Source: Escherichia coli (lineage in GTDB: Bacteria > Pseudomonadota > Gammaproteobacteria > Enterobacterales > Enterobacteriaceae). Taken from it: DNA of 64,000 bases. The translations under genes were made by a program, and so were the position numbers. How positions within the stretch are numbered: position 1 is the first letter of the stretch; each line of letters opens with the position of its first letter. Positions 1-64,000 of this stretch are shown here, in pieces. The notes under the pieces were generated by a model, which saw nothing but the letters and a program-made list of their open reading frames with translations, searched no databases and was not told the origin of the DNA. The stretch is taken from the NCBI RefSeq assembly GCF_003334815.1, contig NZ_QOWO01000001.1. One strand, 5' to 3'.

Positions 1-194
1 CTATCAGCGTTCAGTATTTATAAGAACTTGTAATACAGTTTTTATTTTTACGCATTAACCAGTTAGCTATAACTCGGACAGATTATGCCCTATGACATGG
101 TCTGTCTTAATCAATCTCATCGCAAACAGTGCATAACATATATTAACAATATGTTTCTGCGTTATTTATCATTATTACAGGAGTTTTAATTTAA

Positions 195-869
195 ATGCTC
201 AGACACATTACATTCACTGTATTTATAACAACATCAATGAATACCTTAGCCACAGGGATGGTTCCTGAAACATCAGTATTGCTGGTTGATGAAAAGCGTG
301 GTGAAGCTAGTATTAATATTAAGAATACAGATGATCATCCTTCATTGCTTTACACCACCATTGTTGATTTGCCTGAAAGCAATAAATCAATTCGTTTAAT
401 CCCGACTCAGCCCGTTATTCGTGTTGAAGCCGGTCAAGTACAACAGGTTCGATTTTTACTTCAGGCGACTGTTCCTCTGCAATCAGAAGAGCTGAAACGC
501 GTAACGTTCGAAGGTATTCCACCAAAAGATGACAAGAGCAGCAGAGTTACTGTTTCAATTCGTCAGGATCTACCTGTACTGATCCACCCGGCTTCCCTGC
601 CGGAAGAGCGAGAGACCTGGAAATTCCTGGAATGGCGTAAAAATGGCGACCAAATTGAGATTAGCAACCCCAGTAATTATGTCGTTCGTATGACCTTACA
701 ATTTAAAACGCTCCCTTCAGGAAAAACGGGGGCTATAAATAAGACCTATTTTCTACCACACACCAGTACAACTACTGCATTAACAAACGCTACGGATACA
801 AAAGTCGAGTTTTACCCAGCCAGCCGATATGGTTATCGCGGTAATAAATATGTCACTGACTTAAAATAA
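195..869 (+). CDS. yhcA: Periplasmic fimbrial chaperone (PapD-like) of the yhc chaperone-usher cluster
   Basis: ORF track 224 aa; sequence recognised as E. coli YhcA; position upstream of the usher. Confidence 0.9.
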   Translation: MLRHITFTVFITTSMNTLATGMVPETSVLLVDEKRGEASINIKNTDDHPSLLYTTIVDLPESNKSIRLIPTQPVIRVEAGQVQQVRFLLQATVPLQSEELKRVTFEGIPPKDDKSSRVTVSIRQDLPVLIHPASLPEERETWKFLEWRKNGDQIEISNPSNYVVRMTLQFKTLPSGKTGAINKTYFLPHTSTTTALTNATDTKVEFYPASRYGYRGNKYVTDLK

Positions 870-871
870 CT

Positions 872-3271
872 TTGCCTGGAGCGACAAGGATGTTAAAAAA
901 AACGTTACTGGCCTACACCATTGGTTTTGCCTTTTCTCCCCCAGCCAATGCAGATGGTATAGAGATTGCCGCTGTTGATTTTGATCGGGAAACATTAAAA
1001 TCACTAGGTGTAGATCCTAATATATCGCATTATTTTTCCCGTTCAGCCCGTTTTTTGCCAGGTGAATATTCACTGATAGTATCAGTAAATGGCGAAAAAA
1101 AAGGCAACATTGCTACGCGCTTTGATGAAAATGGCGACATTTGTCTTGATCAGGCATTTCTGCAACAAGCCGGTTTAAAAATTCCTTCTGAAGAAAAAAA
1201 TGGCTGTTACGACTATATATTGTCCTACCCGGGTACCACAATCACACCATTACCTAACCAGGAAGCGTTAGATATTATCGTTTCACCACAGGCGATCATT
1301 CCCATAGGGTTGGATCTCACAAACGCAGCAACTGGTGGAACAGCTGCGCTGCTAAACTACTCTCTGATGAGCAGCCGTGCAGAATTTTCTAATGGGAGTT
1401 CGGACTACTCCCAGGCTGCACTTGAAGGTGGGATTAATATTAATGACTGGATGTTACGCAGCCATCAGTTCCTTACACAAACAAATGGCACATTCAGTAA
1501 CCAGAACTCGTCAACCTACCTTCAACGTACCTTTACAGATCTTAAAACACTCATGCGAGCAGGTGAAGTTAACCTCAATAATAGCGTGTTGGAAGGAGCC
1601 AGTATTTACGGTATCGAAATCGCACCGGACAACGCATTGCAAACCAGCGGCAGTGGTGTGCAAGTTACTGGTATAGCCAACACCTCTCAGGCTCGTGTCG
1701 AGATTCGTCAACAAGGAGTTTTAATTCATTCCATTCTGGTTCCTGCGGGCGCATTCACTATCCCTGATGTACCTGTTCGCAATGGTAATAGTGATCTTAA
1801 TGTCACCGTTGTCGAAACAGACGGTAGTTCGCACAACTATATTGTTCCCTCCACCCTGTTTAATCAGCATGTAGAAAGCTTCCAGGGTTATCGCTTCGCG
1901 ATAGGGCGGGTAGACGATGACTATGACGAATCACCTTGGGTAATTAGTGCATCGAGCGGATGGAATCTGACACGCTGGAGTGCAATGAACGGCGGCGTTA
2001 TCGTAGCAGAAAATTATCAGGCGGCATCAATCCGGTCGAGTCTGGTTCCCCTGCCCGATTTAACAGTGAGCAGCCAAATTAGTACATCGCAGGATACGAA
2101 AGACTCACTGCAAGGACAGAAATATCGTCTTGACGCGAACTACAATCTCCCATTTTCACTTGGGCTAACAACCAGCCTCACTCGATCTGATCGCCATTAT
2201 CGCGAACTGTCTGAAGCGATTGATGATGATTATACCGATCCGACTAAAAGCACTTATGCGCTTGGTTTAAACTGGTCTAACTCCATTCTGGGTGGTTTCA
2301 ACATCAGTGGCTATAAAACATATAGTTACGACGGTGACAATGACTCAAGCAACCTTAATATTAACTGGAACAAAGCGTTCAAACACGCCACGGTTTCCGT
2401 CAACTGGCAGCATCAACTTAGTGCTTCAGAAAATAATGAAGACGATGGTGATCTGTTCTACGTCAACATCAGTATTCCATTTGGCAGATCAAACACCGCC
2501 ACACTGTATACTCGCCATGACGATCATAAAACCCACTATGGTACTGGTGTCATGGGAGTCGTCTCAGATGAGATGTCCTACTATGTGAATGCTGAACGAG
2601 ATCACGACGAACGTGAAACGAGCTTGAACGGCAGTATCAGTTCCAATCTCCATTACACCCAAGTCAGCCTTGCCGCAGGAGCAAGCGGCAGTGATAGCCG
2701 TACTTACAACGGTACGATGTCAGGTGGTATTGCCGTACATGATCAGGGAGTGACCTTTTCACCGTGGACTATCAATGACACTTTCGCCATCGCAAAAATG
2801 GATAACAATATTGCAGGTGTCAGAATTACATCTCAGGCAGGCCCAGTATGGACAGATTTTCGGGGTAATGCCGTCATTCCATCAATCCAGCCGTGGCGAA
2901 CATCAGGAGTTGAGATCGATACCGCCAGCTTGCCAAAAAATGTCGATATCGGTAACGGCACAAAAATGATCAAACAAGGCCGTGGTGCAGTAGGGAAAGT
3001 CGGATTCAGTGCGATAACACAACGCCGTGCATTACTCAATATCACACTTTCCGACGGCAAAAAACTGCCCAGAGGCGTTGCGATTGAAGATAGTGAAGGC
3101 AACTATCTGACAACATCAGTGGATGACGGTGTTGTATTCCTCAATAACATCAAACCGGACATGGTGCTAGATATAAAAGATGAGCAGCAATCATGCCGTA
3201 TTCACCTTACATTCCCAGAAGATGCACCAAAAGATGTGTTCTATGAGACAGCAACAGGAGAGTGCCAATGA
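872..3271 (+). CDS. yhcD: Outer-membrane fimbrial usher protein
   Basis: ORF track 799 aa; recognised as YhcD usher; canonical start may be the internal Met (MLKKTLLAY) a few codons downstream. Confidence 0.9.
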   Translation: MPGATRMLKKTLLAYTIGFAFSPPANADGIEIAAVDFDRETLKSLGVDPNISHYFSRSARFLPGEYSLIVSVNGEKKGNIATRFDENGDICLDQAFLQQAGLKIPSEEKNGCYDYILSYPGTTITPLPNQEALDIIVSPQAIIPIGLDLTNAATGGTAALLNYSLMSSRAEFSNGSSDYSQAALEGGININDWMLRSHQFLTQTNGTFSNQNSSTYLQRTFTDLKTLMRAGEVNLNNSVLEGASIYGIEIAPDNALQTSGSGVQVTGIANTSQARVEIRQQGVLIHSILVPAGAFTIPDVPVRNGNSDLNVTVVETDGSSHNYIVPSTLFNQHVESFQGYRFAIGRVDDDYDESPWVISASSGWNLTRWSAMNGGVIVAENYQAASIRSSLVPLPDLTVSSQISTSQDTKDSLQGQKYRLDANYNLPFSLGLTTSLTRSDRHYRELSEAIDDDYTDPTKSTYALGLNWSNSILGGFNISGYKTYSYDGDNDSSNLNINWNKAFKHATVSVNWQHQLSASENNEDDGDLFYVNISIPFGRSNTATLYTRHDDHKTHYGTGVMGVVSDEMSYYVNAERDHDERETSLNGSISSNLHYTQVSLAAGASGSDSRTYNGTMSGGIAVHDQGVTFSPWTINDTFAIAKMDNNIAGVRITSQAGPVWTDFRGNAVIPSIQPWRTSGVEIDTASLPKNVDIGNGTKMIKQGRGAVGKVGFSAITQRRALLNITLSDGKKLPRGVAIEDSEGNYLTTSVDDGVVFLNNIKPDMVLDIKDEQQSCRIHLTFPEDAPKDVFYETATGECQ

Positions 3272-3813
3272 AACGGATAATAACAGGATGCCTGCTGCTG
3301 AACTTCGCCATGGCCGCTCAGGCAGAGTGTAATATCTCCAGTAGCATACAAAATATCGACTATGGCAAACGAAGTGCTGCCATGCGCCAAGTTGACCGGG
3401 GTAAAACAACACAATTAGCAGACAGAACAATCACGCTGGTAATGCAATGCGATCAGGACGCTCATATTCGTGTTCAGTTGAATACCGCTAATATTTCCAA
3501 CAACGGATTTGGATTTGGCCCGAATGGTTCATTAAATCTGATCGCCAGCGATGCATTTTCAGGTAGTAACAATCTCGACCTGGCGTTAGCCAGTGGCAAA
3601 AATGACAATCCGGGCAGCACAGGAACAGCATCAATTAGTACTTCCCCCAATAATTGGCTGGTGTTTATGCAAAATGGTCAAGAAGTGGTAATTGATAGCG
3701 GTAAAAGCGTTAGCCTCACACTGACAATGGCTCCAGCTTTTAAGGATGAAGGGGAACTAACCGACATGACAGATATTACAGGCAATCTGACGGTCCTGGT
3801 GGAGGCAAAATGA
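3262..3813 (+). CDS. yhcE: Fimbrial-like protein, apparently intact
   Basis: ORF track 183 aa with signal-peptide-like N-terminus; position after the usher; no IS interruption visible. Confidence 0.7.
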   Translation: MPMKRIITGCLLLNFAMAAQAECNISSSIQNIDYGKRSAAMRQVDRGKTTQLADRTITLVMQCDQDAHIRVQLNTANISNNGFGFGPNGSLNLIASDAFSGSNNLDLALASGKNDNPGSTGTASISTSPNNWLVFMQNGQEVVIDSGKSVSLTLTMAPAFKDEGELTDMTDITGNLTVLVEAK

Positions 3814-4526
3814 ACAATGTAAAATTACTGATTGCCGGAAGTGCCTTTTTTGCCATGTCAGCGCAAGCCGCTGATAGAGTATCAATTGACGTTAAGGTGA
3901 CTCTGGAAGCTGCAGCTTGTACTCCAATACTAAGCAACGGCGGAGTTGTTAACTTCGGTAGTCATTCAGTCAATAGACTTTCAACGCAGCACTACACACA
4001 GATTGGAACACGTAATATTAATATGACTATAACTTGCGAATCCGCTACCGGCATTGCGATTACCGCTCGTGATACACGAATGGATAGTATGACCACCGGA
4101 AAAGATAGTGGGGGTCAGAGTGGTGTAAAATATACCTTAAATGGCGGAGGTTATATTAGCCAGACAACGCGCTTATTCGGCTTAGGGAAAACAAAAGATA
4201 ATAAAAATATCGGTAGTTATGCCGTGTTAATTGATAGCAACAACATTAGTGCCAGCAATGGTAGCCAGACGTTAGCTGTATCAATAGCAGGTGCAGATGC
4301 CGTCATAACAGGGCAAAAAAGAGCATGGCAAACGCTCACCGCTTATCCGCTTGCAGTCGATCAAAGCTATTATTACACCTTTGTAAAACCAGGTGAAACA
4401 ACCCCAACTCCTGTAACGAACGCCATTATACCGCTTCAGGTGAGCGCATCTATCGCGAATGATTTAGGCGGTTCAGAAAAAATCGAACTTGATGGGAAAG
4501 CTGTGATAAGCGTAGTCTACTTGTGA
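3810..4526 (+). CDS. yhcF: Fimbrial-like protein / putative adhesin subunit
   Basis: ORF track 238 aa; signal peptide (MNNVKLLIAGSAFFAMSAQA); overlaps the yhcE stop. Confidence 0.75.
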   Translation: MNNVKLLIAGSAFFAMSAQAADRVSIDVKVTLEAAACTPILSNGGVVNFGSHSVNRLSTQHYTQIGTRNINMTITCESATGIAITARDTRMDSMTTGKDSGGQSGVKYTLNGGGYISQTTRLFGLGKTKDNKNIGSYAVLIDSNNISASNGSQTLAVSIAGADAVITGQKRAWQTLTAYPLAVDQSYYYTFVKPGETTPTPVTNAIIPLQVSASIANDLGGSEKIELDGKAVISVVYL

Positions 4527-4710
4527 TAACAATGCCGGACAGGAGTACTATCAGGCATTCGTTTTATACGATCGGTTAATGTTTCAGGAAAGCTCTTCGC
4601 ATATCTTGGGGAAAGTAAATGTAATACGCTGTTCTTAATTGTTCAGTGCTCACCCCCCAGAGTATAGCTCATTCCATTATTCAACTTAGCTCCATATAAA
4701 GGGACAGATA

Positions 4711-5838
4711 ATGGAATCGCTCTCAGAAGGAACCACAGCAGGCTACCAGCAAATCCACGACGGTATTATTCATCTGGTCGATAGCGCCCGGACGGAAACG
4801 GTACGTAGCGTTAACGCGTTAATGACCGCGACGTACCAGGAAATTGGCCGACGAATTGTCGAATTTGAACAAGGTGGCGAGGCCAGGGCTGCGTATGGTG
4901 CGCAGCTAATCAAGCGACTATCAAAGGATTTATGTCTAAGGTATAAGCGTGGGTTCTCTGCAAAAAACTTACGCCAAATGAGGCTTTTTTACCTCTTTTT
5001 TCAACATGTTGAAATTCGCCAGACAATGTCTGGCGAATTAACACCATTGGGAATTCCGCAGACACCGTCTGCAGAATTCCCATCGGCAAAGATTTGGCAG
5101 ACGCTGTCTGCCAAATCTTTCCCCTTGCCCAGGTCCACCTACGTCCGTTTACTTTCCGTTAAAAACGCTGACGCCCGCAGCTTTTATGAAAAAGAGACGC
5201 TCCGCTGTGGCTGGTCTGTTCGCCAGCTAGAGCGGCAAATTGCGACCCAGTTTTATGAGCGGACACTACTGTCACATGACAAATCAGCCATGCTGCAACA
5301 ACACGCTCCTGCCGAGACGCATATTCTTCCGCAACAGGCGATACGCGATCCCTTTGTGCTCGAATTTCTGGAATTGAAAGATGAATATTCAGAATCCGAT
5401 TTTGAGGAGGCGCTGATCAACCACCTGATGGATTTCATGCTGGAACTTGGGGATGATTTTGCCTTTGTTGGTCGGCAGCGAAGGTTACGCATTGATGACA
5501 ACTGGTTTCGTGTCGATCTGCTGTTTTTCCACCGCCGTTTACGCTGCCTGCTAATCGTCGATCTAAAAGTGGGCAAATTCAGCTATAGCGATGCCGGACA
5601 GATGAATATGTATCTCAACTACGCCAAAGAGCACTGGACGCTACCGGATGAAAATCCGCCCATCGGTCTGGTTCTCTGTGCAGAGAAAGGAGCCGGAGAA
5701 GCGCATTATGCTCTGGCAGGTTTGCCTAACACCGTTCTGGCAAGCGAATATAAGATGCAACTACCTGATGAGAAACGACTCGCAGATGAACTCGTTCGAA
5801 CACAGGCGGTGCTAGAGGAAGGCTATAGACGCCGTTAA
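4711..5838 (+). CDS. yhcG: DUF1016-family protein (PDDEXK nuclease-like YhcG)
   Basis: ORF track 375 aa; recognised as YhcG; contains three in-frame palindromic DNA units at 5013-5116. Confidence 0.85.
   Translation: MESLSEGTTAGYQQIHDGIIHLVDSARTETVRSVNALMTATYQEIGRRIVEFEQGGEARAAYGAQLIKRLSKDLCLRYKRGFSAKNLRQMRLFYLFFQHVEIRQTMSGELTPLGIPQTPSAEFPSAKIWQTLSAKSFPLPRSTYVRLLSVKNADARSFYEKETLRCGWSVRQLERQIATQFYERTLLSHDKSAMLQQHAPAETHILPQQAIRDPFVLEFLELKDEYSESDFEEALINHLMDFMLELGDDFAFVGRQRRLRIDDNWFRVDLLFFHRRLRCLLIVDLKVGKFSYSDAGQMNMYLNYAKEHWTLPDENPPIGLVLCAEKGAGEAHYALAGLPNTVLASEYKMQLPDEKRLADELVRTQAVLEEGYRRR
5013..5116. repeat. Three tandem palindromic units (core GCAGACA-N1-3-TGTCTGC) inside the yhcG coding sequence
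   Basis: Read directly: aattcgccagacaATGTCTGGCGAATT (5013-5039), gaattccgcagacaccgtctgcagaattc (5051-5079), tttggcagacgctgtctgccaaa (5094-5116). Confidence 0.8.
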
Positions 5839-5852
5839 TTTCAGCGGTTTCG

Positions 5853-5879
5853 AATTCTGCAGACAGTGTCTGCAGAATC
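5853..5879. terminator. Fourth copy of the same palindrome, just after the yhcG stop and before the nanQ stop; probable bidirectional hairpin
   Basis: attctgcagacagtgtctgcagaat is a perfect 13-bp-arm palindrome between convergent genes. Confidence 0.5.
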
Positions 5880-5897
5880 TTTAAAACGAACTAAGTT

Positions 5898-7230
<1,333 letters not shown>

Positions 7231-7234
<4 letters not shown>

Positions 7235-7920
7235 AGCACCGCCTTTTTCATCGCTGTGTTGTACCACTGACAAATGTGCTCAAGACGCGTGATTGCAGAA
7301 CCGACCGTCACCGCCCACGCGCCGTGGCGCATCGCATCCGCCGCCTGAGCAGGCGTGTTGTAACGCCCTTCGGCAATCACCCGACATCCGGCGTCGCTCA
7401 ACGTTTTCACCAGCGCCAGATCCGGCTCTTCTGGCGTTTCAGGCGTGGTATAGCCAGAAAGCGTAGTGCCAATAATTTCGGCTCCCAGCTTTTGGCATGC
7501 CAGGCCGTCTTCCGGCGTTGAGCAGTCGGTCATCGCCAGTAAACCGTGATGGTGAATACGTGCCAGCAGCGTTTCAACAGGCACCGGACGCGGGCGGTCG
7601 GTGCCGTCAATGGCGATAATGTCCGCGCCCGCCTGCGCCAGCGCATCAACATCTTCAATATAGGCCGTGATGCGTACCGGAGAATCCTCCAGATCGCGTT
7701 TCACAATTCCAATAATCGGCACGCTCACCACCGCACGCGTGGCTTGCAGATTTGCCACACCTTCAATGCGAATGGCAACCGCGCCCGCCTGTTCTGCCGC
7801 TAATGCCATGGCGGCGACGATTTCGGGTTTATCGAGCGGGCTGTCCGGAACCGGCTGGCAGGAGACAATCAGGCCACCGTTAGCAGCGATTTTTTGATCC
7901 AGTTGTGCAAGTAACGACAT
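7231..7920 (-). CDS. nanE: N-acetylmannosamine-6-phosphate 2-epimerase
   Basis: ORF track 243 aa; canonical start [10 protein letters not shown] (ATG at 7920), giving 229 aa. Confidence 0.9.
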
Positions 7921-7967
7921 ACATCTTCCCTTAGCGAAAGGCCCGGTACATAGACCGGGCAACAGGA

Positions 7968-9458
7968 TTAACTTTTGGTTTTGACTAAATCGTTTTTGGC
8001 GCTGCCAAACGGCACGGCACCGCTGAATGGTTTACCGTCGATAGCGTCATGAGTACGCAACGCTTCCGGGCGCAACCAACGCTGAACGCGAGAAGGCATA
8101 TCCAGCCCAATCAGCAGGATCACCACGAACGTCAGACTGAACGAGAGCGATGCCAGCGCAGTACCCAGATCCAGACGTTGAGCGATCAACGCGCCGATGA
8201 TTGGGGCCAGTGCACCGCCCAATGCGCCAACGTTGTAGGTAAAGCCCAGGCCCGCTGCACGCTGGTCGGTATCGAAATAACCGCCAATCAGTTTTGGTAA
8301 GATCCCGGCGATCCCTTGTCCAAGCATTTGCTGGAAGAACAGTAACAGACCGAGCACCCAGACGTTTGCGCCGCCAATCGCAAATACCGGAATAATCAGC
8401 AGCTGCGAGGCCAGCAGGCTACAAACGTACGCTTTGCGGGTTCCCAGCCAGTCACCGAGGAAGCCACCTACGCAGCATCCCACCGCCGCGCCAAAGCCAC
8501 TAAAGAACAGCACATTGGCTACAGTATGCGGGTTATAAGCCAGATCGGTTTTCAGATACGTTGGCAGCAGCGCCTGAATCGGCCATGAGTAGAGGAAAGC
8601 AAACAACACGACCACCATCAGCATTACGCCCGTTGGCCAGCGTTTGCCTGTACTCTGCACCATAAAGCTGATAAAGATTGCGGCGCATAACAGCCCAAGA
8701 ACAGCGACGATCGCGGCATTTTGCAGGTTACCGGCGAAGCAGAACCACAGCGCAGTAGCCGCCGCCAGTGTCATTACGATATTGGCAATGCGATGTTCAC
8801 CACGGTAGAGAATATCCACCATTGTGCGTACTGGTGCTTTACCTGCGTGTTTCTCTTTCCAGTCTTCCGCTTCCGGGATGTTTTTACGCAGCCAGAGAGC
8901 AAAGATGATTGGCAAAATGCCGATAAAGAACAGCGCACGCCAGCCCCAGACCGGAACCACCAGGCTATAGACCTGAGCGGCAACGACGGCCCCCACAGAG
9001 AAGCCTGAAATCAAAAAACCACTGGCTTTGTTACGCAGATGTTTTGGCCAGCTTTCAATGACATAGGTGGCGCTGGAACCGTATTCACCCGCCATCCCCA
9101 TGCCGATGGCCAGACGAGCGATAAACATGGTGATGTAGCCTGGCGCAAAGCCGCAGGCCAGCGTCCCGGCCGAGAAGAGAACGATGCTGGTGACCATTGC
9201 CAGACGACGCCCGTAGCGGTCACCCATAGCGCCGAGCATCAGGCCGCCGAACCAGCGAGAGATAAAGGCTGCAGAGATCAGACTTGCCGCCTGCACCGTC
9301 GTCAGCCCGAATTCACCTTGTACTTCGGTGAGTACCAGGGCGATTAAAACGAAATCAAAACCGTCAAGCAGATATCCCAACCAGGCAGCGGAAAATGCGC
9401 GCCATTGTGCACGGTTGAGATGGCGATACCACGGGATATTCTGGGTTGTAGTACTCAT
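7968..9458 (-). CDS. nanT: Sialic acid transporter (MFS)
   Basis: ORF track 506 aa; canonical start [11 protein letters not shown] (ATG at 9458), giving 496 aa. Confidence 0.9.
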
Positions 9459-9566
9459 TGTGAGTCTCCCGCGGTGGGCGATGCCCACACGCTTTGGTAT
9501 GAAAATTGTAGGGTACAGATGCGTTTATTTCCCCTCACCCGGTAGGGGCGAGCGAGGGGAAACAAC

Positions 9567-10460
9567 TCACCCGCGCTCTTGCATCAACTGCTGGGCCAGC
9601 GCCTTCAGTTCTGGCAGATATTTTTCATCTACCGGTCCAAACGGTTTGCGGCACAGCGGCACAGAAACGACATCCATATAATGGAGGACAGTTTTCAGGC
9701 CGCGGAATACGCCCGTTTTGATCAGTAAATCAATGACTTTATTGCATTCAGTTTGCAGTTTCTGCGCGGTCTGGATATCGCCTTCTTTCAGCGCCTTAAC
9801 GATCCCCTGATAGCGCCAGCCCATGATGTTGTAGGTACTGCCGATACCACCATCAGCGCCCGCCAGCAGACCAGAGGCGAAGATTTCGTCGTAACCGTTA
9901 TAGAGCACAAGATCAGGATGTTCACGACGGATCTGCTCCATCTGATAGAGATCGCCAGAGGTCTGTTTCAGCGCACCTACGCCAGGCAATGTAACAAGTG
10001 TGTTGATCTGATCCAGGGTCAGTTTTACCCCACTCAGGGCTGGAATGTTGTACACCACCATCGGCAAACCATCCGCCGAATCAATAATTGCCCGATAGTG
10101 ATCGCAGTGTTCTTCAAAGCTGAAAGGATAGTAGAACGGCGTGACGGCGGAGACGGCATCGAAGCCATAACGTTTAGCCGATGCCGCAAGTTGTTGGCTT
10201 TCGGCGGTGCTGACGCAACCGACGTGGGCGATGAGTTTAATCTTACCTTTCGCCTCTTCGGCGACGATTTCCAGTACCTGTTCACGCTCGGAAAGGCTTT
10301 GTACAAAGGCCTCGCCGGTCGAACCACCCACGTATAAACCGTCGATGCCCTGCTGAATATTGAACTGAACCAGGCGACGCAGACTCGCTTTATCCAGTGC
10401 TTGTTGTTGGTCAAAAGGAGTCAGGAGTGCAGCCATTACGCCACGTAAATTCGTTGCCAT
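9567..10460 (-). CDS. nanA: N-acetylneuraminate lyase
   Basis: ORF track 297 aa; recognised NanA sequence. Confidence 0.95.
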
Positions 10461-10495
10461 AAATACCTCTGAAGTGATGCTTGTCTGATAAATGA

Positions 10496-10518
10496 TATAC
10501 CTTTATACCTGTTATACC
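10496..10518 (-). promoter_or_regulatory. NanR operator: three GGTATA hexamer repeats in the nanA promoter
   Basis: Plus strand reads TATACC at 10496-10501, 10504-10509 and 10513-10518 (GGTATA on the nanA strand); matches the published Nan box. Confidence 0.7.
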
Positions 10519-10581
10519 AGATCAATTAAGCAACACCCCATACAGAAAGCTTATAATGCGATCTGCTTCACTAAAGTGGCA

Positions 10582-11373
10582 TTATTTCTTTTTGTTGGTG
10601 GTCTGACCGAAAGCGTGCCAGGTAGCAGAGACGCTGTTGAGATGCGATTGCAACGCACGATCGGCTTCGTCAGGATCATGACGGCGGATCGCATCAACGA
10701 TCGCAATATGCTGTTGATAACTAACGTTGTTATGTTCGTGCAGTGCCTGATCGGTAACCGTTGGGCGTGCGGCAATAAGCCAGTCGAGCAGGGCAACGTG
10801 GATCGCCATGAAGATTGGGTTACCGGGGATCTCCGCCAGCACGCGGTGGAAATCAACGTCTGAACGAATGAATGCCGCGTTGTTATCCAGCGACTGACTG
10901 TTGATTTCCAGTGCTTTTGCCAGCAAATCGATTTGCTCATCGGTGGCATGTTCAGCCGCATAGCGCACCAGACTGGATTCAAAGAACAGACGTAATTGTT
11001 CGAAATGGGCAATCCCACCGGGATGAGAAAGGAAATCTTTCGCCATGCCGGAAAGCTCACCGATGATAGTGTCCGCAGAAGGACGCGAGACGCGAGCGCG
11101 TTCGCCGTTGTTTATTTGCACCAGACCTTTGCGTTTTAACGCTGCCAGCGCTTCACGCACCGAAGGACGCCCGACGTTAAAGAACGCCATCAGTTCGCGT
11201 TCAGACGGTAATTGTTCACCTTCTCCAAATTCACGACGGCGGATCATCTGTTCCAGCTCTTCTTCCACCATTTCGGAGAGTTTTTTACGCGCCAGCGGGC
11301 GGCTACGCAAGTTGCGACCAATTGCAGGTGAAGAATCTTCGGTTTGCGAATCAAATGCGTTCATAAGGCCCAT
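10582..11373 (-). CDS. nanR: GntR/FadR-family repressor of the sialic acid regulon
   Basis: ORF track 263 aa; recognised NanR sequence. Confidence 0.9.
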
Positions 11374-11752
11374 TCTGTAAGGTCAGTGTGATTAACATCA
11401 TCAGTGACATCCTATCACAGGATTGAAAGTAGGGGAAAATGGCAGGGTTTTCTCTTTGTGCCTCATCATTACCATAATTAACGGAATAATTAACTATTGC
11501 GAAAAATTAATGTAACGCAGATAAAAACATCCCGTTTGAATTATTTATAAGACTATTCACGAGCATTATGAATATTATGAATGTGTTCTTACAAAATAAT
11601 CATAAGCGCATATTTTTTAATGAAAAATCACCTCACCTACAATTAAAAACACGACATCCGCACCATAAATAGCCTTGCAAAAAATATAACATCGTTGTTT
11701 TCAATCTGCCGTTTATGGGATTGACCGTTTTCTTTTGACACGGAGTTCAACA

Positions 11753-26017: not shown

Positions 26018-26221
26018 TCAAACGAACAGTCGCGATATCAAATAAAACAAGCAGCAATAGAGCGCGGTGTTGAACAACGCCGGATGCCAGACAAAGTCGT
26101 AGATACCTGTTGGCACAAGTACCCGGCGCACCAGCCAGAAAATCGCCAGTGATAAAAGCAATTCAAAAAATATCGGTGGGAAGGACAGCCCAAACACCAC
26201 GATAACGGGAAACAGACTCAT
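26018..26221 (-). CDS. aaeX: Small membrane protein AaeX
   Basis: ORF track 90 aa; start taken at [12 protein letters not shown] (ATG at 26221), giving 67 aa. Confidence 0.85.
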
Positions 26222-26403
26222 GTTGACCTTGGTTGTAAAGAGAGAGCAGGCGTTATTATTTTCAGCATCTGTCGCCGCAGAGAAGGGCATGGAAAGCCGG
26301 GCGAGAGCAACATTGCTGTAGATTGATATTTAATATATTAGCGTAACTGTTATGCTGTTATCTATATTATGTGATCTAAATCACTTTTAAGTCAGAGTGA
26401 ATA

Positions 26404-27333
26404 ATGGAACGACTAAAACGCATGTCGGTGTTTGCCAAAGTAGTTGAATTTGGCTCTTTTACCGCCGCCGCCAGACAGCTACAGATGAGCGTTTCGTCCA
26501 TCAGTCAGACGGTATCAAAACTGGAAGATGAGTTGCAGGTAAAGCTGTTAAACCGTAGCACACGCAGCATTGGCCTGACCGAAGCCGGTAGAATTTACTA
26601 CCAGGGCTGCCGTCGTATGCTTCATGAAGTGCAGGATGTTCATGAGCAACTGTATGCCTTCAATAACACCCCCATCGGGACGCTACGCATTGGCTGTTCT
26701 TCAACTATGGCACAAAATGTTCTCGCCGGGCTGACAGCCAAAATGCTGAAAGAATACCCAGGTTTGAGCGTCAATCTGGTTACCGGAATTCCAGCCCCCG
26801 ACCTGATTGCCGACGGTCTGGATGTGGTGATCCGCGTCGGCGCGTTGCAGGATTCCAGCCTGTTTTCCCGCCGTCTGGGCGCGATGCCAATGGTGGTGTG
26901 CGCCGCGAAAAGCTATCTCACACAATACGGCATACCGGAAAAACCCGCCGATTTGAGTAGTCATTCATGGCTTGAATACAGCGTGCGGCCCGACAATGAA
27001 TTTGAACTGATCGCACCGGAAGGGATCTCGACTCGCCTGATCCCACAAGGAAGATTTGTGACTAATGATCCGATGACGCTGGTGCGCTGGCTGACGGCGG
27101 GTGCCGGGATCGCCTACGTGCCGCTGATGTGGGTGATCAACGAGATCAATCGTGGGGAGCTGGAGATCCTGCTGCCGCGTTACCAGTCAGATCCACGCCC
27201 GGTTTATGCGTTATATACCGAAAAAGATAAGCTGCCGCTGAAGGTACAGGTCGTGATCAACTCGCTGACGGATTATTTTGTTGAGGTCGGTAAATTGTTT
27301 CAGGAGATGCACGGGCGCGGGAAAGAGAAGTAA
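26404..27333 (+). CDS. aaeR: LysR-family activator of aaeXAB
   Basis: ORF track 309 aa; N-terminal HTH; divergent from aaeXAB. Confidence 0.9.
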   Translation: MERLKRMSVFAKVVEFGSFTAAARQLQMSVSSISQTVSKLEDELQVKLLNRSTRSIGLTEAGRIYYQGCRRMLHEVQDVHEQLYAFNNTPIGTLRIGCSSTMAQNVLAGLTAKMLKEYPGLSVNLVTGIPAPDLIADGLDVVIRVGALQDSSLFSRRLGAMPMVVCAAKSYLTQYGIPEKPADLSSHSWLEYSVRPDNEFELIAPEGISTRLIPQGRFVTNDPMTLVRWLTAGAGIAYVPLMWVINEINRGELEILLPRYQSDPRPVYALYTEKDKLPLKVQVVINSLTDYFVEVGKLFQEMHGRGKEK

Positions 27334-27466
27334 TTCATATTGTACTGTTACGTTGTACAAACCTGTGCCAACGGGTTCCCCTCACCCTAACCCTCACCCC
27401 AAAGGGGCGAGGGGACCGTTCGTGCACGTAGAAAGATTAATTATCCTTCTGAAAATAGTGAAATTA

Positions 27467-28927
<1,461 letters not shown>

Positions 28928-28956
28928 TTAGTTACTGCAGTAGAGGATTTTTTACG

Positions 28957-29190
28957 GCTGCCGGATGCGGCGTGAACGCCCTATCCAGCCTACGGTTATG
29001 TTCCGGTTTGTAGGCCTGATAAGACGCACAGCGTCGCATCAGGCAACGGCTGTCGGATGCGGCGTAAACGCCTTATCCGACCTACGGTTATGTTCCGTTT
29101 GTAGGCCTGATAAGACGCACAGCGTCGCATCAGGCAACGGCTGCCGGATGCGGCGTGAACGCCCTATCCGATCTACGGTTATGTTCTGGC
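28957..29190. repeat. REP/BIME array: three tandem copies of a ~78-bp unit built from REP palindromes
   Basis: gccggatgcggcgtgaacgccctatcc...tgtaggcctgataagacgcacagcgtcgcatcaggca repeated three times with point differences. Confidence 0.9.
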
Positions 29191-29250
29191 TCGTTGGCCT
29201 TTGGCAACGATTATCCTATGAGATTGGGGCAATTACGCGCCCTCGTCAAA

Positions 29251-32200
29251 TCATTGCGCTTTTTCTTTACGCGGTTGGCGCAACACTTCGTTGATTTGCG
29301 GATCGTCCAGCGGACCCGAAATGTGATAGCGCAAAATGGAGACTTTGCTCCACAGCGGCCCCAGCACTTTACTGGCGGCAAACACTGCCGCGCCAACAAT
29401 GGGGTTAACCGCAAAAGCCGCAGCCACGCCCACCGTCGCAGAAATCTCTGGTGCGACAACCGCTTCCATATTCAGGTCGCGACGTACCAGATTTACCGAC
29501 CCTTTCATGGCGATATCCGCCTCCAGGCCATCCACCAGCGTGTCGTCGGTGTGCATAACGCCGTCTTTAATCCACGCGGTGCTGCGAATGGAGTCAAAAT
29601 AGAACCCTTCGCCAAAAGTGTCTCTGAAATCAAAACGCAGCTTACGCATCAGGGCATCTACGCTCAATAAGCGCAGCAATTGCCCGGCATGTCCGGTATT
29701 GATTTCGGTAATTTCGCCTTTACCCAGTTGAGTATGAATGATGCCATTCAACGTCGCTTCATCTGGCTGCCAGGGTGCTTTGCGCCAGTGTAAATCGTAA
29801 TCCACATTAAATGACGACTGGCGTATGGGCGTCGTGACACCAAAAAATTCTGCGGCGGCATCAATTTTCTGCCCGCGCAGTTTTCCTTTCAGCGAGGTAC
29901 GTTCATTCCCCGGATTATTAACCCATTCACCATCGGCAGTAAGCCGCGAGAAACCAGTATCAATCAGTCCATTGGTCAGCGTTAACGTATCGCCAGAAAT
30001 GGTGATATCACTGTCAATGCGACCGAATTTTTGCCCCCAGAACCAGCACTCTGTGCATCGTATTTGGGCGTCCGGCCAGCCACGGAAGTTAATGCGCTCC
30101 GTTGTCGGGAAAGGTGATGACGGCGTTGAATCACCACGAGTTTTCGCCACGCTCGGGTTGTAATAAAGATATTTGATATTCGCCAGCCACGGCGCGTTAT
30201 TACGCATCGCTAGCGTGGCGTTGATTTCACGCCCTTGCGCTTCAACCAGGGTGCCATTTGCCGTCGGTTGCGAAACAATACTCAGGTTATTCCATTGCTG
30301 ATTTCCCAGTGACAACATAGGCGTACGTAACGTTATGTGTTGTGGGAAACTCGCTGCACCACCGACACTCTCCGCAGCGCCTTTCTGGAACAGGGCCAGC
30401 CACTCGGCACCATTCATCGGCGGCATATTGAGTTCAACGCCACTTTGTTCCGGCAACGGCGGGAGCGTTTTACTGTCTGCCGCCCAAATAGCACGATCGA
30501 GCGTCAGCTTTTGACCGAGCAACCAGCGGCTATTGAAATGATTATCCGCACCAGCCTGTCCGGTTAATTCAAAGCTGTTGAGATTGCCATCAACCTTAAC
30601 GTTTACCGCTAGTGGTTCACCCGCAGGTTTGGCTAACGGTGAAGGTAAGTGACTGCTCACATTCTTTAGATCGCCGTTCAGCTCTATGTTATAGGTCGCA
30701 CCAGCATGATAAGGCAGATCAATGCCCACTTTACCATCCCACGCCACGCTGCCACTCAATGCTTCGTTCACCGCTTCAGGCAGAACGCCGGTTTTCGCCG
30801 GTTGCCAGTTACCGTTGAGGTTTACCGCTACCTGGTAGGCTTTTGCCCCTTCTTTGGTGGAAAAATCCACGTTCAACGGCTGATTAAACCAGCTTGCTGT
30901 CAGTGGTTCACTTTGCAGATCGCTATTGATAAAGCTGAATTTACCGCTCAAATTTTTCAGGGTGCTGTCGAGTGGTTTGATAAACAGACTGTTATTACGC
31001 AGCGTCACTTCACCTTTCGCGGTTACCAGTTCGCCGTTCAGCGGGATATCAAGATGTAAGCGAGCATTCACATCGCCGTCGAGCTGGAGTTCTTGCAGGG
31101 TCGCACCCAGAGAATCTTTCAGCGGTGTCTCATCAAAGTAAGGGCCAACGGCTTTACCCGGACCTTTAATGTCAGCGTCAATCAGCAGTTTTTCTTTTGA
31201 GTAGTCAGGGATCACTGCGGTAAGATTACTCGCGCGCACGCCGCCCAGATTAACGCCATCGGTTTTCATCCATAAACCGTCGTTAATAAAGTCCAGTTCA
31301 ATATCAAGGTTAGTTAATGCAGGCCAGTCCGGCTGGAAGGCAAACTTCGCGTTGCGCAGCGGCACCAGCACTTCAAACTGACCTTCGTTGTGTTTATAGG
31401 GGAAGAGTTGCGGATTGCCACCATAAACCAGCGTCGCGTTATCCGCTTCACCGCCCTGAATCGCGCCACTTAAGTAATCAACCAGGTCTTTACCCATCAA
31501 GTTTTCCGGGAAATAGCGCCAGGCTTGTGAACCATCATCGGTACTGATGCCAGCCAGAATACCCAGCCAGGGTTCATCGTTAGCAGGTTGCAGGTAACGA
31601 AAACCGCCGCGCGCATGGACGGCTTTGGCTTTAACGTCAATATTACGCCCATCCAGCTGGAAACCTTTGTTATTGTTCAGCCAGCTTATAGTTGCCTGGC
31701 CGTCGGCGATTTCTAGTGGCGCACGGAATACCGTTTCGTAAGGCATCTTTGCCTGCTTCATCGACGCGGTAAGCAAACCATTTTCAACGCTGCCGGAAAG
31801 CGTCCCGGAGAAGTGTTCCGCACCCGGTAATAATTTCCATTGCTTCCAGGCCAGATCGCTCCACGATGCCTGAAAACGGGTCTTGTCTGCCGCCTGAAGC
31901 GGGATATCCAGCGCCAGAGTGTTAATCTTGCCGCTCGGTTGTGTGGAGCGCCAAACATCACCCAGTGCAGGTGAAAGTTTCGCGGCCAGCGGGCGTATGC
32001 CCTCCAGGCCTGCCAGCTCCAGATTACTGGCGCGAATCCGGAGTTCGTCACTGCGTTTATTGTCTTTGCCGCCAACGTCCTGTTCCGGTATCCAGGCCAG
32101 CGTCAATGCTCCGCTCGGCCAGGGTTTGCCGTCCATCGTGATCCGTGTATCGGGAATAGAGAACTGCCAGCCCGGATTTTCACGCGTAATATGCGCGGTC

Positions 32201-33051
32201 AGATTATCCACCGACAGCGTATGCGTTTGCTTCTCGCCCAACCAGCTGGCACCGCCCTGTTTCAGCCAGACGTCACCGCCGGTTACATCGCCTTTGTCGA
32301 TCGTCATCCAGCCTTCAAGGGAGAACTGTGCCGTTTCCAGCGCAATATTGTCCTGCATCCATTTACCGAGCCACGGCTTCAGGTCGATGTCATCCGCCTG
32401 GAGCCAGACGCGACCATTGCTTAACAACCCCTCATCATCGCGCAAATCCATGCGCACCTGCATCACGCCGTGCTGTCCGGTAAGGCTGGAGAGGCTTACC
32501 AGGCCTTCCGCACGGTGTCGACGTGGATCGTTCAGCCAGGTGAGTTGTGGGATCGCCAGCTCGGCGCGCTGACCGGATGGCGTCAGGAAACTGACTTCAC
32601 TGTCGCGAAGATCGAAATGGTCAAATTGACGAAGAAACAGATCGCTGATGTGACTGGCTTCCAGACTGTCATCACTACCACCGCTGGTGATAGGAGTGTT
32701 GGTGCGAAAGCGCAGCTGCCAGAAAGTGAGGTCGCGAAACTGCCAGCGCATATGTAACAGGCTCTGCCAGACATCCAGCGCCAGAGTAACGCGTTTAACC
32801 GAAAATTCGCCGCCATCTTTTAGTTCTGCACGGATGTCGTGTGCTTCAAGCGTCGGGCCAAAATTCTGCCAGCTGGCTGAGAGCTGACTGGCTTCTACCG
32901 GCATGCCAGTCGCGGATTCTATTTTGTTGAGGATTTCCGGACGCCAGGCGTCAAGATGCGGTAAAGCAATACGCAGGCCGCTAACCAGCAGGGCAGCGAT
33001 CACAACGAGCGCGGCTCCAGTAAGCAGTAAAATCCCCGGCAATCGCCTCAC
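29251..33051 (-). CDS. yhdP: AsmA-like envelope lipid-transport protein YhdP
   Basis: ORF track 1266 aa; N-terminal TM anchor; recognised YhdP. Confidence 0.93.
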   Translation of the reverse strand: MRRLPGILLLTGAALVVIAALLVSGLRIALPHLDAWRPEILNKIESATGMPVEASQLSASWQNFGPTLEAHDIRAELKDGGEFSVKRVTLALDVWQSLLHMRWQFRDLTFWQLRFRTNTPITSGGSDDSLEASHISDLFLRQFDHFDLRDSEVSFLTPSGQRAELAIPQLTWLNDPRRHRAEGLVSLSSLTGQHGVMQVRMDLRDDEGLLSNGRVWLQADDIDLKPWLGKWMQDNIALETAQFSLEGWMTIDKGDVTGGDVWLKQGGASWLGEKQTHTLSVDNLTAHITRENPGWQFSIPDTRITMDGKPWPSGALTLAWIPEQDVGGKDNKRSDELRIRASNLELAGLEGIRPLAAKLSPALGDVWRSTQPSGKINTLALDIPLQAADKTRFQASWSDLAWKQWKLLPGAEHFSGTLSGSVENGLLTASMKQAKMPYETVFRAPLEIADGQATISWLNNNKGFQLDGRNIDVKAKAVHARGGFRYLQPANDEPWLGILAGISTDDGSQAWRYFPENLMGKDLVDYLSGAIQGGEADNATLVYGGNPQLFPYKHNEGQFEVLVPLRNAKFAFQPDWPALTNLDIELDFINDGLWMKTDGVNLGGVRASNLTAVIPDYSKEKLLIDADIKGPGKAVGPYFDETPLKDSLGATLQELQLDGDVNARLHLDIPLNGELVTAKGEVTLRNNSLFIKPLDSTLKNLSGKFSFINSDLQSEPLTASWFNQPLNVDFSTKEGAKAYQVAVNLNGNWQPAKTGVLPEAVNEALSGSVAWDGKVGIDLPYHAGATYNIELNGDLKNVSSHLPSPLAKPAGEPLAVNVKVDGNLNSFELTGQAGADNHFNSRWLLGQKLTLDRAIWAADSKTLPPLPEQSGVELNMPPMNGAEWLALFQKGAAESVGGAASFPQHITLRTPMLSLGNQQWNNLSIVSQPTANGTLVEAQGREINATLAMRNNAPWLANIKYLYYNPSVAKTRGDSTPSSPFPTTERINFRGWPDAQIRCTECWFWGQKFGRIDSDITISGDTLTLTNGLIDTGFSRLTADGEWVNNPGNERTSLKGKLRGQKIDAAAEFFGVTTPIRQSSFNVDYDLHWRKAPWQPDEATLNGIIHTQLGKGEITEINTGHAGQLLRLLSVDALMRKLRFDFRDTFGEGFYFDSIRSTAWIKDGVMHTDDTLVDGLEADIAMKGSVNLVRRDLNMEAVVAPEISATVGVAAAFAVNPIVGAAVFAASKVLGPLWSKVSILRYHISGPLDDPQINEVLRQPRKEKAQ

Positions 33052-33118
33052 CCGTCACTCCTTGTCTGCTAAAAATGTGACTCAAAAACCCTTTGCCGGA
33101 TGGCGGCCCAGCATCTGT

Positions 33119-34588
33119 TTACATCATTACGACGTCAAACTGCTCCTGGTTATAGAGCGGTTCAATTTGTACTTTAACCTGTTTGCCAACGAAAATTTCC
33201 ACTTCCGCCAGCGAGTGTGACTCTTCGCCTTTCAAGGCTTCAGCTACTGCCGGAGAAGCATAGACCAGGAAACGGTCGGAGTCGTAAGCATGGTGGACAC
33301 GAACAATCTCGCGCATGATTTCATAGCATACCGTTTCCACGGTTTTCACCGTTCCGCGACCGTGGCAGGTTGGGCATTCGTTACACAGTACGTGCTCAAT
33401 GCTTTCGCGGGTGCGTTTACGCGTCATCTCCACCAGCCCCAGCGCCGAAAAACCATTAACGCTGGTTTTCACCCGGTCTTTGCTCAACGCCTGCTCCAGC
33501 GAGTGCAGCACTCGGCGGCGGTGATCTTCATTATTCATATCGATGAAATCAATAATGATAATCCCGCCCAGATTACGCAACCGTAACTGGCGAGCGATAG
33601 CCTGCGTCGCTTCAATATTGGTATTGAAAATGGTGTCGTCCAGATTGCGATGACCGACAAACGCTCCGGTATTGATGTCCACGGTGGTCATCGCTTCGGT
33701 CTGGTCGATAATGAGATAACCACCGGATTTCAGTTCTACTTTGCGTTCCAGCGCTCGCTGGATTTCGTTTTCGACATCAAAGAGATCGAAAATCGGCTGG
33801 CGTCCTGTGTAATGCTCCAGCTTGCTTGTCATCTCGGGAATGTACTCCGAGGTGAACTCAAGTAACGCTTCGTAAGTCAGGCGTGAGTCAACGCGAATGC
33901 GGTCCAGTTCGGCATCGGCGAAATCACGCAGAACACGCTGCGCCAGCGCCAGTTCGCCGTACAGCTGATAACGGGTCTGCGGGCGTTTTTTACGCTCCAT
34001 AACTTTGGTCCAGACGCGTTTCAGATAAGCGGCATCGGAGGCCAGTTCAGCCTCGCCAACCCCTTCCGCTGCGGTACGGATGATAAACCCGCCCTGCTCG
34101 TCGCAATACTCTGCGACCACTTTTTTCAGGCGTTCACGTTCTGATTCGCTTTCAATACGTTGGGAAACCCCAACGTGAGAAGCCCCTGGCATAAACACCA
34201 GATAGCGAGAAGGGAGCGTGATATCGGTGGTCAGGCGCGCACCTTTAGTGCCAAGCGGATCTTTCACCACCTGCACCATCAGATCTTGCCCCTGACGAAC
34301 CAGTTCCGAGATGTCGCGCACCGTGAATTGCTTTTGTTCTTCACCCGCCACACATTCGGTGTGCGGCATGATGTCGGATGCATGAAGAAACGCGGCTTTA
34401 TCCAGCCCAATATCTACAAAAGCCGCCTGCATACCCGGAAGTACACGACTTACACGACCCTTGTAGATATTGCCTACTATTCCGCGTCGCGCCTCACGTT
34501 CAATATGAATTTCCTGCAGAATACCGCCATCAATATACGCCACTCGCGTTTCCGAAGGCGTTACGTTTACTAACAATTCAGCCGTCAT
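33119..34588 (-). CDS. rng: Ribonuclease G
   Basis: ORF track 495 aa; canonical start [15 protein letters not shown] (ATG at 34588), giving 489 aa. Confidence 0.95.
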
Positions 34589-35171
34589 GTTTATCCCTTT
34601 TCTCACGCAGTGCGTTAAAATTACTTAATAATTCATACGTTTCAACCAGCGGTAAGCCGACTACGGCGTGATAGCTGCCATTTATCTTCCTGACAAAACA
34701 GCCACCCAGCCCCTGAATACCGTATGCACCTGCTTTATCTAACGGTTCATCGCTGGCGACATAGCCCGCGATGTCTTCGTCTGTTAACGTTCTGAAAGTC
34801 ACATCGGTGACCACTAGGCAATCGAGAATGTGCTGGCTGTCGGCCAACGCCACTGCTGTCATCACCTGATGGGTCTGACCCGATAATTTGCGCAACATCT
34901 GCGCCGCATGCTCTGCGTCGCGCGGTTTCTCCAGCACTTCTCCGTTCAGGATAACGATAGTATCCGCACCCAGCACCGGGAGATCCTTCGCCGTTTGCGC
35001 GACACCTGCCCGTGCTTTCTCGCGCGCCAGACGCACAACATACTGCTGCGCGCTCTCCTGCGGCTGACGCTGCTCCTCAATGCCCGTAACAATACGTTCA
35101 AAGGTCACGCCAAGTTGCGCAAGTAACTCCTGACGACGCGGAGAACCGGAAGCTAAATACAGAGAAGTCAT
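34578..35171 (-). CDS. yhdE: Maf-like nucleotide pyrophosphatase
   Basis: ORF track 217 aa; start taken at [13 protein letters not shown] (ATG at 35171), giving 197 aa. Confidence 0.9.
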
Positions 35172-35179
35172 AGAAACCT

Positions 35180-36762
<1,583 letters not shown>

Positions 36763-36827
36763 AAGTTATGCGTATTCTCGTATCAGACCAGGCAGGGTAA
36801 ACAGACACTTCCCCTGCCTGCATCCGA

Positions 36828-37997
<1,170 letters not shown>

Positions 37998-38175
37998 TTA
38001 CAAATCTCTGCCTGAGTCCAGAAAGGCTTAATGCATCAGCAGCATTCCTCGCCTGTTTGCAACCGCGTAAGGTCATTCATCTGCATATGTGCTGCAACAA
38101 TCTGGCGAGCAGACAAGCACACTCCCATGAGACGCAGCGCGCGTTATTCTACGTGAAAACGGATTAAACGGCAGG

Positions 38176-40116
38176 TTAAACCGAGTATCTTTGTGAATAT
38201 TTTTTCACGTTAGTATCAAGTGGCTGTGAGGACGCGAAAAAATCCCCTTGCCCGCCTGTAACACCGCGCTGAATCAGGGTCTGCCACTCGCTTCGCGAAC
38301 GCACGCCGGTGGCGTAAACCTGGGTGCTGGTCCCGGAGCAGGCTTCCACCAGGCTTTGAACCAGCAGCTGGTTCTCCGTTCGCTTCTCAATGTTTCTGAC
38401 CAGCCCCGGATGGAGCTTGAGTAACTCAACATTAAGTTCTTTGATCCAACTGGTACTTACCAGCGTCAAACCAGCCTGGTTGACGGCTACCCGTACCCCT
38501 AAAGCATTCACTAAACGAATAACAGGTTGTAAACGACTGATATGTTGACCTACATCGGCCTCTGCAAGTTCAATAATTATGCGTTTTCGTTGTGATTTTT
38601 CACATTGCATTAACGTATCGCGCAGCCAACGCTGAAAACGCGGGCGAATCAGCGACTCAACGGTAACCTGAATCGCCAGATTTTCCTCTGGCCAGTAACG
38701 CAATAGTGGAATAAGACGGCTGATTTGCAGACGGTCATACTCTTCCGATAAGCCAAACTGCAAGACCATCGGCATATACTCCGCCGAGCTAACCTCTTCA
38801 TTACCATCGAAGATGCGGCACATGAGTTCGCGATGATGAACCTGACCTTCGCGAGTAACCGCCGGTTTTTGATAAAGGCGCGGGCCGCCGCGACTGAGCA
38901 TTTGCTCGATAAGCGTACGCCAGCGAACATTACCGCGTCCTTTTTCAGGCAACGAGTCATCGTAAATAGCCCAGCTATTGCCGCCCTGCAATCCCGCATT
39001 ACGCGTGGCAGACTCTGCATGTTCCATTACCTGCTCGGTATCCTGACCACTACGCCAGGCGCAGATACCAATGTGGATCATATCGTCGCGATCGAGCATT
39101 TTATTGTTCGGCAAGGTATCAACGGCTTTGATTAACTGACCGGCGATGCTCTCTGCCTCTTTTAACGTCCGGTGCGGTAACAGCGCAGCAAAATCACTGC
39201 GGTGGTAACGCGCCAGCAGTGCGCCAGGGTAGCGCATCATAAATGTCGACAGCAGATTCGTCAGAGTGAAGAACTGTTCTTCAACCTGGCTGTGCCCCCA
39301 GGTATCGCTCAACATATTGAAATCCGGCAGACGAATCATCATCACGATCCCGTGGGTACCTACTTTCTCCTGATCTTCCAGTAACGTTGCTAACTGATTA
39401 TCGAAAAAGAGTCGGTTATTGAGGCCGGTTTTCACGTCCTGGGCGGCATAAGAGCGGATCAGCGTATCAAGACGGCTGTGTTGTTCGCGTGCGTTCTGAA
39501 TTTCACGAAGCAGCGTATCCAGCGCACTGCTGGTTCTGGGCGGCCATTCATAGATGGTTCCCAACACATTAGAGCCACGCTCACCGTTTAAGATACGAGT
39601 AGCCCGGGTTTCCAGCAATTCTTGCCCGGCAAGTTGCCGTTGTAACCAGCGTACCGCCAGGAAGAGCATAACAATGATAAAGCCAATCGCCCCCGTGAGC
39701 GGCGCGGTGGTCATCAACGAATGGAAATAGTTGCCCATCGGATCCTGATAAACCAGACGCAACGACATCCCCGGATGCTTTATCAACGGAACGCTCAGTT
39801 CGCGAAACAGATCGCTGGAGCCAACTGGACGATAACTACCATTTCTGGCCAGGGTATAAACCTGTTTATCACCATGGAGCAGGTCTACACGAACGATATC
39901 TGCCGACATCATTAATTCGGTAATTTGTGGCCTTAATACGCTGAAGTCATTCGACACAAGGTGGGTATCAATCGCCGTCGCCACCGCCTGAACGCGATGA
40001 CTAAACTTATACTGAATGGCGTTGTAGAAACTTAGCGAACAGCCCAGCAAAGTCACAAAAATTGTTAACCCGGTGAGCAGCGTAACAAAGGCCGAAAATT
40101 TCGTCGTTAATCTCAT
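38176..40116 (-). CDS. csrD: Degenerate GGDEF-EAL regulator of CsrB/CsrC decay
   Basis: ORF track 646 aa; recognised CsrD (YhdA). Confidence 0.93.
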   Translation of the reverse strand: MRLTTKFSAFVTLLTGLTIFVTLLGCSLSFYNAIQYKFSHRVQAVATAIDTHLVSNDFSVLRPQITELMMSADIVRVDLLHGDKQVYTLARNGSYRPVGSSDLFRELSVPLIKHPGMSLRLVYQDPMGNYFHSLMTTAPLTGAIGFIIVMLFLAVRWLQRQLAGQELLETRATRILNGERGSNVLGTIYEWPPRTSSALDTLLREIQNAREQHSRLDTLIRSYAAQDVKTGLNNRLFFDNQLATLLEDQEKVGTHGIVMMIRLPDFNMLSDTWGHSQVEEQFFTLTNLLSTFMMRYPGALLARYHRSDFAALLPHRTLKEAESIAGQLIKAVDTLPNNKMLDRDDMIHIGICAWRSGQDTEQVMEHAESATRNAGLQGGNSWAIYDDSLPEKGRGNVRWRTLIEQMLSRGGPRLYQKPAVTREGQVHHRELMCRIFDGNEEVSSAEYMPMVLQFGLSEEYDRLQISRLIPLLRYWPEENLAIQVTVESLIRPRFQRWLRDTLMQCEKSQRKRIIIELAEADVGQHISRLQPVIRLVNALGVRVAVNQAGLTLVSTSWIKELNVELLKLHPGLVRNIEKRTENQLLVQSLVEACSGTSTQVYATGVRSRSEWQTLIQRGVTGGQGDFFASSQPLDTNVKKYSQRYSV

Positions 40117-40267
40117 CCTTGTGTTAACTCCGATAGTGAGGAAGCGGGCATACTAGCAAATCAGATTTATCTCGCAATTTATTGCGCTTCATCGGCTTTG
40201 CTTTTCCATTAGCGAGTATAGTCTTCAGAAATTATTTTCCAATCCATCATGCACATGAGGACCACTT

Positions 40268-41242
40268 ATGCAGGCGTTACTTTTAGAACAGCAGGACGGC
40301 AAAACTCTCGCATCAGTACAGACTCTGGACGAAAGTCGCCTGCCGGAGGGCGATGTCACGGTCGATGTTCACTGGTCGAGCCTGAACTATAAAGATGCGC
40401 TGGCGATTACCGGTAAGGGAAAAATCATCCGTAATTTTCCGATGATTCCTGGGATCGATTTTGCCGGAACTGTACGCACCAGCGAAGATCCGCGTTTTCA
40501 TGCCGGTCAGGAGGTGTTACTCACTGGCTGGGGCGTTGGTGAAAACCACTGGGGTGGGCTGGCGGAGCAGGCGCGAGTGAAAGGTGACTGGCTGGTTGCC
40601 ATGCCGCAAGGGCTGGACGCGCGTAAAGCAATGATTATCGGTACTGCCGGTTTTACCGCCATGCTGTGTGTGATGGCGCTGGAAGATGCCGGTGTTCGCC
40701 CGCAGGACGGGGAGATTGTCGTGACGGGTGCCAGTGGTGGCGTCGGCAGTACCGCCGTGGCGCTGCTGCATAAGTTGGGTTATCAGGTCGTTGCCGTTTC
40801 CGGTCGCGAAAGTACCCATGAATATCTGAAAAGTTTAGGTGCTAGCCGTGTTCTCCCTCGTGATGAGTTTGCCGAATCCCGTCCTCTGGAAAAACAAGTC
40901 TGGGCTGGGGCAATTGACACCGTTGGCGACAAAGTGCTGGCAAAAGTGCTGGCGCAAATGAATTACGGCGGCTGCGTGGCGGCCTGTGGTCTGGCGGGTG
41001 GTTTTACTCTGCCAACCACGGTCATGCCATTTATTCTGCGTAATGTCCGTTTGCAAGGGGTGGATTCAGTAATGACGCCACCAGAACGCCGCGCACAAGC
41101 CTGGCAGCGACTGGTCGCCGATTTACCGGAATCATTCTATACCCAGGCGGCAAAAGAGATATCTCTGTCAGAGGCACCGAACTTTGCCGAGGCCATCATT
41201 AATAACCAGATCCAGGGTCGCACGCTGGTGAAGGTTAACTAA
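40268..41242 (+). CDS. acuI: NADPH-dependent acrylyl-CoA reductase (MDR superfamily)
   Basis: ORF track 324 aa; recognised YhdH. Confidence 0.93.
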   Translation: MQALLLEQQDGKTLASVQTLDESRLPEGDVTVDVHWSSLNYKDALAITGKGKIIRNFPMIPGIDFAGTVRTSEDPRFHAGQEVLLTGWGVGENHWGGLAEQARVKGDWLVAMPQGLDARKAMIIGTAGFTAMLCVMALEDAGVRPQDGEIVVTGASGGVGSTAVALLHKLGYQVVAVSGRESTHEYLKSLGASRVLPRDEFAESRPLEKQVWAGAIDTVGDKVLAKVLAQMNYGGCVAACGLAGGFTLPTTVMPFILRNVRLQGVDSVMTPPERRAQAWQRLVADLPESFYTQAAKEISLSEAPNFAEAIINNQIQGRTLVKVN

Positions 41243-42219
41243 CCATTTAGCAGGGAATAATAAGAGAGGGAACTCATTTTGAAATCATTATTCAATCGGT
41301 TAACGGGAAAAGCGGTTAGCCGGACAGCTTTCGTCGAACACCTTGGTCAGGAAGTTATACAACATCATCCAAACTGGAAAGTCATGATTTCGACTGACCA
41401 CAAATTGATGCGCATTGATACTCCACTAAACAGCTATTATTGATACGCCTCCGTCGCCTGTTAGGTTTATGGTGCTTTGCCTGGGCGACGCTACGCTTAG
41501 CCCCTTACTTATTTCTGGTACCATGGGGTGAATAATCTGATTTTGTTTGACTACAAATTAATCACTCGAACCTATTTAATGCTGAGCATTGTCAATCGGT
41601 TAATTTTGCGTGCTTTAGCATTCACATCTATCCAGACGATGCAGTGAAAATTGGGTAATCCCCAGCAACCGCTGCGTAATGTCGTCTATCTTGTCGCGAT
41701 CCTGGCATCCCTACATTATTTGTGGTCTGTGAAGATTATCTCATTGCAGCCCCTCATCTTCGCAGGGCTGGCTTTTCAGCTTTTCACCTTACGTTATAAG
41801 AAGTTCCGTCGATGATGGCGCTAATTTCGTGAATTGTGCGGCTTGTTGCAAATTACACGGTGTTGAAGGTTATTTACATGTTAGCTGTTGATTATCTTCC
41901 CTGATAAGACCAGTATTTAGCTGCCAATTGCTACGAAATCGTTATAATGTGCGACCTCGTCCTCCCTGACGCAGTTTTTGCGCTGCGGAAAAGGTGACAT
42001 TGGCGCAACGAAGGTATATTTTGTTTTTTGCCGGAGGATAGCAGCAGATCGCTGCACAATGTCCGTCAAGTCTAACATTGACACTCTGGGGCAAAATAGA
42101 CCGGCGTCCCGGCCTGCTGGAATTTATCGCTATGCATACAGCTGTCGGGGCATACGCTTTACAGACGGCGGTGAAACGCCTGTCACAATCACACTAAACA
42201 AAGAGTACGGAACCCACTC

Positions 42220-42690
42220 ATGGATATTCGTAAGATTAAAAAACTGATCGAGCTGGTTGAAGAATCAGGCATCTCCGAACTGGAAATTTCTGAAGGCGAA
42301 GAGTCAGTACGCATTAGCCGTGCAGCTCCTGCCGCAAGTTTCCCTGTGATGCAACAAGCTTACGCTGCACCAATGATGCAGCAGCCAGCTCAATCTAACG
42401 CAGCCGCTCCGGCGACCGTTCCTTCCATGGAAGCGCCAGCAGCAGCGGAAATCAGTGGTCACATCGTACGTTCCCCGATGGTTGGTACTTTCTACCGCAC
42501 CCCAAGCCCGGACGCAAAAGCGTTCATCGAAGTGGGTCAGAAAGTCAACGTGGGCGATACCCTGTGCATCGTTGAAGCCATGAAAATGATGAACCAGATC
42601 GAAGCGGACAAATCCGGTACCGTGAAAGCAATTCTGGTCGAAAGTGGACAACCGGTAGAATTTGACGAGCCGCTGGTCGTCATCGAGTAA
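42220..42690 (+). CDS. accB: Biotin carboxyl carrier protein of acetyl-CoA carboxylase
   Basis: ORF track 156 aa; biotinylation motif EAMKMMN. Confidence 0.97.
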
Positions 42691-42700
42691 CGAGGCGAAC

Positions 42701-44050
42701 ATGCTGGATAAAATTGTTATTGCCAACCGCGGCGAGATTGCATTGCGTATTCTTCGTGCCTGTAAAGAACTGGGCATCAAGACTGTCGCTGTGCACTCCA
42801 GCGCGGATCGCGATCTAAAACACGTATTACTGGCAGATGAAACGGTCTGTATTGGCCCTGCTCCGTCAGTAAAAAGTTATCTGAACATCCCGGCAATCAT
42901 CAGCGCCGCTGAAATCACCGGCGCAGTAGCAATCCATCCGGGTTACGGCTTCCTCTCCGAGAACGCCAACTTTGCCGAGCAGGTTGAACGCTCCGGCTTT
43001 ATCTTCATTGGCCCGAAAGCAGAAACCATTCGCCTGATGGGCGACAAAGTATCCGCAATCGCGGCGATGAAAAAAGCGGGCGTCCCTTGCGTACCGGGTT
43101 CTGACGGCCCGCTGGGCGACGATATGGATAAAAACCGTGCCATTGCTAAACGCATTGGTTATCCGGTGATTATCAAAGCCTCCGGCGGCGGCGGCGGTCG
43201 CGGTATGCGCGTAGTGCGCGGCGACGCTGAACTGGCACAATCCATCTCCATGACCCGTGCGGAAGCGAAAGCTGCTTTCAGCAACGATATGGTTTACATG
43301 GAGAAATACCTGGAAAATCCTCGCCACGTCGAGATTCAGGTACTGGCTGACGGTCAGGGCAACGCTATCTATCTGGCGGAACGTGACTGCTCCATGCAAC
43401 GCCGCCACCAGAAAGTGGTCGAAGAAGCGCCAGCACCGGGCATTACCCCGGAACTGCGTCGCTACATCGGCGAACGTTGCGCTAAAGCGTGTGTTGATAT
43501 CGGCTATCGCGGTGCAGGTACTTTCGAGTTCCTGTTCGAAAACGGCGAGTTCTATTTCATCGAAATGAACACCCGTATTCAGGTAGAACACCCGGTTACA
43601 GAAATGATCACCGGCGTTGACCTGATCAAAGAACAGCTGCGTATCGCTGCCGGTCAACCGCTGTCGATCAAGCAAGAAGAAGTTCACGTTCGCGGCCATG
43701 CGGTGGAATGTCGTATCAACGCCGAAGATCCGAACACCTTCCTGCCAAGTCCGGGCAAAATCACCCGTTTCCACGCACCTGGCGGTTTTGGCGTACGTTG
43801 GGAGTCTCATATCTACGCGGGCTACACCGTACCGCCGTACTATGACTCAATGATCGGTAAGCTGATTTGCTACGGTGAAAACCGTGACGTGGCGATTGCC
43901 CGCATGAAGAATGCGCTGCAGGAGCTGATCATCGACGGTATCAAAACCAACGTTGATCTGCAGATCCGCATCATGAATGACGAGAACTTCCAGCATGGTG
44001 GCACTAACATCCACTATCTGGAGAAAAAACTCGGTCTTCAGGAAAAATAA
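42701..44050 (+). CDS. accC: Biotin carboxylase
   Basis: ORF track 462 aa; canonical start [15 protein letters not shown] (ATG at 42701), giving 449 aa. Confidence 0.97.
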
Positions 44051-44065
44051 GACTGCTAAAGCGTC

Positions 44066-44093
44066 AAAAGGCCGGATTTTCCGGCCTTTTTTA
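44066..44093 (+). terminator. Rho-independent terminator of accBC
   Basis: aaaaggccggattttccggcctttttt. Confidence 0.8.
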
Positions 44094-44158
44094 TTACTGG
44101 GGATCGACAACCCCCATAAGGTACAATCCCCGCTTTCTTCACCCATCAGGGACAAAAA

Positions 44159-44401
44159 ATGGACACTCGTTTTGTTCAGGCCCATAAAGAGGCGCGCTGG
44201 GCGCTGGGGCTGACCCTTTTGTATCTGGCAGTTTGGTTAGTAGCCGCTTACTTATCTGGCGTTGCCCCCGGTTTTACCGGCTTTCCGCGCTGGTTTGAGA
44301 TGGCCTGCATCCTGACGCCGCTGCTGTTTATTGGACTGTGCTGGGCGATGGTGAAATTTATCTATCGCGATATCCCACTGGAGGATGACGATGCAGCTTG
44401 A
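44159..44401 (+). CDS. yhdT: Small membrane protein (DUF997) co-transcribed with panF
   Basis: ORF track 80 aa; two hydrophobic helices; overlaps the panF start. Confidence 0.85.
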   Translation: MDTRFVQAHKEARWALGLTLLYLAVWLVAAYLSGVAPGFTGFPRWFEMACILTPLLFIGLCWAMVKFIYRDIPLEDDDAA

Positions 44402-45842
44402 AGTAATTCTACCGCTGGTCGCCTATCTGGTGGTGGTGTTCGGTATCTCGGTTTATGCGATGCGTAAACGGAGCACCGGCACCTTCCTTAATGAGTATTT
44501 CCTCGGCAGCCGCTCTATGGGCGGTATTGTGCTGGCGATGACGCTCACCGCGACCTATATCAGTGCCAGTTCGTTTATCGGCGGGCCAGGAGCTGCTTAT
44601 AAATACGGGCTGGGCTGGGTATTGCTGGCGATGATTCAGCTTCCTGCAGTCTGGCTTTCACTCGGTATTCTCGGCAAGAAGTTTGCGATTCTTGCGCGCC
44701 GCTACAATGCAGTGACGCTGAACGATATGCTGTTTGCCCGCTACCAGAGTCGTCTTCTGGTGTGGCTGGCGAGTTTGAGTTTGCTGGTTGCGTTCGTTGG
44801 TGCGATGACCGTGCAGTTTATCGGCGGTGCGCGCCTGCTGGAAACCGCGGCGGGTATTCCTTATGAAACCGGGCTGCTGATTTTTGGTATCAGCATTGCG
44901 TTATATACCGCCTTTGGTGGCTTTCGCGCCAGCGTGCTGAACGACACCATGCAAGGGCTTGTGATGCTGATTGGCACCGTTGTGCTGCTTATTGGCGTAG
45001 TACATGCCGCTGGCGGCTTAAGTAACGCAGTACAGACCTTGCAAACCATCGATCCGCAACTGGTTACGCCACAAGGCGCTGACGATATTCTGTCGCCTGC
45101 CTTTATGACGTCGTTCTGGGTACTGGTGTGTTTTGGCGTGATTGGCCTGCCGCATACTGCGGTGCGCTGTATCTCTTATAAAGACAGCAAAGCCGTACAT
45201 CGGGGGATCATCATCGGTACGATTGTGGTCGCAATTCTGATGTTCGGTATGCACCTGGCCGGAGCGTTAGGTCGGGCGGTGATCCCCGATCTCACCGTAC
45301 CGGACCTGGTGATCCCAACGTTAATGGTAAAAGTGCTGCCACCGTTTGCTGCCGGGATCTTCCTGGCTGCACCGATGGCTGCGATCATGTCGACAATTAA
45401 CGCCCAACTGCTGCAAAGTTCCGCTACGATCATTAAAGATCTCTATCTGAATATCCGTCCGGATCAAATGCAAAACGAGACGCGTCTGAAGCGGATGTCG
45501 GCGGTAATTACGTTAGTTCTCGGCGCGTTGCTGCTGCTTGCCGCCTGGAAGCCGCCAGAAATGATCATCTGGCTGAATTTGTTGGCCTTCGGTGGGCTGG
45601 AAGCCGTTTTCCTGTGGCCGCTGGTGCTGGGTCTTTACTGGGAACGCGCCAACGCCAAAGGCGCGCTAAGTGCGATGATCGTTGGCGGCGTGCTGTATGC
45701 CGTACTCGCGACGCTGAATATTCAGTACCTGGGCTTCCACCCTATCGTGCCCTCGTTACTACTAAGTTTGCTGGCTTTCCTGGTCGGAAACCGTTTCGGT
45801 ACATCCGTCCCGCAAGCTACCGTTTTGACTACTGATAAATAA
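44391..45842 (+). CDS. panF: Sodium/pantothenate symporter
   Basis: ORF track 485 aa; start taken at [12 protein letters not shown] (ATG at 44391), giving 483 aa. Confidence 0.95.
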
Positions 45843-45853
45843 AGAGTTTTGCC

Positions 45854-46735
45854 ATGCCTTGGATCCAACTGAAACTGAACACCACCGGCGCGAACGCGGA
45901 AGATCTTAGCGATGCGCTGATGGAAGCGGGTGCCGTTTCTATCACTTTTCAGGATACCCACGATACGCCAGTATTTGAACCGCTGCCGGGCGAAACGCGC
46001 CTGTGGGGCGACACCGATGTGATTGGTCTGTTCGACGCTGAAACCGATATGAACGACGTGGTGGCGATTCTGGAAAACCATCCGCTGCTCGGCGCAGGCT
46101 TCGCGCATAAAATCGAACAACTAGAAGATAAAGACTGGGAGCGCGAATGGATGGATAATTTCCACCCGATGCGCTTTGGTGAACGACTGTGGATCTGCCC
46201 TAGCTGGCGTGATGTGCCGGACGAAAACGCCGTCAACGTGATGTTAGATCCAGGGCTGGCGTTTGGTACGGGTACCCATCCAACCACCTCTCTGTGCCTG
46301 CAATGGCTCGACAGCCTCGATTTAACCGGTAAAACAGTCATCGACTTTGGCTGTGGTTCCGGCATTCTGGCGATCGCGGCGCTGAAACTGGGTGCAGCAA
46401 AAGCCATTGGTATTGATATCGATCCGCAGGCGATTCAGGCCAGCCGCGATAACGCCGAACGTAATGGCGTTTCTGACCGTCTGGAACTCTACTTACCGAA
46501 AGATCAGCCAGAAGAAATGAAAGCCGACGTGGTGGTCGCTAACATCCTTGCAGGCCCATTACGTGAACTGGCACCGTTAATCAGCGTCCTGCCGGTTTCA
46601 GGCGGTTTGCTGGGCCTTTCCGGTATTCTGGCAAGCCAGGCAGAGAGCGTTTGTGAAGCTTATGCCGATAGCTTCGCACTGGACCCGGTCGTGGAAAAAG
46701 AAGAGTGGTGCCGTATTACCGGTCGTAAGAATTAA
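45854..46735 (+). CDS. prmA: Ribosomal protein L11 methyltransferase
   Basis: ORF track 293 aa; SAM-binding motif DFGCGSGIL. Confidence 0.95.
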
Positions 46736-46989
46736 CCTTCGCATCGCCGTAGGGTGACGCGGGGCGAAGTGCGAGCAAGCTCACAAAAGGCACGTAAATT
46801 TGCCGATTATTTACGCAAATTTGCGTGCCAAAATTTTCATTCATAAAGAAAAATTGAGAACTTACTCAAATTTCTTTGAGTGTAAATTTTAGTCACTATT
46901 TTCTAATATGATGATTTTTATGAGTAATTATCGCACCACGCTCATTTTAAATGCAATTCTTTGATCCATCTCAGAGGATTGGTCAAAGT

Positions 46990-47035
46990 TTGGCCTTTCA
47001 TCTCGTGCAAAAAATGCGTAATATACGCCGCCTTG
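46990..47035 (+). promoter_or_regulatory. dusB-fis operon promoter region (-10 taatat followed by a GC-rich discriminator)
   Basis: ttcatctcgtgcaaaaaatgcgtaatatacgccgcc lies upstream of dusB; the GC-rich discriminator fits a stringently controlled promoter; assigned from memory of the fis promoter. Confidence 0.5.
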
Positions 47036-47063
47036 CAGTCACAGTATGGTCATTTCTTAACTC

Positions 47064-48029
47064 ATGCGCATCGGACAATATCAGCTCAGAAATCGCCTGA
47101 TCGCAGCGCCCATGGCTGGCATTACAGACAGACCTTTTCGGACGTTGTGCTACGAGATGGGAGCCGGATTGACAGTATCCGAGATGATGTCTTCTAACCC
47201 ACAGGTTTGGGAAAGCGACAAATCTCGTTTACGGATGGTGCACATTGATGAACCCGGTATTCGCACCGTGCAAATTGCTGGTAGCGATCCGAAAGAAATG
47301 GCAGATGCAGCACGTATTAACGTGGAAAGCGGTGCCCAGATTATTGATATCAATATGGGTTGCCCGGCTAAAAAAGTGAATCGCAAGCTCGCAGGTTCAG
47401 CCCTCTTGCAGTACCCGGATGTCGTTAAATCGATCCTTACCGAGGTCGTCAATGCAGTGGACGTTCCTGTTACCCTGAAGATTCGCACCGGCTGGGCACC
47501 GGAACACCGTAACTGCGAAGAGATTGCCCAACTGGCTGAAGACTGTGGCATTCAGGCTCTGACCATTCATGGCCGTACACGCGCCTGTTTGTTCAATGGA
47601 GAAGCTGAGTACGACAGTATTCGGGCAGTTAAGCAGAAAGTTTCCATTCCGGTTATCGCGAATGGCGACATTACTGACCCGCTTAAAGCCAGAGCTGTGC
47701 TCGACTATACAGGGGCGGATGCCCTGATGATAGGCCGCGCAGCTCAGGGAAGACCCTGGATCTTTCGGGAAATCCAGCATTATCTGGACACTGGGGAGTT
47801 GCTGCCCCCGCTGCCTTTGGCAGAGGTTAAGCGCTTGCTTTGCGCGCACGTTCGGGAACTGCATGACTTTTATGGTCCGGCAAAAGGGTACCGAATTGCA
47901 CGTAAACACGTTTCCTGGTATCTCCAGGAACACGCTCCAAATGACCAGTTTCGGCGCACATTCAACGCCATTGAGGATGCCAGCGAACAGCTGGAGGCGT
48001 TGGAGGCATACTTCGAAAATTTTGCGTAA
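47064..48029 (+). CDS. dusB: tRNA-dihydrouridine synthase B
   Basis: ORF track 321 aa; recognised DusB. Confidence 0.95.
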
Positions 48030-48054
48030 ACAGAAATAAAGAGCTGACAGAACT

Positions 48055-48351
48055 ATGTTCGAACAACGCGTAAATTCTGACGTACTGACCGTTTCTACCG
48101 TTAACTCTCAGGATCAGGTAACCCAAAAACCCCTGCGTGACTCGGTTAAACAGGCACTGAAGAACTATTTTGCTCAACTGAATGGTCAGGATGTGAATGA
48201 CCTCTATGAGCTGGTACTGGCTGAAGTAGAACAGCCCCTGTTGGACATGGTGATGCAATACACCCGTGGTAACCAGACCCGTGCTGCGCTGATGATGGGC
48301 ATCAACCGTGGTACGCTGCGTAAAAAATTGAAAAAATACGGCATGAACTAA
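48055..48351 (+). CDS. fis: Nucleoid-associated protein Fis
   Basis: ORF track 98 aa; exact Fis sequence ([15 protein letters not shown]...KKYGMN). Confidence 0.98.
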
Positions 48352-48363
48352 AGTCAAGCTGTA

Positions 48364-48373
48364 ACGGCATGAA
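48364..48373. repeat. Left copy of the 10-bp direct repeat ACGGCATGAA (candidate attL core)
   Basis: Exact match to 57684-57693; 13 bp after the fis stop. Confidence 0.55.
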
Positions 48374-48375
48374 AT

Positions 48376-48408
48376 TAAAGGGGCTATTTCAGCCCCTTTA
48401 CTTTTTGT
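48376..48408 (+). terminator. Rho-independent terminator serving fis; lies inside the island boundary
   Basis: aaaggggctatttcagcccctttactttttgtt, located between the left direct repeat and the tape-measure stop. Confidence 0.75.
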
Positions 48409-48428
48409 TGCAACCGTACTGACAACCC

Positions 48429-50702
48429 TTATGGTGTTTGCGCGCCATCTATCATCATGCTTCGCTGCCTTACTGCTTGTTGCTGTCGTAGTTGCTGTAT
48501 CACCTTCCGGGCTAATGCATCTTCATTCATACCAGGTTCTGCCTTCACGCTGATGTGGTACTGGTCGTTGCTATGCACCGTAGTGCCACCAGAGCGGTTG
48601 GCCAGTGCAGGTGACGGCAGGGCAGCACCAGAGGCAGTGGTTGCTGCTGGCTGCTGTACATCGTCGCGGAATGGTGCGGTAAAGAAATCTTTGGTTTTCT
48701 GCCACGCACCACCAGCAACATCAGACACGGCGTTTTTAAACTCCAGTGCCTTGTTGGTCAGGTTGCCAATGTTGTCAGAAACCCAAATGATCTTATCAAT
48801 CAGGAACGTGATCGGTGCGGTCACAAGCTCGATGCCAGCCGCCAGGGTCTTACCGAACGTCATCCCCATTTTACCGGCCTTATCCAGTTCCTCGCCGCTG
48901 TATTTGACCGGTTCGGTCAGTGACGTGAACCAGTTGAAAGCCGTCTTAACCGCAGCGCCCACGCCATCAATGACGGGCTTCAATGGCCCCATGCGCTCAT
49001 ACAGGCGATGCAGGGCATCGCTAAGCGGTTCCAGCCCGGATTTGATACCTTCACCCACGCCACCAAAAAAAGCCTTCACACCAGCCCAATGGCGGTAAAT
49101 CTGATAACCTGCCAGCGCCAGGCCAGCTACGGCAGCACCAACGCCAGTGGAAATGAACGCCGCACCGATGGCGCGCACGCCGGTAGCCACCGCAGGCAGG
49201 CCACGAGTGCTGGCCAGAACGGCGGATGCGTTCATGCGGGCAAACAGGCTGGACACGTTCAGCAATCCGCCTTTCAGGAACGTGAACGCAAAGCCAGCGG
49301 CGAACGTCGCCACACGCAGTGCCACCAGTGCACTGGAACCAATAACCACTGCTTTGGTCACGGTAGGGTATTCGCGCGCCAGTTCGGCAACCTTGCCGAT
49401 AACCGGGCCAACGGTAGCCAGAACGCCGTTGAATGCTGGCAGCAGCACTGTGCCGATCGTGACGCCCAGGTTAGACACACGGTTGTTGAAAATCTTAAGC
49501 TGCGCCGACGTTTTGGCGGTGGCTGCCTCATATTCAGCCTGCATAGAACCGGCATATTTGGTCTTGTCTTTGACCATATCCAGATTCTTTTGGTACGTAT
49601 CAAGCTGTGTCAGCATTGGTGCGATAGCGCCAATCGATTCCTTACCAAACAGTTGCGAAAGCGTTGCCGCCTGCATGTGTTTTGGCAGCTTGCTGATCTT
49701 GGACAGGATGACGCGGATTGTTTCATCGGCGTTCAGTTGCATTGATTTTGCAACCTGCTTGGATGTGAAGCCAAGCTGTTTAAACGCTTCACGCTGTGAC
49801 TTCGTGGCGGATGCGCCAGCGGTCAGGGATAGCAGCAGGTTTTTAATACCGGTGGCCGCAATCTCATTCTGCACGCCCATACCGCGCAGCGTTGCACCCA
49901 TCGCAGCGATAGAACCGGAAGCTGCACCAGCGACGCTGCCAAGTGGCCCGATGCGCTGCGTGATTTCCAGGATGTCTTTGGCTGATGCGGCGGTGTTGTT
50001 GCCCAGGTAGTTGATCTTGTCGGCCAGAACGTTCATCTGGTCCTGCGTCATCCCGAAGGCGGCGCGCATCTCTGCCATTGCCTGGCCTGCCTGGTCGGCG
50101 CTGACGTCAAAAGCCACACCCATTTTGATGGCCGATTCAGCAAACTTGGTTAGTTCGCTGGTGGCGATGCCTGATTGAGCACCAGCGGCAACAATCTTGC
50201 CGATTTCGTTGGCTGCCATCGGCATTTTGGTTGACATATCCTGGATAGCCTGGCCCATCTTAACCAGGCCGTCAGGGGTTTCGAAGTTGGCAACCTTGCG
50301 GATATCTGCCAGCGTATCTTCAAAATCCATAGCCTGTTTGATCGGTACAGCTACCGTTGCGCCAAGTGCGACAGTCCCCAGGATTCCTTCTTTGTAGCCT
50401 TGACGCTTCGCCAGGTTGCGTTCGCGGGCATCCTCCACGCGTTTCAGGCGTTCGGTGGCAGAACGAAGGCGTTCAACCTGCCCGACAACCGTTTGATAGC
50501 GGTCCTTCATGCGGGAGAATATCGCGCTATCCTGGCCATAACGCTTCATTGCTTCATTTAACTGGCGCTGTTCGCGCGACAGCTTAGAGATTGCGCTACC
50601 AATCTCGACGGTATTTTTCTTTACAGTTCCAAATGCACCACGAAGGCTGCCGGAAACGGCCCCACCAATCGTGATTGTTGCATTTAACTTCTTGTTGGCC
50701 AT
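48429..50702 (-). CDS. Phage tail tape measure protein (TP901-family core-like)
   Basis: ORF track 757 aa; N-terminal coiled coil, Ala/Gly-rich core (GNNTAASAKDILEITQRIGPLGSVAGAASGS...), hydrophobic C-terminal segments; called on recognised family features, not a search. Confidence 0.75.
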   Translation of the reverse strand: MANKKLNATITIGGAVSGSLRGAFGTVKKNTVEIGSAISKLSREQRQLNEAMKRYGQDSAIFSRMKDRYQTVVGQVERLRSATERLKRVEDARERNLAKRQGYKEGILGTVALGATVAVPIKQAMDFEDTLADIRKVANFETPDGLVKMGQAIQDMSTKMPMAANEIGKIVAAGAQSGIATSELTKFAESAIKMGVAFDVSADQAGQAMAEMRAAFGMTQDQMNVLADKINYLGNNTAASAKDILEITQRIGPLGSVAGAASGSIAAMGATLRGMGVQNEIAATGIKNLLLSLTAGASATKSQREAFKQLGFTSKQVAKSMQLNADETIRVILSKISKLPKHMQAATLSQLFGKESIGAIAPMLTQLDTYQKNLDMVKDKTKYAGSMQAEYEAATAKTSAQLKIFNNRVSNLGVTIGTVLLPAFNGVLATVGPVIGKVAELAREYPTVTKAVVIGSSALVALRVATFAAGFAFTFLKGGLLNVSSLFARMNASAVLASTRGLPAVATGVRAIGAAFISTGVGAAVAGLALAGYQIYRHWAGVKAFFGGVGEGIKSGLEPLSDALHRLYERMGPLKPVIDGVGAAVKTAFNWFTSLTEPVKYSGEELDKAGKMGMTFGKTLAAGIELVTAPITFLIDKIIWVSDNIGNLTNKALEFKNAVSDVAGGAWQKTKDFFTAPFRDDVQQPAATTASGAALPSPALANRSGGTTVHSNDQYHISVKAEPGMNEDALARKVIQQLRQQQAVRQRSMMIDGAQTP

Positions 50703-50723
50703 AATAATTGTGCTCTCAAGGAA

Positions 50724-50930
50724 TTAATTAAGTAAATTTTCTGCAAGGGTGTGTTCACCGATTGCCCGCAAGGCGGCAGCGGCCAGTTGCAGGGCGCATT
50801 CGGTGCGGTAGTCTCGCTGTTTCTGCATTTCCTCCGCTGTGTTGCACGCCAGAACTTTTGGCAGGACCATATCCACCAGTTCAGGCCAGGGGTTTGTTCC
50901 TTCCGGTTTTGTGTGAATACGGTCCAGCAT
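50724..50930 (-). CDS. Small hypothetical protein immediately upstream of the tape measure gene (possible tail assembly chaperone)
   Basis: ORF track 68 aa; same strand and tight spacing within the operon; no recognisable motif. Confidence 0.4.
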   Translation of the reverse strand: MLDRIHTKPEGTNPWPELVDMVLPKVLACNTAEEMQKQRDYRTECALQLAAAALRAIGEHTLAENLLN

Positions 50931-50939
50931 GGTGCCCCC

Positions 50940-51257
50940 TTATGCACTCCGTACCAGGATAGCGCCGCGCTTCACCGCCTGGCGTTTGGCCCGTTCACCG
51001 GAACTGATGCGGCTGGATGGTTGCCACTTCGTGCGTCCCAGGGCGGATGCGTGGCTTTCCGCTTCGTCACGCATGATGCGGCCCGCTTCATCGGTCATGT
51101 GTTCGAATGCGTTTAAACGGTTGCGAAGGCTTGCCAGCAGGTCGGCTGCTTCGTAGCTGATAGGGTTTTTCTCTGAAATGGTTTGGAAACGCTTTGTTTC
51201 GCTAAGGATCAAACGCGCTTCTTCTTTCATTGATTCGTACAGGTCATGTTTTTTCAT
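50940..51257 (-). CDS. Hypothetical protein (possible tail assembly chaperone); start uncertain
   Basis: ORF track 149 aa (50940..51389); preferred start at the internal MKKHDLYESMKEE (ATG at 51257, ~104 aa) because the upstream extension is low-complexity. Confidence 0.4.
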   Translation of the reverse strand: MKKHDLYESMKEEARLILSETKRFQTISEKNPISYEAADLLASLRNRLNAFEHMTDEAGRIMRDEAESHASALGRTKWQPSSRISSGERAKRQAVKRGAILVRSA

Positions 51258-51471
51258 AGTATTGGCCGCTAACAATAGTTGTTGATGATTAAGTGAGTGC
51301 GCGCTTTTAGGTGACAGGTGCGGCGCAACCGGTGTGGAATTAGTGGTGGTTTTGACCGTCCAGGATGACCACCAACCTGGTTCCAGCATCCATCGTCTGA
51401 GGAACGATGAAGGTTAAATTTGGCCGGTTATTTGGGGCACAGGGAACCGGTGAAACCTGTATTCTTGGCCA

Positions 51472-51636
51472 TTATTTGCCGTTCAGCCCGCTACTCAGAA
51501 ACTTTTCAATCACCTGGCTGCGTGAAGGGCGGATGCCTGTTCTGCGTTCCAGTTTGGCTTGCTCTCTTTCGACCTGGCGCACCAGGTCAGGGGCGAGGCG
51601 TACCGTTACGTGCTGGCGTGTTTCTTGTCGTTTCAT
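51472..51636 (-). CDS. Ribbon-helix-helix (CopG/Arc-like) DNA-binding protein, 54 aa; absent from the ORF track (below length cutoff)
   Basis: Hand-translated: MKRQETRQHVTVRLAPDLVRQVEREQAKLERRTGIRPSRSQVIEKFLSSGLNGK; beta-strand then two helices typical of RHH; starts 3 nt after the upstream gene stop. Confidence 0.55.
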   Translation of the reverse strand: MKRQETRQHVTVRLAPDLVRQVEREQAKLERRTGIRPSRSQVIEKFLSSGLNGK

Positions 51637-51639
51637 GGC

Positions 51640-51960
51640 TTAGTACCTGTTCATCCAGCTTTCGCGCTTCTGTTTCGGGCGCTGCTCGCGGTAGTGACTG
51701 CGCACCAGGGAAGCGAGGTAATTCACGGCGCGTTCAATCTGGTACTGCTTAAGCTCCGGGTAAGCCTTGCGAATCCATTTTTCAGCAGCGTCATCGCTGT
51801 AGATGAATCCTGACCAGCCAACCGGCTGCACTACGATGCGCGGTGTGTTTTCATCACCGTGGCGCACATACATGGCCACACCTTCGATAGCTGCCAGGAT
51901 TTCACCCGGCAGGGCAGCGCGCTCCGCTGCCGCTTTTTTGCTGCCCCACCACATGATCAA
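51640..51960 (-). CDS. Hypothetical protein, ~105 aa, translationally coupled to the downstream RHH gene
   Basis: ORF track 106 aa; TTG or ATG start overlapping the stop of the upstream 294-aa gene. Confidence 0.45.
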   Translation of the reverse strand: MIMWWGSKKAAAERAALPGEILAAIEGVAMYVRHGDENTPRIVVQPVGWSGFIYSDDAAEKWIRKAYPELKQYQIERAVNYLASLVRSHYREQRPKQKRESWMNRY

Positions 51961-52841
51961 GCCTTCCAGAACATAGTTGAGTCAGGCACCAGTGCGGATG
52001 CGTTCACCCACACAACGATTTCAACGGCACCATTCAGCACGCGGCGGGCGGTGACGCGGATTTCATCATCCAGGGCAACGGCTGCATTGCCGAAAGCGCC
52101 AATGATTGTGCTGGAAGTCTGGCCGCTGATTTCAGCGCGTACACCGTAGGCACGCAGAACGCCGTCTTGCAGTTCCAGGCCGGTGCAATCACCGCCAACA
52201 ATGGCTTTAACTTCATCAAAGCGCAGGTTTTTGGCTGCAATCTTCTGCGCCACTGCGGTGAATGACGGGCTGGCCAGCGTTTCCGCTGCGGTTTCCAGGT
52301 GGTTCAGCAGTACGAAATCAGCCAGGTCAGCAATTCCGCGTTCAATGGCGGTGTTGACCACTTCCAGCGTGGTATCGTCTGCGAAGTCGTGTTTCATCTG
52401 CTTGCGGCTAAGGGTGTAGCCCACGCCGTAAGCCGGTGCGTTGTTGTGGTTGAACGCTGATACCAGGTAAGGCAGGCCGCTCATGGTGATTTCTTCGCCG
52501 TCAGCCACTTTGGCGAACGCACCAGGGCGAACGACAACGAAGCGGTCAGCCACTTCGCGGCCAGTCGTTGCGCCGGTGTTGCCAGTCGGAGGCGTGGTCA
52601 TCGGGCCAGGGATGCGGATGATTTCAGCGCCTGCCTGTGCCACCAGTGAACGTTCAGCCAGAACAGCGTTGAAGGTGGTCTGCTTGCCGCCTTTCGGGGT
52701 CAGCACGTCATTCATGGACAGGTAGCGAACTGCTGCAGGTTCCACAGGGATGAATTGAGTAATGTCACCGTTGCCATCAGTGCGAATGTGGCCGCCCTGG
52801 TGGTTCAACGCGTCGTTGATAAGTTGAGATAAAACGTTCAT
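51957..52841 (-). CDS. Phage structural-like protein, 294 aa (major tail- or capsid-like; unassigned)
   Basis: ORF track 322 aa; start moved to MNVLSQLINDAL (ATG at 52841), which has a GGAG RBS 8 nt upstream; first gene of the minus-strand operon ending in the tape measure. Confidence 0.4.
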   Translation of the reverse strand: MNVLSQLINDALNHQGGHIRTDGNGDITQFIPVEPAAVRYLSMNDVLTPKGGKQTTFNAVLAERSLVAQAGAEIIRIPGPMTTPPTGNTGATTGREVADRFVVVRPGAFAKVADGEEITMSGLPYLVSAFNHNNAPAYGVGYTLSRKQMKHDFADDTTLEVVNTAIERGIADLADFVLLNHLETAAETLASPSFTAVAQKIAAKNLRFDEVKAIVGGDCTGLELQDGVLRAYGVRAEISGQTSSTIIGAFGNAAVALDDEIRVTARRVLNGAVEIVVWVNASALVPDSTMFWKA

Positions 52842-53229
52842 TAAAAATGCTCCGGTTGTTGTGCAATAAATCGTCTGGAATGACTTAAAGATATACAGTA
52901 ACCAGGCCGAACACAATAGCCACAATGTGAGCTTTTTAATGTAAAATCAGTAACTTATAACCATGAATACTTGCAAATAACCAGGCATAATCCGGCGTAA
53001 TCGATATTTACACATCTTTACAATTCAGCGTGTGTAAAACGTGTTCGCTTTATTTTGCAATCTCGCAAGTATGGTTCCAGTGCTTTGATAGGATTCACAT
53101 AAATGATTGATTTACTTGACGTAATCATAAAGTGAGTTTTGTAGGGGCACGCACAACGCGAATTACGCGGGACCAATGCCCCCGCAGGCTGTACCCCCCT
53201 CGGAAGTACCTTGACTTTTTTGGCAGCAG

Positions 53230-53540
53230 ATGGCGATGACACCTAATGTCACCATGACGGCGTTATGTTGGAAAGGTGTCATTAGGTGTCATAGCGGGAA
53301 ACACGCTGATTATTAAAGAAAAATACAAACAAGATAATGTAATGAATGACACCTGTGACACCATGACACCCATTTCTATAAAGTATAACGACCACTGTTA
53401 CATTATCACAGTGGTCGTTATTTTCTTTAAAAATGCTGTCATAGGTGTCATAGGTGTCATTAGTAATGTCGCAACCCTTGCGGGTTATGGCTTGAGAACA
53501 ATGACACCTGCCATGACACCTTATAAATTAATGACACCTA
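53230..53540. repeat. Iteron array: at least 10 perfect copies of the octamer ATGACACC/GGTGTCAT in both orientations, with a central 9-bp-arm palindrome; probable replication origin
   Basis: Perfect copies start at 53236, 53275, 53285, 53346, 53363, 53444, 53453, 53501, 53513 and 53531; variants at 53246, 53355 and 53435; palindrome gaccactgt-N9-acagtggtc at 53390-53416; located 3' of the primase gene. Confidence 0.7.
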
Positions 53541-53607
53541 GGCGTCACTTTGAAAATAAAAAAAGCCCCGGCATTCGCCAGGGTAATGGGCAACAACTGT
53601 TGTGATG

Positions 53608-53832
53608 TTATGATCGGATGAACGGCAAGATTTCAGCGGAATCCACTACCCTTATGCGGTAGCTGCATAGCAGGTTTTCACCCAACTTGGCCAGTTCCTG
53701 CTGCACCTCTGGCAGCCTATTGCGAGCATGGTCTACCGCTTCCTGTTCAGTGGCGAAACCCTCCATAATTTCGGTTTCGGTGTAGGTGCCGTGTTCCGGG
53801 TCAAAAGCAATGATATATGCGCGATAACTCAT
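53608..53832 (-). CDS. Small hypothetical protein between the primase gene and the iteron origin
   Basis: ORF track 74 aa; GAGG RBS 6 nt upstream of the ATG. Confidence 0.5.
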   Translation of the reverse strand: MSYRAYIIAFDPEHGTYTETEIMEGFATEQEAVDHARNRLPEVQQELAKLGENLLCSYRIRVVDSAEILPFIRS

Positions 53833-53841
53833 AGTATTACC

Positions 53842-55530
53842 TCAAAACTGGTGGTTAGGCCCATCAAAATAGCGATGGTCTTGCTGTCCAAAAACTTTCG
53901 GTGGCATTAGGTAAAAACGCCCTTTACTTGTTCTACGTGCATCCCTTCCTGTCAGTTTTCGCAGAATGTTACCGCACTGCGTTGCCTGGGATTTTGTTGG
54001 CCGATCCTGCCCAATAGACAACAGAACATCCGTTGCAGTCATTTCTATATATGCAGCCAGGCGATCACTGTTCCAATCAAAACGCGCCAATATCATTTCT
54101 TCAATCGGGTCAGTTTGCCCGTGCTGTTCGTTCACGACTTCCAGCATGGCTTCTTCATCACGGTCCAGCCACCAGCGTTCACCTGCTTCAAACCAGGAAA
54201 GAACTTCGGCCCATAATTGTTGTGTGTCTATGCCATGCTCGTAGTTAACGGCAGTTACAGGAATGGTCCACCAGCGCACGTTCCCGGTGTCATCCGCCAG
54301 GAAGTGTTTCGGGTTCACTGACGCAAAAAACACGGTGCGGCGCTGGTACTTCGATTCAAGCCGGTCATAAGGGCGGCGCAGGTCATCACGGTCCTGGCTG
54401 ATAAATGCTTTGAGCTTGGCAATATCCGCCTTGCGAAACGTCGCATCCAATTCGCCTAGCTCAACAAGCCAGTGACTAATTGCGCTGGCCACGCTGTCTT
54501 TATTGCCGGGGTCAATAGTTGCTCCCACCTTAACCAGGTTGCGATTGTCAGGGGGCAGAAGCGCTTTAAACCATGCTGTTTTACCCAGTGACTGCTCGCC
54601 CTGGAAAACCAGCACGCCTTTGGACCAGAAACCCGCTTCTAAGTAAGCAGCCGCCACGGCAGACAGCAACCAACGACGCACCAGCATGGCCAGCAGATCG
54701 CGACTGTAGTCATCTGGCGTGCTGATAGTATTCAGCAGGTCTGCAAATCGGCTTCGTCCATCCCATTCACGTTGATTGATGAAATCCCTGACAGGATTAT
54801 AAGTATTGCGCACAGCGATAGTTTTGATATGACCTTCAATATTACTCATTGGTAACCGGTTCAGTGCGGCGAGGCTTAAAATTTCACTCACAGCGCAGTT
54901 ATCGCGAGCATCTGAACCGCCACTAACGCCAGGTACTAAAACCTCAACGTCCTTGCTAATCTCATTATATTTTGCAGAAATGCTGTAGTTATCTAATAGA
55001 CGTTCAACATTAGGGCGTGTGTTTAAAGGCTGGCCATTGCTTCCAATATTTGGCCAGGTTGTCATTAATACAGGAGCCATATCGTGAATGTCTTTTACAG
55101 TTGCTGCGGCGGTTGCTCGTTCTTCTTTGCGCAGCATGCCCACCAGGCTTTCACCGCGTAGGGCGGCGTCTCTAAGCCTGTCCATGTTCCATTTTTCCGG
55201 TTCACGGTCAGTAATGCCTTTAAATAAACGGGCTTCCTTAACTCCAGCCACTGCCAGCTTGTCAGCAATAGTGCTGATTTGAAGTTGCTTAATATCACCA
55301 GCCAGATATACCCGCGCAGACCGGCGACCATCGTCGATAATTCGTAGATTATCTAAATCATCCAGTTGTCTTGGCCCAAGGTAGACAGGAGGAGTAGTGT
55401 CACCGGCAACTTGTTTACCCATTCCTTCTTCCCAGCCCTTGGCATGGCTCCAAGCGTCAGAACCGGCAAAAATAATTGCTTCCGTAAAAGGGTCTTTAGG
55501 TAATAGCTTAACGTTAGGCGCGTTTCTCAT
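53842..55530 (-). CDS. Satellite-type primase / replication initiator with P-loop NTPase domain
   Basis: ORF track 562 aa; Walker A motif GEQSLGKTAW; sits between alpA and the iterons as in P4 alpha / PICI pri-rep arrangements. Confidence 0.65.
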   Translation of the reverse strand: MRNAPNVKLLPKDPFTEAIIFAGSDAWSHAKGWEEGMGKQVAGDTTPPVYLGPRQLDDLDNLRIIDDGRRSARVYLAGDIKQLQISTIADKLAVAGVKEARLFKGITDREPEKWNMDRLRDAALRGESLVGMLRKEERATAAATVKDIHDMAPVLMTTWPNIGSNGQPLNTRPNVERLLDNYSISAKYNEISKDVEVLVPGVSGGSDARDNCAVSEILSLAALNRLPMSNIEGHIKTIAVRNTYNPVRDFINQREWDGRSRFADLLNTISTPDDYSRDLLAMLVRRWLLSAVAAAYLEAGFWSKGVLVFQGEQSLGKTAWFKALLPPDNRNLVKVGATIDPGNKDSVASAISHWLVELGELDATFRKADIAKLKAFISQDRDDLRRPYDRLESKYQRRTVFFASVNPKHFLADDTGNVRWWTIPVTAVNYEHGIDTQQLWAEVLSWFEAGERWWLDRDEEAMLEVVNEQHGQTDPIEEMILARFDWNSDRLAAYIEMTATDVLLSIGQDRPTKSQATQCGNILRKLTGRDARRTSKGRFYLMPPKVFGQQDHRYFDGPNHQF

Positions 55531-55795
55531 ATCGCACCCCGCGTTTTAACTCCAGATACATCGCCCATGATTCAGAATCGCTGATGCGAAACGGCACCAG
55601 GCTATCAGCCATAGCGGCGTGACGTGAAACAATAGTCCACGGGCGGTTTACACCTTCGCGAATGCATGCTTGCAACAATAATTGTGCTGCCGCCATACGC
55701 TGGGCGGTAAGTTCGCCAACGGTTAACTGGCGCTGTGGGTTACGCAACAGGCTGTTATAGCGACTGATAGCCTGATTTACGGTTGTTTTCTTCAT
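55514..55795 (-). CDS. Small hypothetical protein directly upstream of the primase gene, overlapping its start
   Basis: ORF track 93 aa; GAGGTGG RBS; 17-nt overlap with the primase start. Confidence 0.5.
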   Translation of the reverse strand: MKKTTVNQAISRYNSLLRNPQRQLTVGELTAQRMAAAQLLLQACIREGVNRPWTIVSRHAAMADSLVPFRISDSESWAMYLELKRGVRYEKRA

Positions 55796-55803
55796 AAGCC
55801 ACC

Positions 55804-55983
55804 TCAGCGCTGTACTGGCTGGCGGCTTTCAAGCCACGCCATAACATCTTTGCGCCGCCAGGCCACGCGTTTTGGCCCTAATTTTATGCAATTAGGAAAC
55901 GTGCCAGCCTGGATATAGCGCCAGATAGTCATGCGGGATAATGTTGTTAGTGTTGTGACTTGCTTAGCAGTCAGTAATTCCAT
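55804..55983 (-). CDS. alpA: AlpA-family phage transcriptional regulator (MerR-like HTH), 59 aa; absent from the ORF track (below length cutoff)
   Basis: Hand-translated: MELLTAKQVTTLTTLSRMTIWRYIQAGTFPNCIKLGPKRVAWRRKDVMAWLESRQPVQR; classic AlpA signature; GAGGG RBS. Confidence 0.7.
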   Translation of the reverse strand: MELLTAKQVTTLTTLSRMTIWRYIQAGTFPNCIKLGPKRVAWRRKDVMAWLESRQPVQR

Positions 55984-56277
55984 CTTACGGCCCTCAAAAC
56001 ATGGCCGGTGGATATGTGGTCTGTAATGATTTATGATTATGTTGCGTTAACAAAGAACGCGACCATTACAGCCTTCACCGGCTTTTTGGTATTAAGGGGT
56101 TCGGTTTTCTGTTTGGCGACGTGAACCGATCCCCGCCTTATTCAAGCCCTCAGTTCTGCTGGGGGCTTTTTATTACTACATGACAATAATACTCAAATTG
56201 TATCAGCAGTAAATACCCTTTAAATTCATAAACTTAACTGCAAATAACGCTACATAACTCTATATAATCATCAATTT

Positions 56278-57513
56278 TTAATTATCTGATTTTAAAAGGT
56301 TTATTTTTTCTAAATATTTTATCCATTTGTCCAAGGCTAACCGTTTTTCCGGGATGTACTGGCTACGGTTGTACACCGCCATCACTCCTGGCATTGAGTG
56401 GCCCAGCAACTGTTCAACCACATGCGGGGCTATCCCCAAGTTATTTAGACTGGTGGCAAAAGTGCGGCGCAGGTCATGCAACGTCCACGGCGTTGAATGC
56501 TCTAATCGTCTGTATAAGATACGCCCCCACTGGCTGACAGCTTCGGGTTTCTTCATTTCACCAAGCAGCATTCCGCTATCAAGATGATTTTGGCGTAGCT
56601 GTAAAATAAATGGCTGTATAGATTCAGGCACGGGTCTGATGATTTTCTCCCCACCCTTGCTATGTTCTCGCGGAACTGTCCAAATCCATTCTTTCACGTT
56701 CCATTCCGACCATGTCGAAAGACGAATTTCTTGTGTTCTTGCACCAAACACTATTAGCAATTTTAAAAGCGCGGTGTAGTAAGGTAGAAACGCATATTCG
56801 CTTTTTAGCGCATTCCAAAGGCCACTAAGTTCTTCAGAAGTTAAAACACGATCACGTTTTGCCTGCTTTCTTCCAACATCAGTAACTTTGATATCCTCCA
56901 GCGCATCACTGTAAACATCGTGCAGCCTGCGGTTGTGAATCAACGCCTGCTTGCAGTTACCTAATATGTAGCCGCTTGCTACCGGCGCGACTTTTTTGAT
57001 TCTGCTAAATGTCTCCATCCATCTTGCTTTAGAGCACTGTTCAAGTGGCAATTCGCCGATGAAAGGATAAATATGTCTTTCGAATTGGCGTCTATGCCTT
57101 TCAAAGTTGACCCGGTTTTCCGCCGCGTACTCATTAATCCAGCGTTCCAATGCTTCCCTGATAGTGACAGGTTTCATGGTTTTTGCTGACTCTTGGTCAA
57201 ACTGGTCTTTAGGATCTAGATTATGAGCAAGCCACCGTTTGCATTGGTCGCGTTTCACCCTCGCCTCAGCAAGAGATAAGGCAGGATACTTGCCCAGCAC
57301 TAGCGTCAAAGTATTGGCGCTTTTATGCTTATTCTTATAACGGAACAACCATTGGATGTTATTGGCCGGTCTCTTCTCGCCATCAAGGATTTTGCGCCTT
57401 GATGGTGTAACGCGAACAGAAAGGCTGCCACCGTCAGCAACATCAAAAGGTTTTTCGATGACTTTGCGGGTTAACGCACGCAATTGAACATCTGAGAGTT
57501 TATTTTCGGCCAT
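56278..57513 (-). CDS. int: Tyrosine recombinase, P4-type integrase family
   Basis: ORF track 435 aa; start taken at MAENKLSDVQLRAL (ATG at 57513, 411 aa); P4-integrase-like N-terminus (DGGSLSVRVTPSRRK) and C-terminal catalytic motifs (HDLRRTF...LGHS...VYNR...Y). Confidence 0.85.
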   Translation of the reverse strand: MAENKLSDVQLRALTRKVIEKPFDVADGGSLSVRVTPSRRKILDGEKRPANNIQWLFRYKNKHKSANTLTLVLGKYPALSLAEARVKRDQCKRWLAHNLDPKDQFDQESAKTMKPVTIREALERWINEYAAENRVNFERHRRQFERHIYPFIGELPLEQCSKARWMETFSRIKKVAPVASGYILGNCKQALIHNRRLHDVYSDALEDIKVTDVGRKQAKRDRVLTSEELSGLWNALKSEYAFLPYYTALLKLLIVFGARTQEIRLSTWSEWNVKEWIWTVPREHSKGGEKIIRPVPESIQPFILQLRQNHLDSGMLLGEMKKPEAVSQWGRILYRRLEHSTPWTLHDLRRTFATSLNNLGIAPHVVEQLLGHSMPGVMAVYNRSQYIPEKRLALDKWIKYLEKINLLKSDN

Positions 57514-57683
57514 AGAGTTAATGACAACCTTTTTGACAACTGTATGCAGGGAGTAACTGATAACTGATGATACAATGCGAGCCAATAAAAAATAAATATC
57601 TCTTTCCGCATCAATTATTTATGATGAATACAAATTATCTAGAGTGATAATAAATTACGTATAATGACTCTGTATTTTACAAT

Positions 57684-57693
57684 ACGGCATGAA
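57684..57693. repeat. Right copy of the 10-bp direct repeat ACGGCATGAA (candidate attR core)
   Basis: Exact match to 48364-48373; ~170 bp beyond the integrase start. Confidence 0.55.
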
Positions 57694-57721
57694 CTAATTC
57701 AGGTTAGCTAAATGCTTGATT

Positions 57722-57760
57722 AAAAAGGCGCTACTCGGCATGGGGAAGCGCCTTTTTTAT
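57722..57760 (+). terminator. Orphaned rho-independent terminator, probably the ancestral fis terminator displaced by the insertion
   Basis: aaaaaggcgct...agcgccttttttat on the plus strand with no upstream plus-strand gene; lies just outside attR. Confidence 0.5.
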
Positions 57761-57782
57761 AGGTGTCACAAAGGGAGTGACC

Positions 57783-58667
57783 ATGAGAACAGGATGTGAA
57801 CCGACCCGGTTTGGTAATGAAGCTAAGACCATTATTCACGGTGATGCGCTTGCCGAACTTAAAAAGATCCCCGCCGAAAGTGTCGATCTGATCTTTGCCG
57901 ACCCACCATATAACATCGGTAAAAATTTTGATGGTCTGATCGAAGCCTGGAAAGAAGATCTGTTTATCGACTGGCTGTTTGAAGTGATTGCAGAGTGCCA
58001 CCGCGTTCTGAAAAAGCAGGGCAGCATGTACATCATGAACAGTACGGAAAACATGCCCTTTATCGATCTCCAGTGCCGCAAGCTTTTTACCATCAAAAGT
58101 CGCATCGTCTGGTCATATGACAGTTCTGGAGTGCAGGCGAAAAAACACTACGGCTCCATGTACGAACCCATCCTGATGATGGTGAAAGACGCAAAGAACT
58201 ACACATTCAACGGTGATGCTATTCTGGTAGAAGCCAAAACCGGATCGCAGCGCGCGTTGATCGATTATCGCAAAAATCCTCCACAGCCTTACAATCATCA
58301 AAAAGTACCGGGTAACGTTTGGGATTTTCCGCGCGTGCGTTATTTGATGGATGAATATGAAAACCACCCGACGCAAAAACCGGAAGCCTTACTGAAACGC
58401 ATTATTCTCGCCTCTTCCAACCCAGGCGATATCGTTCTCGACCCGTTTGCTGGTAGCTTTACTACCGGTGCCGTAGCCATCGCCAGCGGACGAAAATTCA
58501 TTGGTATTGAGATCAACAGCGAGTACATCAAAATGGGGCTTCGACGGCTGGATGTCGCGTCGCATTACTCTGCGGAAGAACTGGCGAAAGTGAAAAAAAG
58601 AAAGACCGGCAACCTGTCAAAACGAAGCCGGTTAAGCGAAGTTGACCCCGATCTCATTACAAAGTAA
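57783..58667 (+). CDS. yhdJ: DNA adenine methyltransferase YhdJ
   Basis: ORF track 296 aa (GTG at 57777); ATG at 57783 taken as start; DPPY motif (FADPPYNIG). Confidence 0.93.
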   Translation: MRTGCEPTRFGNEAKTIIHGDALAELKKIPAESVDLIFADPPYNIGKNFDGLIEAWKEDLFIDWLFEVIAECHRVLKKQGSMYIMNSTENMPFIDLQCRKLFTIKSRIVWSYDSSGVQAKKHYGSMYEPILMMVKDAKNYTFNGDAILVEAKTGSQRALIDYRKNPPQPYNHQKVPGNVWDFPRVRYLMDEYENHPTQKPEALLKRIILASSNPGDIVLDPFAGSFTTGAVAIASGRKFIGIEINSEYIKMGLRRLDVASHYSAEELAKVKKRKTGNLSKRSRLSEVDPDLITK

Positions 58668-58750
58668 AGGATGTGTAAGCCTGGTTTTCAGATTATTCAT
58701 TTCGTGTATATTTCCTGCCAGACTTGGTTAAACATGCACAGGCTCAGGTA

Positions 58751-58930
58751 ATGATTCGCAAGTATTGGTGGCTCGTCGTTTTCGCTGTCTTCGTTTTTCT
58801 GTTTGATACTTTACTGATGCAGTGGATTGAACTGCTGGCAACAGAAACAGACAAATGCCGCAATATGAACTCAGTTAATCCACTAAAACTGGTTAACTGT
58901 GACGAACTGAATTTTCAGGACAGAATGTGA
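58751..58930 (+). CDS. yhdU: Small membrane protein YhdU
   Basis: ORF track 68 aa; start taken at MIRKYWWLVVFAVFVFLF, giving 59 aa. Confidence 0.8.
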   Translation: MIRKYWWLVVFAVFVFLFDTLLMQWIELLATETDKCRNMNSVNPLKLVNCDELNFQDRM

Positions 58931-58932
58931 AT

Positions 58933-59595
58933 TTACATGACACTTAATTCATTCGTTTGATGAATTAATTTCGTTATGTTTTCATCTGGCATGAACATTC
59001 TTAATACGTTATCGACCAGAGCGGGGGCTTGTTTATAAAGATCATAACCCGCCATATTCATTAACCAGTTTTGAACAATTCCGCTGAAGGCACCATCAAT
59101 AATAATCATCACAACATCTAAATCGAGGTTATTTGCTACACAACCTTGTTGCTGACACGCCTGCAATACTTCGCGGAGAGTCTGCGGATTAAAGCCCATC
59201 TTTTCGCGTATCACTCCCTCGGCCAGCATCTCATCATTAAATTCACATTTGTGATATAAGATTTTCAGCAACGCCTGCTGGCGGGGAATTTTGGCAATAT
59301 ATTGCAAGCCGACAATCAATTTTTCACGCAATTGTTGAAACGGGTCATGCTCTAATCCAGCCGTCAAGTGTTCCTGGATTAACTCCCGCAATGAAGGCTG
59401 TTGCAACCACATCTCATTAAACAGTTGAGTCTTGTTTTCGAAGTGCCAGTAGATAGCGCCACGCGTAACGTTAGCGGCGTCGGCAATGTCGTTGAGCGTC
59501 GTCTTGCTTACGCCATGCTGCGCAAACTGGGCGATGGCAGTTTCAATCAGTTCTTGCCGGGTCTTCAGAGCTTCGGCTTTGGTTCTTTTTGCCAT
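58933..59595 (-). CDS. acrS: TetR-family repressor AcrS (EnvR)
   Basis: ORF track 220 aa; TetR-type HTH; divergent from acrEF. Confidence 0.93.
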   Translation of the reverse strand: MAKRTKAEALKTRQELIETAIAQFAQHGVSKTTLNDIADAANVTRGAIYWHFENKTQLFNEMWLQQPSLRELIQEHLTAGLEHDPFQQLREKLIVGLQYIAKIPRQQALLKILYHKCEFNDEMLAEGVIREKMGFNPQTLREVLQACQQQGCVANNLDLDVVMIIIDGAFSGIVQNWLMNMAGYDLYKQAPALVDNVLRMFMPDENITKLIHQTNELSVM

Positions 59596-59993
59596 GATTA
59601 ATTATTCAGGAAATAAATATATTCGACACAGAGTGAGAAAATAGCGAAGGTTAATCTATCACCTAATGTGTATTTATACGAGAGGCTAATATTGAGTTGC
59701 TATAAATCGTTAAATAAATAATATATATTATTTACCTAAGATACATTCACTACATCAATATATATTTCAATTTACGAGGTTTTAATTCTGCCTCTTTCAA
59801 CCCGCGTCAAAATAAAACAGTAGAATATTAATCTTTTTTTGTGTTTATGTGCCTTGAGATGCCTGTATTCATAACTATTCCTTACATCGACGAATGATAA
59901 TTTGTAGGATAGCGAACTGTATTTTTCTTTCTGCGAGTTAACGCGTTGCCTTTTTGGGTAAATAACGCGCTTTTGGTTTTTTGAGGAATAGTA

Positions 59994-61151
59994 ATGACGA
60001 AACATGCCAGGTTTTTCCTCCTGCCCTCCTTTATTCTGATCTCCGCGGCTTTAATCGCCGGTTGTAACGATAAGGGAGAAGAGAAAGCTCACGTCGGTGA
60101 ACCGCAGGTTACCGTTCATATTGTAAAAACGGCCCCGTTAGAAGTTAAGACTGAATTACCAGGCCGCACCAATGCTTATCGTATAGCCGAAGTTCGCCCA
60201 CAGGTTAGCGGGATCGTACTGAATCGCAATTTCACTGAAGGCAGCGATGTGCAAGCAGGCCAGTCCCTGTACCAGATCGATCCCGCGACCTATCAGGCAA
60301 ATTATGACAGCGCGAAAGGCGAACTGGCGAAAAGTGAAGCCGCCGCCGCCATCGCGCATTTGACGGTAAAACGTTACGTTCCGCTCGTGGGTACGAAATA
60401 CATCAGCCAGCAGGAGTACGACCAGGCCATTGCTGATGCTCGTCAGGCCGATGCCGCCGTGATTGCCGCAAAAGCCACAGTCGAAAGCGCTCGCATCAAT
60501 CTTGCTTATACCAAAGTCACTGCGCCAATTAGCGGACGTATCGGCAAATCGACTGTGACCGAAGGCGCTCTTGTCACTAATGGGCAAACGACTGAACTGG
60601 CGACTGTCCAGCAGCTCGATCCTATCTACGTTGATGTGACCCAATCCAGCAACGATTTTATGAGGCTGAAGCAATCCGTAGAGCAAGGAAATTTGCATAA
60701 GGAAAACGCCACCAGCAACGTAGAGTTGGTCATGGAAAACGGTCAAACCTATCCCCTGAAAGGTACGCTGCAATTCTCCGATGTGACCGTTGATGAAAGC
60801 ACCGGCTCCATAACCCTACGTGCTGTCTTCCCTAACCCGCAACATACGCTTTTGCCGGGTATGTTTGTGCGTGCACGGATTGATGAAGGCGTCCAACCTG
60901 ACGCCATTCTTATCCCGCAACAAGGCGTTAGCCGCACACCGCGTGGTGATGCAACCGTGCTGATTGTTAACGATAAAAGTCAGGTTGAAGCGCGCCCTGT
61001 CGTTGCCAGTCAGGCGATTGGCGATAAATGGTTGATTAGTGAAGGACTGAAATCTGGCGATCAAGTCATTGTCAGCGGCCTGCAAAAAGCGCGTCCGGGA
61101 GAGCAGGTTAAAGCCACTACCGATACCCCCGCAGATACTGCATCGAAGTAA
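59994..61151 (+). CDS. acrE: Multidrug efflux membrane-fusion protein AcrE
   Basis: ORF track 385 aa; lipoprotein signal (LIAGC); recognised AcrE. Confidence 0.95.
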   Translation: MTKHARFFLLPSFILISAALIAGCNDKGEEKAHVGEPQVTVHIVKTAPLEVKTELPGRTNAYRIAEVRPQVSGIVLNRNFTEGSDVQAGQSLYQIDPATYQANYDSAKGELAKSEAAAAIAHLTVKRYVPLVGTKYISQQEYDQAIADARQADAAVIAAKATVESARINLAYTKVTAPISGRIGKSTVTEGALVTNGQTTELATVQQLDPIYVDVTQSSNDFMRLKQSVEQGNLHKENATSNVELVMENGQTYPLKGTLQFSDVTVDESTGSITLRAVFPNPQHTLLPGMFVRARIDEGVQPDAILIPQQGVSRTPRGDATVLIVNDKSQVEARPVVASQAIGDKWLISEGLKSGDQVIVSGLQKARPGEQVKATTDTPADTASK

Positions 61152-61162
61152 GGTAATCTGAC

Positions 61163-64000
61163 ATGGCAAACTTTTTTATTCGACGACCGATATTTGCATG
61201 GGTGCTGGCCATTATTCTGATGATGGCGGGCGCACTGGCGATCCTACAATTGCCCGTCGCTCAGTATCCAACAATTGCACCGCCTGCGGTTTCTGTTTCA
61301 GCAAACTATCCGGGCGCTGATGCGCAGACCGTGCAGGATACGGTGACGCAGGTTATCGAACAGAATATGAACGGTATCGATAACCTGATGTATATGTCCT
61401 CCACCAGCGATTCCGCCGGTAGCGTGACAATTACCCTTACCTTCCAGTCCGGGACCGATCCTGATATCGCGCAAGTGCAGGTGCAGAACAAACTCCAGCT
61501 CGCCACGCCGTTGCTGCCGCAGGAGGTTCAGCAGCAGGGGATCAGTGTTGAAAAGTCCAGTAGCAGCTATTTGATGGTGGCGGGCTTTGTCTCTGATAAC
61601 CCAGGCACCACACAGGACGATATCTCGGACTATGTGGCCTCTAACGTTAAAGATACGCTTAGCCGTCTGAATGGCGTCGGTGACGTACAGCTTTTCGGCG
61701 CACAGTATGCGATGCGTATCTGGCTGGATGCCGATCTGCTAAACAAATATAAACTGACACCGGTTGATGTGATTAACCAGTTGAAGGTACAGAACGATCA
61801 GATCGCTGCCGGACAGTTGGGCGGAACGCCAGCGTTACCAGGGCAACAATTGAACGCCTCGATTATTGCTCAGACGCGGTTTAAAAATCCGGAAGAATTC
61901 GGCAAAGTGACCCTGCGCGTAAACAGTGACGGCTCGGTGGTACGCCTGAAAGATGTCGCACGGGTTGAACTTGGCGGTGAAAACTATAACGTTATCGCTC
62001 GTATCAACGGAAAACCGGCGGCGGGCCTGGGGATTAAGCTGGCAACCGGCGCGAATGCTCTCGATACCGCGAAAGCCATTAAGGCAAAACTGGCGGAATT
62101 ACAGCCATTCTTCCCGCAGGGAATGAAGGTTCTCTACCCTTATGACACCACGCCATTCGTCCAGCTTTCTATTCACGAAGTGGTAAAAACGCTGTTCGAA
62201 GCCATTATGCTGGTGTTCCTGGTGATGTATCTGTTCTTGCAGAATATGCGAGCAACGCTGATCCCCACCATTGCGGTACCCGTGGTGTTGTTAGGGACGT
62301 TTGCCATCCTCGCCGCTTTTGGTTACTCCATCAACACACTAACGATGTTCGGGATGGTGCTTGCCATCGGGCTGCTCGTCGATGATGCGATAGTGGTGGT
62401 GGAGAACGTCGAGCGCGTGATGATGGAGGATAAGCTCCCGCCAAAAGAAGCGACGGAAAAATCGATGTCGCAAATTCAGGGCGCACTGGTGGGTATCGCG
62501 ATGGTGCTGTCAGCGGTATTTATTCCGATGGCATTCTTCGGCGGTTCTACTGGGGCAATTTATCGCCAGTTCTCTATCACCATCGTTTCGGCAATGGCGC
62601 TTTCTGTTCTGGTGGCATTGATTCTTACCCCTGCGTTATGTGCAACGCTGCTTAAACCCGTCTCTGCTGAGCATCACGAAAATAAGGGCGGTTTCTTCGG
62701 TTGGTTTAATACCACCTTCGATCATAGCGTTAACCACTACACCAACAGCGTCGGCAAAATCCTCGGATCCACAGGACGATATTTACTGATCTATGCGCTG
62801 ATTGTTGCAGGAATGGTGGTGTTGTTTTTACGTCTTCCGTCTTCCTTCTTACCTGAAGAGGATCAGGGTGTCTTTCTGACCATGATTCAGTTACCCGCTG
62901 GCGCGACGCAAGAGCGGACGCAAAAAGTGTTGGATCAAGTTACGGATTACTATCTGAAGAACGAGAAAGCGAACGTTGAAAGTGTCTTTACGGTTAACGG
63001 CTTTAGCTTCAGCGGCCAGGCACAAAACGCCGGTATGGCCTTCGTCAGTCTGAAACCGTGGGAAGAGCGTAATGGTGACGAAAACAGTGCGGAAGCGGTA
63101 ATCCATCGTGCCAAAATGGAATTGGGCAAGATCCGCGACGGTTTTGTCATTCCATTCAATATGCCAGCCATTGTTGAACTGGGCACGGCAACGGGTTTCG
63201 ACTTTGAGTTAATTGATCAGGCTGGGCTGGGTCACGATGCCCTAACCCAGGCCCGTAACCAGTTGCTTGGTATGGCGGCGCAACATCCTGCCAGCTTAGT
63301 CAGCGTGCGCCCTAATGGCCTGGAAGACACCGCGCAGTTTAAACTGGAAGTTGACCAGGAAAAGGCGCAGGCATTAGGTGTTTCACTTTCTGACATCAAT
63401 CAGACCATTTCAACGGCGCTGGGTGGGACTTACGTTAACGACTTCATCGACCGTGGTCGCGTGAAAAAGTTGTATGTTCAGGCGGATGCCAAATTCCGTA
63501 TGCTGCCAGAAGATGTCGATAAACTTTATGTCCGCAGCGCCAACGGCGAAATGGTGCCATTCTCGGCCTTTACCACTTCACATTGGGTGTATGGCTCTCC
63601 GCGACTGGAACGCTACAACGGTCTGCCGTCAATGGAGATTCAGGGGGAAGCCGCGCCAGGAACCAGTTCCGGCGATGCCATGGCGTTGATGGAAAACCTT
63701 GCGTCAAAATTACCTGCGGGCATTGGTTATGACTGGACGGGTATGTCGTATCAGGAACGCTTATCGGGAAACCAGGCTCCCGCTCTGGTAGCAATTTCCT
63801 TTGTGGTTGTTTTCCTGTGCCTTGCTGCACTCTATGAAAGCTGGTCAATTCCTGTCTCGGTTATGTTGGTAGTGCCGTTAGGGATTGTCGGCGTGCTGCT
63901 GGCGGCGACACTCTTTAATCAAAAAAATGACGTCTACTTTATGGTGGGCTTGCTAACGACAATTGGCTTGTCGGCCAAAAACGCTATTTTGATCGTTGAG
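61163..64000 (+). CDS. acrF: RND multidrug efflux transporter AcrF (5' part; continues beyond the window)
   Basis: Open frame from ATG at 61163 ([27 protein letters not shown]...) to the window end; not in the ORF track because no stop is reached. Confidence 0.93.

What the first reader, a model, noticed from the sequence alone, without database searches (positions are those of the whole stretch)
3262..3813. yhcE appears intact here, unlike the IS-interrupted allele I recall for K-12
The 183-aa frame runs without interruption and overlaps the yhcD and yhcF boundaries as in an operon. My recollection is that K-12 MG1655 yhcE is split by an IS5 copy. If that is right, this window comes from a non-K-12 background with a potentially functional yhc fimbrial operon.
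Basis: established knowledge. Interest (0 to 1): 0.25.

Follow-up and report, generated by a model that had tools for sequence, protein, structure and literature searches.

The report
Intact yhcE; K-12 carries IS5
This window carries the ordinary uninterrupted wild-type yhcE gene of a cryptic E. coli fimbrial operon; laboratory K-12 has it split by an IS5 element, which is already published, and the only new point is a prediction that YhcE is the fibre's tip subunit.

Summary
Window 3268..3813 (+) encodes a 181-aa YhcE. The 183-aa frame from GTG 3262 is only the mechanical ORF. The gene overlaps yhcD and yhcF by ATGA on each side. In MG1655, yhcE (b4569) is a pseudogene split by IS5R/insH10. 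The IS sits at the TTAG that is single in the window (3635..3638) and duplicated around the IS in K-12.

The window is not K-12. It has about 21 SNPs over about 55 kb and a 9.3-kb island at the end of fis that MG1655 lacks. Of 5426 complete E. coli genomes, about 1141 carry yhcE. The insertion site is uninterrupted in 788, and 343 carry the exact K-12 IS5 junction; every such record listed in the output is a laboratory strain. Intact yhc loci without the IS have been reported in phylogroup A ETEC and in E. coli C.

Added here: YhcE is predicted to have a chaperone-usher pilin fold and lacks the N-terminal donor strand that GltF and YhcF have. It is under purifying selection (dN/dS about 0.15). 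In other bacteria it occurs fused upstream of a YhcF-like domain. It is therefore most likely the distal tip subunit of this beta-class fimbria. Whether the operon is expressed or functional remains untested.

The parts
1..23 (+). Last 23 nt of gltF, the first gene of the gltF-yhcADEF operon (DUF1120 putative subunit). The rest of the gene and the promoter lie outside the window.
   Evidence: Window position 1 corresponds to L003 position 919, and gltF ends at L003 941.
195..869 (+). yhcA, a PapD-like periplasmic fimbrial chaperone (224 aa), intact.
   Evidence: NCBIfam PRK09918 scores 319.7 bits against a cutoff of 183. There are 0 nt differences from MG1655.
890..3271 (+). yhcD, the outer-membrane usher (793 aa), intact.
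   Evidence: NCBIfam PRK15304 scores 1273 bits against a cutoff of 723. One synonymous difference from MG1655 lies at window 1429.
3256..3260 (+). AGGAG Shine-Dalgarno sequence for yhcE, 7 nt upstream of the ATG at 3268.
   Evidence: Read directly from the sequence.
3268..3813 (+). yhcE, uninterrupted, 181 aa. It has a signal peptide ending AQA|E and is predicted to be a pilin-fold subunit without an N-terminal donor strand. The mechanical ORF starts at GTG 3262.
3635..3638 (.). TTAG, the empty IS5 target site. In K-12 it is duplicated on either side of IS5R, which truncates YhcE after residue 123.
3810..4526 (+). yhcF, a DUF1120 putative fimbrial subunit (238 aa) with an N-terminal extension ADRVSIDVKVTLEAAA. 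Its start overlaps the yhcE stop by 4 nt (ATGA).

Best explanation
The window carries the ancestral, uninterrupted allele of yhcE. This is the fourth gene of the beta-class chaperone-usher operon gltF-yhcA-yhcD-yhcE-yhcF, in a wild-type E. coli closely related to K-12 but not K-12. The K-12 allele is the derived state: one IS5 inserted at the TTAG at codons 123/124. That insertion removes the C-terminal 58 residues of YhcE and places 1.2 kb of IS5 between yhcF and the upstream part of the operon. All of this is shown directly.

The mechanism is inferred. YhcE is exported by a Sec signal peptide and folds as an incomplete Ig-like pilin domain held by the YhcA chaperone. It has no N-terminal extension, so it can accept a donor strand but cannot donate one. 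It can therefore sit only at the distal end of the fibre. The YhcD usher would incorporate it first, and the N-terminal extension of YhcF would complement it. YhcF, GltF or both would then polymerise beneath it. On this reading YhcE plus YhcF is a split version of a two-domain tip adhesin. I put the allele and derived-state part at about 0.97 and the tip-subunit mechanism at about 0.55.
For: Allele status:
- MG1655 and DH10B annotations show yhcE split by IS5.
- TTAG is duplicated in K-12 and single in the window.
- 788 genomes have the uninterrupted site and 343 have the exact K-12 junction. Every full-length junction match listed in the sampled output is a laboratory K-12 derivative or an unlabelled record of K-12-like size.
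- SNPs and the island separate the window from K-12.
- Published reports already give the same result (PMC5216030; PMC6805351; PMC11677980).

A real, selected gene:
- The same five-gene locus, all genes intact, lies between gltBD and the nan operon in E. ruysiae, E. albertii and a further Escherichia lineage.
- yhcE dN/dS is 0.15-0.16.
- A 33%-identical relative sits in the same order, DUF1120-chaperone-usher-YhcE-DUF1120.

Pilin fold:
- The AF2 model has mean pLDDT 89.5.
- Foldseek top hits are likewise chaperone-usher pilins.
- The two cysteines are invariant in 47 family members.
- hhalign aligns the Cys-Cys region to YhcF and GltF, with E 1e-4 and 4e-5.

No donor strand:
- Mature YhcE starts E-C. 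The homologous Cys in YhcF and GltF is preceded by 16-18 residues with an alternating hydrophobic pattern.
- The short N-terminus is conserved across the family.

Partnership with YhcF:
- The yhcE stop and yhcF start overlap by ATGA.
- An AF2 model of mature YhcE with the YhcF and GltF extensions tethered behind it puts the YhcF peptide (residues 170-180) in a beta-strand at pLDDT about 76-86. The GltF peptide stays disordered at pLDDT below 50.
- Natural fusion proteins of 375-377 aa consist of a YhcE-like domain (hhalign probability 99.5%, E 6e-23) followed by a YhcF-like DUF1120 domain (BLASTP E 1e-19). They occupy the slot directly after the usher.
Against: - No expression, assembly or binding data exist for any beta-class fimbria.
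- A yhc deletion in ETEC 100664 did not change Caco-2 adherence (PMC5216030).
- The locus is absent from about 79% of complete E. coli genomes.
- It is hit independently by IS1 and by an IS1-associated deletion in other strains, so it is dispensable.
- YhcE itself has no significant Pfam hit (DUF1120 at E 0.11). It scores below the cutoff of its nearest NCBIfam model (54 bits against 226).
- The tethered-peptide model is a single prediction. The YhcF peptide was placed first on a shorter linker, which may bias the outcome. Strand pairing could not be inspected because only DSSP and pLDDT are returned.
- gltF and the promoter are outside the window.
Confidence: 0.8

Rival explanations
1. The ORF is intact, but the operon is a silent, decaying relic in E. 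coli. On this view the intactness of yhcE reflects the lack of a disrupting event rather than current function, and the gene contributes nothing to the cell.
For: - The locus is present in only about 21% of complete genomes.
- Independent inactivations exist: IS5 in K-12, IS1 in strain 1283, and an IS1-associated deletion from gltF into yhcF in TBU0218_10-1CC.
- The locus has 40-47% GC, against 55-59% in the adjacent nan genes. That composition is typical of H-NS-silenced cryptic fimbrial operons; this link is inference.
- A yhc deletion in ETEC gave no Caco-2 phenotype (PMC5216030).
Against: - dN/dS is 0.15-0.16 for yhcE and 0.05-0.11 for its neighbours against other Escherichia species.
- All five genes are intact and keep the same overlaps in three other Escherichia lineages.
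- The gene order is kept at 33% identity.
- Within E. coli the alleles are nearly identical, so recent selection in E. coli itself cannot be measured.
Confidence: 0.2
2. YhcE is a pilin-fold protein that is not a tip subunit. It could be a periplasmic assembly modulator that occupies the chaperone or usher, or a terminator or anchor.
For: - The literature calls its function unclear and suggests that beta fimbriae lack tip subunits (PMC5216030 citing Nuccio and Baumler 2007).
- Similarity to DUF1120 subunits is weak.
Against: - Known terminators (PapH, FimI) carry an N-terminal extension so that they can join the base of the fibre; this rests on established knowledge. YhcE and its whole family lack one.
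- Fusion proteins place the YhcE-like domain N-terminal to a YhcF-like pilin domain. This is the topology of two-domain tip adhesins.
Confidence: 0.15
3. The window comes from a K-12 derivative in which IS5 excised precisely and restored yhcE.
For: The flanking sequence is 99.96% identical to MG1655 and the site carries exactly one TTAG.
Against: - About 21 SNPs over about 55 kb, a 9-bp indel in mreC and a 9.3-kb integrase-bearing island at fis are all absent from MG1655.
- The first 25 kb matches wild isolates from livestock and humans at a displayed identity of 100.0%.
- From prior knowledge, K-12 sublines differ from each other by only a handful of SNPs genome-wide.
Confidence: 0.01

Closest known systems
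E. coli K-12 MG1655 yhcE (b4569), a pseudogene interrupted by IS5R/insH10
   Same: The coding DNA is identical on both sides of the insertion point, with 0 nt differences in yhcE. The neighbours yhcD and yhcF and the chromosomal position are the same.
   Different: The window lacks the 1195-bp IS5 and has one copy of the TTAG target instead of two. The window therefore encodes the full 181-aa protein. The K-12 5' fragment, read through into IS5, would give a 159-aa chimera containing YhcE residues 1-123.
Intact yhc (beta-class chaperone-usher) loci reported in phylogroup A ETEC (Del Canto et al. 2017, PMC5216030) and in E. coli C (PMC6805351)
   Same: The gene order is gltF-yhcA-yhcD-yhcE-yhcF without the IS, and yhcF is the 717-bp K-12 form.
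   Different: No difference of substance. The window is another example of what those papers describe.
Single-domain tip (capping) subunits of chaperone-usher fibres that lack a donor strand: AfaD/DraD, AggB, SafD
   Different: There is no detectable sequence similarity. YhcE belongs to the beta clade with DUF1120-type subunits. Its tip location is predicted, not shown.
Two-domain tip adhesins FimH and PapG
   Different: In E. coli the two modules are separate polypeptides. The distal module (YhcE) would have to be held by intermolecular donor-strand exchange. No lectin-type receptor-binding domain is recognisable.

Membership tests
K-12-type yhcE::IS5 pseudogene allele | IS5 inserted at the TTAG after codon 123, flanked by a TTAG duplication | tested here: not met
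   The window runs continuously across 3635-3638 with a single TTAG. MG1655 carries IS5R between two TTAG copies.
YhcE family protein (RefSeq WP_000821351.1) | Full-length 181-aa product identical or near-identical to the RefSeq protein | tested here: met
   Window 3000-4100 is 100% identical in DNA to strain D9, where the CDS is annotated WP_000821351.1. The window protein is 99% identical, over 100% of its length, to the representative of cluster P0001 (737 member sequences).
Beta-class chaperone-usher fimbrial operon (Nuccio and Baumler clade; yhc type) | A YhcD-type usher with a PapD-like chaperone encoded next to it | tested here: met
   The usher scores 1273 bits on NCBIfam PRK15304 (cutoff 723). 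The chaperone scores 319.7 bits on PRK09918 (cutoff 183).
Beta-class chaperone-usher fimbrial operon (yhc type) | Complete five-gene set gltF-yhcA-yhcD-yhcE-yhcF with intact frames | tested here: inconclusive
   Four of the five genes are intact in the window. Only the last 23 nt of gltF are in the window, and the promoter is outside it.
Chaperone-usher pilin subunit (incomplete Ig fold, donor-strand complemented) | Sec signal peptide and a pilin-type Ig fold with a conserved disulfide pair | tested here: met
Chaperone-usher pilin subunit (polymerising type) | An N-terminal extension (donor strand) preceding the first conserved Cys | tested here: not met
   Mature YhcE begins E-C. YhcF has 16 residues and GltF 18 residues before the homologous Cys. 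The absence is conserved across the family. YhcE is therefore not a shaft or adaptor subunit.
Pfam Fimbrial (PF00419) / DUF1120 (PF06551) | A significant match to the family HMM | tested here: not met
   The only hit for YhcE is DUF1120 at E 0.11. Among 47 relatives, 16 reach E<=0.1 for DUF1120 and none reaches E<=0.001; one reaches E<=0.001 for Fimbrial and one for SCPU. The relationship is remote. hhalign gives E 1e-4 to 4e-5 over the first 50 residues or so.
Functional adhesive fimbria | Expression, surface assembly and binding activity | not testable with these tools
   Only negative published data exist: ETEC 100664 with yhc deleted showed no change in Caco-2 adherence (PMC5216030).

The most novel reading that the evidence does not exclude
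YhcE, described in the literature as a protein of unclear function in a fimbrial class said to lack tip subunits, may be the distal tip module of beta-class chaperone-usher fibres. On this reading it is a donor-strand-less pilin-fold domain, complemented by the N-terminal extension of YhcF. E. coli YhcE plus YhcF would then be a naturally split form of the fused two-domain tip proteins found in related operons. The K-12 IS5 insertion would remove the initiating subunit, which would explain why the yhc operon was set aside as non-functional in K-12 studies.
Probability: 0.5. Interest if true: 0.35.

Novelty: already known. Interest (0 to 1): 0.12.

Why it matters
As stated, the finding matters little. 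It is a correct strain-typing observation: the window is a wild-type E. coli closely related to K-12, and not K-12. It repeats published facts. Modest value lies in two points.

(1) The yhc operon is the only beta-class chaperone-usher system in E. coli and no member of that class has ever been characterised. Anyone who wants to study it must use a non-K-12 allele like this one, or repair K-12.

(2) The analysis gives a specific, testable role for YhcE as a tip subunit partnered with YhcF. This contradicts the view that beta fimbriae lack tip subunits.

Tried and rejected
- Sequence search of solved structures with the YhcE profile gave only chance hits, PLD4 at E 0.11.
- Pfam and NCBIfam gave no significant family for YhcE.
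- BLASTP of YhcE against YhcF and GltF was not significant on its own, E 0.017 and 0.22. Profile comparison and structure prediction were needed.
- A 'distant' blastn for diverged yhcE alleles within complete E. coli genomes found none below 95%. The 80%-identical 'E. coli'-labelled homologue (P0008) is therefore not represented in that collection.
- A literature search for DUF1120 plus fimbria found nothing.
- P0052 gave only a short contig, cut within the upstream gene, with no recognisable fimbrial genes downstream, so it was uninformative.
- I considered precise IS5 excision from K-12 and rejected it on the SNPs and the island.
- I considered a terminator role and rejected it because the family lacks a donor strand.
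- No genome in the collection is identical across the 9.3-kb island (best 99.8%), so the exact source strain could not be named.
Full report
**1. The observation**

On the + strand an open frame runs from GTG 3262 to the TGA at 3811-3813, giving 183 aa. The functional start is almost certainly the ATG at 3268, giving 181 aa. Three things support this:
- An AGGAG lies at 3256-3260, 7 nt upstream of that ATG and only 1 nt from the GTG.
- RefSeq annotates the identical DNA in strain D9 as a 546-nt CDS, 'YhcE family protein' WP_000821351.1.
- All Escherichia orthologues are 181 aa.

The yhcD stop and yhcE start share ATGA at 3268-3271. The yhcE stop and yhcF start share ATGA at 3810-3813.

**2. 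The K-12 comparison**

MG1655 (NC_000913.3) annotates yhcE (b4569) as a pseudogene in two fragments. They are separated by 'insertion sequence:IS5R' with insH10 (b3218) at 3365556-3366750, in the opposite orientation to yhcE. DH10B shows the same arrangement.

Aligning the window to MG1655 gives two collinear blocks, window 1-3638 and 3635-29186. The 4-nt overlap is TTAG. In MG1655 the junctions read ...CAATTAG|GGAAGGTGCG (IS5 end) and CGCACCTTCC|TTAGTACTT. IS5 is therefore flanked by a TTAG duplication, and the window holds the single, unoccupied target at 3635-3638. The K-12 state is derived.

The insertion falls after codon 123. Read through into IS5, the K-12 5' fragment would encode a 159-aa chimera that lacks the last 58 residues of YhcE.

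**3. Is the background K-12?**

No. Outside the IS5 site, the window differs from MG1655 in these ways:
- 10 substitutions in window 1-29186 and about 21 over the roughly 55 kb that aligns.
- A 9-bp in-frame indel in mreC and differences in REP-element copies.
- A 9.3-kb insertion (about 48352-57680) at the 3' end of fis.

The first 25 kb matches many wild isolates from calf, pig and human at a displayed identity of 100.0%. Within the yhc genes, YhcA, YhcD, YhcE (after removing the IS in silico) and YhcF are identical in protein to K-12. The only nucleotide difference is a synonymous change in yhcD at 1429. The source is a close wild relative of K-12. The literature places yhc carriers in phylogroup A (PMC5216030).

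**4. Population picture**

Among 5426 complete E. coli genomes:
- 1141-1144 carry this DNA, almost all at >=99% identity, and none on plasmids.
- A 156-bp probe across the insertion site is contiguous in 788 genomes.
- A 160-bp probe across the K-12 yhcE/IS5 junction is matched in full by 343 genomes. The listed examples are laboratory K-12 derivatives (ER1709, DH1, NEB Turbo, EV36, 'K-12') or unlabelled records of K-12-like size.
- About ten genomes have other states. Strain 1283 has an IS1 inside yhcE. Strain TBU0218_10-1CC has an IS1 and a deletion from gltF into yhcF.

The uninterrupted allele is the norm among carriers. The IS5 allele looks like a marker of the K-12 lineage. The locus as a whole is dispensable in E. 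coli.

**5. Already in the literature**

- Del Canto et al. 2017 (PMC5216030) describe complete beta-class yhc loci 'lacking the IS' in 13 phylogroup A ETEC genomes. They note 353 database entries identical to intact YhcE. They call YhcE's function unclear. They report that a yhc deletion in ETEC 100664 did not change Caco-2 adherence.
- The E. coli C genome paper notes that the K-12 IS5 insertion in yhcE is absent there (PMC6805351).
- The IS5 copy in yhcE is one of the 11 catalogued in BW25113 (PMC11677980).
- Wurpel et al. 2013 had no intact Yhc representative in their dataset and treated it as a sporadic type (PMC3559732).

The finding is correct but not new.

**6. What YhcE is**

Family databases say little. 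The only Pfam hit is DUF1120 at E 0.11. The best NCBIfam model scores 54 bits against a cutoff of 226. There is no solved relative by sequence.

A profile search of 1.8 billion representatives found 119 relatives. Most are 175-200 aa, and about 14 are 375-398 aa. In a 47-member alignment only M1, C21 and C61 are invariant, and the first Cys follows the predicted signal-peptide cleavage site by 1-6 residues in every member.

The N-terminal Cys...Cys segment aligns with YhcF and GltF (hhalign E 1e-4 and 4e-5). All three share the motif C-x8-9-[IV][DN][YF]G. YhcE is therefore a remote, pilin-fold relative of the DUF1120 subunits.

**7. Why a tip subunit is the most likely role (inference)**

- Mature GltF and YhcF carry 18 and 16 residues before the conserved Cys, with the alternating hydrophobic pattern of donor strands (TELTIIGEY; VSIDVKVTL). 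Mature YhcE starts E-C.
- In chaperone-usher assembly (established knowledge), a subunit without an N-terminal extension can accept a strand but cannot donate one. It can therefore occupy only the distal end and enters the usher first.
- yhcE and yhcF overlap by ATGA, consistent with translational coupling.
- An AF2 model of mature YhcE followed by tethered YhcF and GltF extensions puts the YhcF peptide in an 11-residue beta-strand at pLDDT about 76-86. The GltF peptide stays disordered. The caveats are a possible order or linker bias and the lack of coordinates to inspect.
- Natural fusions exist. P0053 (377 aa) matches the YhcE profile over residues 11-177 (probability 99.5%, E 6e-23) and YhcF over residues 178-377 (E 1e-19). 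The YhcF extension region forms the inter-domain segment. Its relative P0047 is encoded directly after the usher in a DUF1120/chaperone/usher operon.
- Such fusions place the YhcE-like domain N-terminal to the YhcF-like domain; if that second domain joins the fibre as a pilin domain, as in FimH and PapG, the YhcE-like domain is the distal one.

**8. Evidence that the gene is maintained**

The five-gene locus lies at the same place, between gltBD and nanQKETAR, with all frames and overlaps intact, in three other lineages. YhcE identity to the window is 78% in E. ruysiae, 59% in E. albertii and 80% in a further Escherichia lineage. yhcE dN/dS against the two closer lineages is 0.15-0.16, similar to yhcF (0.11) and nanK (0.10). 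A 33%-identical homologue keeps the same gene order. This argues against YhcE being a meaningless ORF. It says nothing about current expression in E. coli. The locus is AT-rich, 40-47% GC against 55-59% for the nan genes, as is common for silenced fimbrial operons.

**9. Verdict**

Novelty is 'already known' and interest is low. The one addition of some value is the prediction that YhcE is the donor-strand-less tip module partnered with YhcF. I put this at about 0.5-0.55. It is testable by multimer modelling, donor-strand-exchange assays and immunogold EM.

Noticed in passing
window 48335-57697 (island body about 48352-57680): A 9.3-kb element absent from MG1655 is integrated at the 3' end of fis. 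It is flanked by a perfect 17-bp direct repeat, AATACGGCATGAACTAA, which is the last 17 nt of fis including the stop, at 48335-48351 and 57681-57697. All long genes are on the - strand: a tyrosine integrase (56278-57585), a small HTH gene, a VapE/primase-helicase (53842-55530), several small hypothetical genes, and a 757-aa tail tape-measure homologue (48429-50702; phrog_28 E 3e-129). The primase and tape-measure genes are 77-81% identical in DNA to those of ECO1230-10/ep3-like myophages. Only 47 of 5426 complete E. coli genomes carry the element at >=80% coverage. It could be a phage satellite carrying its own tape-measure gene, or a heavily deleted prophage.
   Followed up: partly
L015 7001-8128 (P0047); also P0053 and about 12 other proteins of 374-398 aa: These are natural fusion proteins: a YhcE-like domain followed by a YhcF-like DUF1120 domain. 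P0047 is encoded directly after the usher in a related chaperone-usher operon. This is a 'Rosetta stone' link between YhcE and YhcF.
   Followed up: yes
window 195-4526 compared with L010, L012 and L013: The yhc operon is mosaic between species. Window YhcA and YhcD are closer to E. albertii (82-83% aa) than to E. ruysiae (67-74%). YhcE and YhcF are closer to E. ruysiae (78-86%) than to E. albertii (59-69%). Synonymous divergence of the yhc genes (0.6 to saturated) far exceeds that of the adjacent nanK (0.27-0.51). This suggests recombination or old allelic lineages at this surface-structure locus.
   Followed up: partly
L006 (strain 1283) 1769-3090; L005 (strain TBU0218_10-1CC) 5248-6490: The same locus has been inactivated independently in other strains: an IS1 inside yhcE in one, and an IS1 with a deletion running from gltF into yhcF in another.
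   Followed up: yes
window about 35766 (mreC, - strand, near its 3' end): A 9-bp in-frame deletion relative to MG1655, which has an extra AGGCGCAGT at NC_000913.3 about 3398974-3398982. This is a 3-codon length polymorphism in the C-terminal part of MreC.
   Followed up: no
window 28954-29186 (tldD-yhdP intergenic region): A tandem REP-like repeat region aligns to MG1655 in several registers (92-94% between copies) and carries several of the SNPs. This is ordinary REP/BIME variability.
   Followed up: no
window 4711-5838 (yhcG): yhcG (PDDEXK nuclease / DUF1016) is present between yhcF and nanQ in the window and in K-12, with one R103H difference. It is absent from the orthologous position in E. 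ruysiae and E. albertii, so it looks like a later insertion next to the fimbrial operon.
   Followed up: no

What the first reader, a model, noticed from the sequence alone, without database searches (positions are those of the whole stretch)
5013..5879. Four copies of a 27-bp palindromic unit: three in-frame inside yhcG and one after its stop
The units at 5013-5039, 5051-5079 and 5094-5116 share the core GCAGACA-N-TGTCTGC with 10-13-bp arms. They are translated in frame as a repeated QT-x-S peptide (RQTMSGE, PQTPSAE, WQTLSAK). A fourth perfect copy at 5853-5879 sits between the convergent yhcG and nanQ stops like a terminator. This looks like a small palindromic element that has been exapted into coding sequence, or a recombination/binding site.
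Basis: seen in the sequence. Interest (0 to 1): 0.45.

Follow-up and report, generated by a model that had tools for sequence, protein, structure and literature searches.

The report
Conserved DNA palindrome inside YhcG genes
The four palindromes are real, and they are copies of a 25-31-bp hairpin-forming DNA unit found in the linker-coding part of nearly every DUF1016/YhcG nuclease gene examined, where the DNA symmetry rather than the protein dictates the amino acids; what the hairpin does is still unknown.

Summary
There are four palindromes, 12-15-bp arms, at 5013-5039, 5050-5080, 5085-5123 and 5853-5879. The first three are in frame in yhcG with a 39-nt period.

The "recent insertion" reading is not supported. 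One unit or more, ATT-NNN-CAGAC-nnn-GTCTG-N'N'N'-AAT, sits at the same place and codon phase in 82 of 84 DUF1016/YhcG genes from distant bacteria. More remote homologues keep a palindrome there with a different core.

The NNN arms covary: 16 complementary triplets, and 11 of 12 stem pairs show compensatory changes. Codon use is forced (Ser=TCT 125/129 against 7% elsewhere in these genes). Linker residues correlate by base complementarity. The segment is a predicted disordered linker. So the nucleic-acid palindrome is what is conserved, and the QTxS peptide is its translation.

K-12 carries a three-unit tandem expansion; most enterobacterial orthologues have one unit. The fourth copy, and a fifth just after gltD outside the window, were seen only in Escherichia among the 80 genome loci. 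They resemble the first in-gene unit and bracket the variable gltF-yhcG segment.

Solo units and truncated gene fragments ending at units also occur in phage and metagenome DNA. Mosaic breakpoints fall at the linker. The function is unproven. I favour a DNA-level hairpin or cruciform acting as a recombination and slippage junction.

The parts
4711..5838 (+). yhcG CDS, 375 aa: DUF1016_N domain plus YhcG_C PD-(D/E)XK nuclease domain
   Evidence: ORF list. Pfam: PF17761 at residues 19-184, about 30 aa longer than the model, and PF06250 at 208-360. PADLOC candidate defence gene PDC-S02 at 2.8e-131.
5011..5123 (+). Linker-coding segment holding the three tandem units, 39-nt (13-codon) period
   Evidence: Repeat family D1. 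AlphaFold gives residues 101-129 pLDDT below 50 with no secondary structure.
5013..5039 (+). Unit 1, AATTCGCCAGACA-A-TGTCTGGCGAATT, encoding IRQTMSGEL
   Evidence: 13-bp arms, 100% complementary (I14). Fold energy -19.1 kcal/mol, z -7.0.
5050..5080 (+). Unit 2, GGAATTCCGCAGAC-ACC-GTCTGCAGAATTCC, encoding IPQTPSAEF, with one C.A mismatch
   Evidence: Fold energy -23.0 kcal/mol, z -8.4.
5085..5123 (+). Unit 3, AAAGATTTGGCAGAC-GCT-GTCTGCCAAATCTTT, encoding KIWQTLSAKS
   Evidence: 18-nt arms at 94% (I7). Fold energy -24.6 kcal/mol, z -8.0.
5839..5882 (+). Solo unit 4 with short 5' homology to the first in-gene unit. The palindrome is 5854-5878. It is in frame after the stop and reads FQRFRILQTVSAES.
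   Evidence: 12-bp perfect arms (I17). Translation. 30/40 nt identity to the FQRIEI-unit region of other alleles. Read-through allele P0021. No terminator call.
4942..5120 (+). Divergent patch: the only part of yhcG that differs strongly (37-73% identity) from the allele of strain Z142-7
   Evidence: Sliding-window identity, K-12-like window against L002: gene nt 232-410 are divergent and the rest is 87-100%.
5898..6362 (-). nanQ (yhcH), the convergent neighbour. Shown for context only.
   Evidence: ORF list. RefSeq annotation.

Best explanation
What it is (shown). The four palindromes are copies of a 25-31-bp unit, ATT-NNN-CAGAC-nnn-GTCTG-N'N'N'-AAT. The unit is an ancient, intrinsic part of DUF1016/YhcG nuclease genes. 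It lies in frame, always in the same codon phase, in the stretch that encodes a disordered linker between the first helical part of the N-terminal domain and the rest of the protein. What is conserved is the nucleic-acid symmetry. The I-x-Q-T-x-S-x-[EKQ] peptide is its translation.

Units occur as tandem copies, mostly 39 nt apart, and the number varies from 1 to 6, including among E. coli alleles (1-3). K-12 carries a three-unit expansion. The copy after the stop codon, and one after gltD, are Escherichia-specific derivatives of the first in-gene unit. They bracket the variable gltF-yhcG segment.

How it works (inferred). The unit acts as DNA rather than as sense mRNA. It is a hairpin- or cruciform-capable site that behaves as a slippage and recombination junction.
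- It changes linker length in register.
- It marks where N-terminal and nuclease modules are exchanged between genes.
- It leaves truncated gene fragments and solo units behind.

Its symmetry is kept either by selection for the stem or by intrastrand templated correction. The invariant CAGAC and ATT blocks suggest that a protein also reads it. The Holliday-junction-resolvase-like nuclease that the gene encodes is the obvious candidate, but this is untested.
For: Presence across the family.
- 82 of 84 genes carry at least one unit, 135 units in all, and 130 of 135 share one codon phase.
- The genes come from beta- and gamma-proteobacteria, Acidobacteria, Planctomycetes, Nitrospirae and unnamed metagenome organisms.
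- Perfect hairpins with arms of 9 bp or more: 5.4 per kb in the linker, 0.04 per kb in the rest of the gene, 0.10 per kb in the flanks.

Persistence in remote genes. Genes at 36-44% identity keep a palindrome at this place with other cores:
- ATTCAGCAACC-AGT-GGTTGCTGAAT
- ATTCTTCCGACA-G-TGTCGGAAGAAT
- ATTCCCTACACAGTGTGTAGAGAAT
- TCCACAAC-GGC-GTTGTGGA
- ATTCGAGACGCG-G-CGCGTCTCGAAT, which I predicted from the peptide IRDAARLES before seeing the DNA
.

Covariation. 92% of cells are paired against 76.9% in shuffles (0 of 500 shuffles reach this). 11 of 12 pairs show compensatory change. Slid controls give 21-45%. There are 16 distinct complementary NNN triplets.

The peptide does not explain it.
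- The same peptides with synonymous codons drawn from each gene's own usage give 5.7 of 13 pairs, against 11.4 observed.
- At QTxS motifs Ser is TCT in 125 of 129, against 7% elsewhere. Gln is CAG in 128 of 129.
- Residues correlate by complementarity: F then GK in 8 of 8, W then AK in 5 of 6, Y then DK in 2 of 2.
- The segment is a disordered linker.

DNA rather than sense RNA. A.C-type mismatches outnumber G.U-type on the coding strand, about 49 to 24.

Junction behaviour.
- Unit number varies among alleles.
- Identity change-points between gene pairs cluster at the 3' edge of the linker, in 18 of 19 pairs from at least 2-3 independent events, for example 61% against 92%.
- DUF1016 fragments start at units (L119, L124, L130, L206, L224, L230).
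- In E. coli the roughly 8.4-kb gltF-yhcG segment is bracketed by units, and strains lacking it keep one unit.

Nuclease domain. It resembles Cas4, NucS and Hjc. Kosinski et al. 2005 (PMC1189080) place it nearest the archaeal Holliday-junction resolvases.
Against: - No experiment bears on function.
- Breakpoints at an interdomain linker could simply reflect survival of functional chimeras. Only a few independent events were resolved.
- Units for the covariation count were chosen for at least 10 of 13 pairs. The peptide-defined set avoids this bias and gives 101 of 129 units with 10 or more pairs.
- Invariant core blocks are not required for a mere fragile site.
- In 78 non-Escherichia genome loci no solo unit lies within 4 kb of the gene, so bracketing by units is not general.
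- The mismatch asymmetry is confounded by coding (Glu/Lys) and by mutation bias.
- One remote homologue, L092, has no palindrome.
Confidence: 0.45

Rival explanations
1. mRNA stem-loop array. The hairpins act in the yhcG transcript. They pause ribosomes at a domain boundary, block 3' exonucleases, or offer a processing or autoregulatory site, and so throttle a potentially toxic nuclease or set expression ratios in restriction or BREX operons. Solo copies serve as 3'-end hairpins.
For: The stems are stable, -16 to -25 kcal/mol. Covariation is strong. Many DUF1016 genes sit inside operons with overlapping or abutting genes (L086 BREX, L087 type III restriction). Several solo units lie 3-15 nt after stop codons: after gltD and yhcG in E. 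coli, and in L099 and L103.
Against: G.U pairs are not favoured. A.C-type mismatches are about twice as frequent on the coding strand. Half of the units are symmetric right up to a single central base, which a hairpin loop cannot use. No Rfam family matches. No U-tract or terminator call is found at copy 4. The invariant core sequence is not needed for pausing.
Confidence: 0.12
2. Operator or iteron-like binding sites. The units are bound by the protein's own N-terminal domain, or by a partner protein. The model is the ori iterons inside the linker-coding part of the lambda O gene, or parS inside spo0J. Binding would give autoregulation or mark the locus, and solo units would be further targets.
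For: CAGAC and ATT blocks are nearly invariant among genes of 59% identity or more, and they change in remote homologues. The spacing is fixed at CAGAC-N3-GTCTG. The tandem in-frame array lies in a linker, as in lambda O (established knowledge). Solo units occur in phage intergenic DNA.
Against: A dimer on duplex DNA does not require the uncontacted NNN positions to stay complementary, yet they do, in 93 of 135 units. The N-terminal domain matches no known DNA-binding fold. No binding data exist.
Confidence: 0.15
3. Self-perpetuating quasi-palindrome without function. Once a palindrome arose in a mutation-tolerant linker, intrastrand template switching kept the arms complementary and slippage made tandem copies. 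It has since been inherited passively.
For: The units are near-perfect beyond any obvious need and carry no strand-specific wobble signature. Copy number is variable. The host segment is disordered. Solo units stay perfect when the surrounding gene sequence is gone. Template-switch perfection of quasi-palindromes is established in E. coli (my own knowledge).
Against: At least one unit is retained in 82 of 84 genes, and also in minimal linkers such as L089, although units are easily deleted. The core and ATT blocks are invariant while NNN drifts. Codon phase is conserved in 130 of 135 units.
Confidence: 0.2
4. One reading: a small mobile palindromic element of the REP, RPE or MITE kind inserted into yhcG and was exapted as coding sequence.
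For: Solo units exist in intergenic DNA in E. coli, phages and metagenomes. About a quarter to a third of pattern matches lie outside recognisable DUF1016 ORFs. K-12 has about 26 extra residues relative to most orthologues.
Against: The unit is at the same site and phase in 82 of 84 DUF1016 genes sampled. The extra K-12 units are an in-register tandem expansion. E. coli genomes hold at most 5 places, 12,782 of 12,784 on chromosomes, and the places examined all lie in the gltD-nanQ locus. E. coli solo copies carry flanking similarity to the gene, which points from gene to solo copy.
Confidence: 0.05
5. A functional protein repeat. The QTxS motif is a short linear motif or phosphorylation site, and the palindrome is incidental.
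For: The motif is widespread in the family.
Against: The same peptides with synonymous codons give 5.7 of 13 pairs, against 11.4 observed. Rare codons are fixed. Where the peptide changes, as in QPVVAE, YTVCRE, HNGVVE and RDAARLE, the palindrome stays. Residue correlations follow base complementarity and not chemistry. The segment is disordered.
Confidence: 0.03

Closest known systems
Lambda-type replication origin iterons inside the initiator gene O
   Same: Both are a tandem array of short dyad-symmetric repeats lying in frame in the part of a gene that encodes a flexible interdomain linker, so that a cis-acting DNA element is translated as a repeated peptide. This rests on established knowledge.
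   Different: YhcG is a PD-(D/E)XK nuclease and not an initiator. No AT-rich unwinding region was looked for. Arm positions covary between units, which sequence-specific iterons need not do. Binding by the gene product is untested.
REP/REPIN elements with their RAYT transposase
   Same: Both are short hairpin-forming palindromes with conserved and covarying positions. Copies are physically associated with one nuclease-type gene and further solo copies lie in intergenic DNA, often after stop codons.
   Different: REPs are extragenic and number in the hundreds per genome. Here the home copies are inside the coding sequence, and E. coli has at most 5 places per genome. The nuclease is unrelated to RAYTs. 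Mobilisation has not been shown.
Rickettsia palindromic elements (RPE)
   Same: Both are palindromic DNA that is translated in frame within proteins.
   Different: RPEs are 100-150 bp, dispersed, and inserted into many unrelated genes. This unit is about 27 bp and sits at one fixed site and phase in a single gene family.
Tandem 12-bp repeats in the central conserved region of type IC hsdS genes (EcoR124I/II)
   Same: Both are in-frame tandem repeats in a linker whose copy number changes by unequal crossing-over or slippage, altering the spacing between two modules. DUF1016 genes often sit in restriction or BREX loci.
   Different: The hsdS repeats are not palindromic. A functional consequence of linker length in YhcG is unknown.
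Quasi-palindrome template-switch hotspots (for example thyA in E. coli)
   Same: The mechanism can keep or make arms perfectly complementary without selection.
   Different: Those are isolated mutational hotspots. They are not a feature conserved at one site across a protein family.

Membership tests
DUF1016/YhcG nuclease family (Pfam PF17761 + PF06250), the host gene | N-terminal DUF1016_N domain followed by the YhcG_C PD-(D/E)XK domain | tested here: met
   PF17761 at 1.3e-36 (residues 19-184) and PF06250 at 1.6e-56 (residues 208-360). The fold of the C-terminal domain matches Cas4, NucS and Hjc nucleases.
PADLOC candidate defence gene PDC-S02 | Protein matches the PDC-S02 profiles | tested here: met
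   Best match 2.8e-131 across residues 9-370. Defence activity itself was not tested.
REP/BIME repetitive extragenic palindromes of E. coli | Extragenic location and hundreds of dispersed copies per genome | tested here: not met
   Three of the four copies are inside a CDS. BLAST finds 1-5 places per genome, median 2, and those examined are all in the gltD-nanQ locus. MG1655 annotation has no repeat feature at either solo copy. BLAST of a 32-mer would miss divergent copies.
Rickettsia palindromic elements / MITE-like mobile palindromes | Insertion into many unrelated genes or sites, absent from orthologues | tested here: not met
   The unit has the same site and codon phase in 82 of 84 DUF1016 genes. 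It is present in orthologues and in remote homologues.
Rho-independent (intrinsic) terminator, for copy 4 | G+C-rich stem followed by a T/U tract | tested here: not met
   No terminator-like site is called at 5853-5879 on either strand. The stem is followed by CTTTAAAACG on + and by TCGAAACCGC on -.
Iterons of a replication origin inside the initiator gene | Tandem dyad-symmetric repeats in frame in linker-coding DNA | tested here: met
   Three units with a 39-nt period in a disordered linker.
Iterons of a replication origin inside the initiator gene | The gene product is a replication initiator that binds the repeats | not testable with these tools
   The product is a predicted nuclease. The chromosomal context in E. 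coli argues against an origin.
Known structured RNA families (Rfam 15) | Covariance-model match at or near the gathering score | tested here: not met
   The only hit is a spurious miRNA match at 23.6 bits against a gathering score of 80.
CRISPR array | Repeats of 23-50 nt separated by unique spacers of similar length, in non-coding DNA | tested here: not met
   Spacers are only 9-14 nt, the array is translated in frame, and there are three copies.
Integron attC or tyrosine-recombinase core site | Adjacent integrase. Site with a 6-8-bp central region, or a long imperfect hairpin with extrahelical bases. | tested here: not met
   The central region is 1-3 nt. No recombinase gene lies among the neighbours of yhcG. 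One unrelated locus, L124, does pair unit-bearing repeats with a tyrosine recombinase.

The most novel reading that the evidence does not exclude
DUF1016/YhcG nucleases and their in-gene palindromes form a nuclease-substrate partnership of a kind not yet described. The Holliday-junction-resolvase-like domain would recognise the cruciform or hairpin extruded by the units encoded in its own linker, and by solo units elsewhere. Cutting there would drive gene conversion and module exchange, a homing-like spread of the nuclease cassette, or would sense the DNA state during phage infection. Placing the site inside the gene would guarantee that enzyme and target are inherited together.
Probability: 0.15. 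Interest if true: 0.9.

Novelty: new variant of a known kind. Interest (0 to 1): 0.74.

Why it matters
DUF1016/YhcG is a very large, uncharacterised nuclease family: more than 21,000 cluster representatives at E up to 0.001. It recurs in restriction, BREX and other defence loci and on mobile elements.

A segment of a Pfam domain here is dictated by a DNA palindrome rather than by protein function. This has three consequences:
- It gives a concrete and testable handle on the biology of these genes: hairpin or cruciform substrates, and symmetry-breaking synonymous mutants.
- It is a clean natural case where nucleic-acid covariation is visible as amino-acid correlation. That matters for annotation, for coevolution-based structure prediction, and for interpreting "conserved motifs".
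- It explains length polymorphism, mosaic alleles and orphan palindromes around yhcG in E. coli.

The literature I could search holds no description of it.

Tried and rejected
- Rfam scan of 4500-6000 at E up to 1: only a spurious miRNA hit.
- Promoter and terminator scan: nothing at any unit.
- Sequence search of the PDB with YhcG: no relative. The fold search explains only the nuclease domain, and the N-terminal domain has no match.
- The search for related loci with broad alignments failed for lack of a conserved stretch. A narrower alignment worked but returned only relatives of 59% identity or more. Remote genes had to be fetched one at a time, and P0220 had no DNA on record.
- Back-translation test on 66 remote representatives: linker peptides are compatible with a perfect 13-bp-arm palindrome 4-fold more often than other regions, 1.79 against 0.44 per 100 aa. 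The background is high, so this is only weak support.
- The G.U against A.C asymmetry argues against a sense-RNA stem but is confounded by coding and mutation bias.
- A genome-wide scan of one E. coli chromosome for divergent units was not possible. Only a 32-mer BLAST was run.
- NanR or other local regulator sites were rejected, because the element is present in genes with unrelated neighbours.
- Hin- or Xer-type recombination sites were rejected, because the centre is 1-3 nt.
- No literature on palindromes in DUF1016 genes was found.
Full report
**1. The observation**

The window is an E. coli region: yhc fimbrial genes, then yhcG (4711-5838, +), then nanQ (5898-6362, -), then nanK and nanE. 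The four palindromes are real.
- Unit 1: arms 5013-5025 / 5027-5039, 13 bp, perfect.
- Unit 2: 5050-5080, with one C.A mismatch.
- Unit 3: arms 5085-5102 / 5106-5123, 94% complementary.
- Unit 4: arms 5854-5865 / 5867-5878, perfect.

The core with up to 2 mismatches occurs 4 times in 64 kb, against 0.28 expected, and 0 of 100 shuffles reach 4. The three in-gene copies are 39 nt (13 codons) apart and read IRQTMSGEL, IPQTPSAEF and IWQTLSAKS. All four fold much better than their shuffles.

Unit 4 lies between the convergent stops. It has no T-tract and is not called as a terminator. It is in the yhcG frame and reads FQRFRILQTVSAES. This resembles the FQRIEILQTVSGES of other alleles, and one natural allele reads through into it (P0021).

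**2. The host gene**

YhcG is DUF1016_N (residues 19-184, about 30 residues longer than the Pfam model) followed by a YhcG_C PD-(D/E)XK nuclease domain (208-360). It matches the PADLOC defence candidate PDC-S02. By fold, the C-terminal domain resembles Cas4-family, NucS and Hjc nucleases. This agrees with Kosinski et al. 2005, who placed it nearest the archaeal Holliday-junction resolvases (PMC1189080).

AlphaFold, run with a 47-sequence alignment, gives residues 101-129 pLDDT below 50 and no secondary structure. The units therefore encode a disordered linker.

**3. Not an insertion, but a feature of the family**

Among 120 close homologues, 105 have one QTxS unit, 5 have two and 8 have three. 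E. coli alleles of 349, 362, 370, 375 and 382 residues differ by whole units.

I fetched 80 genome loci from beta- and gamma-proteobacteria, Acidobacteria, Planctomycetes and Nitrospirae at 59-93% identity. I also fetched single remote genes.
- Perfect hairpins with arms of 9 bp or more occur at 5.4 per kb in the linker. The rest of the gene has 0.04 per kb and the 4-kb flanks have 0.10 per kb.
- 82 of 84 genes have at least one unit. One of the two apparent exceptions, L070, does have a perfect palindrome.
- 130 of 135 units share one codon phase.
- Successive units are 39 nt apart in 31 cases, 36 nt in 6 and 78 nt in 6.

Homologues at 36-44% identity sit in other contexts: BREX, type III restriction, a mobilisable plasmid. 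They keep a palindrome at the same place, but with other cores and hence other peptides:
- IQQPVVAES = ATTCAGCAACC-AGT-GGTTGCTGAAT, in six 60-nt units
- ILPTVSEEL = ATTCTTCCGACA-G-TGTCGGAAGAAT
- IPYTVCRES = ATTCCCTACACAGTGTGTAGAGAAT
- IHNGVVEI = TCCACAAC-GGC-GTTGTGGA
- FLDAARRE = TTCTCGACGC-AGC-GCGTCGAGAA
- IRDAARLES = ATTCGAGACGCG-G-CGCGTCTCGAAT

I had predicted the last sequence by back-translation before seeing the DNA. One remote gene, L092, has none.

**4. The nucleic acid is what is conserved**

On 118 distinct units, 92% of stem cells pair, against 76.9% after shuffling (0 of 500 shuffles reach this) and 21-45% when the partner column is slid. 11 of 12 pairs show changes on both sides. 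Positions 7-9 of the arms take 16 different complementary triplets.

The units in that count were chosen for at least 10 of 13 pairs. A set defined only by the peptide QTxS gives the same picture:
- 101 of 129 have 10 or more pairs.
- Ser is TCT in 125 of 129, against 7% of Ser codons elsewhere in these mostly G+C-rich genes.
- Gln is CAG in 128 of 129.

Ile is ATT in 112 of 116, against 27% elsewhere. The same peptides with synonymous codons drawn from each gene's own usage give 5.7 of 13 pairs, against 11.4 observed.

The residue before Q predicts the two residues after S by base complementarity and not by chemistry: F then GK in 8 of 8, W then AK in 5 of 6, V then AQ in 10 of 18, Y then DK in 2 of 2.

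**5. RNA or DNA?**

No Rfam family matches. On the coding strand, A.C-type mismatches are about twice as common as G.U-type. After removing the outermost position, the genome set gives 31 against 20. Positions 7-9 of the metagenome set give 18 against 4. This is the opposite of what a sense-strand RNA stem predicts, though coding (Glu/Lys) and mutation bias confound it. Half of the units are symmetric up to a single central base, which a hairpin loop cannot use. I take this as modest evidence for a DNA-level feature.

**6. Copies outside the gene**

In K-12 a fifth copy lies 13 nt after the gltD stop (L003). E. coli strains that lack gltF-yhcADEF-yhcG keep exactly one unit in the 67-bp gltD-nanQ spacer. 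Its left flank matches the gltD-side copy and its right flank matches the copy after yhcG. The variable segment of about 8.4 kb is therefore bracketed by units.

The two solo copies resemble the first in-gene unit of two different allele types and share about 13 nt of upstream similarity with it. That points to derivation from the gene, at least twice. E. coli genomes have 1-5 places. MG1655 annotation marks none of them.

In the 78 non-Escherichia genome loci, no solo unit lies within 4 kb of the gene. Solo units are nevertheless not unique to E. coli.
- In viral contigs, 41 pattern matches were found, nearly all with complementary NNN. 23 lie in intact DUF1016 ORFs. Four lie in DUF1016 fragments that begin at the units. 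One lies in a decayed linker with two units 39 nt apart. The rest lie in intergenic DNA, for example between the head protease and major capsid genes of L099.
87 have all three NNN pairs complementary, where chance would give 1.6%. 91 lie in DUF1016 ORFs and 42 outside. Of the 42, about 6 are recognisable gene remnants and about 26 lie in short frames.

**7. Behaviour as a junction**

Identity of the N-terminal part and of the remainder is discordant between some genes. L064 against L068, for example, gives 61% against 92% at the nucleotide level. The best single change-point falls at the 3' edge of the linker in 18 of 19 strongly mosaic pairs, which represent at least 2-3 independent events. 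Between the window and the Z142-7 allele, only gene nt 232-410, the units and about 80 nt before them, are divergent.

Together with the in-register copy-number changes, the truncated fragments and the bracketed indel, this fits a site prone to slippage and recombination. Selection on viable chimeras could produce part of the same pattern.

**8. Interpretation**

Shown: a conserved palindromic nucleic-acid unit is embedded in the linker-coding DNA of DUF1016 genes, and the peptide is its passenger.

Inferred, with rough weights:
- DNA hairpin or cruciform acting as a recombination and slippage junction, possibly read by a structure-specific nuclease such as YhcG itself: 0.45.
- Function-less, self-correcting quasi-palindrome: 0.2.
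- Operator or iteron-like binding site: 0.15.
- mRNA stem-loop control: 0.12.
- Mobile-element insertion: 0.05.
- Protein motif: 0.03.

**9. Comparison with known systems and novelty**

The closest analogies are the lambda ori iterons inside gene O, REP/RAYT, the Rickettsia palindromic elements, and the hsdS linker repeats. It is a member of none of them; the membership tests list the features checked. I found no description of the feature in the searchable literature. I rate it a new variant of a known kind, namely cis-acting palindromic repeats embedded in coding DNA. It is of high interest because the family is large, uncharacterised and linked to defence, and because the finding is directly testable.

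Noticed in passing
L124 4686-4864 and 6008-6186 (viral contig IMGVR_UViG_2534681820_000001): Two 179-nt direct repeats, 94% identical. Each is a DUF1016 gene fragment starting with two palindromic units. They flank a 1.3-kb cassette encoding a SocA-like antitoxin, next to a XerA/integron-integrase-like tyrosine recombinase gene (6534-7598, -). This may be a cassette structure that uses unit-bearing repeats.
   Followed up: partly
L005 3114-3480 (metagenome contig, gene P0216): Six 60-nt (20-codon) repeats, each holding two different palindromes: ATTCAGCAACC..GGTTGCTGAAT and TAAAGACA..TGTCTTTA. This is a doublet version of the unit in a low-G+C organism. A Fic-domain gene lies next door.
   Followed up: partly
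window 4910-5089, minus strand: A 59-aa ORF on the opposite strand reads ...ILQTVSAEF...IRQTLSGEF... . It mirrors the yhcG peptides because each unit encodes nearly the same peptide on both strands. It is almost certainly a spurious ORF created by the palindromes.
   Followed up: yes
L064/L068 and L013/L022/L023/L027 (genome loci), gene nt 1-430 against 431-1150: The N-terminal third of DUF1016 genes evolves faster than the rest (mean identity 14 points lower). It can be 60-67% identical between genes whose remainder is 86-96% identical. This suggests module exchange or diversifying selection on the N-terminal part.
   Followed up: partly
E. coli genomes: H1 (NZ_CP075462.1), H8 (BL21, NZ_CP060121.1), MG1655 (L131 7557-8751): The locus is often disrupted by insertion sequences. 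There is an IS1 under the yhcG-nanQ match in strain NT1F10 and a transposase splitting yhcG in BL21. In MG1655 an IS5 splits yhcE.
   Followed up: no
L099 1342-1366 (viral contig): A perfect 13-bp-arm unit, GATTTTTCAGACAGTGTCTGAAAAATC, lies 15 nt after the stop of a head-maturation-protease gene and upstream of the major capsid gene of a phage, with no DUF1016 sequence nearby. Why a phage keeps a solo unit there is unexplained.
   Followed up: partly
L086, L087, L089 (contigs of remote homologues): DUF1016 genes are embedded in a BREX locus (before pglZ and brxL), in a type III restriction operon between the methyltransferase and the ResIII helicase genes with overlapping stops and starts, and on a mobilisable plasmid next to a relaxase gene.
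   Followed up: no
L002 1370-1400 (E. coli Z142-7, gltD-yhcG spacer): Strains with gltD-yhcG-nanQ but no fimbrial operon lack the unit after gltD. They have a different hairpin there instead, AGCGCCG...CGGCGCT. The three locus architectures (empty, yhcG only, fimbrial operon plus yhcG) therefore have different gltD-proximal junctions.
   Followed up: partly

Follow-up and report, generated by a model that had tools for sequence, protein, structure and literature searches.

A conserved hairpin in the nanA–nanT intercistronic spacer of Escherichia and its likely relationship to BoxC/TMECO repeats

The spacer between nanA and nanT of Escherichia coli encodes a stable hairpin (hereafter, hairpin 1) on the transcribed strand. 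This hairpin most likely derives, in degenerate form, from a BoxC/TMECO inverted pair and acts as an ordinary intercistronic stem-loop, and our best guess is that it sets the nanA:nanT ratio via RNA stability or processing. Below, we describe the structure and conservation of hairpin 1, compare it with the BoxC/PIT/TMECO and REP repeats and with the corresponding junctions of other Enterobacteriaceae, and weigh the possible roles.

A stable hairpin follows nanA on the transcribed strand

The window, that is, the whole stretch of 64,000 nucleotides that was analysed, is E. coli K-12-like DNA, and its positions convert to those of NC_000913.3 by the addition of 3363116, an offset which was derived from the MG1655 annotation and agrees with the published position of TMECO #14. 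According to the open reading frame (ORF) calls and the MG1655 annotation, nanA (9567–10460) and nanT (7968–9458) are both encoded on the minus strand and are separated by a 108-nt spacer (9459–9566), of which the minus strand is transcribed. Sequence and annotation place the UGA stop codon of nanA at 9567–9569, whereas at the opposite end of the spacer the Shine–Dalgarno sequence of nanT, GGGAGA (9465–9470), precedes the ATG start codon (9456–9458). An antisense ORF across the spacer (9328–9681, plus strand, 117 aa) was rejected as a coding sequence, because 1-nt indels in the spacer segregate within E. coli and between Escherichia lineages. The next junction of the operon, the nanT–nanE spacer (7921–7967, minus strand), contains only a modest 7-bp GC hairpin (GCCCGGU/ACCGGGC; z −1.2), which is no better than those of shuffled sequences. 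Elsewhere in the window, the largest inverted repeat is a cluster of nested long palindromes at 5013–5123, with arms of 50 nt at 72%, 18 nt at 94% and 13 nt at 100% complementarity.

At the DNA level, hairpin 1 is an imperfect inverted repeat with 17-nt arms (9525–9541 and 9549–9565) that are 82% complementary and are separated by a 7-nt gap. In the order of the mRNA strand, the junction reads UGA-GUUG-UUUCCCCUCGCUCG-CCCCUAC-CGGGUGAGGGGAAA-UAAACGC, where the stop codon is followed by the 5′ arm (9549–9562), the loop CCCCUAC (9542–9548) and the 3′ arm (9528–9541), all on the minus strand. The predicted stem consists of a 14-bp core, extendable to 17 bp, with a 7-nt loop, and starts about 4–5 nt past the nanA stop codon (spacer position 2–5). 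Folded as sense RNA, hairpin 1 reaches −26.8 kcal/mol, compared to the mean of −12.5 kcal/mol for shuffled sequences (z −5.6; none of the 200 shuffles folds as well). By contrast, the antisense RNA folds at −17.6 kcal/mol (z −1.8), because two G–U pairs of the sense stem become C–A mismatches. Hairpin 1 is a real structure that exceeds chance expectation and is clearly better on the mRNA strand; it is a stem-loop within the polycistronic nanATEK–nanQ mRNA.

An earlier note on this DNA had described a GC-rich palindromic hairpin inside the nanATEK operon, between nanA and nanT, and this description was borne out, with the additions that the hairpin belongs to the transcribed strand and lies directly after nanA. 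The 35-mer quoted there, TTTCCCCTCACCCGGTAGGGGCGAGCGAGGGGAAA, occurs once in the window (9528–9562, plus strand), within the interval 9519–9566 to which the note had assigned the element; there were no chance matches in 100 shuffles, and no second copy within three mismatches was found in the 64-kb window. Both the relationship to BoxC/TMECO and the second hairpin near the nanT Shine–Dalgarno sequence, described below, are missing from that note.

The helix is predicted to extend beyond hairpin 1, yielding a composite structure (9515–9574, minus strand) of ~25 bp with two one-base interruptions, a folding energy of −37.1 kcal/mol and z of −4.2. Its lower stem would be formed by GCGGGUG, which includes the nanA UGA, and CAUCUGU (9515–9521), and is weak, with three of the seven pairs being G–U. 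A helix of ~25 bp falls in the size range of RNase III substrates, which comprise about two turns of double-stranded RNA and are cleaved in an rnc-dependent manner.

Two short repetitions are apparent in the same region. An 8-nt direct repeat, CGGGUGAG, is present on the minus strand at the nanA end, with the UGA included (9566–9573), and in the 3′ arm of the hairpin (9534–9541), so that the 5′ arm can pair alternatively with the end of nanA, at a predicted −12.7 kcal/mol. This repeat may be due to chance or may be a trace of the origin of the element. The minus strand also contains two copies of the hexamer CCCUAC, of which one (9542–9547) belongs to the invariant loop of hairpin 1 and the other (~9507–9512) to an invariant part of the downstream linker. 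Spacers of many other genera repeatedly contain a 'CCTACAA' motif, which there resembles a REP tail.

A search of positions 7500–12000 against Rfam at E ≤ 10 identified no relevant family, and no NanR operator (GGTATA repeats) was seen in hairpin 1 upon inspection by eye. Our literature search found no paper on this nanA–nanT hairpin.

Conservation within Escherichia

We compared seven Escherichia lineages, namely, K-12, E. albertii, E. whittamii and four divergent clades. In the spacer, 16 of the 109 alignment columns (15%) are variable, compared to 229 of the 394 fourfold-degenerate sites (58%) of nanA and nanT (Fisher p = 1e-16), that is, variability in the spacer is about four times lower than at the fourfold-degenerate sites of both flanking genes. 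Given that this variability is far below the synonymous level, a role of the spacer in the mRNA is credible.

Within hairpin 1, variation is confined to the 5′ arm; none of the 7 loop columns and none of the 14 columns of the 3′ arm is variable. Each of the four 5′-arm substitutions leaves a standard pair in the sense RNA; two are C>U opposite G, one is G>A opposite U and one is U>C opposite G. The probability that pairing is kept at all four positions is 0.001–0.02 under a simple neutral model. Furthermore, each of the lineage variants of hairpin 1 folds at −23 to −30 kcal/mol. The covariation support for hairpin 1 comprises these four one-sided substitutions and no double compensatory changes. 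Unlike the loci of real TMECOs, Escherichia hairpin 1 appears to be under strong purifying selection, and the substitution pattern points to selection on the sense-strand RNA. However, the whole spacer is conserved, beyond hairpin 1, so the selected function could sit elsewhere, for instance, in the initiation of nanT translation.

A similar picture emerges among strains of E. coli. The spacer is present in 5409 of the 5426 complete E. coli genomes, and 5396 of those 5409 have it at an identity of at least 99%; where strains differ, the common changes are an inserted T or a G>T substitution in the sequence that flanks the stem on its 5′ side. For the spacer that harbours TMECO #14, by contrast, an identity of at least 99% is reached in just 957 of 5422 E. 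coli genomes, and many of the copies contain deletions, in agreement with the instability reported for TMECO loci.

Relationship to the BoxC/PIT/TMECO repeats

The BoxC/PIT/TMECO repeats were reportedly described by Bergler in 1992, by Bachellier in the 1990s and by Hoyne and Maher in 2000. The TMECO consensus is 5′-CCCTCNCCC N3–6 GGGNGAGGG N3 GGGNGAGGG-3′ (Holder et al., 2015; PMC4666352). The family has no assigned function, its loci are hypervariable between strains, and 23 copies are listed in MG1655 (PMC4666352). Inverted TMECO pairs are subject to a 'palindrome effect', whereby small internal deletions leave a hairpin (PMC4666352).

The 3′ arm of hairpin 1 contains a TMECO G-block, GGGTGAGGG, which is preceded by what appears to be a remnant of the type-B 'CC(G)' loop. 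In the window, this block is found at two places only, in hairpin 1 and at 27379–27399. The latter belongs to a canonical BoxC/TMECO element (27379–27413, minus strand) which is the sole match to the three-block consensus in a regular expression search over the window; it corresponds to the published TMECO #14 (3390529–3390494) and is located between the ORFs at 26404–27333 (plus strand) and 27467–28912 (minus strand). Hairpin 1 itself does not conform to the three-block consensus, having a single G-block (GGGTGAGGG) and, in E. coli, a degenerate C-block, and is not among the 23 MG1655 TMECOs in Table 1 of PMC4666352. The E. albertii spacer, however, retains both perfect outer blocks, CCCTCACCC and GGGTGAGGG. 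Furthermore, hairpin 1 is a single-copy sequence, with a median of one place per genome in megablast and blastn searches even at E ≤ 10, compared to a median of eight places per genome when a full TMECO pair is used as the query.

The origin of hairpin 1 is illuminated by relatives with complete elements at the same junction. Among the nanA–nanT loci of 80 Enterobacteriaceae species, three, those of Pseudocitrobacter faecalis, P. vendiensis and Enterobacter sp. kpr-6, contain full TMECOs, which in these loci are located solely within the nanA–nanT spacer. The outermost blocks of the inverted pairs in these three species, CCCCTCACCC and GGGGTGAGGG, correspond to the arms of Escherichia hairpin 1, and the TMECO pairs of Pseudocitrobacter and Enterobacter sp. 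kpr-6 have a terminal block that can be aligned with its 3′ arm. Escherichia and the three TMECO-bearing species also have in common the nanT-proximal hairpin 2 and a motif further downstream of hairpin 1, CATTCATACCAAAGCG. From the similarity of the blocks and the presence of full TMECO pairs at the identical position, we infer that Escherichia hairpin 1 is probably the collapsed remnant of an inverted BoxC/PIT/TMECO pair, of which the outermost C-block and G-block would have survived and now pair with each other; the similarity is compatible with descent rather than a phylogenetic proof thereof. Partial deletion of this kind is found in a metagenomic relative of kpr-6, in which the outer blocks of one TMECO are lost. 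A metagenome scan with a 16-mer, which is too short a query for this purpose, produced chance matches in 119 of 120 loci and a single real one.

Two further arrangements of TMECOs deserve mention. The spacer of P. vendiensis (L010, positions 3395–3797; 403 nt) contains five TMECOs, one inverted and four in tandem ~73–75 nt apart, an arrangement that, judged from its layout, represents local amplification of the repeat inside the operon. In E. coli K-12, the lldD–trmL spacer (L082, positions 601–732) carries an inverted TMECO pair, published as #17 and #18, the right end of which, ...CTCGCCCCTCCGGGGAGAGGGCCGGGGTGAGGGGAAAA, closely resembles the nan hairpin CTCGCCCCTACCGGGTGAGGGGAAA, save for one missing G-block.

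The nanA–nanT junction in other Enterobacteriaceae

The order nanA–nanT is conserved in all 80 loci of the comparison set, whereas the length of the spacer ranges from 32 to 403 nt. With the spacer of the window included (81 spacers in total), a strong hairpin is present in 76, starting no more than 15 nt from the stop codon in 48 of these and further away in the remaining 28. The sequences of the hairpins are unrelated between groups and are REP-like, TMECO-like or private. Pairs resembling REP/BIME elements are found at the junction in Salmonella, Citrobacter and many Enterobacter, the spacer of Kluyvera contains a degenerate TMECO, and Raoultella, Edwardsiella, Phytobacter and others have private hairpins. 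Hairpins of the other genera are much shorter than the 25-bp composite helix of Escherichia. In folds by strand, the junction hairpins are better as sense RNA in 45 cases and worse in 25, whereas the REP-like ones are symmetric (20 versus 17). The recurrence of hairpins after nanA is equally compatible with selection and with a preference of palindromic repeats for insertion into intercistronic spacers. The spacers of Trabulsiella odontotermitis (L044; 33 nt) and T. guamensis (L046; 32 nt) lack a hairpin, with both nanA and nanT intact, and could serve as comparators, being natural 'deletion' variants of the junction.

The Escherichia spacer itself shows no sign of a REP. A regular expression search for the REP consensus (GCCGGATG... 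/ ...CCGGCCTAC) yielded no match in the Escherichia spacer, NC_000913.3 has no repeat or REP annotation at this position, and the nan hairpin is unlisted in the RepRanger supplement.

The linker and the nanT-proximal hairpin

Hairpin 1 is followed on the minus strand by a linker (9493–9527; AAAUAAACGCAUCUGUACCCUACAAUUUUCAUACCAAA) which is rich in A/U and C and is predicted to be single-stranded in the folds. The corresponding segment (spacer positions 40–77) has 5 variable columns out of 38 among Escherichia, and the linker motif CAUACCAAAGCG is common to Escherichia, Kluyvera, Pseudocitrobacter and Enterobacter sp. kpr-6. The linker is a candidate entry site for an endonuclease that would cleave between the two cistrons.

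The linker leads into hairpin 2 (9471–9492, minus strand), GCG-U-GUGGGC AUC GCCCAC-CGC in the fold, which directly abuts the nanT Shine–Dalgarno sequence, the core of which, GGGAG, is present in nearly all 80 Enterobacteriaceae loci. A covariance model of hairpin 2 built from nine sequences found matches solely upstream of nanT, in 30 loci from about 12 genera; Salmonella and most Citrobacter are without hairpin 2. In the resulting alignment, which is fitted to the model and therefore leans towards the structure, 99.4% of the cells are paired, compensatory changes are found in two of the nine pairs, and none of 500 shuffles reaches the covariation score. The conservation of hairpin 2 is deeper and wider than that of hairpin 1, and within the spacer it may be the element of greater interest.

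Possible roles of hairpin 1

REP hairpins are exonuclease barriers that stabilize the upstream mRNA (Newbury, 1987; Khemici and Carpousis, 2004; both as summarized in PMC12306157). By analogy with such elements, we tentatively favour the possibility that hairpin 1 is a barrier to 3′-to-5′ exonucleases which stabilizes a decay intermediate of the nanA mRNA. The relic of a TMECO pair would have been fixed in Escherichia and maintained there by selection that acts on the RNA structure of the sense strand. The message might be cleaved endonucleolytically in the unstructured, A/U-rich downstream linker, or transcription or decay might stop within nanT. In either case, the nanA segment would then end in hairpin 1 and outlive the distal message. 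The outcome would be more NanA, the soluble lyase, than NanT, the membrane transporter, as with the REP hairpins of malE–malF, and hairpin 2, which adjoins the ribosome-binding site of nanT, may shield or organize the 5′ end of the downstream part.

A broader version of this proposal takes in the entire spacer. It is conceivable, albeit doubtful, that the spacer is a selected two-hairpin processing module which fixes the stoichiometry of NanA and NanT. In this module, a hairpin behind nanA would protect the 3′ end, cleavage would take place in the conserved single-stranded linker, and a covarying 5′ hairpin would be joined to the nanT ribosome-binding site. Under such a scenario, hairpin 1 would have been repeatedly rebuilt in Enterobacteriaceae from any palindromic repeat that happened to land there, be it REP, BoxC/TMECO or private, and in Escherichia would be a domesticated BoxC relic.

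The main rival of the exonuclease barrier is a brake on translation termination. Because the stem starts 4–5 nt after the nanA UGA, the terminating ribosome must melt hairpin 1, which might result in stalling, mRNA cleavage and trans-translation, and hence in lower NanA levels. Ribosome stalling is associated with REPs whose distance from the stop codon is below 16 nt (Liang, Rudd and Deutscher, 2015; as summarized in PMC12306157), a distance within which hairpin 1 falls, as do the 48 junction hairpins that start at most 15 nt from the stop, and the nanA stop codon is itself part of the predicted lower stem. However, the distance rule was established for REP sequences rather than for this hairpin, the first strong hairpin lies more than 15 nt from the stop codon in 28 of the 76 cases, and there is no obvious reason to lower the level of the first, soluble enzyme of the pathway. 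A brake of this kind appears unlikely.

Hairpin 1 could also be a functionless relic or a purely DNA-level element, that is, a tolerated leftover of BoxC/TMECO that owes its conservation to neighbouring signals or to a low local mutation rate. The clear likeness to the blocks of TMECO, a family for which no function has been assigned (PMC4666352), would fit this explanation, as would the intact operons of the two Trabulsiella species, in which the spacers of 32–33 nt have no hairpin. Such a leftover is nevertheless rather improbable, considering that the spacer is ~4 times less variable than fourfold-degenerate sites, whereas real TMECO loci are hypervariable (as shown by the TMECO #14 comparison; PMC4666352), and that the substitutions keep pairing on the sense RNA only, which neither a DNA-level nor a neutral element predicts.

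The earlier note had suggested an attenuator or an mRNA-processing site as possible roles of the hairpin. Understood as an intrinsic terminator, the attenuator is not supported: downstream of its stem, hairpin 1 continues into AAAUAAACGC without a U-tract, and no terminator-like site was detected by the terminator scan on either strand of the spacer. The same holds for the relatives, with a U-tract following none of the 76 junction hairpins, and PIT/BoxC elements have been reported to possess no promoter or terminator activity and to have no effect on RNA polymerase (PMC4666352). Furthermore, no 3′ end within the spacer (positions 33726xx of NC_000913.3) is among those listed from Term-seq by Adams and colleagues (2021), for cells grown without sialic acid, a condition under which the nan operon is poorly induced. 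Hairpin 1 is not an intrinsic terminator; what stands of the earlier note is the hairpin itself and a credible role in the mRNA, given how far the variability of the spacer lies below that of synonymous sites. A weaker form of the idea is a transcriptional attenuator or pause site, at which partial or Rho-assisted termination would allow fewer polymerases to reach nanT. The strong hairpin in the nascent RNA, followed by a C-rich, G-poor, unstructured stretch of ~40 nt, is compatible with this form, and BIME/REP-associated attenuation has been documented (Espeli, 2001; as cited in PMC12306157). Nevertheless, the same observations, namely, the missing U-tract here and in the orthologous hairpins, the negative terminator scan, the properties of PIT/BoxC and the listed 3′ ends, make attenuation highly doubtful.

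Other 3′ ends are reported for the nan operon in the same dataset. A strong ORF-internal 3′ end lies 45 nt into nanA, at position 10415 of the window (NC_000913.3 3373531, minus strand), and a further one lies within nanR, at 3374407 (Term-seq supplement; Adams et al., 2021); these possibly reflect transcripts that terminate prematurely or are processed where the nan operon begins. The SMRT-Cappable-seq supplement mentions neither nanA nor nanT.

Finally, modelling of the predicted 25-bp composite helix, with its two single-base interruptions and −37.1 kcal/mol, raises the possibility of RNase III cleavage that would separate the nanA and nanT mRNAs and give them different fates, but this is very unlikely, given the weak lower stem (three of seven pairs G–U), its occupation by terminating ribosomes, the much shorter hairpins in other genera and the RNase III candidates of Gordon and colleagues (2017), which, as listed, include two positions inside nanT and no position within the spacer. 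More generally, no RNase E or RNase III site has been reported in the spacer.

Implications and comparison with known systems

Tuning within operons by intercistronic stem-loops has been known since malE–malF. If hairpin 1 indeed sets the nanA:nanT ratio, it would be a further example of such tuning, and our findings leave current understanding standing. Three points are fresher. First, a remnant of the function-less BoxC/TMECO family has apparently been fixed and kept under selection at the RNA level; a domesticated BoxC relic, if true, would provide the first function assigned to any BoxC-derived sequence. Second, unrelated palindromic elements fill one and the same operon junction in different genera. 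Third, a second hairpin near the nanT ribosome-binding site shows compensatory changes across about a dozen genera. Sialic acid catabolism matters in gut colonization, and the stoichiometry of the lyase and the transporter is therefore of some physiological interest.

Among known elements, the BoxC/PIT/TMECO repeats are the closest in sequence. The nan hairpin shares with them the 9-nt blocks CCCTCNCCC (CCCTCACCC in E. albertii) and GGGTGAGGG, the 'CCG' linker before the last G-block that is typical of type-B TMECOs, and the strictly intergenic location. Unlike TMECOs, it has one G-block and so cannot form an intrastrand triplex, is single-copy, and resides in a spacer that is extremely stable across strains (5396 of 5409 versus 957 of 5422 genomes at ≥99% identity), in contrast to the hypervariable TMECO loci.

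With respect to transcription and translation, the nan hairpin differs from Rho-independent terminators in having no U-tract, and resembles the BIME attenuators (Espeli et al., 2001) in being a strong, GC-rich hairpin of the nascent RNA within an operon. As in the class of REPs described by Liang and colleagues (2015), a stable hairpin is positioned 4–5 nt past the stop codon, inside the distance that characterizes that class, but the nan hairpin is not a REP.

The system that the nan junction resembles most in layout is malE–malF. Unlike the REP hairpins found there, the nan hairpin has no REP consensus and is single-copy. Nevertheless, like the malE–malF hairpins, it is a GC-rich, sense-strand, intercistronic structure within one operon and has no U-tract. 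The structural description of the malE–malF type applies to it, in that it is a predicted stable sense-strand stem-loop between cistrons of a single transcription unit, with no promoter-like site detected by the promoter scan on the transcribed (minus) strand of the spacer. The arrangement of the genes is also the same, with a soluble protein (the NanA lyase) encoded upstream and a membrane protein (the NanT transporter) downstream, and in Salmonella and Citrobacter the nanA–nanT junction is occupied by genuine REP-like pairs.

What the first reader, a model, noticed from the sequence alone, without database searches (positions are those of the whole stretch)
28957..29190. Three-copy REP/BIME array between tldD and yhdP
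Classic REP palindromes are arranged as three near-identical ~78-bp units. The array explains the spurious ORFs in the track here. It is an ordinary E. coli feature but a potential hotspot for IS insertion and mRNA stabilisation.
Basis: partly seen in the sequence, partly recalled or inferred. Interest (0 to 1): 0.2.

Follow-up and report, generated by a model that had tools for sequence, protein, structure and literature searches.

The report
Known REP (BIME-2) array between yhdP and tldD
This is an ordinary, already described E. coli repeat: five small palindromes in the gap between the genes yhdP and tldD, whose number varies between strains (one, five or seven) and which earlier work showed to be a strong DNA gyrase cutting site.

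Summary
The repeat is real and far beyond chance. Window 28954-29200 holds 2.7 copies of a 91-92-bp unit, not three ~78-bp units. The copies contain five REP palindromes in alternating orientation (Y, Z2, Y, Z2, Y), joined by 15-16-nt and 7-nt linkers with no IHF site. That is a BIME-2. It lies in the 338-bp gap between the yhdP stop and the tldD start; both genes are on the minus strand. The transcribed strand gives two Rfam naRNA4 (RF02564) matches above the gathering score. Each REP folds into the canonical bulged hairpin (-15 to -20 kcal/mol). Among 5,426 complete E. coli genomes, about two thirds carry one Y REP here, about one third carry seven REPs (MG1655 included), and a few percent carry five, as in this window. 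One strain has IS1397 inserted exactly in the REP loop. Topo-Seq work (Sutormin et al.) names this tldD-yhdP BIME-2 as holding multiple gyrase cleavage sites. Best reading: a gyrase site in the DNA and a hairpin stack in the yhdP 3'UTR RNA that stabilises upstream mRNA and attenuates read-through into tldD; the RNA role is inferred by analogy with REP325. Already known; low interest.

The parts
29251..33051 (-). yhdP coding sequence (upstream gene; stop codon at 29251-29253)
   Evidence: 1266-aa ORF; annotated yhdP in RefSeq records that match the region
29177..29250 (-). 74-nt unique spacer between the yhdP stop and the first REP; contains a small bulged hairpin at about 29190-29210, conserved in all alleles examined
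28954..29200 (.). Tandem array: 2.7 copies of a 91-92-bp unit (the BIME-2)
   Evidence: TRF period 91, score 417; spacings 92/91; unit boundaries 28954-29045, 29046-29136, 29137-29200
29143..29176 (-). Y-type REP (Y3), GTAG foot on the minus strand; carries a rare T at 29172 that breaks the foot base pair and creates the only GATC in the spacer
   Evidence: 3 mismatches to consensus; hairpin -15.0 kcal/mol against -18.7 with the common C; T shared by 1 of 5,426 genomes
29101..29135 (+). Z2-type REP (Z2b), inverted relative to the Y REPs (GTAG foot on the plus strand)
   Evidence: hairpin -20.2 kcal/mol; aligns to the Z2 hairpin of the Rfam naRNA4 model
29052..29085 (-). Y-type REP (Y2)
   Evidence: hairpin -18.8 kcal/mol
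29010..29044 (+). Z2-type REP (Z2a), inverted
28960..28993 (-). Y-type REP (Y1); the copy that corresponds to the single REP of most strains
   Evidence: 2 mismatches to consensus; identical to the sole REP of strain SC487; hairpin -19.2 kcal/mol
29013..29082 (-). Y2 + 7-nt linker + Z2a pair: match to Rfam naRNA4 (RF02564), 77.3 bits (gathering score 59.5)
29104..29173 (-). Y3 + 7-nt linker + Z2b pair: match to Rfam naRNA4, 65.1 bits
28913..28959 (-). 47-nt unique leader between the last REP and the tldD start codon
27467..28912 (-). tldD coding sequence (downstream gene)
   Evidence: 481-aa ORF; RefSeq annotation

Best explanation
The feature is the known BIME-2 element of the yhdP-tldD intergenic region. 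It consists of five REP palindromes (Y, Z2, Y, Z2, Y) in alternating orientation with short linkers. In the DNA it is a strong, largely transcription-independent binding and cleavage site for DNA gyrase; this was shown experimentally for this locus in E. coli W3110. In the RNA it is transcribed as the 3' untranslated tail of yhdP. There its five stable bulged hairpins most likely block 3'-to-5' exonucleases, which protects yhdP mRNA, and partly stop RNA polymerase (Rho-assisted attenuation) before tldD. This RNA role is inferred by analogy with REP325 and other BIMEs. The array grows and shrinks in whole 91-bp units, by unequal recombination or slippage and possibly by the REP-associated transposase TnpA-REP. 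This gives alleles of 1, 5 and 7 REPs among strains. Its REP loops are specific targets for IS1397.
For: Shown here:
- Repeat period and extent.
- Three matches to the published REP consensus, 0 expected by chance.
- Inverted Z2 REPs between the Y REPs.
- Canonical hairpins with an internal mismatch, -15 to -20.2 kcal/mol.
- Linkers of 7 and 15-16 nt, and no IHF consensus inside the array.
- Two Rfam naRNA4 hits above gathering score, on the strand that yhdP and tldD are read from.
- Location between two same-strand genes.
- No intrinsic-terminator-like site and no sigma-70-like promoter match in the spacer.
- Alleles that differ by exact unit multiples: 155-, 338- and 429-bp spacers.
- IS1397 inserted in the loop of the Y REP with a GTGA duplication in strain BH100.

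From the literature:
- BIME-2 is defined as y plus z2 REPs in tandem copies with short linkers, and copy number at a locus varies between strains (PMC3333891).
- That paper's table lists this element (307 bp) with 35/13/3/10 cleavage sites in four conditions, against 6/4/0/5 for sucB-sucC.
- REP325, a 12-REP Y/Z2 array between same-strand genes, acts as a partly Rho-dependent terminator and as a stabiliser of the upstream mRNA. REP-containing same-strand gene pairs show upstream-biased expression genome-wide (bioRxiv 10.64898/2026.03.23.713779).
Against: No expression, RNA 3'-end or half-life data for this locus were available here, so the stabiliser/attenuator role is by analogy only. The same preprint stresses that REP effects depend on context and that terminal REPs do not uniformly lengthen half-lives. 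Gyrase data come from the 7-REP allele of W3110, not the 5-REP allele in this window. Whether tldD is read through from yhdP or has its own promoter is unknown; the consensus scan found none, but that scan is crude. Some copy-number differences between assemblies, including among K-12 stocks, could be assembly collapse of a 91-bp repeat rather than biology.
Confidence: 0.9

Rival explanations
1. The array is a gene for trans-acting nucleoid-associated small RNAs (naRNA4-like) that, together with the protein HU, bridge REP cruciforms and condense the chromosome.
For: Two matches to Rfam RF02564 (naRNA4) above the gathering score on the transcribed strand.
Against: The Rfam model is in effect a Y+Z2 REP pair, so any BIME-2 will match it. 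A 2026 study found that deleting or overexpressing REP325 or naRNAs does not change nucleoid volume, that no stable HU-cruciform-naRNA4 complex forms, and that there are no REP-REP long-range contacts. Two thirds of E. coli genomes carry a single REP here and so cannot make such an RNA from this locus.
Confidence: 0.04
2. The array has no selected function. It is selfish or neutral repeat DNA, a by-product of REP-transposase activity and replication slippage, tolerated in a non-essential spacer.
For: It is absent as an array from about two thirds of genomes. Close relatives that share the same rare fis-yhdJ island carry 1, 5 or 7 REPs. K-12-derived assemblies also differ, at 5 against 7. TnpA-REP cleaves and recombines BIMEs in vitro.
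Against: This concerns origin more than effect and is compatible with the best explanation. Gyrase cleaves this element heavily in vivo. Five hairpins of -15 to -20 kcal/mol in a transcript are unlikely to have no physical effect.
Confidence: 0.3
3. The region encodes a small protein (the 109-aa ORF at 28965-29294 on the + strand, or one of the shorter ORFs).
For: the ORF listing reports about ten ORFs of 25-109 aa overlapping the array on both strands.
Against: The 109-aa ORF runs antisense into yhdP. Its peptide repeats itself after 61 residues because two units total 183 bp. It cannot exist in single-REP strains. No RefSeq annotation of ten genomes examined calls a gene here.
Confidence: 0.01
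4. The array is a simple intrinsic (Rho-independent) terminator of yhdP.
For: It consists of G+C-rich hairpins downstream of a stop codon.
Against: No hairpin is followed by a T-run, and the terminator scan found no site in the spacer (sequence). The literature states that most REPs lack the poly-U tract.
Confidence: 0.03

Closest known systems
The tldD-yhdP BIME-2 of E. coli K-12 MG1655/W3110 (the same locus)
   Same: Same flanks, same Y and Z2 sequences, same linkers and same position. The window aligns base for base with MG1655 apart from one missing unit and one SNP. This locus is listed as 'BIMEs2' and named as a gyrase cleavage hotspot.
   Different: MG1655 has seven REPs in a 429-bp spacer; the window has five in 338 bp, an in-register 91-bp deletion. 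The window also has T instead of C at 29172. No genome among the 5,426 combines five REPs with that T.
REP325 / naRNA1-6 (yjdM-yjdN BIME-2; Rfam RF02564 naRNA4)
   Same: Alternating Y and Z2 REPs between two same-strand genes, transcribed with Y first and then Z2. The covariance model scores 77.3 and 65.1 bits here, above the 59.5 threshold.
   Different: REP325 has 12 REPs in 77-nt Y-l-Z2 units with a 13-nt linker and a separate spacer. Here the pair is 70 nt with a 7-nt linker (a 6-nt gap in the model alignment), a 15-16-nt second linker and five REPs. The functional data (terminator plus stabiliser) exist for REP325 only.
BIME-1 (RIB/RIP elements: Y + Z1 REPs around a long L linker with an IHF site)
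   Same: Built from the same REP superfamily, in inverted pairs, at the 3' ends of genes.
   Different: BIME-1 is single-copy with a long linker that frequently carries an IHF site. Here the element is in tandem copies with short linkers, the Z REPs are of Z2 type, and the IHF consensus is absent from the array.
malE-malF and other single-REP mRNA stabilisers
   Same: REP hairpins in an intercistronic or 3' untranslated RNA that can block 3'-to-5' exonucleases (summarised).
   Different: Those are one or two REPs with direct decay data. This locus has five REPs and no decay data. The first REP starts 74 nt after the stop codon, so it lies outside the class of REPs within 15 nt of a stop codon that are linked to translational control.

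Membership tests
REP (repetitive extragenic palindrome / palindromic unit) of E. coli | Match to the REP consensus sequence | tested here: met
   GCCGGATGCGGCGTGAACGCCTTATCCGGCCTAC (consensus quoted in PMC12306157) matches three times with 2-3 mismatches; 0 matches in 100 shuffles
REP (repetitive extragenic palindrome / palindromic unit) of E. coli | 30-40-nt imperfect palindrome with a conserved internal mismatch | tested here: met
   All five fold alone. Y: 7-bp stem, 2x2 internal loop, 4-bp stem, 4-nt loop. Z2: 8 bp, 1x1 mismatch, 5 bp, 3-nt loop. Energies -15.0 to -20.2 kcal/mol, z-scores -2.3 to -5.3
REP (repetitive extragenic palindrome / palindromic unit) of E. coli | Conserved GTAG tetranucleotide 5' of the hairpin foot (CTAC on the other strand) | tested here: met
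   Present at all five REPs (sequences); feature as defined in PMC3333891
REP (repetitive extragenic palindrome / palindromic unit) of E. coli | Extragenic location | tested here: met
   Lies wholly within the 338-bp spacer between tldD and yhdP
BIME-2 | Composed of y and z2 REPs in alternating (REP/iREP) orientation | tested here: met
   Order Y, Z2 (inverted), Y, Z2 (inverted), Y. The Z hairpins align to the Z2 hairpin of the naRNA4 model. The locus is listed as BIME-2 in PMC6379681. The Z1/Z2 distinction by sequence also rests on my own recollection of the Z1 consensus
BIME-2 | Multiple tandem copies with short linkers, and no long L linker with an IHF site | tested here: met
   2.7 periods; linkers of 7 and 15-16 nt; no WATCAANNNNTTR match in 28950-29200. 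Assigning the linkers to Bachellier's named motifs (S, s, l, r) could not be checked because the defining papers are not held
BIME-2 | Copy number at the locus varies between strains | tested here: met
   Spacers of 155, 338 and 429 bp, equal to 1, 5 and 7 REPs
BIME-2 | Bound and cleaved by DNA gyrase in vivo | not testable with these tools
   Reported for this locus in W3110 (7-REP allele): 35/13/3/10 cleavage sites in four Topo-Seq conditions. Not measured for the 5-REP allele
Rfam RF02564 naRNA4 | Covariance-model score at or above the curated gathering score | tested here: met
   77.3 and 65.1 bits against 59.5, on the minus strand; the plus-strand scores (55.8, 47.1) fall below it
Rfam RF02564 naRNA4 | Exists as a discrete HU-associated RNA with a role in nucleoid condensation | not testable with these tools
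   No RNA data for this locus. The role itself is disputed for REP325
BIME-1 (RIB/RIP) | Single Y-L-Z1 unit with a long linker that frequently carries an IHF site | tested here: not met
   Tandem copies, short linkers, no IHF consensus, Z2-type REPs

The most novel reading that the evidence does not exclude
The number of REPs at this BIME-2 (1, 5 or 7) may act as a heritable, quickly mutating dial. It would set how much transcription reaches tldD from yhdP and how much gyrase is loaded at this site. Close relatives, and even laboratory K-12 stocks (MG1655 with 7; EMG2, WG1, MC1061 and GM4792 with 5), would then differ measurably in TldD level or local supercoiling. The rare T at 29172 weakens the first hairpin the polymerase meets by about 3.7 kcal/mol and adds a Dam site. 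It would be a further fine adjustment.
Probability: 0.12. Interest if true: 0.35.

Novelty: already known. Interest (0 to 1): 0.1.

Why it matters
It matters little as a discovery. REPs and BIMEs have been described since the 1980s and 1990s, and this exact locus is named in the gyrase-mapping literature. The practical value is in annotation. The ORFs across the array should be ignored. The Rfam naRNA4 hits should be read as 'BIME-2 unit', not as a distinct sRNA gene. The spacer length is a strain-variable marker that short-read assemblies may collapse. The locus is a convenient natural allelic series (1, 5 and 7 REPs) for testing the terminator/stabiliser model and gyrase loading.

Tried and rejected
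- **CRISPR-like or protein-repeat readings.** Rejected: there are no unique spacers, the units are REP palindromes, and the ORFs are by-products.
- **Intrinsic terminator.** Rejected: no T-tract and no hit in the scan.
- **Promoter for tldD inside the spacer.** The scan found none. By eye there is a weak TTGCCA-18 nt-CATAAC candidate on the minus strand near 29207-29178. It fails the scan's criteria and I did not pursue it.
- **Whole-spacer RNA folds.** These give long-range Y/Y and Z/Z pairings that are probably not relevant co-transcriptionally, so I relied on single-REP folds.
- **Original BIME papers.** Gilson 1991 (PMC333889) is not held, so the named linker motifs (S, s, l, r) could not be assigned.
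- **MG1655 RefSeq record.** As served here it carries no REP repeat_region features, so there was no independent annotation of REP number.
- **Supplements of the 2026 REP preprint.** They contain no per-locus entry for yhdP.
- **Literature on a yhdP-tldD operon.** The search gave nothing on transcription.
- **Other species.** I did not run a genome contigs or metagenome scan for the locus; the cost was not justified for an ordinary feature.
- **Exact allele counts.** These could not be extracted. Frequencies come from coverage classes and a 60-genome spread sample. 3-REP or 9-REP alleles were not seen in that sample but are not excluded.

Full report
**What is there**

Reading window 28700-29450 shows a G+C-rich repeat between two minus-strand genes. 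These are tldD (27467-28912, start codon at 28912-28910) and yhdP (29251-33051, stop codon at 29251-29253). RefSeq records that match the region confirm the gene names.

- Tandem Repeats Finder reports one array at 28954-29200: period 91, 2.7 copies, 90% matches, score 417.
- The direct-repeat finder gives spacings of 92 and 91 bp.
- The two full units share 86 of 92 positions. The third is a 64-bp partial copy that runs into unique sequence.

**Anatomy**

A published REP consensus, GCCGGATGCGGCGTGAACGCCTTATCCGGCCTAC (quoted in PMC12306157), matches at 28960-28993, 29052-29085 and 29143-29176 on the + strand. Each match has 2-3 mismatches, and none occurred in 100 shuffles. Between them, in the opposite orientation, lie two identical 35-nt palindromes at 29010-29044 and 29101-29135 (GCCTGATGCGACGCTGTGCGTCTTATCAGGCCTAC read on the minus strand).

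The order is therefore Y, inverted Z2, Y, inverted Z2, Y. Every REP carries the GTAG/CTAC foot.

- Linkers are 16 and 15 nt (GGTTATGTTCCG(G)TTT) between the CTAC of a Y and the GTAG of the next Z2, and 7 nt (AACGGCT) at the other junction.
- No IHF consensus lies in the array.
- Folded alone as minus-strand RNA, each REP forms the canonical bulged hairpin. Y has 7 bp, a 2x2 internal loop, 4 bp and a 4-nt loop, at -15.0 to -19.2 kcal/mol. Z2 has 8 bp, a 1x1 mismatch, 5 bp and a 3-nt loop, at -20.2 kcal/mol.
- These features match the definition of BIME-2 in PMC3333891: y and z2 REPs, tandem copies, short linkers, and copy number that varies between strains.
- No other REP of this kind occurs in the 64-kb window.

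**RNA family match**

Rfam gives two hits to naRNA4 (RF02564) above the gathering score of 59.5. Both are on the minus strand, the strand transcribed with yhdP and tldD: 29013-29082 (77.3 bits) and 29104-29173 (65.1 bits). The plus-strand scores fall below threshold. The model is a Y hairpin, a linker and a Z2 hairpin taken from REP325. The hit therefore says 'BIME-2 unit in the same transcriptional orientation as REP325', not that a distinct sRNA gene exists.

**Comparison across E. coli**

The 751-bp region matches all 5,426 complete genomes. The spacer length differs in exact multiples of the unit:

| Spacer | REPs | Examples |
|---|---|---|
| 155 bp | 1 Y REP | SC487, UPEC85 |
| 338 bp | 5 | the window, K-12 GM4792, ECNB21-M121 |
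| 429 bp | 7 | MG1655, ER1709, PG20180172, SZQ1, 52F4 |

- A query made only of the two unique flanks joined in 5,421 genomes. An evenly spaced sample of 60 of them gave 39 single-REP, 19 seven-REP and 1 five-REP alleles, plus 1 split locus.
- This agrees with 3,676 genomes (68%) whose best match covers at least 80% of the five-REP query.
- At least 60 genomes have the five-REP allele. They include W, KO11FL, LY180, BL21(RP), MC1061 and the early K-12 stocks EMG2 and WG1. K-12-derived assemblies therefore disagree, at 5 against 7 in MG1655.
- This could be real instability over laboratory timescales or assembly collapse. I cannot tell which.
- ECNB21-M121 has five REPs on a different sequence background, so the five-REP state is not a single haplotype.
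- Arrays occur mainly in genomes whose flanks are nearly identical to the window. More divergent genomes carry the single REP.
- The alignment shows that the window differs from MG1655 by an in-register 91-bp deletion and one SNP, T at 29172.
- That T is shared by only one genome, strain 52F4, which has seven REPs. It breaks the foot pair of the first hairpin that would be transcribed (-15.0 against -18.7 kcal/mol) and creates the only GATC in the spacer.

**Origin of the unit**

The single-REP allele reads TTTTTTACGGCT-[Y]-GGTTATGTTCTGGCTCG. In the arrays each added unit is CG(G)TTT-[Z2 inverted]-A followed by ACGGCT-[Y]-GGTTATGTTC. Each unit thus re-copies 6 nt and 10 nt of the unique flanks of the ancestral Y REP. 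This indicates local duplication plus acquisition of a Z2, followed by unequal exchange between units. TnpA-REP-mediated recombination, shown in vitro, is a possible agent but was not tested here.

**IS target**

Five genomes have the two flanks too far apart to be joined. In the one examined, BH100 substr. MG2014, a frameshifted IS1397-family element lies in the spacer. Its ends sit exactly in the loop of the single Y REP, flanked by a GTGA duplication (GCGGCGTGA|IS|GTGAACGCC). IS1397 is known to insert specifically into E. coli REPs (PMC1525189).

**Function**

- *Shown for this locus by others.* Sutormin et al. [quoted passage not shown] They also report that y REPs are cut more than z2, and that the REP signal rises when transcription is blocked. 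They conclude that BIME-2 behaves as a transcription-independent strong gyrase site.
- Their table lists the tldD-yhdP element (307 bp in W3110) with 35, 13, 3 and 10 sites in four conditions. sucB-sucC has 6, 4, 0 and 5, and most other elements visible in the stored passages have 0-2.
- *Inferred.* The array sits 74 nt after the yhdP stop and 47 nt before the tldD start. It has no T-tract terminator and no consensus promoter. It is therefore most probably transcribed as the yhdP 3' tail or the yhdP-tldD intercistronic RNA.
- For REP325, the best-studied Y/Z2 array between same-strand genes, recent work finds a dual role. It is a partly Rho-dependent attenuator of the downstream gene and a stabiliser of the upstream mRNA. 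That work also finds no support for the earlier nucleoid-condensation model.
- I adopt that mechanism here, with the caveat that the same study stresses dependence on context.

**Spurious ORFs**

About ten ORFs of 25-109 aa overlap the array on both strands. The 109-aa ORF (28965-29294, +) repeats its own peptide after 61 residues, because two units total 183 bp, and runs antisense into yhdP. No RefSeq annotation examined calls a gene here.

**Verdict**

This is a real, well-understood feature: the known tldD-yhdP BIME-2 in its less common five-REP allele. Its description of the unit (three ~78-bp units) needs correcting to 2.7 periods of 91-92 bp containing five REPs of two types. Novelty: already known. 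Interest: low.

**Context of the window**

Against MG1655 the window is about 99.9-99.98% identical in each aligned block. It lacks the IS5 in yhcE and carries a 9.3-kb island between fis and yhdJ. It therefore comes from a close relative of K-12, not from MG1655 itself. The genomes most similar at the island have 1 REP (UPEC85) and 7 REPs (SZQ1) at the BIME, which again shows how fast this array changes.

Noticed in passing
window 48352-57680: A ~9.3-kb island absent from MG1655 sits between fis (48055-48351) and yhdJ (57777-58667). On the minus strand it encodes a tyrosine integrase (56278-57585), a VapE-type primase/helicase (53842-55530), a 757-aa phage tail tape-measure protein (48429-50702) and several small unknown ORFs. 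There are no PADLOC hits. An integrase plus primase with one lone tail gene resembles a phage satellite or a decayed prophage. It is present at 80% or more coverage in only 47 of 5,426 complete E. coli genomes; the closest are UPEC85 and SZQ1.
   Followed up: partly
window ~3635-3638: The IS5 copy (IS5R, insH10) that splits yhcE in MG1655 is absent here, so yhcE should be intact in this strain.
   Followed up: no
window 29172: T instead of the C found in nearly all E. coli. It breaks the foot base pair of REP Y3 (hairpin -15.0 against -18.7 kcal/mol) and creates the only GATC (Dam) site in the spacer, at 29170-29173. Only strain 52F4 (1 of 5,426) shares it, on a 7-REP allele.
   Followed up: yes
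window 29190-29210: A small bulged hairpin (CGTTGGCC-TTT-GGCAACG) lies in the unique part of the spacer, roughly 40-60 nt after the yhdP stop. It is conserved in 1-, 5- and 7-REP alleles and has no T-tract. Its function is unknown.
   Followed up: no
L008 2557-3904 (E. coli BH100 substr. MG2014, NZ_CP024650.2): A frameshifted IS1397-family element is inserted exactly in the loop of the single Y REP of the tldD-yhdP spacer, with a GTGA target duplication.
   Followed up: yes
whole window compared with MG1655 (L006+L007): About 20 single-base differences over ~55 kb of aligned sequence, which is more than expected between K-12 sublines. The window appears to come from a close relative of K-12 and not from K-12 itself. 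No complete RefSeq genome matches the BIME region exactly.
   Followed up: partly
K-12-derived assemblies (one search hits H41, H49, H55, H78, H82 compared with NC_000913.3): Assemblies labelled GM4792, EMG2, WG1, MC1061 and 'MG1655-pvir' show five REPs at this locus. The MG1655 reference, ER1709 and others show seven. This is either real copy-number instability over laboratory timescales or assembly collapse of the 91-bp repeat.
   Followed up: partly

Follow-up and report, generated by a model that had tools for sequence, protein, structure and literature searches.

The acuI-accB interval of Escherichia coli as a probable gene-decay scar followed by the accBC control region

The interval between acuI and accB in Escherichia coli is most probably a gene-decay scar followed by a working accBC control region, a reading to which we assign a probability of about 0.88. 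It consists of pieces of three dead genes together with a normal accBC promoter and leader. For that reason the 54-codon ORF at its upstream end is best regarded as the stump of a gene, and the finding as a whole is ordinary and largely annotated already; what is new, and modest, is a relic of aroQ in the accBC leader and a conserved stretch of ~70 nt immediately before accB. The analysis covered a 64,000-nucleotide stretch of one E. coli contig (the window), in which the gene order is csrD, acuI (yhdH), the gap, accB, accC, yhdT, and panF. The gap spans 977 bp (41243-42219) and is bounded by two intact neighbours on the plus strand. Upstream, acuI (40268-41242) is a 324-aa ORF so annotated in every E. 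coli record inspected; downstream, accB (42220-42690), with accC next, is a 156-aa ORF likewise so annotated in all records inspected.

A preliminary description had characterized this stretch as a gene-free region of about 1 kb. Its length holds, and no intact gene was found in 41243-42219, where the longest ORF is at most 89 aa. Recognisable gene remnants do lie inside, however, so that "gene-free" is true only if it is taken to mean "no intact gene." The interval was matched in all 5,426 of the complete E. coli genomes searched, with at least 80% of its length covered in 5,421 of them. It is therefore a fixed feature of the species and not a quirk of one strain.

The TTG-initiated ORF of 54 codons at 41279-41443 (plus strand) that the preliminary description had put forward as a possible small gene is present exactly as reported, including its quoted translation and the GAGAGGG motif upstream. 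This Shine-Dalgarno-like motif, read directly from the sequence at 41264-41270 (plus strand), lies 8 nt ahead of the TTG at 41279, and a start codon with a ribosome-binding site, as expected of a small-protein gene, is thus in place. The motif would nevertheless be the native ribosome-binding site of another gene, encoding a longer DUF1444-like protein, of which the ORF appears to be the truncated 5' stump. Strain Tig207 (L004) carries a 276-aa gene with the identical TTG start, named by PGAP a DUF1444 domain-containing protein, and in L004-L008 the 36-nt segment upstream of the intact gene's TTG is the same but for one or two substitutions. In blastn comparisons, positions 41200-41421 of the window matched Tig207 positions 2458-2679 with 97.7% identity and diverged beyond, while window positions 41523-42260 were 99.7% identical to the same strain. 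Between the two matching blocks, 101 bp of the window stand against 856 bp in Tig207, comprising the rest of the gene and a 168-bp flank. As the start is common to both and the blastn identity extends until 41421, the ORF is made up of codons 1 to 48 of the 276-aa gene (41279-41421), followed by six codons and a stop that belong to a fragment of msrQ read out of frame. The 54-aa product corresponds to the N-terminal sixth of the 276-aa protein and had no match among the family profiles of Pfam and NCBIfam. Judged from these comparisons, the ORF is probably a pseudogene stump with no expected function, and any translation of it would be a by-product of the retained ribosome-binding site and of read-through from acuI.

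Two arrangements of this region occur in E. coli: arrangement A, the truncated majority form found in the window, and arrangement B, the form with the intact 276-aa gene. The junction between stump and msrQ that characterizes A was detected in 4,749 of the 5,426 complete genomes, and the 856-bp segment unique to B in 670 (~12%). Arrangement B is also found in E. albertii, where the protein has 93% amino-acid identity; a genome scan for wider relatives of the DUF1444-like gene returned E. albertii only. Between the two species, the dN/dS of the intact gene is 0.10 to 0.13, and it is thus under purifying selection. The 276-aa protein could be aligned to model positions 15 to 254 of 264 of the DUF1444 family, but its match was weak in both profiles (Pfam PF07285, E=0.0094, 16 bits; NCBIfam PRK13668, E=7.5e-5, 22 bits versus a cut-off of 221), and the stump matched neither. 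In B, the 168-bp flank is joined to msrQ codon ~101, a junction shared with E. albertii, whereas A keeps ~100 bp of msrQ (codons ~67 to 100) that are missing from B. One deletion alone therefore cannot turn B into A: either an ancestral form that carried both parts survived, or A is the product of illegitimate recombination with a donor richer in msrQ sequence. An intermediate that combines the intact gene with the longer piece of msrQ was ruled out among the complete genomes, as none of them has both junctions. In 7 of 8 residues, the N-terminus of the DUF1444-like protein (KSLFNRLT) is like the C-terminal end of the functional E. coli MsrQ (RSLFNRLR), a similarity that may be due to chance.

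Immediately downstream of the stump, a profile match and alignment identified a pseudogene of msrQ (yedZ) at 41424-41815 (plus strand). It is homologous to codons ~67 to 196 of MsrQ/YedZ, the haem-binding membrane subunit of the MsrPQ methionine-sulfoxide reductase. When the conceptual translation of 41424-41815, joined across one frameshift, was searched against family profiles, it matched NCBIfam MsrQ (NF003831; Pfam PF01794) with E=9e-26 and 90.7 bits over positions 70 to 193 of 212; as no more than a fragment is left, the score does not reach the cut-off of 130 bits for the whole protein. At the nucleotide level, the fragment shares 77% identity over 382 bp with the functional E. coli msrQ; at the protein level, its identity to intact MsrQ from Citrobacter, Kluyvera, Klebsiella, and others is 60 to 74%. 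It does not contain a complete MsrQ frame of ~196 to 211 aa. The ~66 N-terminal codons, or N-terminal third, are absent, a +1 frameshift is located near 41521-41527, and an in-frame TGA at 41645-41647 precedes the original stop at 41813-41815; for these three reasons the fragment is a pseudogene and not a working MsrQ. Likewise, no similarity to the partner gene msrP was found in this region of the window. PGAP annotates a YedZ or cytochrome b pseudogene at this location in CFT073 and other strains, and IS1 insertions in the pseudogene segment are tolerated among natural isolates.

The functional E. coli msrPQ genes are located elsewhere, between hiuH and zinT, and encode an MsrQ of 211 aa. 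In relatives, by comparison, msrP and msrQ occupy the acuI-accB site: a Citrobacter freundii-like contig has the order mreB, csrD, acuI, msrP, msrQ, accB, accC, and an msrP-msrQ pair is present at the same site in Klebsiella aerogenes, Pseudescherichia vulneris, and Kluyvera intermedia. As these relatives keep the pair there, the interval is the ancestral location of msrPQ. Two short metagenomic contigs encode an intact 196-aa MsrQ of which the last ~45 codons, together with the downstream DNA, are 92 to 100% identical to E. coli, while the remaining part of MsrQ on the same contigs is ~76 to 84% identical.

Both pseudogenes have counterparts in the literature on K-12, where the genes on a cloned fragment were given in the order acuI, yrdF', yrdE, accB, with yrdF and yrdE described as pseudogenes (PMC7648144). 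The stump ORF and the msrQ fragment fill the same acuI-accB interval in the same order in the window, which is 99.9% identical to K-12-like records. From this gene order and the K-12 annotation, the 54-codon stump is presumably yrdF' and the msrQ fragment yrdE, the link between name and feature being one of order and not of coordinates. On that basis, both pseudogenes appear to have been recorded already under these names.

The part of the interval that would be functional begins near 41890. It is separated from the msrQ fragment by a spacer (41816-41889) whose alignment columns are variable and which is unconserved between genera. An alignment spanning the msrQ-to-accB interval in seven sequences from six genera (including Escherichia, Citrobacter, Klebsiella, Pseudescherichia, and Kluyvera), together with a promoter scan, delimited a 66-nt block at 41890-41955 (plus strand) that is invariant or nearly so in all seven. 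The region's best sigma-70 match lies in this block and is a putative promoter with a -35 element CTGCCA (41921-41926), a 16-nt spacer, and a -10 element TATAAT (41943-41948), which match the consensus at 10 of 12 positions; its hexamers, its spacing, and its conservation in relatives are all those of a sigma-70 promoter. The preliminary description had taken this same -10-like element as part of the accBC promoter and had expected a long leader behind it, and on both points the comparison between genera is supportive: the conserved TATAAT block fits the accBC promoter, and transcription would start near 41954, leaving a leader of ~266 nt.

The accBC promoter was reportedly mapped by Li and Cronan in 1993 to a few hundred bp upstream of accB, a position which we take to agree with a start near 41954. 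According to reviews, accB and accC are cotranscribed, and their transcription is growth-rate regulated and under autoregulation by AccB's N-terminal domain (PMC3896788; PMC11602165). The target of this autoregulation is not known (PMC11602165). The window resembles this known system in its accBC pair and long leader, with a transcription start that we infer here.

The leader itself appears to have been assembled largely from the remains of a third gene. In Klebsiella, Pseudescherichia, and Kluyvera, msrQ is followed by ~240 bp, aroQ (150 aa), 22 bp, and accB, and aroQ starts ~105 nt after the promoter. Positions 41827-42079 of the window align with the spacer between msrQ and aroQ and on through 21 nt at the start of aroQ (L014-L016, L012), which places the former aroQ ATG at 42059. 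The first part of the leader (41954-42058, plus strand) would thus be the ancestral aroQ leader, its identity to the msrQ-aroQ spacer of L014-L016 being 78 to 83%. It is followed by an aroQ 5' relic at 42059-42079 (plus strand), recognised because the blastn match runs on into aroQ, which comprises the start codon and first 7 codons and reads MSVKSNI compared to MADKFRI or MTDKFRI in the intact genes. The other end of the gene is preserved as a 3' relic at 42150-42197 (plus strand), consisting of the last 15 codons and the TAA. Here, tblastn found 13 to 14 of 15 residues identical to AroQ 136-150 (E=3e-6 to 8e-6). Beyond it, the 22-nt spacer with the accB translation-initiation region (42198-42219, plus strand) aligns with, and would descend from, the aroQ-accB intercistronic region. 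Across the last 47 nt of aroQ, this spacer, and the start of accB, window positions 42151-42250 are 96 to 99% identical to L014-L016.

The filler between the two aroQ ends (42080-42149) had no recognisable aroQ similarity, as local alignments scored no better than shuffled controls (p=0.18 to 0.52). The only segment within it that resembles aroQ is GCTATGCATAC (42128-42138), which is similar to aroQ nt 400-411. As the scores equalled those of shuffled sequence, a decayed aroQ interior was dropped as an interpretation of this filler. Hence, an intact frame for the type II 3-dehydroquinase AroQ (Pfam PF01220) is not present, and what is left of it is the first 7 and last 15 codons.

In its promoter block, leader, 22-nt spacer, and both aroQ ends, the window is similar to the aroQ-accB-accC cluster of other Enterobacteriaceae. 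It differs in that ~315 to 365 bp of aroQ are gone in E. coli, E. albertii, and the C. freundii-like contig, and because this part is missing, the promoter would now serve accBC alone through a long untranslated leader. The internal loss of aroQ has similar end points in E. albertii and the C. freundii-like contig, and in all three it could be one old deletion. For the dehydroquinase step, E. coli uses AroD, an enzyme of type I. An earlier description of the aroQ relic was found neither in a literature search nor in the annotation tables of the E. coli records inspected.

In 10 E. coli genomes of arrangement A, the distribution of variable sites differs strongly along the interval. The stump (41279-41443) has 11 variable sites in 165 nt and the following segment (41427-41662) has 33 in 236 nt, compared to 8 in 557 nt for 41663-42219 and 4 in 404 nt for 41816-42219. 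By this pattern, the promoter and leader are constrained and the body of the pseudogene is free to evolve. In these 10 genomes, the fall in diversity at ~41663 starts within the msrQ pseudogene.

Comparison between genera suggests where in the leader such constraint may act. In the three aroQ-bearing genera, synonymous differences amount to 0.08 to 0.17 in the last 16 aroQ codons versus 0.52 to 0.56 in codons 1 to 134, and the 22-nt spacer at 42198-42219 is identical in five of six genera, with a 1-nt deletion in L015. The low synonymous divergence and the near-identical spacer together point to nucleotide-level constraint on the ~70 nt upstream of accB, which are presumably nearly invariant because accB translation or regulation needs them. 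Within the aroQ 3' relic, a predicted hairpin at 42164-42184 is found in all six sequences. It varies at one loop position and by one G-C to G-U change only, and this limited variation leaves the hairpin without compensatory support. A further hairpin, at 41965-41994, is predicted in seven of seven taxa with differing stem sequences; for this leader hairpin, the RNAalifold consensus was weak at -7 kcal/mol, and the covariation term was slightly unfavourable. The U-rich block GAAGGTATATTTTGTTTTTT at 42010-42029 does not vary apart from a single substitution in L009 and another in L012.

Two conserved features of the leader might be cis-regulatory elements of acetyl-CoA carboxylase expression, a suggestion that we make tentatively and consider less likely than not. 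One may comprise the hairpin at 41965-41994 and the U-rich block at 42010-42029 and would correspond to the Yersinia RNA Ysr190 discussed below. The other may be the nearly invariant 70 nt before accB with the hairpin at 42164-42184, surviving inside former aroQ coding sequence. Such features could act as an attenuator, as a stabiliser, or as a target for the autoregulation of accBC by AccB. With regard to an intrinsic attenuator, the hairpin at 41965-41994 does not abut the U-rich block and has the weak consensus given above, and an attenuator here is at best a candidate.

Two short frames in the interval could in principle still encode proteins. That the 54-codon TTG ORF at 41279-41443 is a functional small protein, kept or newly recruited after the truncation, is in our judgement very unlikely, even though its native ribosome-binding motif and start codon are retained, its frame is open in all 10 of the truncated-arrangement genomes examined, and the junction that defines it is that of the E. 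coli majority. PGAP calls it a hypothetical protein in some strains and leaves it uncalled in others, and the exact protein has been deposited from more than 200 contigs. These observations are to be set against its origin as a sixth of a longer protein without a family match of its own, against its description as a pseudogene in K-12 (PMC7648144), and against the composition of its last six codons, which are out-of-frame msrQ sequence and vary in amino acid at three of six positions. The preliminary description had proposed conservation of the small ORF as a check, and this spoke against a small gene as well. Among the 10 genomes, 8 nonsynonymous versus 3 synonymous variable sites were counted, near the neutral expectation, although these sites are too few for a firm dN/dS; since the same 48 codons within the intact gene also show 4 nonsynonymous versus 3 synonymous sites, the test has low power, and at that power no purifying selection on the stump frame was detected. 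Outside E. coli, the 54-aa ORF as such is absent, and in E. albertii the same start opens a 271-aa ORF. Less likely still is that a second TTG ORF, at 41651-41815 (54 aa, hydrophobic) in the downstream part of msrQ, is still a small membrane protein and in this way explains the low diversity after 41663. Its frame is open over 54 codons with conserved MsrQ C-terminal sequence, only 4 variable sites occur in 41663-41815 among the 10 genomes, and the segment is 100% identical to a metagenomic contig with intact MsrQ. However, a 1-nt deletion at 41754 breaks the frame in 2 of the 10 genomes (L003 and L022), and the promoter scan gave no promoter-like site immediately upstream. Moreover, the low-diversity tract runs on through non-coding DNA up to accB, and as it does so, linkage to the constrained promoter and leader is the better explanation.

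The remaining alternative concerns RNA instead of protein, as the preliminary description had suggested that the remainder of the interval, besides its probable accBC promoter and leader, could encode an sRNA. Such an independent sRNA, for example an E. coli counterpart of Ysr190, would be transcribed from the promoter at 41943-41948 and end at the U-rich block at 42010-42029, and we regard it as improbable. In an Rfam search at permissive thresholds, Ysr190 (Yersinia sRNA 190; RF02764) gave a weak full-length match at 41923-42022 (25.3 bits, E=0.098 to 0.59); everything else was noise. In Yersinia ruckeri, Ysr190 is reported to be expressed as an RNA (PMC12112432), and the conserved hairpin with its differing stems in seven taxa and the near-invariant U-rich block would suit an RNA of this kind. 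The model is nearly the same as the promoter at its 5' end (GCUAAUUGCUACGA..UAUAAUG) and has its 3' end in the U-rich block. However, the score is far under the gathering threshold of 66, and the match begins upstream of the predicted transcription start, with the -35 to -10 region of the promoter as its best-aligned part. The similarity thus marks orthologous promoter and leader DNA and not membership in the family. In addition, a scan of the region found 0 terminator-like sites, the conserved hairpin and the U-rich block lie ~15 nt apart, and folding energies were no better than those of shuffled sequences (z=-0.09 for the 78-nt start of the leader and -1.32 for the whole leader). An independent sRNA gene was rejected on these grounds; at most, a short leader transcript of the accBC operon would be expected. 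What occupies the remainder of the interval is the msrQ pseudogene and an accB leader with aroQ remnants.

From the observed homologies, gene orders, and patterns of conservation, we infer the following order of events for the gene-decay scar and the control region behind it. The ancestral order would have been csrD-acuI-msrP-msrQ-[promoter]-aroQ-accB-accC, as seen in living relatives. Escherichia would then have lost msrP and, from msrQ, the 5' third, and here a DUF1444-like gene adjoins acuI. In the majority of E. coli, only the first 48 codons of this gene would have been left, joined to msrQ codon ~67. This fusion would have created the 54-codon TTG ORF (yrdF'), which leads into the dead msrQ fragment (yrdE'); neither the stump nor the fragment would be expected to do anything. 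The sigma-70 promoter downstream would at first have driven aroQ-accBC, until a later deletion removed ~315 to 365 bp of aroQ (roughly codons 8 to 30 through 130 to 135). It would now transcribe accBC by way of a ~266-nt leader composed of the old aroQ leader, the two aroQ ends, and the old aroQ-accB spacer.

Viewed as a possible new small gene or sRNA, the interval is of little import, being pseudogene debris and a known promoter. It does provide an example of inconsistent annotation, as the same sequence is a pseudogene, a hypothetical protein, or nothing at all, depending on the E. coli genome consulted. The history proposed here would also explain the long accBC leader of E. coli, which would be that of an aroQ-accBC operon with aroQ cut out. 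If the cis-regulatory reading of the two leader features is true, the aroQ deletion would have been tolerated only because both were spared, and the conserved 70-nt element would be a testable candidate site of accB translational control or of AccB autoregulation.

Both ends of a deleted aroQ gene, which encodes a type II 3-dehydroquinase, are still present within the accB leader of the E. coli window (approximately positions 41954 to 42219). The first 7 codons lie at 42059 to 42079 and the last 15 codons at 42150 to 42197. In Klebsiella aerogenes, P. vulneris, and Kluyvera (loci L014 to L016), an intact aroQ sits between the same promoter and accB. A search of annotations and papers found no description of this relic. 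Close to the leader's 5′ terminus, a hairpin at 41965 to 41994 is predicted in 7 taxa with differing stem sequences, and it is followed downstream by a near-invariant block, GAAGGTATATTTTGTTTTTT (42010 to 42029). As a weak match to the Rfam Yersinia RNA family Ysr190 spans this hairpin and GAAGGTATATTTTGTTTTTT region, Ysr190 may correspond to a piece of the aroQ-accBC operon leader.

Two short gut metagenome contigs (L012, 1 to 958; L013, 1 to 904) each encode an intact 196-amino-acid (aa) MsrQ, and L012 runs on into an intact aroQ start. Over the last ~45 codons of these msrQ genes and the downstream promoter region, identity to E. coli is 92 to 100%; over the first ~150 codons it is just 76 to 84%. 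These contigs could stem from recombination, from chimeric assembly, or from a close relative that has yet to be sampled. The functional MsrQ of E. coli, encoded at another locus, comprises 211 aa, compared with 199 aa elsewhere, due to a 12-residue C-terminal extension. The start of this extension, RSLFNRLR (within L011, 5580 to 5636), resembles the N terminus of the DUF1444-like gene product, KSLFNRLT (window 41279 to 41302), at 7 of 8 residues and 16 of 21 nucleotides. This likeness may be due to chance or may be a trace of msrPQ relocation.

The DUF1444-like gene, named for its weak similarity to DUF1444, is located between acuI and the msrQ remnant. Intact copies encode 271 to 276 aa (L004, strain Tig207, 2537 to 3367; L008, Escherichia albertii, 6001 to 6816). 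The intact gene occurs in E. albertii as well as in 670 of the 5,426 E. coli genomes, and it is under purifying selection (dN/dS of ~0.1). When 100,044 species genomes were scanned, no further close relative was detected beyond these two species. Comparison of window positions 41415 to 41530 with L004 (2680 to 3535) and L008 (6817 to 7150) indicates that a single deletion cannot convert either E. coli arrangement into the other. The truncated majority form has kept msrQ codons ~67 to 100, which are missing from the intact-gene form, and the junction of the latter is common to E. coli and E. albertii.

Within-species diversity falls sharply at ~41663: among 10 genomes, 33 of 236 sites were variable in 41427 to 41662, versus 8 of 557 in 41663 to 42219. 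The low-diversity tract includes sequence that is still pseudogene (41663 to 41815) and a segment without conservation between genera (41816 to 41889). Some clinical isolates carry IS1A inside the msrQ remnant (L024, ~476 to 1270; window ~41518), and others carry it between the DUF1444-like gene and the remnant (L023, 698 to 1395); therefore, the pseudogene part tolerates disruption. PGAP annotation of the acuI-accB interval is inconsistent for the same sequence between RefSeq genomes. In some strains the 54-codon stump of the DUF1444-like gene (41279 to 41443) is a "hypothetical protein" or the msrQ fragment a "YedZ," "MsrQ," or "cytochrome b family" pseudogene, and in some the interval is unannotated.

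The ~70 nucleotides immediately 5′ of accB (42150 to 42219) are 96 to 99% identical between genera. Over the final 16 codons of aroQ, synonymous divergence is 3- to 6-fold below that in the remainder of the gene, and variation in a predicted hairpin at 42164 to 42184 is confined to the loop and one G-C to G-U change. This element may act in the translation or regulation of accB.

What the first reader, a model, noticed from the sequence alone, without database searches (positions are those of the whole stretch)
48364..57693. Satellite-like integrative island between fis and yhdJ, bounded by a 10-bp direct repeat
fis and yhdJ are adjacent in the E. coli K-12 reference as I know it, yet here about 9.3 kb separates them. 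The insert carries a P4-type tyrosine integrase (56278-57513), an AlpA-like regulator (55804-55983), a primase/replication gene (53842-55530) and an iteron origin (53230-53540), all co-oriented. An exact 10-bp direct repeat ACGGCATGAA sits at both ends (48364-48373 and 57684-57693), which is what site-specific integration leaves behind. Intact ends argue for a discrete mobile unit rather than a decayed prophage fragment.
Basis: partly seen in the sequence, partly recalled or inferred. Interest (0 to 1): 0.75.

Follow-up and report, generated by a model that had tools for sequence, protein, structure and literature searches.

The report
Phage satellite island inserted at fis
The 9.3-kb insert after fis is an intact phage satellite of an already-described class (fis PICIs) that unusually carries the DNA-packaging site and a tail tape-measure gene of a rare group of E. 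coli phages (Jilinvirus), which points to its likely helper.

Summary
The insertion is real, but the boundaries need correcting. The true repeat is 17 bp (AATACGGCATGAACTAA) at 48335-48351, covering the last fis codons and the stop, and at 57681-57697. K-12 has one copy, and the insert is 9,346 bp.

The int, AlpA, VapE-type replicase and iteron-origin calls all hold. This att site and element class are already published: "fis PICIs" (thousands mapped) and PICMI-like elements.

- A 73-bp non-coding block (53148-53220) is 97-99% identical to the cos region of Jilinvirus myophages, whose homologous genes are only 69-76% identical.
- A satellite-specific HK97-fold capsid protein lies at 51957-52841.
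- A full-length tail tape-measure gene (48429-50702) is about 59% identical to the Jilinvirus one and under purifying selection.

Close relatives exist as ~9-kb circular plasmids without an integrase.

The best reading is a cos-type satellite of Jilinviruses. The tape measure probably goes into chimeric tails, as shown recently for Vibrio PLEs. No part of the life cycle has been tested.

Verdict: a new variant of a known kind, of moderate interest.

The parts
48335..48351 (+). attL core (17 bp, AATACGGCATGAACTAA). It is the last 5 codons plus the stop codon of fis.
   Evidence: Exact repeat of 57681-57697. K-12 identity runs through 48351. It contains the published fis-PICI identity block TACGGCATGAACTAA (PMC10111431).
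48364..48373 (+). Not a boundary.
   Evidence: Present in L002 and L020, absent in the related island L019.
48376..48400 (+). Island-borne terminator hairpin that replaces the native fis terminator. It probably also ends the minus-strand late operon.
   Evidence: Terminator scan: 10-pair stem followed by a T-run. Its position mimics the native fis downstream region in K-12.
48429..50702 (-). Tail tape-measure protein, 757 aa, full length.
   Evidence: phrog_28 E=2.7e-129 and TIGR01760 E=5e-71. It is 58-60% aa identical over its full length to Jilinvirus TMPs. dN/dS is 0.04-0.37 among satellite alleles and 0.25 against Bas97.
50724..50930 (-). o68, a 68-aa protein of unknown function that travels with the TMP.
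   Evidence: Present next to the TMP in E. coli islands and plasmids, with no homologue in the TMP-less Serratia islands. No hit in phage records.
50940..51257 (-). o105, a conserved 105-aa protein with a basic C-terminus, function unknown. RefSeq annotates a longer 149-aa form reaching 51389.
   Evidence: 94% identical to the plasmid homologue and 41% to the Serratia homologue. No PHROG, NCBIfam, PADLOC or PDB hit.
51472..51636 (-). o54, a conserved 54-aa protein. A ribbon-helix-helix DNA-binding fold is my impression from the sequence and was not tested.
   Evidence: 72% identical to the Serratia homologue. PDB hits are noise.
51640..51954 (-). o104, a conserved 104-aa protein that directly follows the capsid-like gene. 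Function unknown.
51957..52841 (-). HK97-fold major-capsid-like protein, 294 aa, satellite-specific.
53148..53220 (-). Jilinvirus cos block. The putative cohesive-end core GGGGCATTGGTCC is at 53182-53170 on the minus strand.
   Evidence: 97-98.6% identical to the non-coding stretch just upstream of terS in Bas97, ep3 and ECO1230-10, and 93.8% in PT1. The ECOO78 record has the 13-mer at both ends, and the Arya record starts 4 nt before it. ORF 53018-53242 over it is spurious.
53236..53538 (.). Replication origin: 10 GGTGTCAT iterons in both orientations around an AT-rich segment and an inverted repeat.
   Evidence: 10 of the 15 sites in the 64-kb window lie here. Bas97 has no such cluster.
53566..53583 (-). 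Terminator closing the alpA-replicase operon.
53608..53832 (-). o74b, a conserved 74-aa protein downstream of the replicase.
   Evidence: 47% identical to the plasmid homologue and 27% to the Serratia homologue.
53842..55530 (-). Replication protein, 562 aa. It has a VapE-like helicase domain but no Toprim or PriCT domain.
   Evidence: PF05272 at residues 252-470, E=6e-48. phrog_2249 E=1e-82. Residues 159-556 are 65% identical to the C-terminus of the Bas97 primase.
55514..55795 (-). o93, a conserved small protein between alpA and the replicase.
   Evidence: Homologous to the Serratia 98-aa protein (E=1.5e-10), which in turn matches the plasmid 77-aa protein.
55804..55983 (-). AlpA-family excision and transcription regulator, 59 aa.
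   Evidence: PF05930 E=3.9e-13. phrog_66.
56278..57513 (-). Tyrosine integrase, 411 aa, with P4-type architecture.
   Evidence: PF13356 Arm-DNA-bind_3 plus PF00589. phrog_1 E=6e-52.
57681..57697 (+). attR core (17 bp).

Best explanation
The island is a phage satellite of the published 'fis PICI' type, and its helper is most likely a Jilinvirus, a ~41-kb myophage of the ep3 / ECO1230-10 / Bas97 group.

Shown by sequence:
- It is inserted by site-specific recombination at a 17-bp core overlapping the fis stop codon. It regenerates the fis 3' end and supplies a new terminator.
- It has the PICI layout: int, alpA, a small ORF, a VapE replicase, an iteron origin, then a late module.
- It carries the helper's cos site, a capsid-like gene of its own, and a tape-measure gene homologous to the helper's.

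Inferred life cycle:
1. An incoming Jilinvirus switches on alpA. These phages behave as virulent and are not resident in these E. coli genomes.
2. Int plus AlpA excise a 9,346-bp circle.
3. The VapE protein replicates the circle from the iterons.
4. The helper terminase cuts at the borrowed cos site and packages the satellite. This could be a tetramer (37.4 kb, 88-92% of a helper genome) in a helper-sized head, or a monomer in a smaller head shaped by the satellite capsid protein.
5. The satellite tape measure replaces the helper's inside otherwise helper-built tails.

Sibling elements with the same late module and cos site, but no integrase, persist as ~9-kb plasmids.

Confidence by step: satellite of the fis-PICI type about 0.9; Jilinvirus as helper about 0.7; tape measure built into chimeric tails about 0.4. 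The overall figure of 0.7 refers to the first two together.
For: - Empty site in K-12 and exact 17-bp duplication.
- Int, AlpA and VapE domains and the iteron cluster.
- The class and att site are published, and excision of one Klebsiella member has been shown experimentally (PMC10111431; PMC10803314).
- The cos block is 97-99% identical to Jilinvirus phages, while the homologous coding DNA is only 69-76% identical. Among 50,697 phage records it is found only in Jilinviruses. Two phage records end inside it. It sits upstream of the head-like gene in the same orientation as in the phage.
- The TMP is 59% and the replicase C-terminus 65% identical to Bas97.
- The TMP ORF is intact in 5 of the 6 satellite copies examined (the sixth, L019, is cut by an IS), with dN/dS of 0.04-0.37. 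All share the phage's first 12 residues.
- The 294-aa protein has the HK97 capsid fold.
- The unit length stays at 8.7-9.6 kb although replication and integration modules are swapped. In 34 of 102 homologue clusters the longest contig is 8.9-9.6 kb.
- Precedent for a satellite TMP being built into chimeric tails: PLEs (10.1101/2025.01.29.635557).
Against: - Nothing in the life cycle has been observed. There is no excision, replication or transduction data for this element.
- The helper assignment rests on sequence identity of one 73-bp block plus two homologous genes.
- The cohesive-end position is inferred from how two GenBank records were linearised.
- No Jilinvirus prophage occurs in any of 5,426 complete E. 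coli genomes, so co-occurrence could not be tested.
- The TMP-less Serratia relatives show that the TMP is dispensable for the family.
- Five late-module proteins have no assignable function.
Confidence: 0.7

Rival explanations
1. The tape-measure homologue is not a building block for satellite particles. Instead it is a decoy or dominant-negative that poisons helper tail assembly, making it an anti-phage (defence or interference) function of the island.
For: Satellites commonly interfere with their helpers. Tail-assembly interference systems occur in PICIs (PMC11364771). The central TMP region is highly variable between satellite alleles (20-46% aa identity), as expected in an arms race. The family can do without a TMP (Serratia islands).
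Against: The satellite needs tails too. The N-terminal 12 residues are identical to the phage's, the length is near-native (757-810 aa against 785), and purifying selection acts over the whole length. All of this fits a working tape measure. No PADLOC defence family matches any island protein. In PLEs the satellite TMP is structural.
Confidence: 0.15
2. The element is basically a small cryptic plasmid lineage that once picked up phage DNA (cos, TMP, primase). The window copy has been captured by a fis-specific int/alpA cassette. It is not mobilised by phage, and the phage-like parts are inert cargo.
For: Five complete circular plasmid records of 8.9-9.3 kb, plus a 17.4-kb dimer, have no integrase and are typed non-mobilizable. 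The plasmid replicase is a full-length homologue of the phage primase (61% identity).
Against: A non-coding 73-bp block held at 97-99% identity to the phages, while the genes drift to 69-76%, implies selection on a cis-acting site. The TMP and capsid genes are intact and under purifying selection. Unit length is conserved across module swaps. The int-alpA-replicase-late layout is the PICI signature.
Confidence: 0.08
3. It is a decayed Jilinvirus-like prophage that integrated at fis and lost most of its genome through deletions.
For: Three segments are homologous to Jilinvirus (TMP, primase C-terminus, cos). Some Jilinviruses carry int and cI genes.
Against: - Both att cores are intact.
- The island integrase is only about 25% identical to the Bas97 integrase, and AlpA has no counterpart in the phage.
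- Int points inward with alpA behind it, which is the satellite arrangement rather than the prophage one.
- The capsid-like gene and five other genes have no homologue in 50,697 phage records or in Bas97.
- The same ~9-kb unit recurs in E. coli, Salmonella and Proteus.
- The published survey found no prophages using the fis site.
Confidence: 0.03

Closest known systems
fis PICIs (Gram-negative phage-inducible chromosomal islands integrated in fis; Williams lab, NAR Genom Bioinform 2023, PMC10111431)
   Same: Same att site: the identity block TACGGCATGAACTAA lies at the fis terminus. Same integrase architecture, with alpA behind an inward-facing int. Same Integration / Replication / Late zone order. 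A capsid gene sits in the Late zone, and late genes are captured from helpers.
   Different: The paper's text and searchable supplements do not mention a tape measure. 'tape' and 'PhageMin' gave no hit in the supplements, one of which was truncated when stored. No Bro-zone gene is recognisable here. The element is smaller than the listed E. coli members (9.3 kb against 15-17 kb in PMC10803314 Suppl. Data 2). Integrase-less plasmid siblings are not described.
PICMI (phage-inducible chromosomal minimalist islands, Vibrionaceae; PMC10803314)
   Same: 17-bp direct repeats at the end of fis. An int / alpA / small ORF / prim backbone. The helper behaves as a virulent phage. Packaging as a concatemer is one of the two options that fit here.
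   Different: PICMIs average 6.7 kb and lack capsid-related genes. Their prim is defined by DUF3987 or DUF5906, whereas this one is VapE-like. The authors found 'complete' PICMIs only in Vibrio. This island has capsid-like and tape-measure genes.
PLE of Vibrio cholerae (chimeric tails; bioRxiv 10.1101/2025.01.29.635557)
   Same: The satellite encodes its own tape-measure protein homologous to the helper's. In PLEs it is selectively built into satellite virions and is needed for efficient transduction.
   Different: PLE TMPs are only about 20% identical to ICP1's, against 59% here. PLEs also encode a recognisable tail assembly chaperone and baseplate hub, and none is recognisable here. The backbone, att site, host and helper are all unrelated.
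SaPIbov5 and other cos-type SaPIs (PMC5052747, PMC8569155)
   Different: Gram-positive host and an unrelated backbone. Ccm is a homologue of its own helper's capsid protein, whereas the 294-aa protein has no detectable sequence similarity to the Jilinvirus head protein.
Satellite phage P4
   Same: It has the helper's cos site, a P4-type integrase, an AlpA-family regulator and a primase-helicase replicon. It can live either integrated or as a plasmid.
   Different: No sid, psu, delta or epsilon homologue was detected (no PHROG hits). The helper family is different. In this family the plasmid forms lack the integrase altogether.

Membership tests
fis PICI / Gram-negative PICI | Integrated at the fis 3' end, with an attL/attR identity block containing TACGGCATGAACTAA | tested here: met
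   17-bp core AATACGGCATGAACTAA at 48335-48351 and 57681-57697. K-12 has a single copy.
fis PICI / Gram-negative PICI | Tyrosine integrase facing inward, followed by an AlpA-family gene on the same strand | tested here: met
   Int matches PF13356 and PF00589. AlpA matches PF05930. Both are on the minus strand.
fis PICI / Gram-negative PICI | Primase/replicase gene with an origin of replication downstream | tested here: met
   VapE-like replicase. Ten iterons lie within 300 bp just downstream.
fis PICI / Gram-negative PICI | Bro-network gene zone between the integration and replication zones | tested here: inconclusive
   Only o93 (93 aa) lies there. It has no PHROG, NCBIfam or PDB hit. No Rfam C4 or isrK match.
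fis PICI / Gram-negative PICI | Lacks most phage structural and all lysis genes. The Late zone may hold a capsid gene and a packaging determinant. | tested here: met
   The only recognisable structural genes are the capsid-like gene and the TMP. A helper cos block is present. No lysis, portal or terminase gene.
fis PICI / Gram-negative PICI | Helper-phage-induced excision, replication and high-frequency transfer | not testable with these tools
   This needs infection experiments. Excision was shown only for a different member, Kpn47.16.fis.
PICMI | int, alpA and prim co-localised next to fis | tested here: met
PICMI | Primase carrying DUF3987 (PF13148) or DUF5906 (PF19263), as in the published model | tested here: not met
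   Pfam finds only VapE-like PF05272. Some plasmid siblings do carry DUF5906.
PICMI | Minimalist: about 6-7 kb with no capsid-related genes | tested here: not met
   9,346 bp, with an HK97-fold capsid-like gene and a TMP.
P4-like satellite | sid, psu, delta and epsilon morphogenetic or regulatory genes | tested here: not met
   No PHROG or NCBIfam hit for any late-module ORF other than the TMP.
cf-PICI (capsid-forming PICI) | Complete head and packaging set (terminase, portal, protease, capsid, connectors) | tested here: not met
   Only a capsid-like gene is present. There is no portal, protease or terminase.
PLE-type tail manipulation | Satellite-encoded TMP together with a tail assembly chaperone and baseplate hub | tested here: inconclusive
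   The TMP is present. No chaperone or hub is recognisable. o68 co-varies with the TMP but has no homologue or assignment.

The most novel reading that the evidence does not exclude
This would be a previously undescribed satellite lineage of the little-studied, virulent-behaving Jilinviruses. It would build partly 'home-made' virions from its own HK97-fold capsid protein and its own tape measure, on a helper-supplied portal, tail tube, sheath and baseplate. It would exist in two lifestyles sharing one late module and cos site: integrase-less ~9-kb plasmids and fis-integrated islands. If so, it would be the first PICI-type satellite, and the first in the Enterobacteriaceae, known to supply a tail component. 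It would extend the chimeric-tail strategy so far shown only for Vibrio PLEs.
Probability: 0.35. Interest if true: 0.7.

Novelty: new variant of a known kind. Interest (0 to 1): 0.5.

Why it matters
- The helper phages of most bioinformatically mapped PICIs are unknown. Here a borrowed cos site names a specific candidate helper genus that is available in culture (Bas97 of the BASEL collection, ep3, ECO1230-10), so the system is directly testable.
- If the tape measure is used, chimeric-tail assembly is not a peculiarity of Vibrio PLEs. It would be a recurrent satellite strategy.
- The plasmid siblings suggest that some small 'cryptic, non-mobilizable' enterobacterial plasmids are in fact phage-mobilised satellites. 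That matters for how plasmid mobility is scored.

Tried and rejected
- **Defence cargo:** no PADLOC family matches any island protein.
- **Immunity RNAs (C4/isrK) as in P4 and some PICIs:** no Rfam hit in the island.
- **ORF 53018-53242 as a gene:** rejected. Its 'protein' match to Bas97 is really the non-coding cos block.
- **Shared origin with the helper:** Bas97 has no GGTGTCAT cluster.
- **Helper co-residence:** Bas97 terL-portal has no match in 5,426 complete E. coli genomes even in the sensitive mode, so co-occurrence could not be measured.
- **Virome evidence of packaging:**
  - The 'Caudoviricetes' homologue P0030 turned out to be chromosomal.
  - The single IMG/VR hit is an isolate-genome prophage call.
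  - Contig L010 has no terminal overlap that would prove circularity.
- **Function of o104, o105, o54, o93 and o68:** no PHROG, NCBIfam, Pfam or PDB sequence hit. The o104 model has no significant fold match. The ubiquitin hits for o54 are treated as noise.
- **Promoter scan:** not above chance.
- **Prior listing of ~9-kb E. coli fis islands in the PMC10111431 supplement:** that file is truncated, so this could not be settled.
- **One literature search** on plasmid-form satellites failed for lack of a free slot.

Full report
**1. The observation**

The 10-mer ACGGCATGAA is present at both stated positions, but it occurs three times in the window: 48338, 48364 and 57684. Chance expectation is 0.21, and no shuffle out of 100 reached three.

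Extending each pair shows that the right-hand copy matches the copy at 48338, not the one at 48364. The exact shared sequence is the 17-mer AATACGGCATGAACTAA at 48335-48351 and 57681-57697. The left copy is the end of fis itself (…K-Y-G-M-N-stop).

K-12 MG1655 is identical to the window from the left through 48351 and from the right back to 57681. It therefore holds a single core copy, with fis and yhdJ 85 bp apart, and the insert is exactly 9,346 bp. It is present in some close relatives (L002, L020) and absent from another (L019), so it is not a boundary feature.

Just past the core, the island carries a terminator hairpin (48376-48400) at the position where K-12 has the native fis terminator. 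As a result fis stays complete and properly terminated.

Only 47 of 5,426 complete E. coli genomes carry at least 80% of this region. Sixty-six carry the late module in some variant, 65 on the chromosome and one on a plasmid.

**2. Anatomy**

All genes are on the minus strand. From attR inward:

| Feature | Coordinates | Evidence |
|---|---|---|
| Tyrosine integrase | 56278-57513 | Arm-DNA-bind_3 + Phage_integrase domains |
| AlpA regulator | 55804-55983 | PF05930 |
| o93, 93-aa ORF | 55514-55795 | Conserved, no family hit |
| Replication protein, 562 aa | 53842-55530 | VapE-like domain only; no Toprim/PriCT |
| o74b, 74-aa ORF, then a terminator | 53608-53832 | |
| Iteron origin | 53236-53538 | 10 of the window's 15 GGTGTCAT sites |
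| Six-gene late module | 48429-52841 | Ends in a 757-aa tail tape-measure protein (48429-50702; phrog_28 E=2.7e-129, TIGR01760 E=5e-71) |

**3. Link to a specific phage group**

The tape measure is 58-60% identical over its full length to the tape measures of ~41-kb enterobacterial myophages: ep3, ECO1230-10, ECOO78, Bas97/HeidiAbel and Salmonella PT1. These belong to the genus Jilinvirus.

Comparison with the whole Bas97 genome gives three homologous segments:
- the TMP gene, at 69-74% nucleotide identity;
- the 3' part of the primase gene, at 76% nucleotide and 65% amino-acid identity;
- a 73-bp non-coding block, window 53148-53220, at 97% identity to Bas97 40926-40998, immediately upstream of terS.

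Among 50,697 phage records, that block is found only in Jilinviruses. Identity is 98.6% in ep3 and ECO1230-10 and 93.8% in PT1.

The linear ECOO78 record has GGGGCATTGGTCC at both of its ends, and the Arya record begins 4 nt before that sequence. I infer that this is the cos site, with the cohesive-end core at window 53182-53170. A non-coding site conserved far better than the neighbouring genes, and lying upstream of the head-like gene in the same orientation as in the phage, is what a satellite needs in order to be cut and packaged by its helper's terminase.

The integrase is only about 25% identical to the Bas97 integrase. AlpA and all the other late genes have no counterpart in Bas97. The capsid-like protein and o68 have no hit in any phage record.

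**4. The wider family**

Homologues of the capsid-like protein fall in 102 clusters. In 34 of these the longest contig is 8.9-9.6 kb, the size of the whole element.

PLSDB holds five complete circular plasmids of 8.9-9.3 kb and a 17.4-kb dimer, from E. coli, Salmonella and Proteus. They carry the same late module at 88-96% nucleotide identity and, in most cases, the cos core. They also carry a full-length Toprim/VapE primase, which in L012 is 61% identical to the Bas97 primase over its whole length. They have no integrase or alpA.

Replication modules differ widely between members (26-62% amino-acid identity), yet unit length stays at 8.7-9.6 kb. The integrated form gains int and alpA but has a primase about 200 aa shorter. 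That pattern fits a packaging size constraint:
- Four units (37.4 kb) equal 88-92% of a Jilinvirus genome, while five units exceed it.
- One unit is 22-23% of a helper genome. By my own rough geometric estimate that is about the capacity of a T=3 head. This estimate is an inference, not a tool result.

Serratia has fis-integrated relatives with the same backbone and the same capsid-like / 105-aa / 54-aa / ~101-aa genes, but no tape measure. So the TMP (with o68) is a lineage-specific acquisition.

A sub-lineage in E. coli and Salmonella carries its own terS-like gene. In Salmonella a protease-fused homologue lies in an element embedded in a prophage capsid gene. That matches the published 'helper-embedded PICI' configuration.

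**5. Is the tape measure functional?**

Five of the six satellite copies examined have an intact TMP ORF (757-810 aa; Bas97 has 785). The sixth, L019, is interrupted by an IS21-family element. Evidence on the intact copies:
- Pairwise dN/dS is 0.04-0.19 between close alleles, 0.34-0.37 between the two allele classes, and 0.25 against Bas97.
- All copies start with MANKKLNATITI, exactly as the phage protein does.
- The gene is mosaic. The window allele's central region is 52-76% identical to Bas97 but only 20-46% identical to the other satellite allele class, while the C-terminal third is 93-100% identical among satellites. This indicates repeated exchange with phages.

These data argue against a decaying fragment. 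They do not show what the protein does.

**6. What is already known**

The fis terminus is a published satellite attachment site:
- PMC10111431 mapped 2,642 and later 3,565 'fis PICIs', with the consensus identity block TACGGCATGAACTAA. It cites experimental excision of a Klebsiella member, describes the Integration / Bro / Replication / Late layout, and proposes capture of late genes from helpers.
- PMC10803314 described Vibrio PICMIs with 17-bp repeats at the end of fis. It lists int-alpA-prim-fis elements in Enterobacterales, including E. coli ones of 15-17 kb, two of which have exactly this 17-mer.

Satellite-encoded tape measures have been reported only recently:
- All V. cholerae PLEs encode a TMP that is selectively built into satellite virions and is needed for efficient transduction (10.1101/2025.01.29.635557).
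- Mycobacterial EPIPs also carry one. Their authors state that TMPs are otherwise not present in satellites.

I found no paper describing a Jilinvirus satellite. PMC11990801 describes Jilinviruses as few, poorly characterised, O-antigen dependent, and virulent in behaviour despite a lysogeny module. In line with this, no complete E. coli genome matches the Bas97 terL-portal region.

**7. Interpretation**

The element is a fis-PICI-type satellite. I hold this with high confidence, about 0.9, from anatomy, att site and family context.

Its helper is most likely a Jilinvirus, at about 0.7. That rests on the cos block plus two homologous genes.

How it is packaged is open: a tetramer in a helper-sized head, or a monomer in a small head shaped by its own capsid protein.

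I consider the chimeric-tail reading the most likely use of the TMP, at about 0.4. A decoy or interference role is at about 0.15, and selectively near-neutral captured cargo takes most of the rest. No step of the life cycle has been observed.

**8. Verdict**

As an island at fis it is already explained by published work. The features that go beyond published descriptions are the Jilinvirus cos site naming a culturable helper, the full-length tape measure, and the integrase-less plasmid siblings. These make it a new variant of a known kind and a readily testable system.

Noticed in passing
L024 (IMGVR_UViG_2548876700_000015), 7038-14323: This contig holds the window island from 50724 through attR at 99.6% identity. 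It diverges 63 bp past the core into an HK97-type head and packaging module on the same strand: large terminase, portal, protease, major head and head closure. It looks like a tandem of two different fis satellites, the 9.3-kb TMP type followed by a cf-PICI-like element.
   Followed up: partly
L003 (E. coli 58-3, NZ_CP050036.1), locus 20550-23400: Here fis ends with a TGATAC-type att sequence, as in Citrobacter and Klebsiella. It is followed by a DUF6602 gene and IS1A, and yhdJ-yhdU-acrS-acrEF are missing. This is probably the remnant of another fis island plus an IS1-mediated deletion.
   Followed up: no
L019 (E. coli 98202, NZ_CP173557.1), locus 2632-7503: A sub-lineage of the fis island carries an extra terS-like gene (159 aa, annotated AbiEi-like in a Salmonella plasmid). 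In this copy the tape-measure gene is split by an IS21-family element (ISEc12).
   Followed up: partly
L015/L016 (Salmonella), locus 4859-13576: An int-bearing element carries a protease-fused homologue of the capsid-like protein. It is inserted inside the protease-capsid gene of a prophage with a lambda-type terminase and portal and a P2-type baseplate. This matches the published helper-embedded PICI configuration.
   Followed up: partly
window 53276-53605 (+) and 53018-53242 (-): RefSeq annotates the counterpart of 53276-53605 in the UPEC85 genome as a hypothetical protein. That ORF lies across the iteron origin. The 53018-53242 ORF lies across the cos block. Both are very probably not genes.
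   Followed up: yes
window 29013-29173 (-): Two adjacent copies of naRNA4 (RF02564, a REP-derived nucleoid-associated RNA). This is an ordinary E. coli feature and the only Rfam hit in the window.
   Followed up: no
L005 (Bas97) 38401-38850: A cluster of five GGTGACCA repeats lies upstream of the phage late-activator gene. It resembles the satellite iteron GGTGTCAT but is distinct from it, and its meaning is unknown.
   Followed up: no

What the first reader, a model, noticed from the sequence alone, without database searches (positions are those of the whole stretch)
48376..57760. The island replaces the fis terminator with its own and strands the ancestral one upstream of yhdJ
A canonical hairpin plus T-run (48376-48408) lies inside the island boundary and now ends the dusB-fis transcript. 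A second canonical terminator (57722-57760) sits just outside attR with no plus-strand gene feeding into it, consistent with being the original fis terminator. Fis is a dosage-sensitive global regulator, so a changed 3' end could alter its mRNA stability.
Basis: partly seen in the sequence, partly recalled or inferred. Interest (0 to 1): 0.5.

Follow-up and report, generated by a model that had tools for sequence, protein, structure and literature searches.

The report
Phage satellite swaps the fis terminator
A 9.3-kb phage satellite inserted into the last 17 bases of the E. coli fis gene brings its own transcription terminator for fis and pushes the original one 9.3 kb downstream; this is real, but it is the normal way this already described family of fis-integrating satellites keeps its target gene working.

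Summary
The observation and its structural interpretation both hold. fis (48055-48351) ends in a 17-bp repeat, AATACGGCATGAACTAA, found at 48335-48351 and again at 57681-57697. The repeats flank a 9.3-kb island carrying an integrase, an AlpA-like excisionase, a primase and a tape-measure gene.

K-12 has the empty site. There the fis stop codon is followed directly by the sequence at window 57698 onward, including the 57722-57758 hairpin, identical over 110 nt.

The island hairpin (48376-48400 plus T-run to 48408) is now the first terminator after fis. It also lies 28 nt past the stop of the convergent tape-measure gene and folds equally well on both strands, so it probably terminates in both directions.

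This is not new in kind. "fis PICIs" are published (Tommasini et al. 2023; 3565 elements) with the same att core, and that paper notes the identity block can extend into the fis terminator. All 13 other distinct sequences I collected downstream of a fis stop also have a strong terminator 21-28 nt past it; most are near-copies of the native one.

This lineage carries a diverged version (GGGGC/GCCCC stem, short loop). Any effect on fis mRNA or Fis dosage is untested. Interest is low to moderate.

The parts
48055..48351 (+). fis coding sequence. It stays intact after integration, and the Fis protein is the same accession as in K-12.
   Evidence: ORF list. Annotated as fis, WP_000462905.1, in both K-12 JM109 and island carrier UPEC85.
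48335..48351 (+). attL copy of the 17-bp direct repeat AATACGGCATGAACTAA: the last 17 nt of fis, including the TAA stop.
   Evidence: Sequence, repeat finder family D2. Matches the published fis-PICI identity block TACGGCATGAACTAA (PMC10111431).
48352..48408 (+). Island-borne replacement fis 3'UTR: a 24-nt spacer, hairpin 48376-48400 (GC core GGGGC/GCCCC at 48380-48396) and the T-run CTTTTTGT at 48401-48408.
   Evidence: Present in 48 of 5426 E. coli genomes, always adjacent to fis. Stem and T-run are conserved against 50-58% identity in the flanking spacers when compared with the relative L062/L055.
48364..48378 (+). Degenerate third copy of the att core, ACGGCATGAAATTAA (13 of 15 matches). 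Its role is unexplained.
   Evidence: Repeat finder D2. Absent from the related left end of L055/L062.
48429..50702 (-). Last gene of the island's leftward gene string, a tail tape-measure homolog. It converges on fis, and its stop codon lies 28 nt from the hairpin.
   Evidence: phrog_28 E 2.7e-129, PF10145, TIGR01760. Distance.
53842..55530 (-). Primase/helicase (VapE-type) replication gene of the island.
   Evidence: phrog_2249 DNA primase, E 1.2e-82. RefSeq annotation is 'VapE domain-containing protein'.
55804..55983 (-). AlpA-like excisionase/regulator.
   Evidence: phrog_66 and phrog_2790, 'excisionase and transcriptional regulator', E about 1e-12.
56278..57513 (-). Tyrosine integrase, transcribed away from attR.
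   Evidence: Annotation. 54% amino-acid identity to the integrase of a capsid-encoding fis island, L003.
57681..57697 (+). attR copy of the 17-bp direct repeat.
57698..57760 (+). Ancestral fis 3'UTR and intrinsic terminator: hairpin 57722-57752 including the A-tract, T-run 57753-57758. It is now separated from fis by the island.
   Evidence: Identical to the K-12 fis-yhdJ spacer. Folding.
57783..58667 (+). yhdJ (adenine DNA methyltransferase). Its ATG lies 24 nt after the ancestral terminator's T-run.
   Evidence: Annotation in UPEC85 and K-12, sequence.

Best explanation
The 9.3-kb element (48352-57697) is a phage satellite of the published fis-integrating kind, called fis PICI or PICMI-like. 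Its tyrosine integrase recombines within the last 17 nt of fis.

The attachment region of the satellite carries those 17 nt, so Fis is unchanged. Directly after them it carries a replacement 3'UTR ending in a canonical Rho-independent terminator (48376-48408). After integration this island-borne hairpin is the first terminator that dusB-fis transcripts meet. The native fis terminator (57722-57758) is displaced to just outside attR, upstream of yhdJ, where no plus-strand island gene feeds into it. It regains its job on excision.

The island hairpin is a near-palindrome with an A-run on one side and a T-run on the other. It lies 28 nt past the stop of the convergent tape-measure gene. It therefore most likely works in both directions:
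- It ends fis mRNA.
- It stops the very active fis promoter from reading antisense into the satellite.
- It ends the satellite's late transcript, which would otherwise run into fis when integrated, or into the integrase gene in the excised circle.

Shown: the anatomy, the empty-site comparison and the recurrence of a terminator at this position in every fis island sampled. Inferred: that the hairpins actually terminate, and in which directions.
For: Empty site. K-12 has fis, then the native hairpin, then yhdJ, identical to window 57681-57790.

Island distribution. The full island is in 47 of 5426 complete E. coli genomes, and its left end is in 48, always beside fis.

Satellite gene set. Integrase, AlpA-like excisionase, primase and tape measure.

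Literature. [quoted passage not shown] The paper also states the general rule that attP carries a replacement of the target gene (PMC10111431). Vibrio PICMIs integrate at the end of fis with 17-bp repeats (PMC10803314).

Generality. 14 of 14 distinct sequences downstream of a fis stop have a hairpin at or below -15 kcal/mol plus a T-run, starting 21-28 nt after the stop. These are 1 native, at least 11 clearly island-borne, and 2 IMG/VR contigs of less certain status. Chance matches to the same 15-mer gave 0 of 23. In the published attL set, the string GCGCCTTTTTT occurs 163 times in the file, which holds 202 fis attL entries.

Selection. Against its closest different relative, the stem and T-run are conserved: 8/10 in each stem arm and 7/8 in the T-run. 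The spacers are 14/24 and 10/20.

Bidirectionality. The island hairpin gives -14.7 kcal/mol on the + strand and -15.2 on the - strand. The native one gives -19.3 and -14.3. The minus-strand tail after the GC core is TTTAATTTCAT, and the tape-measure stop is 28 nt away.
Against: There is no transcript data, so termination at either hairpin is predicted and not measured.

On the minus strand the U-tract is interrupted (UUUAAUUUCAU), so antisense termination may be weak.

A variant in 11 of 48 carriers (GCCCC to GTCCC) keeps pairing only in the fis-sense RNA. This weakens the case for a bidirectional role, though it suits the fis-terminating role.

Homology of this particular hairpin to a fis 3'UTR is only suggested, by equal spacing and a few shared motifs. 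A scan of 100,044 species genomes found no species whose native fis is followed by this hairpin type.
Confidence: 0.8

Rival explanations
1. The hairpin at 48376-48400 exists only as the terminator of the satellite's own late transcript (the tape-measure gene). In this view, ending fis mRNA is an accidental by-product with no selection behind it.
For: It lies 28 nt after the tape-measure stop and is as stable on the minus strand (-15.2) as on the plus strand (-14.7). In the excised circle it would separate the late genes from the integrase gene, which is an inference from the gene order.
Against: In all other fis islands sampled, the hairpin at this position is a copy of the native fis terminator and is clearly more stable in the fis sense than antisense. 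Examples are -17.4 vs -10.4 and -19.0 vs -7.0.

Its distance from the fis stop is constant at 21-28 nt. The distance from the last island ORF I could detect varies much more: convergent open frames of at least 60 codons end about 60-190 nt after the fis stop.

The 11-genome variant preserves pairing only in the fis sense.
Confidence: 0.12
2. The inverted repeat is a DNA-level part of the recombination site, for example a binding or bending site for integrase, AlpA or IHF in attP, and not an RNA terminator.
For: Its position relative to the crossover core is fixed across island lineages. A 13/15 pseudo-core lies between the core and the hairpin.
Against: The stem sequence differs completely between lineages (GGCGC, GGGGC, GGCATTAT, AAGCCTTTTCAG, GACGCCAGC), while the hairpin-plus-T-run architecture is kept. 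That pattern is expected for an RNA structure and not for a protein-binding site. The native attB has the same architecture because it is the fis terminator.
Confidence: 0.04
3. The terminator swap measurably changes fis expression through mRNA stability, termination efficiency or antisense effects from convergent island transcription. On this reading, island carriers have altered Fis dosage.
For: The 3'UTR sequence is entirely different beyond the stop codon. The proximal U-tract is poorer: UUUACUUUUU against UUUUUU. The hairpin is weaker: -14.7 against -19.3 kcal/mol. fis becomes convergent with an island gene. Moving the dusB-fis operon changes phenotype even when it is insulated by its natural terminators (PMC4751926).
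Against: Both ends are canonical terminators at nearly the same distance, 55 and 61 nt. The same arrangement is tolerated in thousands of genomes. In the repositioned-operon study cited in the For line (PMC4751926), Fis protein amounts were unchanged although fis gene dosage was lower, because fis transcription rose to compensate. fis autoregulation, known from my own recollection of the literature, is the likely buffer. No data of any kind exist for island carriers.
Confidence: 0.12

Closest known systems
fis PICIs (Tommasini, Mageeney & Williams 2023, NAR Genom Bioinform 5:lqad036; PMC10111431)
   Same: The att identity block is the same (TACGGCATGAACTAA at the fis terminus). The island sits between fis and yhdJ. 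The integrase and AlpA-like regulator are at the yhdJ side, and a primase and a 'late zone' face fis. The integrase is 54% identical to that of a capsid-type fis PICI. [quoted passage not shown]
   Different: Most published fis PICIs carry a near-copy of the native fis 3'UTR and terminator, often with a TGA stop. This lineage shares only 17 nt with the host and has a different hairpin, with a GGGGC/GCCCC stem and a 5-nt loop. The string CCCCTTTT does not occur in the published attL file. This island's left end appears there only as the tandem neighbour of Eco9562.16.fis. Its late zone holds a tape-measure gene and no capsid genes.
PICMIs, phage-inducible chromosomal minimalist islands of Vibrionaceae (Barcia-Cruz et al. 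2024, Nat Commun 15:664; PMC10803314)
   Same: Integration at the end of fis with 17-bp direct repeats, and an int-alpA-prim core. The variable cargo lies between prim and fis.
   Different: PICMIs are smaller (about 6 kb), occur in Vibrio and have virulent-phage helpers. That paper does not mention terminators at all (0 occurrences).
attP-borne replacement of the 3' end of a target gene (tRNA genes, icd)
   Same: The element duplicates the 3' end of the gene it enters, so the gene product is unchanged. This is stated as the general rule in PMC10111431.
   Different: Here only 5 codons plus the stop are replaced. The functionally important replaced part is non-coding: the 3'UTR and terminator.
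Bidirectional terminators between convergent genes in E. coli (Ju et al. 2019, as summarised in bioRxiv 10.1101/2022.10.23.513370)
   Same: A single site between two convergent genes is expected to end both transcripts.
   Different: Per that summary, those sites 'do not resemble intrinsic terminators' and are proposed to work through polymerase collisions. The island element is a classical hairpin with A and T runs on either side.

Membership tests
fis-integrating phage satellites (fis PICI / PICMI-like) | Flanked by direct repeats containing TACGGCATGAACTAA, with one copy forming the end of fis | tested here: met
   17-bp repeat at 48335-48351 and 57681-57697. Empty site in K-12.
fis-integrating phage satellites (fis PICI / PICMI-like) | Tyrosine integrase of the fis-targeting clade next to the att site distal to fis | tested here: met
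   Integrase at 56278-57513 (-), 54% amino-acid identity over 399 residues to the integrase of capsid-type fis island L003. No phylogeny was built.
fis-integrating phage satellites (fis PICI / PICMI-like) | AlpA-type excisionase/regulator and a primase/replication gene | tested here: met
   The 59-aa protein hits phrog_66/2790, excisionase-regulator. The 562-aa protein hits phrog_2249, primase. The Pfam Phage_AlpA model itself was not run on the 59-aa protein.
fis-integrating phage satellites (fis PICI / PICMI-like) | Induction, excision and packaging that depend on a helper phage | not testable with these tools
   No exact match to the island's left end in IMG/VR viral contigs. No experimental data.
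Rho-independent (intrinsic) terminator | GC-rich stem-loop immediately followed by a U-rich tract, downstream of a stop codon | tested here: met
   Island: 10-bp stem with a 5-nt loop, then CUUUUUGU, 24 nt after the fis stop. Native: extended stem, then UUUUUU.
Rho-independent (intrinsic) terminator | Transcript 3' ends map to the U-tract, or termination is shown in vitro or in reporters | not testable with these tools
   No transcript data for island carriers. Literature refers only to 'natural terminators flanking the operon' (PMC4751926).
Bidirectional intrinsic terminator | Lies between convergent genes, with the hairpin stable on both strands and a U-rich tail on both strands | tested here: inconclusive
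   fis (+) and the tape-measure gene (-) converge. Stability is -14.7 and -15.2 kcal/mol. The minus-strand tail UUUAAUUUCAU is interrupted. A common variant breaks antisense pairing.
attP-borne replacement of target-gene 3' end | The recombinant gene encodes the same product as the uninterrupted gene | tested here: met
   Fis is WP_000462905.1 in K-12 and in all island carriers examined.
attP-borne replacement of target-gene 3' end | The replacement segment is homologous to the displaced host segment | tested here: inconclusive
   Clear for capsid-type fis islands, which carry near-identical UTR and hairpin. For this island there are only equal spacing (28 vs 29 nt), shared TAA..TGA..AAAGG motifs and a compensatory-looking GGCGC/GCGCC to GGGGC/GCCCC difference. 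No native source was found.

The most novel reading that the evidence does not exclude
The satellite-borne terminator is not a neutral replacement but a regulatory device. Its strength in the fis sense would set how much of the very strong, growth-phase-dependent fis transcription leaks antisense into the satellite's late genes, coupling satellite silence or induction to host growth state. Alternatively, it would change fis mRNA 3'-end stability so that the satellite tunes Fis, a host factor known to assist phage excision. Different fis-satellite lineages, carrying different replacement 3'UTRs and even a different stop codon, would then impose different Fis settings on their hosts.
Probability: 0.07. 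Interest if true: 0.6.

Novelty: new member of a known kind. Interest (0 to 1): 0.22.

Why it matters
Fis is a global regulator and one of the most strongly transcribed genes during outgrowth. Thousands of enterobacterial genomes carry a satellite in its last codons.

This analysis shows that these satellites always bring a terminator to the same position. That explains how such an apparently risky site is tolerated. It is a clean example of an attachment site that replaces non-coding regulatory sequence as well as coding sequence.

For this window, the practical points are as follows:
- fis and its product are intact.
- The fis 3'UTR is entirely replaced.
- fis now converges on a satellite gene.
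- yhdJ is cut off from any fis read-through.

None of this is surprising to a specialist. It would matter more only if the swap were shown to alter Fis levels.

Tried and rejected
1. Native hairpin as a known sRNA. Rfam gave only a sub-threshold hit of the native hairpin to STnc40: 25.6 bits against a gathering score of 45. The alignment rests on the generic AAAAAGGCGC...GCGCCUUUUUU terminator. I rejected this as a terminator look-alike. A literature search for a fis 3'UTR RNA found nothing.

2. Hairpin captured from another species. I considered that the island hairpin plus the pseudo-core (..ACGGCATGAAATTAAAGGGGC..) was taken from another species' native fis end. A scan of 100,044 species genomes for a gene ending ATGAACTRA followed by this hairpin gave 17 hits, none of them fis; they were mostly an Alteromonas BON-domain-like gene. 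The idea is unsupported, although the exact-match pattern limits sensitivity.

3. Excised or packaged form. A search of IMG/VR for this island's left end gave no match.

4. Formal covariation test. MAFFT does not keep the 3' arms of hairpins with different loop lengths in register (A3). I therefore compared stems directly instead.

5. hpt-site relative. L060 lies at the 5' side of hpt, so it says nothing about terminators.


Full report
**What is in the window**

The region reads prmA, dusB (47064-48029), fis (48055-48351), a block of minus-strand genes, then yhdJ (57783-58667), yhdU and acrS.

The last 17 nt of fis, AATACGGCATGAACTAA including the TAA stop, occur at 48335-48351 and again at 57681-57697. 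Between the two copies lie 9.3 kb encoding, from right to left and all on the minus strand:
- a tyrosine integrase (56278-57513);
- a 59-aa AlpA-like excisionase/regulator (55804-55983);
- a VapE-type primase/helicase (53842-55530);
- several small proteins with no family match;
- a 757-aa tail tape-measure homolog (48429-50702).

One 109-codon ORF (53276-53605) is on the plus strand.

**Checking the observation**

The first hairpin is TAAAGGGGC-TATTT-CAGCCCCTTTA at 48376-48400, followed by CTTTTTGT to 48408. It was reported by the consensus scan. It folds at -14.7 kcal/mol, and its context z-score is -3.3 against dinucleotide shuffles.

The second is AAAAAGGCGCTACTCGGCATGGGGAAGCGCCTTTTTT at 57722-57758, at -19.3 kcal/mol with a context z-score of -3.1. 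The scan missed it only because its loop is longer than the scan allows.

Terminator-like patterns as such are not rarer than chance in this region: 21 found against 15.4 +/- 4.1 expected. Position and comparison carry the argument, not the pattern count.

In K-12 JM109 the fis stop codon is followed directly by TTCAGGTTAGCTAAATGCTTGATT, then the GGCGC hairpin, then yhdJ. Window 57681-57790 is found letter for letter in that locus.

All 5426 complete E. coli genomes match the flanks. Only 47 hold the full island, and 48 hold its 81-nt left end, in every case beside fis.

The 57722-57758 hairpin is therefore the ancestral fis terminator, and the 48376-48408 hairpin arrived with the island. The Fis protein is the same accession (WP_000462905.1) with and without the island.

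**What the island is**

It belongs to a published class. Tommasini, Mageeney and Williams (2023, PMC10111431) mapped 3565 genomic islands in fis, nearly all identified as PICI-type phage satellites. [quoted passage not shown] They also state the general rule that an attP inside a gene carries a replacement for the displaced part.

Barcia-Cruz et al. (2024, PMC10803314) describe Vibrio satellites that integrate at the end of fis with 17-bp repeats and an int-alpA-prim core. They do not mention terminators.

The integrase here is 54% identical to that of a capsid-encoding fis satellite found at the same site in another E. coli. About 124 of 5426 E. coli genomes carry a related integrase gene.

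**Is a replacement terminator the rule?**

I collected fis junctions from two sources: other E. coli genomes, and viral-contig matches to the att core. Every one of 14 distinct sequences lying downstream of a fis stop codon has a hairpin at or below -15 kcal/mol followed by a T-run. In each case it starts 21-28 nt after the stop. One of the 14 is the native K-12 sequence, and the rest are island left ends or viral-contig ends.

The same test was run on 23 chance occurrences of the 15-mer elsewhere. It gave none at -15 and one at -12 kcal/mol.

In most islands the segment is a near-copy of a native enterobacterial fis 3'UTR and terminator. Some replace the fis stop codon TAA with TGA.

In the published set of attL sequences, the file holding 202 fis entries contains GCGCCTTTTTT 163 times and GCCTTTTT 180 times. 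These are string counts over the whole file, not a per-sequence audit.

**How this lineage differs**

Identity to the host stops after 17 nt. The stem is GGGGC/GCCCC with a 5-nt loop, in place of GGCGC...GCGCC with a 16-nt interior.

The spacer from the stop to the stem has the same length as the native one, 28 against 29 nt. Against the nearest different relative (L055/L062), the stem arms (8/10 each) and T-run (7/8) are conserved, whereas the flanking spacers are 14/24 and 10/20. That pattern fits selection on the terminator.

**Mechanism**

The island hairpin is now the first terminator downstream of fis. This gives a predicted 55-nt 3'UTR in place of 61 nt.

It also lies 28 nt beyond the stop of the convergent tape-measure gene. 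It is equally stable on both strands, at -14.7 and -15.2 kcal/mol, whereas the native hairpin is asymmetric at -19.3 and -14.3.

I therefore think it acts in both directions. It ends fis mRNA and shields the satellite from antisense read-through. It also ends the satellite's late transcript, which would otherwise run into fis when integrated, or into the integrase gene in the excised circle.

The antisense role is less certain for two reasons. The minus-strand U-tract is interrupted (UUUAAUUUCAU). In addition, 11 of 48 carriers have GCCCC changed to GTCCC, which keeps a G.U pair only in the fis-sense RNA.

The displaced native terminator has no plus-strand island gene upstream. It remains identical to K-12 and would resume its role on excision. 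It ends 24 nt before the yhdJ start codon, so any fis read-through that reached yhdJ in K-12 is cut off in carriers. That last point is an inference.

**What remains speculation**

No tool here can measure transcripts, so a change in fis mRNA stability or Fis dosage is untested.

Three things make a large effect unlikely:
- Both ends are canonical terminators at similar distances from the stop.
- fis is autoregulated (my recollection of the literature), and Fis protein levels were unchanged when the dusB-fis operon was repositioned on the chromosome (PMC4751926).
- The arrangement is common in nature.

**Negative results**

Rfam gives only a sub-threshold, terminator-driven hit to STnc40 on the native hairpin. 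No literature on a fis 3'UTR RNA was found.

No species representative genome has a native fis followed by the GGGGC-type hairpin. The island's left end is not in IMG/VR.

**Verdict**

The functional consequence is untested.

The phenomenon is the normal design of a known satellite family. This lineage is a previously unremarked member with a diverged, probably bidirectional, replacement terminator. Interest is low to moderate.

Noticed in passing
window 48429-50702 (-): A 9.3-kb satellite with no recognisable capsid or other tail gene carries a full tail tape-measure homolog as its last gene (phrog_28 E 2.7e-129, TIGR01760, PF10145). In a relative (NZ_CP173557.1, L062 8741-13612) the same gene is split by an IS21-family element. 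What a lone tape-measure gene does for a satellite is unclear.
   Followed up: partly
window 48364-48378: A 13/15 copy of the att core (ACGGCATGAAATTAA) lies inside the island, 12 nt after the attL core. The 7-mer CGGCATG also sits in the loop of the native fis terminator (57735-57741), where it is conserved across genera and in most island-borne copies. It is absent from the related L055/L062 left end. It could be a relic, an extra integrase site or chance; this is unresolved.
   Followed up: partly
window 57660-57665 (+): A perfect -10 hexamer TATAAT points out of the island, 15 nt before the attR core, toward the stranded fis terminator and yhdJ. There is no good -35. Similar TATAAT/TAATAT hexamers sit just before the core at the integrase ends of other fis islands (L010, L023, L055). 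It could drive a short transcript across the att site.
   Followed up: no
L066 (NZ_CP019280.1) 151-231; 11 of 48 E. coli carriers: There is a single-base variant of the island hairpin, with the 3' arm GCCCC changed to GTCCC. It keeps a G.U pair in the fis-sense RNA but gives a C.A mismatch in the antisense RNA.
   Followed up: partly
L003 16338-16427; L061 16499-16588 (-); L065: Capsid-encoding satellites at the same site in other E. coli change the fis stop codon from TAA to TGA. They also install an Enterobacter/Klebsiella-like fis 3'UTR and terminator. E. coli strains therefore carry at least four different fis 3'UTRs, depending on which satellite they host.
   Followed up: partly
window 57753-57785: The ancestral fis terminator's T-run ends only 24 nt before the yhdJ ATG. 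This leaves little room for a yhdJ promoter of its own, so yhdJ may depend on read-through from fis in island-free strains and lose it in carriers.
   Followed up: no
L060 (NZ_CM173843.1 3870500-3891500): A satellite with a related integrase sits between the 5' end of hpt and gcd. This is the 'hpt PICI' site of Tommasini et al. 2023, and here the target is the gene's upstream side and not its 3' end.
   Followed up: no
L056 6960-7049 (IMG/VR contig) and published attR of fis.Eco9562.16.fis: Tandem arrays occur at fis. In one case this island type's integrase end is followed by another satellite's left end. In the other, a 16-kb satellite is followed by this island's left end.
   Followed up: partly
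window 56144-56168: A strong 11-bp hairpin (AAGCCCTCAG-TTC-TGCTGGGGGCTT) lies between the integrase stop (56278) and the AlpA-like gene (55983). The scan listed it on the + strand, but it is placed where a minus-strand terminator or attenuator separating int from the regulatory genes would sit.
   Followed up: no
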